Part shown: positions 1 to 47,647 of the stretch, in pieces
Layout of the letters: every line of letters starts with the position of its first letter
How positions within the stretch are numbered: position 1 is the stretch's first letter
From: Macrostomum lignano
Taxonomy: Eukaryota
Direction of reading: 5' to 3'
NCBI GenBank assembly: GCA_002269645.1
Contig: NIVC01001227.1
Location: 34,682-82,328, forward strand
Length of the DNA stretch: 47,647 bases
Notes under the pieces: generated by a model
What the model was told of the DNA's origin: nothing
The model's database searches: none
The model's input: the letters and a program-made list of their open reading frames with translations, nothing else
Position numbers and translations under genes: made by a program

Positions 1-427
1 CAACTTAAGGCTCTGGAATGGAGCCGAAGTTCAGCTCCGGACCAAACCGACTGCAATCGATAACTTGTCGGCCCAGACGACTAGAATCGCCGAGACATCC
101 CATCCGGCTCCCTTCCTTGGGGTCCCAGGGGATAAAGGGGATAAAATGGGGATCTCATGTCAACTTAAGGCTCTGGAATGGAGCCCGAAGTTCAGCTCCG
201 GACCAAACCGACTGCAATCGATAACTTGTCGGCCCAGACGACTAGAATCGCCGAGACATCCCATCCGGCCCTTCCTTGGGGTCCCAGGGGATAAAGGGGA
301 TAAAATGGGGATCTCATGTCAACTTAAGGCTCTGGAATGGAGCCCGAAGTTCAGCTCGGACCAAACCGACTGCAATCGATAACTTGTCGGCCCAGACGAC
401 TAGAATCACCGAGACATCCCATCCGGG
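1..427 (+). repeat. 161-bp tandem array, left arm of an inverted (foldback-like) structure; truncated by window start, ~2.6 units visible
   Basis: Unit caacttaaggctctggaatggagcccgaagttcagctcc...ggggatctcatgt repeats at ~161-bp spacing and ends at gagacatcccatccgg ~427. Confidence 0.95.
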
Positions 428-996
428 TCCGTCTCTTGCCGAAACTTCCAACACCCCGGCGGCTCGGATGTGTAACTCAAAGTCTTCCAGGAGTCACCTT
501 CGTAGCTACGAGAACCTCCTTGACACGAATGTTTTGATGTAATAATCGGCTTGATTTAGTTGATACGACCCACCGAAACCTCTGACAAATTCACTGTATG
601 AATTCGGGGGAACCCCGAGCTTTTTGATCCAGCGGGTTGACAGCAATCCATGCCCTTGTGTTAGCAGGGGGGCACGCTTCAGATCACAGTTGAGAAGTGC
701 AGCTGCTCAATTTCGTCCAGTTCGTTGGACAAGAGCACTCGCGCATGAATTCTGCCCGAATTCGAACAACGATAGCCCTGTCCATGACGGTGGCAGCTGT
801 TTAAATGATTCAAAACCTGGATGCGCCCGTTGTACTTTGCCATCGAGGTCTCGATAACAACGTCTAATCGGCTGGGCTCACTGAAGCCGGCTGACGGCAG
901 CCACTGATACGGTTTGTGCCTCTCGATAACACATTTGTCCTGCTTAATGGCAGCAAAGCAGCACTCAACGACAGAGCGCGAACATAGTGGCACAGC
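428..996 (-). mobile_element. Unique spacer with a degraded DDE transposase-like fragment (ISL2EU / PIF-Harbinger-like C-terminal region)
   Basis: Minus-strand peptides RSVVECCFAAIKQDKCVIERHKPYQWLP and, in another frame, GGSYQLNQADYY resemble by eye the R-x-VVE...IKQ and G-x-YQL-x-QA-x-x-Y motifs of ISL2EU-type transposases; stops and frame changes present. Confidence 0.4.
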
Positions 997-3027
997 GGAT
1001 GTCTCGGCGATTCTAGTCGTCTGGGCCGACAAGTTATCGATTGCAGTCGTTTGGTCCGGAGCTGAACTTCGGGCTCCATTCCAGAGCCTTAAGTTGACAT
1101 GAGATCCGCATTTTATCCCCTTTATCCCCTGGGACCCAAGGAAGGGAGCCGGATGGGATGTCTCGGCGATTCTAGTCGTCTGGGCCGACAAGTTATCGAT
1201 TGCAGTCGGTTTGGTCCGGAGCTGAACTTCGGGCTCCATTCCAGAGCCTTAAGTTGACATGAGATCCCCATTTTATCCCCTTTATCCCCTGGGACCCCAA
1301 GGAAGGGAGCCGGATGGGATGTCTCGGCGATTCTAGTCGTCTGGGCCGACAAGTTATCGATTGCAGTCGGTTTGGTCCGGAGCTGAACTTCGGGCTCCAT
1401 TCCAGAGCCTTAAGTTGACATGAGATCCCCATTTTATCCCCTTTATCCCCTGGGACCCCAAGGAAGGGAGCCGGATGGGATGTCTCGGCGATTCTAGTCG
1501 TCTGGGCCGACAAGTTATCGATTGCAGTCGGTTTGGTCCGGAGCTGAACTTCGGGCTCCATTCCAGAGCCTTAAGTTGACATGAGATCCCCATTTTATCC
1601 CCTTTATCCCCTGGGACCCCAAGGAAGGGAGCCGGATGGGATGTCTCGGCGATTCTAGTCGTCTGGGCCGACAAGTTATCGATTGCAGTCGGTTTGGTCC
1701 GGAGCTGAACTTCGGGCTCCATTCCAGAGCCTTAAGTTGACATGAGATCCCCATTTTATCCCCTTTATCCCCTGGGACCCCAAGGAAGGGAGCCGGATGG
1801 GATGTCTCGGCGATTCTAGTCGTCTGGGCCGACAAGTTATCGATTGCAGTCGGTTTGGTCCGGAGCTGAACTTCGGGCTCCATTCCAGAGCCTTAAGTTG
1901 ACATGAGATCCCCATTTTATCCCCTTTATCCCCTGGGACCCCAAGGAAGGGAGCCGGATGGGATGTCTCGGCGATTCTAGTCGTCTGGGCCGACAAGTTA
2001 TCGATTGCAGTCGGTTTGGTCCGGAGCTGAACTTCGGGCTCCATTCCAGAGCCTTAAGTTGACATGAGATCCATTTTATCCCCTTTATCCCCTGGGACCC
2101 AAGGAAGGGAGCCGGATGGGATGTCTCGGCGATTCTAGTCGTCTGGGCCGACAAGTTATCGATTGCAGTCGGTTTGGTCCGGAGCTGAACTTCGGGCTCC
2201 ATTCCAGAGCCTTAAGTTGACATGAGATCCCCATTTTATCCCCTTTATCCCCTGGGACCCCAAGGAAGGGAGCCGGATGGGATGTCTCGGCGATTCTAGT
2301 CGTCTGGGCCGACAAGTTATCGATTGCAGTCGGTTTGGTCCGGAGCTGAACTTCGGGCTCCATTCCAGAGCCTTAAGTTGACATGAGATCTGCATTTTAT
2401 CCCCTTTATCCCCTGGGACCCCAAGGAAGGGAGCCGGATGGGATGTCTCGGCGATTTTAGTCGTCTGGGCCGACAAGTTATCGATTGCAGTCGGTTTGGT
2501 CCGGAGCTGAACTTCGGGCTCCATTCCAGAGCCTTAAGTTGACATGAGATCCCCATTTTATCCCCTTTATCCCCTGGGACCCCAAGGAAGGGAGCCGGAT
2601 GGGATGTCTCGGCGATTCTAGTCGTCTGGGCCGACAAGTTATCGATTGCAGTCGGTTTGGTCCGGAGCTGAACTTCGGGCTCCATTCCAGAGCCTTAAGT
2701 TGACATGAGATCCCCATTTTATCCCTTTATCCCCTGGGACCCCAAGGAAGGGAGCCGGATGGGATGTCTCGGCGATTCTAGTCGTCTGGGCCGACAAGTT
2801 ATCGATTGCAGTCGGTTTGGTCCGGAGCTGAACTTCGGGCTCCATTCCAGAGCCTTAAGTTGACATGAGATCCCCATTTTATCCCCTTTATCCCCTGGGA
2901 CCCCAAGGAAGGGAGCCGGATGGGATGTCTCGGCGATTCTAGTCGTCTGGGCCGACAAGTTATCGATTGCAGTCGGTTTGGTCCGGAGCTGAACTTCGGG
3001 CTCCATTCTGGTGCTTAAGTTGACATC
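997..3027 (-). repeat. 161-bp tandem array, right arm (~12.6 units), reverse complement of the left arm
   Basis: Near-identical reverse-complement units; ORF-track peptides recur every 161 bp; outer end diverges to ...cttaagttgacatccc. Confidence 0.95.
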
Positions 3028-3529
3028 CCGTTAAATAACATAATATGCAATCACTGAATCAGTCAATTCACTGCGTCCACCATCCATCACCATCACCATT
3101 CAACAATCGCATTAGAAGTACAAATTTACGATTTACAACTTCACAACATAATCGCAGTTCGCAACAATAATAAGACGCCTTACATTTCATACAAAACAGT
3201 TTGCAAAAACTACAAAAAACTACAAAAATTACAAAACAGAATGAGCAACGACGTACTCAGAGTAAGCAAACCCTCAAACAAATAACCCACCCCAAGCACT
3301 GACCCAGAGCCCACAGTCCATAAACGATCAGAGTCAGTCAGAGTCCAACAAATTCATTCCTAGAAAACGATTTTACGATTCACACATTTCATTATTTGGA
3401 TAACTAAACGATAGTCTAAAAAATTGCATTGTGAAGTGAAGTGGAACTGAAAAATACATGATGAAAATTGAAAGTTGAAAATGTCTATATGTTCCATCTT
3501 ATCAATCCCGAAAAATCCCTGGATTCACA

Positions 3530-3671
3530 GATTTTAATCCGGGATCCCGTATCCCGGCCATGGATAATCCCGGGATTATCAATCCTGGTAAATCCTGACA
3601 AATTTTAATCCTGGGATTCAAATCCCGGAATTTGGCCCCTTAATCCCACGATCCCGGGATTGCAAACCCTA
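3530..3671. mobile_element. Probable single end of a hAT-like MITE
   Basis: Cluster of atcccggga/tcccgggat palindromic motifs ending in cccgggattgcaaacccta (TAGGG-type terminus on minus strand); partner end not found. Confidence 0.3.
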
Positions 3672-5102
3672 CGCGGAATATAAAATATTTGAAATTTTAA
3701 AAAAGATAAAAATGATGTATTTAACGTTTGATATTGTACAACGTTGTCAAGCTAATTGATACTGACAAATTGCAAACCATAGTGGAGAAAACACCTCACC
3801 CCATGATTTCGGAGTTAATATATCAATCAGAGGCAGTAATCCGTCCAAAGGTTTCAAGATCAACCTGTGCGACAGTTTCAAAGACAAAATACAGGGGGGA
3901 TATGCGAGTGAAAGCCAAATTCCACAAGAAAGAACACTGTCATGATTTTTGGCAGTACGCAATTAATGCATTTCGTTCAGAAAATCTTCAAGCCGTCATC
4001 CCCAACCAAGATTGGCGCGATTCCTGGTAAAAAATTCAGAAGTGCAGGACTTGAACAAGTCTACTGAATACGTTGTTCATCGATAGCTCAAATATTTCAT
4101 ACAAATGCAAAAATGACTCACTTCAGGAACTTATTGAATAGTAGTTTGCGTAAATTGTTTTGCATTTTTATCACTAGCTATTCATCCCGTTACTAACCGC
4201 ACAAAAACTTACGTCATATTAAATTATTCCCAAACAAAAATTTTAACCTATTATTGTAGCAAGTTACGAAAAAGTGATCTTTTGTATCTTCTAGAGAGTT
4301 GTTTATTTGCGTTATAACTCACGACACATAGTGTTTTAATTTTTTTCTTTCGTCGAAATAGGGCACACTGCGTGCGTGCGCACAATTTGTCCTAGGTAAT
4401 GTCTTACATTTAACGCCGGTTAGCCAACTGTTGTCTTGTGTTTTTTACTGTGTTTTGAAATTATGTTTTTCGTTTGTCATTTTTTTGCCAATAAAACAAG
4501 GGCTACTGGTAAAACAGCCCTATGCAAATATGCCTTTCTTGATTTTCTAGGCCTACTGTGTGGTGTGGGTTTTCTGAAAGATATTCAGGTACAGGTACAT
4601 TCAAACCGATTGTCTTTAACTTTTAACAAAAATGACCTGCTTCAATCATCTTTTTAACAAATATCCACGCAATTATTTGGCGTCAAATGAGCTTTCATTT
4701 ATCTACTAAACTGGGTTTTTTGTCAATCTTGATGACTTTATCCTCATCAATTACAATTACCCTAAAAATTCCTGGAAAAAAAGTTTTACAATGGTTGTTA
4801 TAATTGTTGTAATATACTATAGAAAGAACAAAAAGCTTAAGCCTCTTCACATTACCAATTCCAGAACCAGAATCGGTTTGGATCTTCCAAGAAAAATAGC
4901 AGTAAAACTATTTGGCATAACTATGGTTTCGTTCGTTATATTATTTCTTGTTTTGAATTTGTTCCAGCGCATGTAGAAATGGCTCGTTAAATTATTTTAA
5001 GTTCAAAAAAGATGACCCACCACCAAAAAAGTTCAAATTAGAGTTCGAAGTCACGAGAAAGATAATTAGACGGGATAATAATGTGGCACCCAGTAGAGAA
5101 AG

Positions 5103-5547
5103 TTGAAAAAACTTGGACTCATCTACTTTGACTTCTTGGCCAGGGCCGCCTAGCTCAACAGGGTGATCTAGAAGGTACTGGGCACAAATTTCTCGACAGA
5201 AGTTACCCCAGTCAGCAACAGTATTGGGTGACAGGATACGACACACATTGGATTTTGTCGAACTAGAGTCTCACAGACCACTAGTAGATATAGTTGACAA
5301 TCTGCTGCAGGGTCAAAATCAAATGGCTGGCTTTAAAAAAAGATCCCTTCCTTATAGAAACTTGGGCATAACAGTCTTTATAGGCCCAGGCCAAGTTATC
5401 AATAAACCAGGCACCTTCTCGGCATTGCAAATGCATTTGAGCACCCGGCTGGCATCCACACTGCTGTTCATTGGCAAGCAGCCTGTAGGTGGCCAACCAA
5501 CAAATAGTAGCCAGCGTATCTATTGTCACGGCTGCCAGGTCCCTCAT
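5103..5547 (-). mobile_element. Merlin / ISXO2 (IS1595-like) transposase relic, 5' half
   Basis: LLANEQQCGCQPGAQMHL...QVSIRKGSFFKASHL (N-terminal Cys-rich region), then after a frame change SPNTVADWGNFCREICAQYLLDHPVELGGPGQEVKVDESKFF (GG-x-G-x-x-V-x-x-DES motif); stops and truncation. Confidence 0.8.
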
Positions 5548-6744
5548 CGTGAGGTCCAGTTGGCACAGCTCTGCAGGCGGACGCAAATTGCCTACTGGAA
5601 TGATCGTCGTAGGAGCCGATGGTTGTCCAGCTATTTTTACATGCATTGGAACAAATTTGAAACAAGAAATGATATAACAAACAAAACCATAGTTATGCAA
5701 ACTATTTGACTCTATTAATATTTAACTGCCTTAATAGTCTCACTTTGCACAAGTTTTCACTTTCTTCTTGGCAATTTTCATTCAATAATTAAAATTTTAT
5801 AGCAAGTATATCCTTCTAGTTAAGGAGACAAAAAGTTATACTTCACAAATTTTTTCTGGTTCTAGAACCAAAACAAGCAATATATAAAGAGCCTCCTTGA
5901 TTATAAACCATGCTGGATCCAAAACTGTTGTAAATTTTCTAAAGATAAATATATCAAGAAATTGTTTTTCTTATTTAACAATTCTTAGATATAAGATATC
6001 TGTGTTGTTTCAAATCTAGAGTTTTTTGCATATCATGTGTCTCTCTAAAACCTTCTTCCTAATGGTATGTCTAATAGGTCTAATCTAGTATAGACTATCT
6101 TAATAAAGATATTGTTAAGCTGGTCTAAGTCTTTTCTTACTACCACTATGAATTCCCATATTTCCTAGCAGACAAACAGTTTTAGAAAAAAACTTTTTGT
6201 CTGCTTAGTAGACAACCTAGGCCCTATTAGTAGAGGAAACAACTTGTACCCTTATTAATAGCATAGGCAATATCCTAAAAATCTAATATAAATATATATA
6301 TATATATATATATATCAAACAGTGACTAAATTGATGATAAAGTAATGGTTATATACTAATTAATATATAGTTCTTTTTGACAAAAGATTTTGTTATATAA
6401 ACTAGCAATCTTTGCCTTCTTCCTATTAGAAAAGCAAAAAAAGGAATAGAAATGTTTGAATAAACTATATGTATATTATGACCTTGTGTGTCACTATTAT
6501 TACTTTCTTAAAAAATGAATCTTAAAACAAAAATCTAGCTATCTAGCCCATACATGCCTAACACCTATCCAACCCATCCAAACCAGACAGGTGAAATGGC
6601 TGCCAGCCAAGGTAAGTTGCAAAATTGAAAATGCAAAAAGTGAAAAATTAGGGGAAGAAAAAAGGAAAAAAAAGAAAATGAAAAGAAAGAAAGGAAAGAA
6701 GAGAGAGAAAGAAAAGAGAAGAAAAGAAAAAAGCAAGAAAAGTC

Positions 6745-6875
6745 ATATACAAAGTGAAAATTAAGTCACAATCAAGAGGAACTAAGTTGCTATTGGGAGA
6801 AACTAAGTCACAATTAGGAGAAACTAAGTTGCAATTGGGAGAAACTAAGTCGCAAATCTGGACAAAACTAAGTTG
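6745..6875. repeat. Short degenerate ~21-bp tandem repeat
   Basis: gagaaactaagt(t/c)gcaattgg-like unit, about 5-6 copies. Confidence 0.7.
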
Positions 6876-7395
6876 CACTGGATGGGTGAAATTTTGAGGT
6901 TGGGCATATATGATCTAGCCTAAGACCATAGTCAGGAAAGTGGCCTTTGCCATGGCAAATTACAGCGCACACAAGGGGTCCTTGATGCACTTGGCATATA
7001 CTGAGGTCCCTAGCACATATGGCGCATAATTATGGTGCATGCTGCGCATAAAGTCCCTGACATATGCGGTGCTGTGCACAACTTTGGTGTATAAGGAATC
7101 AGAATAGAATCTTTATTAGCATAAAACTGGCATAGCATATTGAGTCTGCATGAATTCTAAGAATTTTGTAAATTTGTTGTAAAATATGTAATTTATGTAA
7201 AATACATAAAATGAAGGCACAGATGGTGCACAAATGGCACATAGACAGTGCATAGATTGTCCTAAAAAAATTATTCCAGTGCACACTATGCCACCTTCCT
7301 GACTATAGGCCTAAGATATCAAATCCTTTATAAACTTTGTCTCAAAGCAATTTTCCATATAAGCCCTATCATCTTAGCAATATCCCCTATAGACC

Positions 7396-7622
7396 TTGAT
7401 ATCTCAGCAATTCTCTTATAAGGTCTTTATTATCTTAGAAATCCTGCTATAAGTCTTTTCTAATTGATAAAGTAATTATTCTATGGCTAAACCTCAAGCT
7501 TTGATATCTTAGCAATTCTCTTATAAGGTCTTTATTATCTTAGAAATCCCCCTATAAGTCTTTTCTAATTGATAAAGTAATTATTCTATGGCTAAACCTC
7601 AAGCTTTGATATCTTAGCAATT
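7396..7622. repeat. 105-bp direct duplication
   Basis: agcaatt at 7406, 7511 and 7616; intervening sequence near-identical. Confidence 0.85.
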
Positions 7623-8664
7623 CCTTCTATAAGTTCTATATGTCCTATGTGCCATAGCAATTCAGAAATTGGCCATGAATTTATTATGGTTGACTCTATT
7701 ATTCTTTTATGTTTGAACCTTAAGCCTTAACCTTACCTTTCTCTGTGTCAAGTCATAGCAGTTCAGCAATTATCCTTGAGCCTAAGAATTTTAAGTAATT
7801 CCCCTATGAGCCAATGCCATAGCAACTCAGAAATTCACCTACAAGAGTCTTGACATCTTGACAATTCCATATTAGTCTTTATAGTTAAACCCAAACTCTA
7901 ACCTTGCTAAGTCAAGCATTTTAGAAATTCTTCCTATGAACCTTGGAATCTTCATCATTATCTAATGAACCTTAACATTTCATGAATTCTATCTAAGCCC
8001 AAGAGTTATAGGAATTCTTTTATGAGCCTTTTTATATTTATCTTTTATAATCCCAAATAAGCTTTTTTAGAAAAAACCAAATGATATGTATTTTAAAGTT
8101 GATATGACAATTCTTGTATGTTTGTTATAACATTTGTTTATTATTTTTATTTTATTTATTATTTTATTTTTAAATAATGCTTCTTTAATCCATAATGCTT
8201 TTATGGCTGACATGACCTAGGCCAGTTTTCAGTGAAACAATAACATGAATTGTAGCCCTTATAATTTAACACTCACATTTTTAAAGGTGAGCTTAGACTT
8301 ATTAATTTCTCTTGGTTAAGTGAATTTGCATCACTTCTATTAGTATCTGGGCTTAAGCTAAAATATTTTTTGTAAAGAATAATAAGCACAAAAGAGACTA
8401 TTCAAATCTAGATTTATAAACAACAAGCTGTTGAAACCCGCGGATTTTGAACCCGGGGAATTCCAATACCCGGAACTACGTTTGCATGTATTCTGAAATC
8501 TAAGGCCATACACAAACAAAAACTTGTTAATAGTTAGTAGGATAGAGGTAGACATAAAATGGAGCACATTCGTGTAAAATTAGGGTTTGAGACATTGTTG
8601 GCTGGGGTACTGCGCAGAATGTCAGGCAATGTCTGTCTGACTCTAAAACATATTGCTAAACTCT

Positions 8665-9071
8665 GGTCTCTCACTGACTCTCCCTACGTCCCTTGGATCC
8701 TTTAAAATTTCTATCGTCTCTTTGTTTCCTCTCATCTCTCTCGTCCCTCGTCTCTCCTCTCTCCTCTCTCCCCTCTTCTCTCGTATCTTCCCTCATCTCT
8801 CTTCTCTTTCATCTCTCTTATCTCATCTCTTGTCTCTTCTTTTCTCTAGTCTCCTCTCTTCTCTCTACTTTTTCGTTTTCTCTCTCCTCTCTCCCCTCTC
8901 CTCTCTCCTCTCACCCCTCTTCTCTCTGATCTTCATTCTCCTTTCTATTCTTTTCTCTCTTCTCTTAACTCTCTCCTCTACTCTCTCATCTCTCCCCTCT
9001 TCTCTCGTCTTTGCTCTCTCATCTTTCCTTTCTCTTATCTTTTCTCTCTTATCTCTTCTCATTTCTCTCTG

Positions 9072-9163
<92 letters not shown>

Positions 9164-9860
9164 GTCTTTCTCTCTTATTTCTCCTCCTCTCTCTACTCTC
9201 TCCCCTCTCCATTCTCCTCTTTCCTCTCCTCTCTCGACTCTCCTCACTCACTTCTCTACCTTTGTCTCTCCTCTCTCCTCTCGTCTCTGTAACCTCTCCT
9301 CTGTTCTCTCTACTCTCCCATCTTTTATCTGTTCACTCTCGTCTCTGCTCTCTCATCCCCCTCTTTAATCTGGCATCTCTGTCTTATATGTTCTCTCACC
9401 TCTCTCTTCTGTACTCTTTTCTTTCCCCTCTTGACTTTTCACTTTCCTTTCTCCTTTCTTCTTTTCTCTTCTCTTCCCTTTTCTATACTCTGTCTCCCTC
9501 TCTTCTCTCACTCCACTCTCCTCTCTCCGTTATCTCTCATCTCTCATTTCTCATCTCTCCTTCCACCTCTCTCATCTCTACAACCTTAGAGATGTAGAGA
9601 TGTATCTTTATCTCTTCTCTCTTCCCTTTACTCTCTCATCTCTTCTTTCACCTGTTTCCTCTCTGCTCTCCTCTCTGCTGTCTCCTCTCTCCTCTCATCT
9701 GCAGCTCTCTGCTCTCTCATCTCGCTTTTCCTCTCTCCCCTCTTCTCCCCCTCTCTCTCATGATCCTCACCCCCTCATCCCTCCTATTATCTTTTATCTT
9801 TTCTTTTATCCCCTCTGTCGCCTCTCCTCTCTTCGAATCGTCTATTCCTTCTTCTTTCCA
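8665..9860. repeat. CT-rich low-complexity tract with a pure (CT)n core at ~9077-9158
   Basis: Direct inspection; strong pyrimidine/purine strand bias. Confidence 0.95.
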
Positions 9861-10559
9861 CTTTCATCTGCCCCTCAGCTATGAGCTGGAATGCTGGATT
9901 CTTTATCTGGCCTTTGAGGTAAAAGTCTGCCCATCCCTGCTTGGAAAGCCAGTTTGTGGGACGTAGTACTCTCATCGTTGTTCTCATGCTTTGATCACGT
10001 CATCTTTCTTGCCAATTTGCAGCCCTGAAAGGAATTTGTGTATCTTCAGCTCCACTGCAGTCTGCATCAGTCTAACAACCAAGGAAATACGCATTTCTTA
10101 GGAGGCCATTTAAAATTTACACACTACCTTTAAAAGAAACCTAAAATTTCCATGGTGTGCCTAATTTAGTAGGGTTGTATTGCATTGCATCGCATCGCCT
10201 TTTCATAAATCTTTCGCTTTTACAAACCATGCTGGATTCCCTCGATTTGCCAATTGCCATCCACTGTTAAACTGCTGCAGAGTTTGCCAATACAGAGGGG
10301 AGGGCAGTGGTTAGAATTTCTCACTAAACTGTTATGGCTAAACGTAGCCTCTCCACTCTCGGGGTGCAGAGAAGGCTATAAATAAAGTTATTCCAAAACA
10401 CTGTACATTCGCTATGTACATTGAGCCCTATCGCCTGACCCTTCGTCTGGCTCTGGGGGAATGAGTGAGTGAGTGGCACAAACAATCGAAAAAGCAAACT
10501 TCACATGCTTACAGTTTCTGTTTTGATTGAGTTAGAGAGTTGAAACTTTACATTTAGAT

Positions 10560-11102
10560 AGAGAATGGGTCAATGAAGAATTGTGTCAAATTTGAAGTCA
10601 ATCGCTTTACGTGGAGCAAACTTATGGCAGCTGAAAGTTAGTCAATTTTGAAACCCCTTTTACACATCTGGGCCCAGATCGGGAAAGAGAGGCGGGCGGA
10701 GCGGAGGTTGGAGTGGTTGCTAGGCTGAAAAAACAGCCAAATTTTAAAAGTGCACAGCGCCGTTCAGGATTAACTTTCAGATTTGAAATTTTACACGATT
10801 GTGTCAAAATAGTTGAAAATTGTCTGTGTCAAATTTGAAGAGAATCGGTAGAAGTGGAGCGGCGCTATGGAGGATTAAGTGAAAAAATCGCGCATTTTGA
10901 GCAGTTTTTTGTACTTTTAGGCAGGAAGACTTGAGTCTAGGAAATTAAAAGGTAGCCTAAGACATTCTCCGTAGTAAGTTTAGGGTGGGTGTAAAGTTTG
11001 GTGTCATTTGGTTGAGCGGTTTGGGAGTCCATACCGATCAAAATTGTCCACAGACAGACAGACAGACACACAGACAGAGTTTTGATTTTTATATGTAGAG
11101 AT
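10560..11102. mobile_element. Probable non-autonomous interspersed repeat with a (GACA)n microsatellite near one end (Helitron/DINE-like)
   Basis: Internal duplicated tgtcaaatttgaag motif (10584, 10828); terminal cacagacagacagacagac...ttttatatgtagagat pattern. Confidence 0.3.
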
Positions 11103-11220
11103 AATCAACCATCTTCAATTTCATATATTGCTGTGGAGTATTTAGCTAAAGCATATTCAGGCAACAATCCTATGACAGCTGGTGTACGCATGCAAACAGC
11201 AAGCCACCTCACTGACCAGA

Positions 11221-13244
11221 ATGCTTCACTGTCTGCTGCTGCGATGCATTCGCCCAAATCCAGCCGCAGCTCTGCCTCGGCTATTGAATCGCTTTGCTGG
11301 CAACTCAGCAACAGCCGCCTCTGGCGGGGCCTCCCCTGCCAGCCCGGCCCCACTGCAGCCAGCGGCCGTGCAGTTCTACAGGCGAGCCCTGCCAGCCAAC
11401 TGCGTGGCATTCGGCAGCCCGAGGGCAAGCAAGTATTCCGCGAGGCCCTTGAGGCCGGCTTCATGGAAGGCTATTTTTCCCTGGCTTCGCAGTATCGAAC
11501 TCAGGACGATCCGTCATTCTGCGGCCTGGCAACGCTGGTGATGTGCCTCAATAGCCTGGAGGTGGATCCTGGAAAAGTTTGGAAAGGTCCCTGGCGATGG
11601 TTTCACGAAGAGATGCTGGACTGCTGCGTGCAGGTGAGGCAGGACAAACAGTCGGGAAGGAACCCAGATCAACGGTTTTCCCAGGGGAGGGTCAGCTGAC
11701 CCCCTTGTCCCCCACAGGATTTAGCAGGGTCTTCTAATCCCCGTGACCCCTTGTCTCCCCCACAGGATATAGCTAGCAGGGATAGCAGGGTCTTCTATTC
11801 CCCGTGACCCCCTTGTCCCCCCACAGGATATAGCAGGGTCTTCTAATCCCCGTGACCCCTTGTCCCTCCCACAGGATATAGCAGGCTCTTCTAATCCCCC
11901 TGACCTCTTTGTCCCCCCACAGGATATAGCAGGGTCAACTAATCCCCGTGACCTTGTCCCCCCACAGGATATAGCAGGGTCAAATAATCCCCGTGATCCC
12001 CTTGCCCCCCCACAGGATTTGGCAGGGCAACTTATCCCTGTGACCTCCTTGTCCCCCCCCCCCACGGGACTTGCTATTGTGCTTGTAATTTTGCGTTGTT
12101 CAGTAATTAAAAAAAATGCAAATACTAATGACCCTACTGTTAGTAGAAATGTAAAAATAGTATTATTTTTTTTGTTCAGCTACTTAGAGTAGAAATATAA
12201 GTAAAATATGCGAAAATACTTGACTTGCGCCCACAGGTGGACCGGGTCCGCAAGCACGGCCTGACCCTGACTGAATTTGCCTGCCTGGCTGGCTGCAATT
12301 CGCTCCAGGTGCGCCGCCTGGTGCATCCCGCCTTCGACGCCGATCCTCAAGCCGACGCCGCCGGCCTCGCCGAATTCGAAGCGACCGTTCGCGACTGCAG
12401 CCGCACGGACGGCTGCATCTTGGTGGCCAGCTACAGCCGGCGAGCGCTCGGCCAGACCGGGGACGGCCACTTCGCCCCGATCGGTGGCTTCCACCCGGAC
12501 AGGCAGCTCGTGCTCATATTCGACACGGCCCGGTTCAAGTATCCGTCGCATTGGGTGCCGCTGCGCCAGCTCTGGGATGCGTTGAAGCTGCCAGACTCGG
12601 CCACTGGACGGCCGCGCGGCTACTGCGTGCTGGCCAAGGCCCCGGGCCTCACCGCCTTCCGCGTCTCGCAGCGATTCGCCACTGGCGTCCGGCAGCCGGA
12701 CTCGCCGCTGCTGCGGCTGGCGCGCGACTTTGAGGACTGGCTGGCCGCGGAGGTTGAGGTGGGTGCGCCAGCCAATCAGATCAGAGAGATGAGTGAAGCT
12801 ATCGCGGCCCTGTCGCAGGCGGCCGGGCAGCTGGGCCGGCTGTGCGGCCGCCACCGGTTGGCCGAGGCCGTTCTCAGTCGGCAGCGTCAGGCCGCGGCGG
12901 ACGCGGATGCCGAGGCTGTGCTGGCGGCGCTACGCTCGCTGCCGGCGCTCGGCCCGGTCGGCGACGCCTTCCTCGCCGGCCTGAGGCAAAGCGCAGCCGC
13001 CGCAGGCGTGGCCGCGGATGTCCAGCTTGAAGGCGACAACGGCTGCGGCGGTGCGGACGGCTCGCTGGCCCTCCTGACGCTGCTGGCTTGGCCGATGCCG
13101 CCGGGTTCGGCCCGTGCCGCTCTGCTAGCGGAGGCGCGCGATTGGGTGCTGCGCTGCGCGCCGAACCGCCTAGCAACGGAGGTGCAGCTGTTGCGCAATC
13201 AGCTATCGACAATATTCGAGATAGCGCCCGTGCGAGTCTCGTGA
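11221..13244 (+). CDS. PCS1: Phytochelatin synthase (glutathione gamma-glutamylcysteinyltransferase); exons 11221-11633 and 12237-13244; 1-nt deletion at ~11418-11420; ~473 aa if corrected
   Basis: FYRRALP...[27 protein letters not shown] (catalytic Cys), [26 protein letters not shown] (His), [11 protein letters not shown] (Asp); phase-0 GT-AG intron. Confidence 0.93.
11700..12060. repeat. Intronic minisatellite (~45-48 bp) in the PCS intron
   Basis: ccccacaggatatagcagggtcttctaatccccgtgacc... about 7 copies. Confidence 0.9.
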
Positions 13245-13270
13245 ATTTGGAATTTGCGCATTTTGTTTAC

Positions 13271-13759
13271 AAAAACGGCCCTTTTCGGGGCATTGATTTA
13301 CCCGTTGAAAACGTTATCGCGAGAAGAACTGCTAAGGAGTCATTTCAAACAGCTCACTGGCGACTCTTGTGACTTTTTAACGACCGACCCAAACGACTGT
13401 AATGCGACGGAGAGGTGACTTAAGTCGCAAAAATATTGTCTGAAGTCGCTTAACTTTTTACTTAAATGCAAAATGCGATTCTAGATAATTATAAATTATA
13501 ATAAATTGACGCAGATCCGCTTTAGCCGCAACTCTGTGGTTCTACAGCGACTCCAACATGCCTCAGAAACGGTATTATTACCGTGACTCGACGGTTTCAG
13601 AGTCCCAGACAATAAAACGCCTCAAATTGACTCTTAGGCGACTCTTTGACGACAATTTGGCAACTTTTACCGTGATATCTGTTCGTTTTAGAGTCGTCTG
13701 GAATCAAAAATCGGAGCTGTGCTTTGTTTGAAATGAAGTGCCTTAAAAGGGCCGTTTTT
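13271..13759. mobile_element. Candidate MITE just downstream of the PCS stop codon
   Basis: Perfect 15-bp inverted repeat aaaaacggccctttt (13271-13285) / aaaagggccgttttt (13745-13759), imperfectly extendable; internal gcgact/agtcgc motifs; no clear TSD. Confidence 0.5.
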
Positions 13760-13999
13760 TTTCATTTTTACGTAATTGCTAATCATGATGCAACAACCAA
13801 CTGTAGCTAACCTAATTATAATATTCTGCATTTTAAAAAAAATCCAATTCACTTTTTTATGGAATTATGCAATTTTTAAATATTACAATCTAAGTATTCG
13901 TTTTCATTGCTTTCATCAAGCAAAATTGCAAGTTTTGCATCTGATTTCTATACATTTTTAATGAGAATTACTCGCCATGTGTTCTGCTCTGACGTGAAT

Positions 14000-14816
14000 A
14001 AATAGAATAGATTGCTAATCTAGCCAATCAGAGGTGAATGAATAGAATGGATTGCTAATCTAGCCAATCAGGTGAATTAATAGAATGGATTGCTAATCTA
14101 GCCAATCAGAGGTGAATGAATAGAATGGATTGCTAATCTAGCCAATCAGAGGTGAATGAGTAGAATGGATTGCTAATCTAGCCAATCAGGTGAATTAATA
14201 GAATGGATTGCTAATCTAGCCAATCAGAGGTGAATGAGTAGAATGGATTGCTAATCTAGCCAATCAGAGGTGAATGAATAGAATGGATTGCTAATCTAGC
14301 CAATCAGGTGAATTAATAGAATGGATTGCTAATCTAGCCAATCAGAGGTGAATGAGTAGAATGGATTGCTAATCTAGCCAATCAGAAGTGAATGAATAGA
14401 ATGGATTGCTAATCTAGCCAATCAGGTGAATTAATAGAATGGATTGCTAATCTAGCCAATCAGAGGTGAATGAATAGAATGGATTGCTAATCTAGCCAAT
14501 CAGAGGTGAATGAGTAGAATGGATTGCTAATCTAGCCAATCAGGTGAATTAATAGAATGGATTGCTAATCTAGCCAATCAGAGGTGAATGAGTAGAATGG
14601 ATTGCTAATCTAGCCAATCAGAGGTGAATGAATAGAATGGATTGCTAATCTAGCCAATCAGAAGTGAATTAATAGAATGGATTGCTAATCTAGCCAATCA
14701 GAGGTGAATGAATAGAATGGATTGCTAATCTAGCCAATCAGGTGAATTAATAGAATGGATTGCTAATCTAGCCAATCAGAGGTGAATGAATAGAATGGAT
14801 TGCTAATCTAGCCAAC
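14000..14816. repeat. 40/38-bp tandem repeat (~20 copies), each carrying AGCCAATCAG
   Basis: aatagaatggattgctaatctagccaatcagaggtgaatg and a 38-bp variant interleaved. Confidence 0.95.
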
Positions 14817-15225
14817 AGAGTTATTTTCGTTACTGCGTGTGTACTCTTGTCATGTCTAATACAATTAATCACAATATATTAAGTACTTAATATTCTTAGG
14901 CCGCTTCTATTTTTCTAGGATGACAAGTAACAATTGCAGTTGACTGGATTGCCTGCAGTTTGATGATAAGCTGGTGATATAAGCTTTTGTTTTATTGTAA
15001 TTATATGTACTTTTACTGTTTATTAACGCTTGTAAAAAAACCTAGTTTTTCCTTACGCAGCCAAGTACTGTAAACAATACAAATATAATGTACTTATACA
15101 AGTGAGATTTTTGATGCGCTTTTTGAAGAAAGGTCTCTGTAAATGCTTTTAAAATTCCGGGTATCATCTGTGCTCACGGCTAATACTTAAAATTATTAAA
15201 ACCTTGCATTGTTTGGCTGCCAACT

Positions 15226-15620
15226 TCCCAGATTCTCAGTTGCTGGGCCAGCCTCCCAGATCCTCAGTCGCTGGGCCAGCCTCTTAGATCCTCAGTTGCT
15301 TGGCCAGCCTCTCAGATCCCCAGTTGCTGGGCCAGTCTCCCAGATCCTCAGTTGCTGGGCCAGCCTCCCAGATCCTCAGTTGCTGGGCCAGCCTCCCAGA
15401 TCCTCAGTTGCTGGGCCAGCCTCTCAGATCCTCAGTTGCTGGGCCAGCCTCTCAGATCCTCAGTTGCTGGGCCAGCCTCCCAGATCCTTAGTTGCTGGGC
15501 CAGCCTCCCAGATCCTTAGTTGCTGGGCCAGCCTCCCAGATCCTCAGTTGCTGGGCCAGCCTCCCAGATCCTCAGTTGCTGGACCAACCTCTCAGATCCT
15601 CAGTTGCTGGGCCAGCCCTG
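15226..15620. repeat. 28-bp tandem repeat (~14 copies) downstream of the lipase stop
   Basis: gttgctgggccagcctcccagatcctca. Confidence 0.95.
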
Positions 15621-15767
15621 ATCTGTCGTGCAAAATGAAATGATTCCTTGTTTCAGTTTACGAATAAGTTTGCAGACAAGGAAGCGCAGCCGCGTCAAGG
15701 TCAGACCACAAACGAGGCACCTCTTATTTATTCAGCCCGATGAGTTTCATCGCCATCAGCTACATTA

Positions 15768-18700
15768 TCAGAGACGCGTATTGTCATTGTTGAAAGAGAG
15801 CCCGGTGCACTGGTTCTCCTTCCACCAGCCGCCCAGGTGAATTCCGTAGTAATTCTTGTGCGCCTCCACGCAGGCCATCAGGTTGGAAGGGCTCAGGCAG
15901 GACCGCCAGTTGTCCGAGGAGTTGGCGCAGCTGCTGTCCTCGTTAATCGGCGTGCCGGTGCAGATGCGGTGGCCGCCGCTGCCGGGCAGCATGTCGGCAG
16001 TTCTCGCGAAGAAGACCTCGGTGCCGTGATGGTAGGGGAAGCCGAGGTGCCCGGAGCAGCTGAAGGGCGCAACCAGACGGGAGACGCCGCGGCTCGACAG
16101 CATCACCGGCGAGCAGATTGGCAGGTGCACGATGAGGTCCTGGAGAGTTTGAGCACATTTTTTATCCTGGAATCACGGTTACTTATTAGACTAGCTGAGG
16201 AAATGCCTCATATTGAGAGCACTTGGCCATCTGAGAAACTCCTCATTGACAGCACTTGGCCATCTGAGCAACTCCTCATTGAGAGCACTTGGCCATCTGA
16301 GCAACTCCTCATTGAGAGCACTTGGCCATCTGAGCAACTCATCATTGAGAGCACTTGGCCATCTGAGCAACTCCTCATTGAGAGCACTTGGCCATCTTAG
16401 CAACTCCTCATTGAGAGCACTTGGCCATCTGAGCAACTCCTCATTGAGAGCACTTGGCCATCTGAGCAATTCCTCATTGACAGCACTTGGCCATCTGAGC
16501 AACTCCTCATTGAGAGCACTTGGCCATCTGAGAAACTCCTCATTGAGAGCACTTGGCCATCTGAGAAACTCATCATTGAGAGCACTTGGCTATCTGAGCA
16601 ACTCATCATTGAGAGCACTTGGCCATCTGAGAAACTCCTCATTGAGAGCACTTGGCCATCTGAGCAACTCCTCATTGAGAGCACTTGGCCATCTGAGCAA
16701 CTCCTCATTGACAGCACTTGGCCATCTGAGCAACTCCTCATTGAGAGCACTTGGCCATCTGAGCAACTCATCATTGAGAGCACTTGGCCATCTGAGCAAC
16801 TCCTCATTGACAGCACTTGGCCATCTGAGCAACTCCTCATTGAGAGCACTTGGCCATCTGAGCAACTCATCATTGACAGCACTTGGCCATCTGAGCAATT
16901 CCTCGTTGAGCAAGATTTGCAATAGTCTCACATTTCCGTGCACTACTCGCCAGCTGTTGGGCACCAGCCTGTCGAATGCCCTGGCAAAGAAATAGTCACC
17001 AACTCTCGGCTCGCCGAGCGAGTAGAAGGCCAGACGGCCGGGCGTCACGCCATCAATGGCGGCCAGACTGGCTGCTGCGAGGGCCGCCATTGCGCCTCCG
17101 AGTGAGTGTCCGGTGACCAACAGGCTGTGGTCAGGGTTGGCCCGCATCAGCGCCAGCGTCGGCTCGTGAAGCTGCGGCCAGAGCGCTTTGAATCCGTTGC
17201 TAAAGTACGCCTGTACTTTGCCGCCGATCGGGAAGGCCTCCTTGGGCATGGCGAGGCCCATGAGGCCCTCAACCAGCAGTTGGCTGCTGCCGGTGGTGCC
17301 ACGAAAGGCGAGCACGATCAGCTTGCGGTCCGGCAGGCGGCCTGTGGTTCAGGTTTTGGAACTTTTATTTTTGTTTCTCTATCAATGACTTCTTTAAGTC
17401 TGTATGGGGGTTTTGCCCAGCAAACTCGAACTTGAAAACAAACAGCAGCAAAACAGAGTAGGAAAAGCGTCTCAGGGCGCGCCTCAAGACTTGGGATCGA
17501 ACGTCAGAATCTGAAGCGCTGGCGTCAGCAGCTGCAACTCTTTTATCAGCTGTGACCAGCAGGACTTGACAAGACTCTGTGACCTACCTGCTGGAGTCGC
17601 CGACGTCACGACAGGTGGCTAAGTCTGCATTTTTGATGACTTCCCGCTCAGGGGGTGTCTGAACTGGCGGGATGTCTCTCCGACATTTGCGGAACGGCGT
17701 CACAGAAGACACAGTGGTAGAGAGCCGCAGCCTGTCTGTCATGCATACTGTATGACTGATGGTTGCTGTTGGTAGAATAGAATCTACAACTTAGCTTTTC
17801 GGCTTAGATGTAGCTTACTCGTAACAGAAGCATGCAACAGTAATTTCTAGCCTTTGCTCTGCTTACATGTCCTCCGTGAGAAAGAGACATTATTTCGGAG
17901 CAAAGTCAGCAAATCTAGCTAGAGAACTCACCAACAAAGCCGGAGCACTCGTCGTGCAGCATGTCGCAGGCTGCCACGCCTTTGACGACGTCAACTAGAC
18001 GGCCTCCGCCTGCCTGCGCCGCCGGCGGGAAGTTCGCCAGACAGGGCGCCGGCTCCGGAGCGTAGGCAGCGCCCGAGATAGCGGCGGCCAGCTCGCTCAG
18101 CCGGGCGTCGAACTCGTAGTGGCCGTTGTCCGGCTCGTGGCACTTGCCGGGATCCACGACCTCCTGCGCATGATTGAACTTAATTACTTATTGAAGCGCC
18201 TTACGCTTGTAATTTGAAAACTCAGTTATAGAGTTTGAGAGGTCAAAACTAGCATAAAGCTCATAAAGCTTGATTATGAGCTAGTTTTTATCATTTAGTT
18301 CTTAAACTCAGCTGCAGTTTTTGTCGTTTGGTATCCATAATATGATATCCATCGGAAGGCTTGACTTGTCGACTGTCGGGTGTGAATCCTTAATTTCATG
18401 GCAAATCCCATCTCTTCGTGAATACAAAAAAGTATCTTTAAAAAAAGCTCAGAAGTGCAAGGAAGACAATTTGTTTTAGGAAGTACGAGCTATTTTTTAA
18501 AGCTTTCGTTGTCCATATCGAGCAAGAAGAATACTCGTAACTCCTGTTGTAACCAATAAGACGCTTTGGTTATAAAGGTTAGCGCAAAGGCTTACAGCGG
18601 CCCTTTCACACCATCATCAGTCCTCAAGGGCGCCAATCGGACGACAAGCCCATTGCGGCCAATATCTGTGCACGAGCCCTAAATTAATGCGGCCACGCAC

Positions 18701-19001
18701 TGAATCGAATCCGGTACTTTGTCGCAAGATTTAGCTTGTAGACGCGTTAGACTGAACCTGGCAAAAGGATAGGGAATTGCCCCCGTACCTGCGAGGACGA
18801 GCACTTGTTGACGAGGGAGCCGGGCTCGTGGCAGGCCAGGTCGATGGGGCACCATCGGCAGGAGGTGCCCAGCCAGGACTGGCTGGTGGCGCACTTGGCG
18901 CAGTCGGTGTGACTGGAGCAGCTCTCCCGCCTGCCGGCGCGGCCAGCCGACGATGCCAGCAGTAGCGCCGGGAGCAGCGCAAGAATCAACGGCCGCAACA
19001 T
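15768..19001 (-). CDS. Secreted class-3 lipase with an N-terminal PSI-like Cys-rich domain; exons 19001-18789, 18163-17932, 17341-16932, 16139-15768; 408 aa
   Basis: Signal peptide MLRPLILALLPALLLASSAG; C-x5-C-x2-C...CRWC...C; LIVLAFRGT, VTGHSLGG (Ser), GEPRVGD, N-DLIVHLP (Asp), AHKNYYG (His); splice phases consistent, total 1227 nt. Confidence 0.9.
16209..16905. repeat. 33-bp intronic minisatellite (~21 copies), lipase intron 3
   Basis: attgagagcacttggccatctgagcaactcctc. Confidence 0.95.
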
Positions 19002-19838
19002 TTCCTGGCTGCGTGTACTTTTGTGCTACTTTTCTGTAGGAAGTCCTTTCTGCTCCTGGCTTATGAAGCCCAAATAGTATCTGGAGAAACTTTAGTCCGT
19101 AGCAATGGATAAGCGGACAATCGGCCTATGGAGAGGCTTTTTTGTTCGCTAAAATAATCGACTCAAGAGGCCATCTGCCAGCACTCTCAGGCAGTTCGAA
19201 GGTTGAATCAGCTTTTGGCAAATGCCGTGCGTCTGGTACGTGCCGCTGCTATTATATAAATTGTATCGCATATCACAGATTTAGTATACTGAATAACATG
19301 ACTTGAACAACTGCGTGGCTTCATGACCTATACTCTGTCAGATTTGCCAATTCAAGCAGTTTAAATAGCTGATCTCGCATCACGTGAGGAGCATGTAACC
19401 ATGACCTGGAAGAAATCCCTCTAATGTCGATCTGAGCATTCGCTTTGAGCATTCAATGAACGTGCTACGAGTGTTATAGTGACGCAATTACTTCCATGAG
19501 CAATCGCATGCATGCATAAACTGTACAAAAGCACGTCACATTGCTTCTGCTTGAATGTATTGGCGAAGTTAAATGATTTATTGCAAAACACATTCTAAAT
19601 AAGCATTACAGATCAATTCCGACAGCCAAGCGGTAATTAGTAACGGCGCATAAGTTGCGTAGGCAATCGCGCTGAATAGGAGCTGGATAATCCATTGTTA
19701 CGTCATGTTAAATTTTGAATCAAAATCTCACAAGGCAATATGTTACATGAAAGTTCAGAGTACAAAGCTGTTAAAAATTAGATGCATTTGAAGAGGTTTG
19801 GAGCAGTCGGGACTGCATGAATTGCAGCTGTTGATCTG

Positions 19839-21012
19839 TCACCAAAATCGACCCCGAGCGCCCAGGTGAGCAGTCAGCGCCCTCCTCGGACACACCTCCG
19901 GGTCCTTGACGTCCCTGTGGAGTAGCACGATGCCGCGCTGCCGAGCGGTCTCAGTCGCTGTCTCAAGATAGAGGCTGGATTCGAACTTGCGATCGAAGAT
20001 GTCGAGGTAGGACAGACTCTCGGCCAGGCAGAGAAACTGCAGCAGGGCTTCGTCGCTGATGCGGGGCACACCGAAAAGGTTGAGGTGTCGCAGGTGCGGG
20101 CAGACTGTGCGGATCGACTCCAGGCTGCGGCCGGTGAGGTTGTGACAGCAGGTGAGATTCAGCGTCTCCAGCTGGGGGAGGCCCTGCAGCAGCGATCTCA
20201 GGTTGGAGTCGGTCATTAGGTAGCCATGGCGACGTAGATTCAGGATACGCAGGCCGGGGCATCGGGTGCGAACGATGGCGAGCGACTTCGGTGTCAGGTA
20301 GCAGCCTTCGAGGTCCAGGATTTCAAGTGAAGAGGACAGTATGCAATCCAGAGTTTGATTGTTGAGCATCTTTTTACTGCGAAGCCGCTGTATGAGTTGG
20401 CTGCGGGAGAACAAAAGTTTTTCATGCTTTGCATAATAATTCGACTCTGTTTGTCCATATTTATTGTGTAGCAACTTTTGCTTACCTTATCAGATAGTCG
20501 TCATTGAAATCGGAGAAGTCGTATTGCTTAATGTTCATGGCAATGGCATCCAGGCATATTTCTCCAAGTTTTTTTACTCTTGAATTGTCATGAAATGGCT
20601 TCTAAAAAGGAAGGAAGTAGTTTTACGTTTAAATCTAACTTGAACTGTTAATTGTTGTCATTTAGCTGAAAATATCTATGAATGGCATCTTTAAGACCGA
20701 AGTGATACTTACCTCTTCAAGCCGCCGTCCAAACGTAGCTCGAACAAATTGCTGACCATTTAAAGCATCCTGCTTTATTTCAAATCGTTTCACCCCTCGA
20801 AAGGAGACATCTTCTGTTATTACTGACTTCAACAATTCTTGTGCGTATCCTTTAAGTAAACTGCACTCAAGAAGCTCGTCGAGATCTACAAAGTCCCCGT
20901 CGTTAACTGCAAGACCCTCTTTGGCAGCACCATATCGAAGTAAATAAGCAAGAATTTTTCCTATCCGTTTGCGCACAATGGGGTCTAGCTGGCCCCTCAG
21001 CTTGTCTTTCAT
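19839..21012 (-). CDS. Protein with a Tpt1/KptA (RNA 2'-phosphotransferase) N-terminal-lobe-like domain, a BC-box-like motif and AMN1/FBXL-type LRRs; exons 21012-20713, 20601-20486, 20400-19839; 325 aa
   Basis: KILAYLLRYGAAKEGLAVNDGDFVDLDELL...VKRF...VRATFG resembles the KptA N-lobe; KLGEICLDAI; repeats SLEILDLEGC, GLRILNLRR, QLETLNLTCC, HLRHLNLFGV, SLSYLDIF; GT-AG introns give an open 978-nt frame. Confidence 0.8.
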
Positions 21013-21574
21013 TTTTGAAGATGCTTGATTTTTTGGTCGTATTTAGATTTGGTCTAAATAATAGTAAATATTACTCGCAATAATATAATGACAGGAAAAG
21101 AACTACTTTCTAAGGTTAAAAATGTCCACCTTGCTTTTATTTAGCTGTAACGAAAATTATTATTCTAAAATGTACAAAAATGTAATAATGCAACAAGCAT
21201 GCAATCCTTAAAAAAGATTGCGCAAGCAAAACCATATTCGTGCCTAATGGACATTAGTGTTTCCATGATTCTATTTTAAGATTTTTGCTAGCAAAATTGC
21301 AAAAAAACTGATAAGGCCGCTTGTGTATCCAAATGTAGTTAAAAGATAGTCTATATATGACTTTTATTTTGTTAATATCGGCTGTTTTCCTGTAAAAAAG
21401 AGATCGTTTTTACAAACATTTTTAATTCGGTTATAAGACGAATTAAATCGGATTGCAGTTGTGACAGTCTAGTGTCCTTTTTAATTTGAGTGGGTTTGAT
21501 TTCGACAAATCGAACTAGTAGTGCGGACGTACGGAGTAAGTAATTTTCGAGCTCTAAGTGCTGCTGTTAACAGC

Positions 21575-24500
21575 ATGCAAGTTTTGCGGGTGTTATTTAT
21601 CTTTCTGGCTGTTGCATGCGTTAATGCTCAAGCTGGGCAAAGGGAGCCACAAAGATTTCAAAAGCCAAAGCTTGCGTCATTCACGATGCCAACCTTGAAA
21701 GTTCTTTATTGGTAAGAGCTCTTTTTATTTTGATGGCTAATATTGAAATTAGTCTTTAGGTCCAAAACTAAGAGATAGGTCAGCCTTATGTATGAAGTTA
21801 TGTTATGTAGGCCCTAGGCGGCCAGGCCTACTTAATAAATTAAATAATAATACCTTACTTTGGGCTACACTTAGGCCTAGGCCTAGTTTAACATTTAAGA
21901 ATAAGTATTTAAAAAAATTGCCATTTTTTGTGCTTTGTATAATAGGGGGTTAGTTTCTTTTAGTGATAATCCATAGTTATCATAGTTTGGAAGGCAACAT
22001 ATATGCCAAGATTTCCTGGTGTATGACAAGGGTCTTACCATTTTTCAGCATATACCAAGGTATATCCTGGCATACATGGCACAGTAGAGTAGATACATCA
22101 TGTTAAATGATAATTTTTTTATATTGGCACACAAACCTGGTCTAGTGTGGTGTACAAATGAGGTTGTCATTTTTTCTAGCATTAAACCTGGCGTACACTA
22201 ATATACCATCCAAACTATGGCATAATTAGGATTAAATAAGGCAATACTCAGCAAATTTCACCAATTTTTCTAGTGCAAATAGGCTATTTCTCCAATGCAC
22301 TAGGCATCCTTTGTTCTTATAGTTATATTTGTATTTTTTGAAGTTTTTTTGCTTTTGCTTAATTATAGCACAGATTTCCTTTTTTAGTATATAGGATTAT
22401 GCTAAGTATATGCCCAAGCCAGGCGCAGATCTAGAAAATTTTTGAGTAGGAGGCCAAGCTATACCAAGCACTATAACCCTATATTGGAAAATAGACCTGG
22501 TATAGTAATAGGCCAAAAAAGTATGATTAAAATTTCTTTAGCTGCGGCTAAGGAAGGGGGCCATGGCCCCCCTCTGGATCTGCCCCTGGCCCAAGCAAAA
22601 ATTGAGTAAATACAAAAGTATACCAAAAAATAAGTACATACTCTAATAAATGACGTTTGAGTTGCAATAATAAATAACCTTTTTGCATTGCATAAGGGGT
22701 ATGCAGTCATTTTGTCTGCTACCTTTTTGTCTACTGACAGACAAAACAACTTTTTAAGAAGAAAAATGAAGGTATAGCTACATAGCTAATAAAGCTAATT
22801 TTCTATAATTAATTATTGCAAATCATGCAAAGAGTTAAAATGGGGTGTCAGTTTTTCTAAGTGTAATTTTGTTTATAGCAATATTTCAAAGAAATATGAT
22901 ATAAATTTTAAATATCCATAGAAAAGAAGAACGTATACTGATAAGAAAGGATGCTGTAGTTATGAATATTGAAGGCAGAGACAGAGCTCATTGTTAAAAA
23001 TCATTTGCTGGCTATTATGAGCATTATTATGACCCGATCCAATGATAATTAATGCATTTTCATTAGGAACAATTATTCAGCTTACAAAATTCATATACAA
23101 AAAGTTAGTGTATGTGTATATGTATACTATGGGTCCCTTGGGAAAAATATTTTTAGATTATACACTTGTGCTTCTAGTTCTAATATAATGTACTTTTTAA
23201 GATATAAAGGTTTTATTTTTATTATTATATGTATCAGCCTCATACAACAACAACAACAAGGTACTGCTCCCGCCGGCCACGCAGTAGCCAGAAAGGGGGG
23301 AGCAGTCAGAAAGTGCGTCTCTGGGCCATTGCCCTCAGGTTGAAGGTGGCAATTCTAAACGCGCTTCCTGGTACAGCTGGGGCCCGGACTTGTTGGGCCT
23401 CACGGTCTCCTGCGCCACCAGGCAGAACCAATTGGATAGGGGCCGGGTCAAGCAAACTTGCTCCCAGTCTTTCCACTTCCACCTCGAAGTGTCTATGCCT
23501 CTGGGCTTGCCACTCTCCCATCTATCACACCTGGCAAGCTCTAGGCAGTCCAGCACCCAAACCCCCAATCACCCCATCTGTGGTCTGCACTGAGGGGAGC
23601 AGAAACACAACACTGTTGTTAAGAAACTCATAGAGTTGACTATAACAATTGTTATTATTTATTTAGTCTTATAGTCTTAATTAACAAAGTCTATTTAAAG
23701 TCTGTTATGATTAATATAATAGAATTATACCACAATGTTTTGCACAGATTTGAATTTAATATGTGCATCTGTAGTCATGCCCCCTAAATCTTTACCTGTA
23801 TATAGAGCATTAAGTGTTTAATTATAGGTTTTTAGTTTTCTTTATTGCTAGTCATGTGGCACTTACTATAGCTTTCTTAAACCCATTTTATATACTGTGA
23901 TATCCCAATTTTAGCATACATAAATTGATTTAATGTCAGTTCAAGTCTTTATATTTTACTTTTAATTCCCATATTTTTAGTTACTCCTGAGGCTACCGCC
24001 GGGTGTTTGAGGAATTTGCCCACATCTTGTCGCAGAAGTTCCCCACTCTGCACATCGAAGGGGACAATTATCCTCCACCCACATGGCGGCAACAACTGTG
24101 CAGCACTCTGTCAGTCATCAAATTCGCCATCATCATTGCTATCCTATCCGGCTTGGATCCGTTCCCCTACCTGGGCGTGGCCACTCCCCACGTGTTCACC
24201 CTGGCGCAGGAGAACAAGCTCTACGCCTGCATGATGTTGTTCTTTGTTGGCAACGCGATCGAGGGCCAGCTCATCTCCACTGGGGCTTTTGAAGTGTCCT
24301 ACAATGGTCAGTGTGAATGGGTGAATGGGCAGGGGGTTTGCGGGCGACATCCTCCCGCATCCAGCACTGAGGCGATTCTCTGTGCCCTGGGGGTTGGCCC
24401 TCATGGCTGTGAATGGCACAACTCCCCTCCCCCCCAATATGAAACCTACGCCAGCATCCATCATCAACCCGGTAAGCTCAACCCAACCCGCAGACATGGT

Positions 24501-24606
24501 CATCTGGTCCAAACTGGAGAACGGCCGCGTGCCCTCGCCAAGCGAACTGATTAACATTATCGACAGCCAGTTATCGATGAGCTCATCGTCCATTCCTAGT
24601 TCATAG
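21575..24606 (+). CDS. SELENOT: Selenoprotein T; exons 21575-21711, 23981-24306, 24494-24606; Sec UGA at 23988-23990; 191 aa
   Basis: Signal peptide, then LYC|YS-UGA-GYRRVFEEF (CxxU), IEGDNYPP, ENKLYACMMLFFVGNAIEGQLISTGAFEV, IWSKLENGRVPS; phases consistent (576 nt). Confidence 0.95.
22420..22588. mobile_element. hAT-family MITE (169 bp) in SELENOT intron 1
   Basis: TIRs caggcgcagatctaga / tctggatctgcccctg (14/16 match); 8-bp TSD gcccaagc at 22412-22419 and 22589-22596. Confidence 0.85.
23243..23620 (-). mobile_element. Probable short non-LTR (RTE-like) derivative in SELENOT intron 1
   Basis: GC-rich island in an AT-rich intron; minus-strand FRIATFNLRAM resembles the start of an APE endonuclease; (TTG)n tail at the 3' end. 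Confidence 0.35.
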
Positions 24607-24769
24607 TTCATACTGAACTTAATTTTTGTTTTTCATAGTGCATGCGAAATGACTCGTCTCTTCATTTTTATTTATGTCAAAGCTGTATTACTTATTTTAA
24701 CTGTCATGAAATTCCCATCTGACTTGCTCTGGATAGTTTTACTTAAGTTACTCTAAGAGAATCTTAGTA

Positions 24770-25185
24770 TGTGGAAAGGATTCCAAGTGAAATCATAGTT
24801 GCTATGTGGAAAGGATTCTCCTATCGGCATCCAAGGGAAATCCCAGTTGCTATGTAGGCAGGATTCCCCTTTCGGTATCTAAGGGGTCTCAGTTGCTATG
24901 CAAAAGAAATCACCCATCGGTATCCAAGGGAAATCCTAGTTGCTATACAGAAAGGATTCCCCTTTCGGTATCCAAGGGAAATCTTAGTTGCTATACAGGA
25001 AGGATTCCCCTTTCGGTATCCAAGGGAAATCCTAATTGCTATACAGGAAGGATTCCCCTTTCGGTATCCAAGGGAAATCCTAATTGCTATACAGGAAGGA
25101 TTCCCCTTTCGGTATCTAAGGGAAATCCTAGTTGCTATACAGGAAGGATTCCCCTTTCGGTATCCCAGGGAAATCCCAGTTAATA
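24770..25185. repeat. 48-bp minisatellite between the SELENOT stop and the SECIS
   Basis: gggaaatcctagttgctatacaggaaggattcccctttcggtatccaa, about 8 copies. Confidence 0.92.
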
Positions 25186-25303
25186 TGCGACAAAAATATA
25201 TCCAGCAGTATCCAAGGTAAAATCCATTCGAACAATCTGCATTACTTAAGATAAAATGCAAATGTCAGAAGCGACTCGCTGCTCTAACCAAACAGAACTC
25301 ACA

Positions 25304-25382
25304 CAGCGCGCTCTGAATGACGAACAGTTTGGCCGAAAACTCGGAACAAAATTCGAGTGGCCACTGGTCTGAAAATGGCTGC
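25304..25382 (+). promoter_or_regulatory. Type II SECIS element of SELENOT
   Basis: ATGAC core (25317), stem gaacagt(tt)ggccg pairing with tggccactggtc, unpaired AAAA (25336-25339), mini-stem ctcg/cgag, 3' TGAA (25370); AATAAA at 25599. Confidence 0.78.
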
Positions 25383-25729
25383 TTAAAACAGTTGAGCAGC
25401 CGGCGCCTGCCTGTCAGTCTGTACAGTCTTATGCGATAACTGATTGACCCAATTGATTTCTGATTTCTGTTCCAGCGCTTATCCCAGATTTACCAGTCGA
25501 TATTGAATTAAAAACGGTTTGCGTTTGTTTTCAGTTTTTGCAAATTCTGTCTGCATCGATCCTAAAGCAAAATTTTACCCATAATTTGTTATTGGATTAA
25601 TAAACGCAGGAATGTGTACACCCGGATGTTGTCTTTTAGAGCTTTCTTGTCGGTTTTATTTATTTTTTAGTAAATCCTTAGTCTAATTTCTCGATTGGTC
25701 CTGCTTGTTTCATTAGTTTGAAAATAGCA

Positions 25730-25900
25730 ATTGATTTCACCTGCCCCAATGGATAGATGTGCAACCGACAGTTCAGCCGCAGCCATTGCGCGGCGCATCT
25801 GAAGGCTGCGCACGTCCTTATCTTGCTCAAGGACACACAAATTGTTCCGAGTGGGTCGGGAATCGAACCCCCGTCGTGAGACCCATAGGCTACAACCCCC
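25730..25900 (-). mobile_element. tRNA-derived SINE fragment
   Basis: Minus-strand B-box ggttcgattccc followed by gtgtccttgagcaag, a motif seen in SINE central domains; no complete cloverleaf. Confidence 0.45.
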
Positions 25901-25993
25901 ATTAAAATAAAGTTGGCCAGTGCAAAGAATTTCCCCATAGATTTCGAGACCGAATATTCGACCCCCCCCCCCCCCACAGCTGCAGCAGCAGGC

Positions 25994-27461
25994 ATGACCA
26001 CAGCTCACAGGCCGACATTCGACACCGCCCGCGGCGGGCAGGGCATGCGCGAGCGCGACCTCAGCGCCCAGTCCAAGCAGTACAGCTCGCGCGATCTGCC
26101 CAGCCACACCCGCCTGAAATACCGCCAGGACGGCCAGGGCACCGCCGAGGATGCCCGAGTCAGCAGCCGCGACTTCAAGCGCGACCTGGAGGACCGCGAG
26201 CGCCGACATCGCGGCGGCGGCGGCGGCAGCAGCGCCGATGAGCCATCGACCTCCTCTTCGTCGTCGAAGCGGGCCCGCCTGACCGACGGCTCCGCTGCGG
26301 CGCTGCCGGCCAACCTGGACGCCGACGACGCGGCCGTGGCCGCCGCCGACTTGGATTCGGACGCCGACTCCGCCGACGAAGGCGACGAGGACGAAGCGGC
26401 CGAGTTGATGGCCGAGCTGGCCAAGATTCGGCGCGAGCGGGAGGCGGAGGCCGCGCGCAGGTGGGTCTTGAAGTGTCCGTGGGCATTGTCCTTGTAGACT
26501 CGGCTGGGATTTCCCTTCTAGAATCAGATGGGATTTCCCTTCTAGAGTCAGCTGGGATTTCCCTTCTAGAGTCAGCTGGGATTTCCCTTCTAGAGTCAGC
26601 TGGGATTTTCCTTCTAGAGTCAGCTGGGATTTCCCTTCTAGAGTCAGCTGGGATTTCCCTTCTAGAGTCAGCTGGGATTTCCCTTCTAGAGTCAGCTGGA
26701 ATTTCCCTTCTAGAGTCAGCTGGGATTTCCCTTGTAGAGTCAGCTGGGATTTCCCTTGTAGAGTCAGCTGGGATTTCCCTTGTAGAGTCAGCTGGGATTT
26801 CCCTTCTAGAGTCAGCTAGGATTTCCCTTGTAGAGTCAGCTGGGATTTCCCTTGTAGAGTCAGCTAGGATTTCCCTTGTAGAGTCAGCTGGGATTTCCCT
26901 TGTAGAGTCAGCTAGGATTTCCCTTGTAGAGTCAGCTGGGATTTCCCTTGTAGAGTCAGCTGGGATTTCCCTTCTAGAGTCGGCTGGGATTTCCCTTCTA
27001 GAGTCGGCTGGGATTTCCCTTGTAGAGTCAGCTGGGATTTCCCTTGTAGAATCAGCTGGGATTTCCCTTGTAGAGTCAGCTGGGATTTCCCTTGTAGAGT
27101 CAGCTGGGATTTCCCTTGTAGAGTCAGCTGGGATTTCCCTTCTAGAGTCCCTTCACCATTCTCCAGTCACCTAATTCCCCCTTTCCCCTGCAGAGAGGCT
27201 GAGCGGCAGGCAGATGAGGAGCGCATCCGCACGGAGAACATTCTTAAGGGCAACCCGCTGCTTAACAAGTCCAAGCAGGGCGCCTCGTCCAGCGGCTCGG
27301 GAGGCGGCGACTTCAAAGTGAAGCGTCGCTGGAACGACGACGTCGTATTTAAAAACTGCGCCCGCGACGATGACGAAGGTCGGCAGCGGCCGGCCAGCTT
27401 CATTAACGACACGCTGCGCTCGGAATTCCACAAGAAGTTCATGGACAAGTACATTAAATAG
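25994..27461 (+). CDS. CWC15: Spliceosome-associated protein CWC15; exons 25994-26460 and 27194-27461; 244 aa
   Basis: [89 protein letters not shown]. Confidence 0.97.
26497..27148. repeat. 24-bp intronic minisatellite (~27 copies), CWC15 intron
   Basis: gagtcagctgggatttccctt(c/g)ta. Confidence 0.95.
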
Positions 27462-27764
27462 ACTGTAAAAGTACATTTGCGTTTCCTCCTAGTAACTGCG
27501 GGTCTGATTTGCTATAATATCTATCTTGTGTTTTTGTTGTAAGTTTTCATGCTTGTTTAGGTTGCATACTATTAATCAGCGTAAGTTTTATGTGTAATAC
27601 TTTGCGCACTAATAAATTGTTCATAATAAATTTAATTAAAGAACGAAAAATGCTGACTACTCTACTAATAGTAAGTATATATACGCAGGTTTAAACGGAT
27701 GGCCTGCTGCGTCTTTTTGAATTAATTAGTTCATTCTCATGTCTAACATCATCTTAGCCCCTTG

Positions 27765-28597
27765 GCTCGCTGCCTAATGGGAATCTAAGCTCACTGGCCC
27801 AATGCCTAATGGGAGTCTAAGTTCACTGGCTCGCTGCCTAATGGGAGTCTAAGCTCACTGGCCCAATGCCTAATAGGAGTCTAAGTTCACTGGCTCGCTG
27901 CCTAATGGGAGTCTAAGCTCACTGGCCCAATGCCTAATGGGAGTCTAAGCTCACTGGCCCATTGCCTAATGGGAGTCTAAGCTCACTGGCCCAATGCCTA
28001 ATGGGAGTCTAAGTTCACTGGCTCGCTGCCTAATGGGAGTCTAAGTTCACTGGCTCGCTGCCTAATGGGAGTCTAAGCTCACTGGCCCAATGCCTAATGA
28101 GTCTAAGCTCACTGGTCCACTGTCTAATGAGAGTCTAATCTCACTAACCCACTGCCTAATGGGAGTCTAAGTTCACTGGCTCAATGCCTAATGGGAGTCT
28201 AAGCTCACTGATCTACTGCCTAATCGGAGTCTAAGCTCACTGGCCCAATGCCTAATGAGAGTCTAAGCTCACTGGCCCACTGCCTAATGGGAGTCTAAGT
28301 TCACTGGCTCAATGCCTAATGGGAGTCTAAGCTCACTGATCTACTGCCTAATCGGAGTCTAAGCTCACTGGCCCAATGCCTAATCGGAGTCTAAGCTCAC
28401 TGGCCCAATGCCTAATGAGAGTCTAAGCTCACTGGCCCACTGCCTAATGGGAGTCTAAGTTCACTGGCTCAATGCCTAATGGGAGTCTAAGCTCACTGAT
28501 CTACTGCCTAATCGGAGTCTAAGCTCACTGGCCCAATGCCTAATGAGAGTCTAAGCTCACTGGCCCACTGCCTAATGGGAGCCTAAGCTCCTAAGCT
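27765..28597. repeat. 32-bp intergenic minisatellite (~26 copies)
   Basis: gcctaatgggagtctaagctcactggcccaat with variant blocks. Confidence 0.95.
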
Positions 28598-28675
28598 CCC
28601 ACTAAAAAGAGCCAACTGAACTTCCCTGACTGCTGCAGCATTTGTGAGTTCAACTCTCTCTGCATTTTCTGTCTC

Positions 28676-31603
28676 ATGGTGCCCACACCGCGCAGTCTCA
28701 GAAGCAGAAGACCTGCTTCCGCCTCTGCTACAGCAGTGCTCTCAGAGAAGCAGCAGCAAGCGGCGGCAGCTCCCAGCGCTGCCAAGCGCCAGATAAAAGC
28801 AGACACAAAGAAGACTGTTCCAGACAAGAAGAAAGCCAGAAAGCAAAAACAACAGGCAGCCACTGCTGCATCTCCGCAACCTCCGATGCAGCGGAAACTG
28901 CAGCCGGATCTGCTGCTTCTGGGCGCCCACGTCTCAGTGGCCGGCGGCCTGCACCGCGCCTTCGCTAACGCGCGCGCAATCGGCGCTGACAGCCTGGCGC
29001 TATTCGTGCGCAACCAGCGCCGATGGGAGTCGAAGCCGCTGCTGCCTGAGGAGGCCGCCGAGTTTCAGTCGGCGATGCGGAGCAGCGGTTTCAAGCCGGA
29101 GGCTGCGCTGCCGCACGGCAGCTACCTCATCAACTGCGCCTCTCCCAATGCCGAGGTCAGGCGGCGCAGTCTGACGGCTTTGATCGACGAGATGGACAGG
29201 TTGGAAATCGGGAAATTTTCGCTCTGTGCGATCCTGTCCATTGCAGTGTGTTTATGTGCACTGGCTGATGATAATTTCCCCTGGATAACCAGCAGGGATT
29301 TCCCTTGAAAAACCAGAAGGGATTCCCTAGAGAGCCTGCAGGGATTTCCCTTGAAAAACCAGAAGGGATTCCTGAGAGCCAACAGGGATTCCCTAGAGAG
29401 CCAGCAGGGATTTCCCTTGAAAAACCGGAAGCGATTTCCTATAGAGCCTGCAGGGATTTCCCTGAAAAACCATAAGGAATTCCCTAGAGAGCCTGCAGGG
29501 ATTTCCCTTCACAAAACAGAAAGGATTCCCTGGAGAGCCAGCAGGGATTTCCCTTGAAAAACCAGAAGGGATTCCCTGAAGATCCAACGGGGATTTCCCT
29601 TGAAAAACCAGAAGGGATTCCATGAAGAGCCAGCAGGGATTTCCCTTGAAAAACCAGAAGGGATTCCCTGAAGAGCCAACGGGGATTTCCCTTGAAAAAC
29701 CAGAAGGGATTCCCTAGAGAGCCAGCAGGGATTACCCTAAAAACTGAGCTTCCACTGAGCTTCAATGTGAGTTTCAAACCTGCGATACGCGCGAGGAGCC
29801 GGGACCTTACCTGTGAACAAACGCGCTTGCAGTTCTATTTAACTATTCAAATGCATTCTTTTCTTGCTACTCAAGAGTAGGCGAACTCTTTTTGGCATAA
29901 CTGCCTGCCTCAACGCTGGCTGAGGGTGCCTTGATTTTCGGTAGTGTCCAACCCCCCCCCCCTCCCTCCGTGAATGATGGAGAGGACACTGGAGAAATGT
30001 ACATTCCTTCTATTTATCAGCAAAGGGTATTTTACAATTTTTATAAAGTGCCAATTTCCCATTCCCGTCAGGTGCCGCAGGCTGGGCCTCCAGCTGTACA
30101 ATCTTCACCCCGGCTCAGCTGGTGCCGCTAATCATGACCGGCCGGTCGCCATTGAGCGTCTGGCCGATGCGCTGGCCGAGGCTCTGACTACAGTGCCCGA
30201 CGTTTGCCTGGTGCTGGAGAACGCGGCAGGACAGGTGAGCCCCGGGTTCGGAATTCCCCTGTTCCCTGTGAATGAGTGTCCGCCCCCTTCCCCTGTTCCC
30301 TGTGAATGAGTGTCCGCCCCCTTCTCCTGTTCCCTGTGAATGATTTCCCGCCCCCTTCCCCTGTTCCCTGTGAATGAGTTTCCGCCCCCTTCTCCTGTTC
30401 CCTGTGAATGAGTGTCCGCCCCCTTCCCCTGTTCCCTGTGAATGAGTGTCCGCCCCCTTCCCCCGTTCCCTGTGAATGATTTCCCGCCCCCTTCCCCTGT
30501 TCCCTGTGAATGATTTCCCGCCCCCTTCCCCTGTTCCCTGTGAATGATTTCGCGCCCCTTTCCCCTGTTCCCTGTGAATGAGTGTCCGCCCCCTTCCCCT
30601 GTTCCCTGTGAATGAGTGTCCGCCCCCTTCCCCTGTTCCCTGTGAATGAGTGTCCGCCCCCTTCCCCTGTTCCCTGTGAATGATTTCCCGCCCCCTTCCC
30701 TGTTCCCTGTGAATGATTTCCCGCCCCCTTCCCCTGTTCCCTGTGAATGATTTCCCGCCCCCTTCCCCTGTTCCCTGTGAATGAGTGTCCGCCCCTTCCC
30801 TGTTCCCTGTGAATGATTTCCCGCCCCCTTCCCCTGTTCCCTGTGAATGAGTGTCCGCCCCCTTCCCCTGTTCCCTGTGAATGAGTGTCCGCCCCCTTCC
30901 CCTGTTCCCTGTGAATGATTTCCCGCCCCCTTCCCCTGTTCCCTGTGAATGATTTCCCGCCCCCTTCCCCTGTTCCCTGTGAATGAGTGTCCGCCCCCTT
31001 CCCTGTTCCCTGTGAATGATTTCCCGCCCCCTTCCCCTGTTACCTGTGAATGAGTGTCCGCCCCCTTCTAGCCTGGCTCCCCAGGCCGTGCTGTTCCCAT
31101 TATCCAGCAAAAAAATCCCCAACTCCAAAACGCAGGGCGGCAGTCTGGGAGGCAGCTTCACCGAGCTCGGCGACATTCTGACCGCCGTCCGCGGCCGTCT
31201 GCCAGCAGCGACGGACGCCGACAGCCGGCTGGGCGTCTGCATCGACACCTGCCACGCCTTCGCCTACGGTTACGACCTCCGCTGCCGGGCCGGGCTCGAC
31301 GCCGCCTTCGCAGAGCTGGCCGAGGCCCTCGGCCACCGGCCGCTGCTCCGCGGCCTTCACCTCAACGACTCCCGCGGCGGCCTCGGCTCTCGGGTCGATC
31401 GACACGCCGACATCGGCGACGGGCAGCTGGGCGCCGCGGCCTTCCGCCTGCTGCTGAGGCACCCGGCCGTCACGGCTGCGGCCGCGGCCCGCCCGCTGCC
31501 CATGGTGCTGGAGACGCCCGGGGTCGATCGGTACGGACTGCAGCTGGCCGCGCTGCGGGACCTGCTGCGGGACCCGGATGAGGAGGGCGATGGCCGAGAA
31601 TGA
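28676..31603 (+). CDS. APN1: AP endonuclease family 2 / endonuclease IV (APN1-like); exons 28676-29199, 30072-30234, 31136-31603; 384 aa
   Basis: [51 protein letters not shown] (Zn ligands intact); basic NLS-like KKKARKQK; phases consistent (1155 nt). Confidence 0.95.
29265..29740. repeat. ~46-bp intronic minisatellite, APN1 intron 1
   Basis: gcagggatttcccttgaaaaaccagaagggattccctagagagcc, about 10 copies. Confidence 0.92.
30255..31068. repeat. 34-bp intronic minisatellite (~24 copies, two variants), APN1 intron 2
   Basis: tcccctgttccctgtgaatga(gtgtc/tttcc)cgccccct. Confidence 0.95.
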
Positions 31604-31838
31604 TGAGGAGGGCGATGGCCGAGAATGATGAGGAGGGCGATGGCCGAGAATGATGAGGAGGGCGATGGCCGAGAATGATGAGGAGGGCAATGACCGAAAA
31701 TGATGAGGAGGGCGATGGCCGAGAATGATGAGGAGGGCGATGGCCGAGAATGATGAGGAGGGCGATGGCCGAGAATGATGAGGAGGGCAATGACCGAAAA
31801 TGATGAGGAGGGCGATGGCCGAGAATGATGAGGAGGGC
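31578..31838. repeat. 25-bp tandem repeat (~10 copies) beginning inside the APN1 terminal codons
   Basis: atgaggagggcgatggccgagaatg at 31578, 31603, ... Confidence 0.92.
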
Positions 31839-32599
31839 CACAACGGGTATGACGGAAACTGTAGTATGGGGCTCAGTGGAATTAGAAGTATACTCGTAAT
31901 TGGTGTTTGATTCTGAGGCATTCACACCTGCATTTTCAACCAAGAAAAAATTTTTTCAGTGTCCGATTTTAAAACCCCAAATGTCTACTTTTGTAAGTAG
32001 TTGATCTCGCAAGTAGTGTCATAGTTTCATTTAATTTACGATGACAGTGCTTCAAAAAATTAATCAATTCTCCCCCTTGCTCTGGAGTCGTGTTTTTTTT
32101 AATTTATGGCCTGTGCTGACTTGTTTATTTACTTCAAATTGAAAGGCAAAATAAAGCTTTAATGGGTGCCTCAGTGCCGACTGATTCGAGGCAGAAGTGG
32201 TTTTTAATCACCAAATTGATTAAGCAGTGAGCAGTCCTCTCCCAACTTGGCATCCAAAGTCCATCTGAACAGAGTTGCTCGAATTTCGTTAATTGGAAAA
32301 TTTTGGAGGGGGGGGGGTTCCGAGATCCAGCTGCCGCTCTTCACCCGAATTACAATTGCGTCACGTGACTCTCCAGCTGCGACCGGTTATTGCAGTTTCA
32401 CTTCTAGTGCGACCGGCTTCCGGCCATGCAGCTCCCACCGCCGTTGCACTTCCTCTGTTTGCGGCCTCCCCCGCCTTCCTGCCGCAGTCTGCTGTCCAGG
32501 CGCTTGTACCGAAGCTCTGCCACCGATTGACCTCCTCTTTTTCTGTTCCCACTCCCCTGCGTCTGTGTGACCCAATCACCCATCTCCGCGTCTGCAGAT

Positions 32600-33410
32600 C
32601 CCCGATCCCATCCCTGTGCAATACCTCCAATCTCATTCATATCGATCCCATCTCCCCAATCACATCCCCAATCCCATCCCCGATCCCAAATCACTGATCC
32701 CATCTCCTCGATCCCATCCCCATCCCATCTCCTCGATCCCATCCCCATCCCATCTCCTCGATCCCATCCCCATCCCATCTCCCCGATCCCATCCCCATCC
32801 CATATCACTGATCCCATCCCCGATCCCATCCCCATCTCATCTCACCGATCCCATCCCCATCCCATATCACTGATCCCATCCCCATCCCATCCCCATCCCA
32901 TCTCCCCTATCCCATCCTATCTCCCCGATCCCATCCCCATCTCATCTCACCGTCCCATCCCCATCCCATCTCACCGATCCCATCCCCATCCCATCTCACC
33001 GATCCCATCCCCATCCCATATCACTGATCCCATCCCCATCCCATCCCCGATCCCATCCCCATCTCATCTCACCGATCCCATCCCCATCCCATCTCCCCGA
33101 TCCCATCCCCATCCCATATCACTGATCCCATCTCCCCGATCCCATCCCCATCCCCATCCCATATCACTGATCCCATCTCCCCGATCCCATCCCCTATCCC
33201 ATCCCGATCCCATCCCCGATCCCATCCCCATCCCATATCACTGATCCCATCTCCCCGATCCCATTCCCATCCCATATCACTGATCCCATCCCCGATCCTA
33301 TTTCCCCGATACTATATCACTGATCCCATCTTCCCAATCCCATCTCCGCAAACAAATCCACGATCCCATCTCCCAGATACCATGCCCGATCCGATCTCCC
33401 CGATTCAATT
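32600..33410. repeat. (CCCAT/CCCGAT)-rich low-complexity repeat
   Basis: Direct inspection. Confidence 0.9.
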
Positions 33411-33674
33411 CCCAATTTCTTCTCTCACAGCCTCTCCCTGTGTTTCAATTTCCTTTCTCTCGCGTCCTTCCCTCTCCCCAGTCCCATTGTTATATCGCGC
33501 ATTCGGCCTCCCCACAGCGGATTTTCAGAGTCCCCATTGGCCCCCGCCCTGTTGCCATGGCTGCAGCAGCCGCATGCACCTGAGCTCGGCAGCGAGAGGC
33601 AGTAAAAATCCCAGCAGTTCCGGGGTCGGTGCCGATCCCCCCCCCCCAAGTCGCCTGCAGCCCAGCCTGAGCCG

Positions 33675-33962
33675 ATGGCCGCCCGATGCCGCTCGCCAGC
33701 AGCCCGCCAGCTCCTGGCCGCCGCCGCCGCCTGCTCTGCGCCCCGGACAGCCGCAGCCAGCACTCCTGCCAGCCCGAGCGTGAGGCTGGAGTGGTGGCAC
33801 TACTTCATCATCGCCTGCTCCATCGGCCTGCTCTGCGTGGCCATCATTGTCTACTGCTACTGCAAGAAGAAGCGGCAGCCGGCTTTGTCCGGCGAGTCGC
33901 CGAATCCCCGGCGGGTGATTCGAGTTGGCAACATGGTTGGCAAGCTGAACCAGCTGGCCTAG
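33675..33962 (+). CDS. Candidate small single-pass membrane protein (95 aa, or last exon of a longer gene)
   Basis: GC-rich, exon-like composition; TM WWHYFIIACSIGLLCVAIIVYCYC followed by KKKR; start codon uncertain. Confidence 0.55.
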   Translation: MAARCRSPAARQLLAAAAACSAPRTAAASTPASPSVRLEWWHYFIIACSIGLLCVAIIVYCYCKKKRQPALSGESPNPRRVIRVGNMVGKLNQLA

Positions 33963-34059
33963 GGGGCTGCAGGGCTCTGCGACACTGTTGAGGGTGAACT
34001 CGGACCAGGACGTGCAGGTTGGAGAGGATGGCGGCGACCCAGGGTTGAATGGGGAGATT

Positions 34060-35045
34060 GATTAGGGTGAAGGGTGAGAACTGAAAGGGATTAGGGGAGT
34101 GAATTAGAATGAGAAAGGATTAAAGGGCGAAGCGATCAGGATTACATAAGAAGGGATTAGGGTTGGGAAGGGATTAAAGTGAGAAGGGACTAGAGTGAAA
34201 AAGGATTAGAGTGATAAGGGACTTGAGAAGCGATTAGGGTAAGAAGGGACTAGAGTGAGAAGGGATTAGGTTGAGAAGGGACTAGAGTGAGAAGGGATTA
34301 GGTTGAGAAGGGACTAGAGTGAGAAGGGATTAGGTTGAGAAGGGACTAGAGTGAGAAGGGATTAGGTTGAGAAGGGATTAGATTTAGAAGGGACTAGAGT
34401 GAGAAGGGATTAGGTTGAGAAGGGATTAGATTTAGAAGGGACTAGAGTGAGAAGGGATTAAGGGTGAGAAGGGACTAGAGTGAGAAGGGATTAGGTTGAG
34501 AATGGATCAGAGTGAGAAGGGATTAGATTGAGAAGGGATTAGGGTGAGAATGGATCAGAGTGAGAAGGGATTAGGTTGAGAAGGGATTAGGGTGAGAATG
34601 GATCAGAGTGAGAAGGGATTAGGGTGAGAATGGATCAGAGTCAGAAGGGATTAGGGTGAGAATGGATCAGAGTGAGAAGGGATTAGGTTGAGAAGGGATT
34701 AGGGTGAGAATGGATCAGAGTGAGAAGGGATTAGGGTGAGAATGGATCAGAGTGAGAAGGGATTAGGTTGAGAAGGGATTAGGGTGAGAATGGATCAGAG
34801 TGAGAAGGGATTAGGGTGAGAATGGATCAGAGTGAGAAGGGATTAGGGTGAGAATGGATCAGAGTGAGAAGGGATTAGGGTGAGAATGGATCAGAGTCAG
34901 AAGGGATTAGGTTGAGAAGGGATTAGGGTGAGAATGGATCAGAGTGAGAAGGGATTAGGTTGAGAAGAGATTAGGTTGAGAAGGGACTAGAGTGAGAATG
35001 GATCAGAGTGAGTAGGGACTAGAGTGAGAAGGGATTAGAAGAGAA
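34060..35045. repeat. Purine-rich ~16-bp-based satellite with degenerate TTAGGG-like cores
   Basis: gagaagggattagggt / gagaatggatcagagt / gagaagggactagagt units alternate. Confidence 0.9.
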
Positions 35046-36010
35046 ATGCCTGATAAAAGAGGTGAGAAGGAATTCGAATACGTTAGATGGGAGAGCATAC
35101 TTAAAGTAATGACTTCTGCATGCAGTCGTGGATTTTGTTTATATTTTGTTCAACTCGCGTCCAGTTGTTTGCACGAGAAGGCTTCGCGTGCACACGGAGA
35201 TATTTAGTAGCGATAAACCTTTTGCAGCTTCTGCCCTGTGCTTCATCCAGAAGTTCGCCTGTTAGTAACTCGACTTTCGTATGAGCTGATAAAATAAAGT
35301 TTTTAAGCTGGCTTAAGAAATTGATATTCTCTAATTTGTATATTTAATGCTTTTGCATTATATTGTTTCTCAAAATCATATTGCCAATAAACAGAATAAA
35401 AAAATATCCAGCATTTTGATAGATAAAATGTGTCTCAAGCTTTAATGAAAAAGAAAAGGTAAAGCAAAAATTAGCCTGTAAATATAGATATAAGGAGTTC
35501 ATAATAAGTAAAAGTTTGTAATAATCCATATTTCAAAGATCATATGCATATATAGGCAAAAACGGTTACTCAGTGCATTGACCAGGGAGAACCGAATTCC
35601 GAGGTTTCAGATTTTAACAAAAAAAGAATAAAATAAAATCGGATTAACAGCTGACCAGATGTGCGATAATAAAATAATTAAAACAGAAACTGTAAGTTAT
35701 TGCTGAACATTCAAGCAGGATCAGAGAAGTGCATTATTTGCTACAAAGGCAGAGGGGCAGTCCGTGACCCAAGCTAAAGCAGAGTGAGAGGAAAAATCTG
35801 CTTGGGGAAGGCAAAGCCTGGCGCGTGCTGGTTGCTGGATGAGGCATCCGCGGGTCTCGGGGAACAATTGAGCTGAAAAACTCGCAAACAGCACGAAGAG
35901 GGGAAGAGAGGAGACTGCATGGCTTCAGTTTGAGTCTTCAAGTTGAAAAAAATCAAGTATTGTTTGAATTCGCGCACAGTGCAGACTGCAGCGGACCGGG
36001 TTGCCCCAGC

Positions 36011-46747
<10,737 letters not shown>

Positions 46748-46959
46748 CTGAGGGTTGAGCGGTTAGAGAGGAAGATAAGCTCTGAATTTCTGTAACTGGG
46801 ATGAACTCCCTTCCCACTTATAAATGTGCATTCGGACTGCTTGAAAGGGTTGGTTGGAATGGTCGGGCAGAAGGTACTCAAAGATTTTTCGAGGTATCAA
46901 AATGCCAAGTGCGATGACTTGTGTGTGCTCAAAGGTAGCGCGTCAACACACGGGGCGCC

Positions 46960-47647
46960 ATTACTGGGGCGCCAGCACAAGGGCGCCAGCAAGGGCCCAG
47001 CACCACAGGGCGCCAGCACCAAGGGCGCCAGCACCAAGGGGCGCCAGCACAAGCGGGCGCCAGCACCAAGGGGCGCCAGCACACAGGGGCGCCAGCACAA
47101 GGGCGCCAGCACCAGCAGCGCCAAGGGCGCCAGCACCAAGGCGGCAGCAAAGGGGCGCAGCACCAAGGGCGCCAGCACCAAGGGGCGCCAGCACCAAGGG
47201 CGCCGCACCAAGGGCCCAGCACCAAGGGGCGCCAGCACCAAGGGGCGCCAGCACCAAGGGCGCCAGCCAAGGGGCGCCAGCACCAAGGGCGCCAGCACCA
47301 AGGGCGCCAGCAAAGGGCGCCAGCACCAAGGGGCGCCAGCACCAAAGGGCGCCAGCACCAAGGGGCGCCAGCACCAAGGGGCGCCAGCCACCAAGGGCGC
47401 CAGCACAAGGGCGCGCCAGCACCAAGGGGCGCCAGCACAAGGGCGCACACAGGCGCCAGCACAAGGGGCGCCAGCACCAAGGGGCGCCAGCACCAAGGGC
47501 GCCAGCACAAGGGCGCCACGCACAAGGGGCGCCAGCACCAAGGGGCGCCAGCACCAAGGGCGCCAGCACCAAGGGGCGCCAGCACCAAGGGGCGCCAGCA
47601 CCAAGGGCGCCGCCAAGGGGCGCCAGCACCAAGGGCGCCAGCACCAA
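46960..47647. repeat. 16-17-bp GC-rich intronic minisatellite, truncated by window end, many small indels
   Basis: ggcgccagcaccaagg(g). Confidence 0.93.

What the first reader, a model, noticed from the sequence alone, without database searches (positions are those of the whole stretch)
19839..21012. Tpt1/KptA RNA-binding lobe fused to a BC-box-like motif and LRRs: a possible RNA-sensing E3-ligase adaptor
Seen: exon 1 encodes only a Tpt1-like N-lobe (LLRYG, GL..N.GDFVDLDELL, VKRF, VRATFG). Exon 2 has KLGEICLDAI (LxxxCxxxI) and exon 3 has five cysteine-type LRRs, all in one open spliced frame. Known: Tpt1 needs an Arg-His-Arg-Arg tetrad and a separate C-terminal NAD+ lobe; here His is Tyr and the NAD lobe with the fourth Arg is absent. 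BC-box + LRR is the layout of Elongin BC-Cullin substrate receptors. Inference: a catalytically dead reader of 2'-phosphorylated or otherwise damaged RNA ends, coupled to ubiquitination. I know no characterised protein with this architecture. The first BC-box position (K) is non-consensus.
Basis: partly seen in the sequence, partly recalled or inferred. Interest (0 to 1): 0.8.

Follow-up and report, generated by a model that had tools for sequence, protein, structure and literature searches.

The report
Dead Tpt1 RNA lobe fused to LRRs
This flatworm gene encodes an old, conserved, unstudied protein that keeps only the RNA-phosphate-binding half of the enzyme Tpt1/TRPT1 and joins it to a leucine-rich-repeat domain of the kind found in ubiquitin-ligase adaptors. 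It is probably a non-catalytic reader of phosphate-marked RNA, not the "2'-phosphotransferase" that databases call it.

Summary
A three-exon gene on the minus strand (21012-19839, GT-AG introns) encodes a 325-aa protein identical to Macrostomum lignano BOX15_Mlig021724g1.

- **Residues 10-100: a Tpt1/TRPT1 RNA lobe.** Pfam scores it above the cut-off, the family profile matches mouse TRPT1 at E 3.6e-13, and the AF2 model superposes at 1.6 Å. The two phosphate-binding arginines are kept, the catalytic His is Tyr, and the NAD+ lobe is absent.
- **Residues 109-160: a three-helix cap.**
- **Residues 160-300: six CC-type LRRs,** closest to F-box LRR proteins.

The fusion is ancient. Collinear orthologues occur in annelids, molluscs, echinoderms, hemichordates, amphioxus, cnidarians, a nematode, Amoebozoa and Capsaspora. 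Both Macrostomum introns are conserved in Capitella and Dreissena.

Two relatives, including Capsaspora, add a C-terminal NADAR domain, which ties the family to nucleic-acid ADP-ribosylation.

The E3-adaptor reading is plausible but unproven. The bare BC-box motif appears in 42% of shuffles. Its Leu is invariant, however, and the cap is homologous to a module that aligns in register with the ZYG11B VHL box and the Elc1-binding N-terminus of Rad7. The same module also matches the non-E3 protein DRC5. No paper describes this architecture.

The parts
20713..21012 (-). Exon 1, codons 1-100: the Tpt1/TRPT1 RNA-binding (winged-helix) N-lobe.
   Evidence: The intron after codon 100 (phase 0) is at the same position in Capitella and Dreissena.
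20932..20937 (-). Codons R26-Y27. These correspond to Arg17-His18 of TkoTpt1 and Arg18-His19 of CthTpt1. The Arg is kept (19 of 20 family members) and the His is Tyr (Tyr in 14, His in 5).
   Evidence: Alignment and column counts. Contact roles come from PMC12678800 and PMC6333775.
20785..20790 (-). Codons K75-R76. R76 corresponds to the second 2'-PO4-binding Arg (TkoTpt1 Arg65) and is kept in 18 of 20 members. The Lys is shifted by one position relative to TkoTpt1 Lys63.
20602..20712 (-). Intron 1, 111 nt, GT-AG.
20486..20601 (-). Exon 2, codons 101-138 plus two bases of codon 139. It holds the junction (KPFHDNS), helix A of the cap and the start of helix B (FNDDYLI).
20542..20571 (-). BC-box-like motif KLGEICLDAI (residues 111-120). 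L112 is invariant in 20 of 20 family members and in all 35 sequences once the related module is included. C116 is kept in 13 of 20, and position 120 is I or V in 19 of 20.
   Evidence: It aligns in register with ZYG11B L18/C22. The motif alone is at chance level.
20401..20485 (-). Intron 2, 85 nt, GT-AG, phase 2.
   Evidence: The position is conserved in Capitella and Dreissena.
19839..20400 (-). Exon 3: the rest of the three-helix cap, six CC-type LRRs, a poorly conserved tail ending in GRFW, and the stop codon (19839-19841).
19917..20339 (-). LRR domain, residues 160-300. The repeat period is about 26 aa, with strands at 166, 191, 218, 244, 270 and 297.
   Evidence: AF2 model; phmmer match to FBXL2 at 1e-13; Foldseek top hits are FBXL17, MAX2, SKP2 and FBXL2.
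19577..19582 (-). AATAAA, the likely polyadenylation signal, about 260 nt after the stop codon.
   Evidence: Read directly from the sequence. This is an inference only.

Best explanation
The gene encodes a non-catalytic paralogue of the RNA 2'-phosphotransferase TRPT1/Tpt1. Only the RNA lobe survives. In real Tpt1 enzymes this winged-helix half does most of the recognition of an RNA 2'-phosphate, or of a terminal phosphate.

The RNA lobe is tethered by a short junction to a three-helix cap and six cysteine-type leucine-rich repeats. The most likely mode of action is as an adaptor. The N-lobe docks on RNA that carries a 2'-, 3'- or 5'-phosphate mark, or an ADP-ribosyl-phosphate mark, using R26, R76, K19 and Y27. 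The cap and LRRs hold protein partners.

The most probable partner of the cap is an Elongin C/cullin (or Skp1-like) module. In that case the protein would be the substrate-receptor subunit of a ubiquitin ligase acting on proteins associated with such RNAs.

Shown: the gene structure, the domain identities, the loss of the catalytic lobe, conservation of the phosphate-binding arginines and of the cap Leu, and the age of the fusion.

Inferred: RNA binding, the kind of RNA mark, and the ligase connection.
For: - Gene model: the spliced frame is open and identical to an NCBI protein. Both introns sit at the same positions and phases in an annelid and a mollusc. Relatives are encoded as uninterrupted ORFs on mRNA-like contigs of about 1.1 kb and on a Trinity transcript.
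- N-lobe: Pfam scores above the cut-off. The family profile matches eukaryotic TRPT1 at about 1e-13. The model superposes at rmsd 1.6 Å.
- Contact residues: of the TkoTpt1 residues that contact nucleotide or phosphate (S9, K10, R17, H18, K63, R65, Y77), this protein has G18, K19, R26, Y27, V74 (with K75 shifted by one), R76 and F94. R26 and R76 are kept in at least 18 of 20 members. PMC12678800 concludes that the N-lobe plays the major role in 2'-PO4 recognition.
- Constraint: among 12 full-length animal orthologues, the N-lobe and the cap are the most conserved parts (40% mean identity each), against 31% for the LRRs and 10% for the tail.
- Cap: the AF2 model shows three helices (112-122, 135-147, 153-159) before the first LRR, at pLDDT above 90. 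hhalign gives 98% probability (E 1.5e-13) to an 'SLxDLCIxxI...LPEEL' module of large amoebozoan LRR proteins.
- Link to known Elongin C binders: that amoebozoan module aligns in register with the ZYG11B VHL box (L18/C22 and F50/P51/V54). It also aligns with the N-terminus of Rad7 in the Rad7-Elc1 crystal entry.
- LRRs: the closest matches by sequence and by fold are F-box LRR receptors and Rad7.
Against: - No Pfam F-box, SOCS-box or VHL model matches the cap, even at E up to 10.
- The cap profiles give only marginal PDB matches, and these include non-E3 proteins: DRC5/TCTE1 at E 1e-3 and NPR1 helices at 2e-3.
- The Macrostomum protein departs from the family consensus at several cap positions: K111, G113, A119 and N133 in place of the Cul2-box Pro.
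- The BC-box motif alone is at chance level.
- The catalytic His, which contacts the junction 3'-phosphate, is replaced. Lys63 of TkoTpt1 has no equivalent at the same position.
- The NADAR-fused relatives suggest an enzymatic, non-ubiquitin ancestral role.
Confidence: 0.4

Rival explanations
1. The protein is an RNA-repair or de-ADP-ribosylation targeting subunit with no ubiquitin link. The ancestral protein would have been an N-lobe, an LRR scaffold and a NADAR hydrolase, which removes ADP-ribose from nucleic-acid bases. Animal members lost the NADAR domain. They would now deliver a separate enzyme (a NADAR, macrodomain, ligase or TRPT1) to marked RNA through the LRRs, or shield such RNA by competing with TRPT1.
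For: - Capsaspora CAOG_08465 (P0119) and a eukaryotic metagenome protein (P0038) have the same N-lobe, cap and LRRs plus a C-terminal NADAR domain (Pfam 1e-27 and 1e-29).
- These two proteins are also the most Tpt1-like members, keeping LRH and YGHS.
- NADAR enzymes reverse base ADP-ribosylation of DNA and RNA (PMC11833690, PMC12945103).
- The cap module also occurs in non-E3 LRR proteins such as DRC5.
Against: - Only two NADAR-fused lineages were found, so the direction of gain or loss is unknown.
- The amoebozoan member lacks NADAR.
- No partner enzyme is identified.
- It does not explain why the cap Leu is invariant and why the cap is as conserved as the N-lobe.
Confidence: 0.3
2. The winged-helix lobe has been re-purposed and no longer reads RNA phosphates. 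The protein would be an ordinary LRR adaptor, and its N-domain would bind a protein or a small phospho-ligand such as ADP-ribose-1''-phosphate or Appr>p.
For: - The His is replaced by Tyr in most animal members.
- S9 and K63 of TkoTpt1 have no conserved equivalents at the same positions.
- In Tpt1 the same N-lobe residues also touch the ADP-ribose 1''-phosphate.
- Winged helices are versatile domains.
Against: - The two arginines that clamp the 2'-phosphate, the neighbouring K19, and R91 and R96 are conserved across more than ten phyla.
- In RslTpt1, mutating the His to Ala reduces step-2 catalysis only threefold.
- A Tyr hydroxyl can still bond to a phosphate (inference).
Confidence: 0.15
3. 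The protein is a Skp1-binding, degenerate F-box/LRR protein rather than an Elongin C binder. It would still be an E3 adaptor, but of the SCF type.
For: - The family consensus FPDEYLINxIIxRL resembles helix 1 of the F-box (LPDELLLxIFsxL).
- Two of 18 related modules give weak F-box-like Pfam hits (E 0.026).
- The best structural neighbours are all Skp1-bound FBXL proteins.
- NCBI names some orthologues 'SKP2-like' or 'FBXL7-like'.
Against: - No F-box hit for any family member at E up to 10.
- hhalign probability to the SKP2 F-box is below 6%.
- There is no counterpart of the Trp-containing third F-box helix.
- The conserved helix A upstream has no F-box equivalent, but it does match the BC-box register.
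Confidence: 0.1
4. The finding is an annotation artefact: a decayed TRPT1 fragment lying by chance next to an LRR gene, or a pseudogene.
For: One UniProt model (A0A1I8J8S8, 716 aa) merges this gene with the downstream lipase, so automatic models at this locus are unreliable.
Against: - The architecture is collinear in more than 20 clusters from at least ten phyla or lineages.
- Intron positions are conserved.
- Relatives are found on transcript contigs.
- The reading frame is open and the splice sites are canonical.
Confidence: 0.02

Closest known systems
TRPT1 / Tpt1 / KptA (RNA 2'-phosphotransferase, NAD+-dependent)
   Same: The N-terminal winged-helix RNA lobe is homologous: about 26% identity, rmsd 1.6 Å, profile E about 1e-13, and closest to the eukaryotic TRPT1s. 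The two arginines that clamp the 2'-phosphate are kept.
   Different: The whole NAD+/ADP-ribosyltransferase lobe is missing, together with the fourth catalytic Arg. The His is Tyr. The protein therefore cannot transfer phosphate to NAD+, and the UniRef name '2'-phosphotransferase' is a mis-annotation.
ZYG11B / ZER1 (CRL2 substrate receptors: VHL box, then LRRs, then ARM repeats)
   Same: An N-terminal three-helix box is followed directly by LRRs. The cap Leu and Cys align with ZYG11B L18 and C22, which contact Elongin C. The family motif F-P-D-E-Y aligns with F50-P51-x-x-V54, which contacts CUL2.
   Different: The alignment is indirect and weak (hhalign 26% direct, 69% through the related module). 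There is no ARM domain. The spacing between the two boxes is shorter. The Macrostomum protein has Asn in place of the Cul2-box Pro. Binding is untested.
Yeast Rad7 (LRR subunit of the Rad7-Rad16-Elc1-Cul3 ligase; PDB 5zb2)
   Same: Rad7 has CC-type LRRs (phmmer 1.2e-3; Foldseek rank 31). Its N-terminal 'SLQSLCITKI' helix, followed by '...L.KNRALNDHTLQLFL', matches the same cap module (E 2.8e-3), and the entry is a crystal structure of Rad7 with Elongin C (Elc1).
   Different: Rad7 has no nucleic-acid-binding lobe of its own and works with the Rad16 ATPase on DNA. The similarity is marginal.
F-box/LRR proteins (FBXL2, FBXL17, SKP2, KDM2B, plant MAX2/TIR1)
   Same: These are the best sequence and fold matches for the LRR domain. 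They share the overall plan of a three-helix adaptor box followed by CC-type LRRs.
   Different: No F-box is detectable in this protein.
Capsaspora owczarzaki CAOG_08465 and metagenome protein P0038 (Tpt1 N-lobe, cap, LRR, NADAR)
   Same: They are collinear and homologous over the N-lobe, cap and LRRs, and belong to the same family.
   Different: They carry a C-terminal NADAR domain and keep the Tpt1 His and the GHS motif. The flatworm protein ends after the LRRs. Both are uncharacterised.
DRC5 / TCTE1 (axonemal nexin-dynein regulatory complex LRR subunit)
   Same: Its 'VPLLTELCIQHIIRNF...LPE' segment is the best PDB match of the related cap module (E 1.2e-3).
   Different: To my knowledge it is a structural axonemal protein with no known Elongin or cullin link. 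It shows that the cap can be a plain LRR N-cap.

Membership tests
Tpt1/KptA RNA 2'-phosphotransferase (enzyme) | N-terminal RNA (winged-helix) lobe | tested here: met
   Pfam PF01885 scores 32.5 bits against a cut-off of 26, matching profile positions 4-84. The family profile matches TRPT1 at 3.6e-13. Foldseek gives rmsd 1.6-1.8 Å over 85 columns.
Tpt1/KptA RNA 2'-phosphotransferase (enzyme) | C-terminal NAD+-binding ADP-ribosyltransferase lobe | tested here: not met
   Nothing matches profile positions 85-177. In the AF2 model, residues 101-325 are three helices plus LRRs.
Tpt1/KptA RNA 2'-phosphotransferase (enzyme) | Arg-His-Arg-Arg catalytic tetrad | tested here: not met
   R26 and R76 are present, His is Tyr27, and the fourth Arg is absent together with the NAD+ lobe.
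Elongin BC-box / VHL-box substrate receptors (CRL2/CRL5) | BC-box motif [STPA]LxxxCxxx[AILV] | tested here: inconclusive
   K-L112-x3-C116-x3-I120 is present, but the first position does not fit the consensus. L is kept in 20 of 20 members, C in 13 of 20, and I or V in 19 of 20. The bare motif occurs in 42% of shuffles, and a second copy lies inside an LRR.
Elongin BC-box / VHL-box substrate receptors (CRL2/CRL5) | Cul2 box (PhiPxxPhixxxPhi) or Cul5 box downstream of the BC box | tested here: inconclusive
   The family consensus F-P-D-E-Y fits the first five positions (P in 14 of 19 members). The last hydrophobic position is off by one. This protein has F-N-D-D-Y, with no Pro.
Elongin BC-box / VHL-box substrate receptors (CRL2/CRL5) | Three-helix box next to the substrate-binding domain, homologous to a proven box | tested here: inconclusive
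   Three helices are modelled at pLDDT above 90. hhalign gives 98% to the related module. That module matches ZYG11B at 69% in register and Rad7 at E 2.8e-3. It also matches DRC5 and NPR1, and there is no Pfam SOCS or VHL hit.
Elongin BC-box / VHL-box substrate receptors (CRL2/CRL5) | Physical binding of Elongin C/B and a cullin | not testable with these tools
   No multimer prediction or experiment is available here.
F-box/LRR (FBXL) proteins | CC-type LRR domain | tested here: met
   FBXL2 at 1e-13, FBXL5 and FBXL17. The Foldseek top hits are FBXL17, MAX2, SKP2 and FBXL2.
F-box/LRR (FBXL) proteins | F-box (PF00646 / PF12937) | tested here: not met
   No hit at E up to 1 for the whole protein or at E up to 10 for 19 family linkers. 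hhalign to the SKP2 F-box is below 6%.
Uncharacterised Tpt1-N-lobe/LRR orthologous group (Capitella CAPTEDRAFT_190319, Branchiostoma LOC118404341, Patiria LOC119730347 and others) | Collinear full-length similarity with shared intron positions | tested here: met
   36-41% identity over at least 95% of the length. More than 20 clusters match along the whole profile. Both introns are shared with Capitella and Dreissena.
Tpt1-N-lobe/LRR/NADAR proteins (Capsaspora type) | C-terminal NADAR domain | tested here: not met
   There is no NADAR hit. The protein ends at residue 325, with a stop codon followed by a poly(A) signal.

The most novel reading that the evidence does not exclude
This family would be the first dedicated, non-enzymatic 'reader' of RNA 2'-phosphate or (ADP-ribosyl-)phosphate marks in animals. 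It would couple that mark to cullin-RING ubiquitination through a VHL-box-like cap. This would imply that such RNA marks exist endogenously in animals that lack yeast-type tRNA ligase, and that they are used as signals. Possible settings are RNA damage, antiviral defence or toxin defence.
Probability: 0.2. Interest if true: 0.85.

Novelty: new variant of a known kind. Interest (0 to 1): 0.6.

Why it matters
What Tpt1/TRPT1 chemistry is for in animals is an open question. Animals do not make 2'-phosphate tRNA splice junctions the way fungi do. An ancient paralogue under purifying selection keeps only the phosphate-recognising lobe. It is wired to a protein-recruiting LRR module, and in Capsaspora also to a NADAR ADP-ribosyl hydrolase. 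That suggests phosphate- or ADP-ribose-marked RNA is read as a signal and not merely repaired.

The protein offers a concrete handle: a small domain to use as an affinity probe, and a gene to knock down in Macrostomum, Branchiostoma, Hydractinia or Capsaspora. The family appears to be absent from vertebrates, arthropods and fungi among the named members, which would explain why it has escaped study.

There is also a practical point. Databases name these proteins '2'-phosphotransferase', 'SKP2-like' or 'FBXL7-like'. None of these names is justified by the domains present.

Tried and rejected
- **Word-indexed homologue searches.** Searches with the family alignment and with the NADAR-type alignment returned almost nothing new. 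The exhaustive HMMER search was what revealed the family.
- **Cap profile against Pfam and PDB.** There was no significant match. The merged profile gave only marginal and mixed hits.
- **F-box reading.** No F-box model matches. It is kept only as a low-probability rival.
- **Pseudogene or mis-join.** Rejected on conservation of the architecture and of the introns.
- **Fusion with the downstream lipase (UniProt A0A1I8J8S8).** Rejected. This gene has its own stop codon and AATAAA. The lipase ORF starts at 19001 with its own ATG and a signal peptide.
- **Selection test between the two Macrostomum copies.** Uninformative, because the copies differ by one synonymous base.
- **Is the conserved P(F/Y)-H-(D/E)-G-(T/S) after the N-lobe a relic of the NAD-lobe H-G-T motif?** Left open. 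The spacing is about 10 residues too short, and the most Tpt1-like members lack it.
- **Literature searches.** Searches for the architecture and for the locus tags found nothing.
- **Canonical TRPT1 in M. lignano.** Whether the genome also has a full-length TRPT1 could not be checked with the collections on hand.
Full report
**Observation.** The minus strand between 21012 and 19839 carries three exons (21012-20713, 20601-20486, 20400-19839). They are joined by GT-AG introns of 111 and 85 nt into a 978-nt open frame of 325 codons. An in-frame stop lies 11 codons upstream of the ATG. The product is identical over its full length to the NCBI protein BOX15_Mlig021724g1 of the flatworm Macrostomum lignano. 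The window matches contig NIVC01001227.1 base for base over 21 kb. A second copy on NIVC01001230.1 differs by one synonymous base in the gene.

**The N-lobe is a real Tpt1 RNA lobe.**
- Pfam PTS_2-RNA scores 32.5 bits against a cut-off of 26. It covers residues 15-99 and only profile positions 4-84 of 177.
- A profile of 23 family N-lobes matches mouse TRPT1, chain 7yw4 and human TRPT1 at E 3.6e-13 to 8.4e-13. Archaeal and bacterial Tpt1 match at 1e-9 to 1e-10.
- An AF2 model (pLDDT 89.4, pTM 0.70) superposes on mouse and human TRPT1 over 85 columns at rmsd 1.6-1.8 Å.

The structural papers list the TkoTpt1 N-lobe residues that hold the nucleotide and its 2'/3'-phosphates: Ser9, Lys10, Arg17, His18, Lys63, Arg65 and Tyr77. 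They conclude that the N-lobe plays the major role in 2'-PO4 recognition (PMC12678800). By the alignment, the equivalents here are G18, K19, R26, Y27, V74 (with K75 one position along), R76 and F94.

Across 20 family members, R26 is kept in 19, R76 in 18 and R91 in 18. Position 27 is Tyr in 14 and His in 5. In RslTpt1 the His-to-Ala change costs only threefold in step 2, whereas the two arginines cost hundreds-fold (PMC6333775). The phosphate clamp is therefore preserved. The catalytic half (the NAD+ lobe and the fourth Arg) is entirely absent.

**What follows the N-lobe.** The AF2 model gives a lower-confidence junction at about residues 95-108. Then come three helices (112-122, 135-147, 153-159). 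After that there are six beta strands with a period of about 26 residues (166, 191, 218, 244, 270, 297), so there are six LRRs, not five. The LRRs are the cysteine-containing type. The best sequence matches are FBXL2 (1e-13), FBXL5, FBXL17, KDM2B, Rad7, SKP2 and TIR1/COI1. The best fold matches are FBXL17, MAX2, SKP2 and FBXL2, with Rad7-Elc1 at rank 31. No F-box, SOCS-box or VHL model matches.

**The fusion is ancient and is a single gene.** An exhaustive HMMER search of 1.84 billion representatives found more than 20 clusters that match collinearly from the N-lobe through the LRRs. The named members come from:
- Annelids: Capitella, Dimorphilus.
- Molluscs: Dreissena, Liolophura, Elysia, Lottia, Sinanodonta, Plakobranchus.
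- Echinoderms: Patiria, Apostichopus.
- A hemichordate (Saccoglossus) and amphioxus (Branchiostoma).
- Cnidarians: Rhopilema, Hydractinia.
- A nematode (Soboliphyme).
- The amoebozoan Soliformovum (a Trinity transcript) and the filasterean Capsaspora.

No vertebrate, arthropod or fungal member appeared among the named clusters. Both Macrostomum introns sit at the same codon and phase in Capitella and Dreissena, which have two further introns. One relative is an uninterrupted ORF on mRNA-like contigs of about 1.1 kb seen in 16 samples. Among 12 full-length animal orthologues, the N-lobe and the cap are the most constrained parts (40% mean identity each). The LRRs are at 31% and the tail at 10%.

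**NADAR relatives.** Capsaspora CAOG_08465 (585 aa) and a eukaryotic metagenome protein (448 aa, an intronless ORF beside a CHORD-domain gene) share the N-lobe, cap and LRRs. They add a C-terminal NADAR domain (Pfam 1e-27 and 1e-29). They also retain the Tpt1 'LRH' and 'YGHS' motifs. NADAR enzymes remove ADP-ribose from nucleic-acid bases, though not from phosphate ends (PMC11833690, PMC12945103). This places the family in the nucleic-acid ADP-ribosylation network and gives a strong rival to the ubiquitin reading.

**The BC-box question.** Taken alone, LxxxCxxx[AILV] means nothing here. It occurs in 42% of shuffles of this protein, and a second, even 'stricter' match lies inside an LRR at residues 218-227. 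What carries weight is conservation and homology.
- L112 is invariant in all 20 family members. C116 is Cys in 13 (otherwise S, T, G, A or L). Position 120 is I or V in 19.
- The 63-residue cap profile has no significant Pfam or PDB match.
- The cap is clearly homologous to the module 'SLxDLCIxxI...P.L.G.LPEEL...KLxDxxLxxLL', which precedes the LRRs of large amoebozoan proteins (hhalign 98%, E 1.5e-13).
- That module matches the N-terminus of Rad7 in the Rad7-Elc1 crystal entry (E 2.8e-3). It also matches DRC5/TCTE1 (E 1.2e-3).
- The module aligns in register with the ZYG11B VHL box (hhalign 69%, pairwise E 4.6e-5). The cryo-EM paper reports that L18 and C22 of that box contact Elongin C, and that F50, P51 and V54 contact CUL2.
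- The family's own cap aligns with ZYG11B only over the BC helix (26%). Matches to the SKP2 F-box, VHL and SOCS2 are below 6%.
- The family consensus F-P-D-E-Y fits the start of the Cul2 box PhiPxxPhi. The Macrostomum protein has Asn for the Pro, plus K111, G113 and A119 where the family has R/S/T, L and Y.
- A merged profile gives marginal hits to NPR1 helices next to its BTB domain, to DRC5 and to Rad7.

The cap therefore belongs to a widespread LRR N-cap module. At least two members of that module use it to bind Elongin C, and at least one apparently does not. Membership in the BC-box class is undecided.

**Mechanism.** I commit to an adaptor model (confidence 0.4). The N-lobe reads a phosphate-type mark on RNA: 2'-PO4, a terminal phosphate, or their ADP-ribosylated forms. 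The cap and LRRs recruit proteins, most probably an Elongin C-cullin module.
- Shown: domain identities, loss of catalysis, conserved clamp residues, the invariant cap Leu and the age of the fusion.
- Inferred: RNA binding, the nature of the mark and the ligase link.
- Rivals: a targeting subunit for RNA repair or de-ADP-ribosylation with no ubiquitin link (0.3); a re-purposed N-domain (0.15); a degenerate F-box (0.1); an annotation artefact (0.02).

**Novelty.** Full-text searches for the architecture, for NADAR/KptA fusions and for the two locus tags found no description. The proteins are in public databases only as 'uncharacterized', as '2'-phosphotransferase' (UniRef), or as 'SKP2-like' and 'FBXL7-like' (NCBI). 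All the functional names are unsupported by the domains present. I rate it a new variant of a known kind: a Tpt1-derived pseudo-enzyme 'reader' lobe on an LRR adaptor.

Noticed in passing
window 15768-19001 (minus strand); ORF 18747-19001: The downstream neighbour is a Lipase_3 gene. Its first exon begins with its own ATG and a signal peptide (MLRPLILALLPALLLASSAG...) followed by a Cys-rich stretch. One UniProt model (A0A1I8J8S8, 716 aa) merges it with the Tpt1N-LRR gene, which is probably a gene-model merge artefact.
   Followed up: partly
whole window, e.g. 997-3026, 13994-14820, 16212-16910, 26490-27149, 27771-28590, 30254-31068, 34149-35045: The window is packed with minisatellites of 16-160 bp units (32 TRF rows at score 200 or more). 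They explain the strong local GC and AT skews in the composition profile.
   Followed up: no
window 8729-9288 and 38728-39923: There is a long degenerate (CT)n tract of about 560 bp, and a very regular (ACTA)n microsatellite of about 300 copies.
   Followed up: no
L002 vs L003 (contigs NIVC01001230.1 and NIVC01001227.1): The assembly holds two copies of the locus. The gene differs by one synonymous base, the 800 bp downstream are 99% identical, and the 2 kb upstream are only about 86% identical with many gaps. These are recent duplicates or haplotypes, as expected for this genome.
   Followed up: partly
window 11136-13244 (+), 24231-24606 (+), 25982-27461 (+), 28697-31012 (+): Neighbouring called genes, mapped from L003, are a phytochelatin synthase, an Rdx-family small protein, Cwf/Cwc15 (a splicing factor) and an AP_endonuc_2 (xylose-isomerase-like TIM barrel) protein. 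I see no obvious functional link to the finding.
   Followed up: no
protein residues 101-108 (window about 20578-20601): Directly after the N-lobe, most animal orthologues share P-(F/Y)-H-(D/E)-G-(T/S)-x-V, with His in 14 of 20. This resembles the NAD-binding H-G-T motif that opens the Tpt1 NAD+ lobe and could be a relic of it. However, the spacing is about 10 residues shorter, and the most Tpt1-like members lack it.
   Followed up: partly
protein residues 144-151 (exon 3, window about 20364-20387): Helix B of the cap and the loop after it carry a conserved basic patch, R-L-(K/R)-R-x-K-K-L. It could be a nuclear localisation signal or a second RNA-contact surface.
   Followed up: no
protein C-terminus, residues 294-325 (window 19842-19937): Spiralian orthologues (Macrostomum, Capitella, Dreissena, Liolophura and cluster P0022) share a tail RGI..V.(K/R)..DP......G(K/R/Q)(F/I/V)W that ends exactly at the C-terminus. 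Other phyla lack it. Its function is unknown.
   Followed up: no
P0005 (Branchiostoma hybrid XP_078584683.1, 487 aa): This model repeats the segment 'MLHKLRRRRQLTNAVLRSLLSRSLDSLDLHDMYFTNGTA' four times. This looks like tandem exon duplication or an assembly or annotation artefact in that genome.
   Followed up: no
P0031, P0035, P0126 and others (Amoebozoa: Cavostelium, Clydonella, Pellita): Large LRR proteins of 650-2400 aa carry a perfect BC-box-consensus helix (SLxDLCIxxI) followed by LPEEL just before CC-type LRRs, with no F-box. They form an uncharacterised and possibly large class of candidate Elongin-C-type receptors in amoebae.
   Followed up: partly
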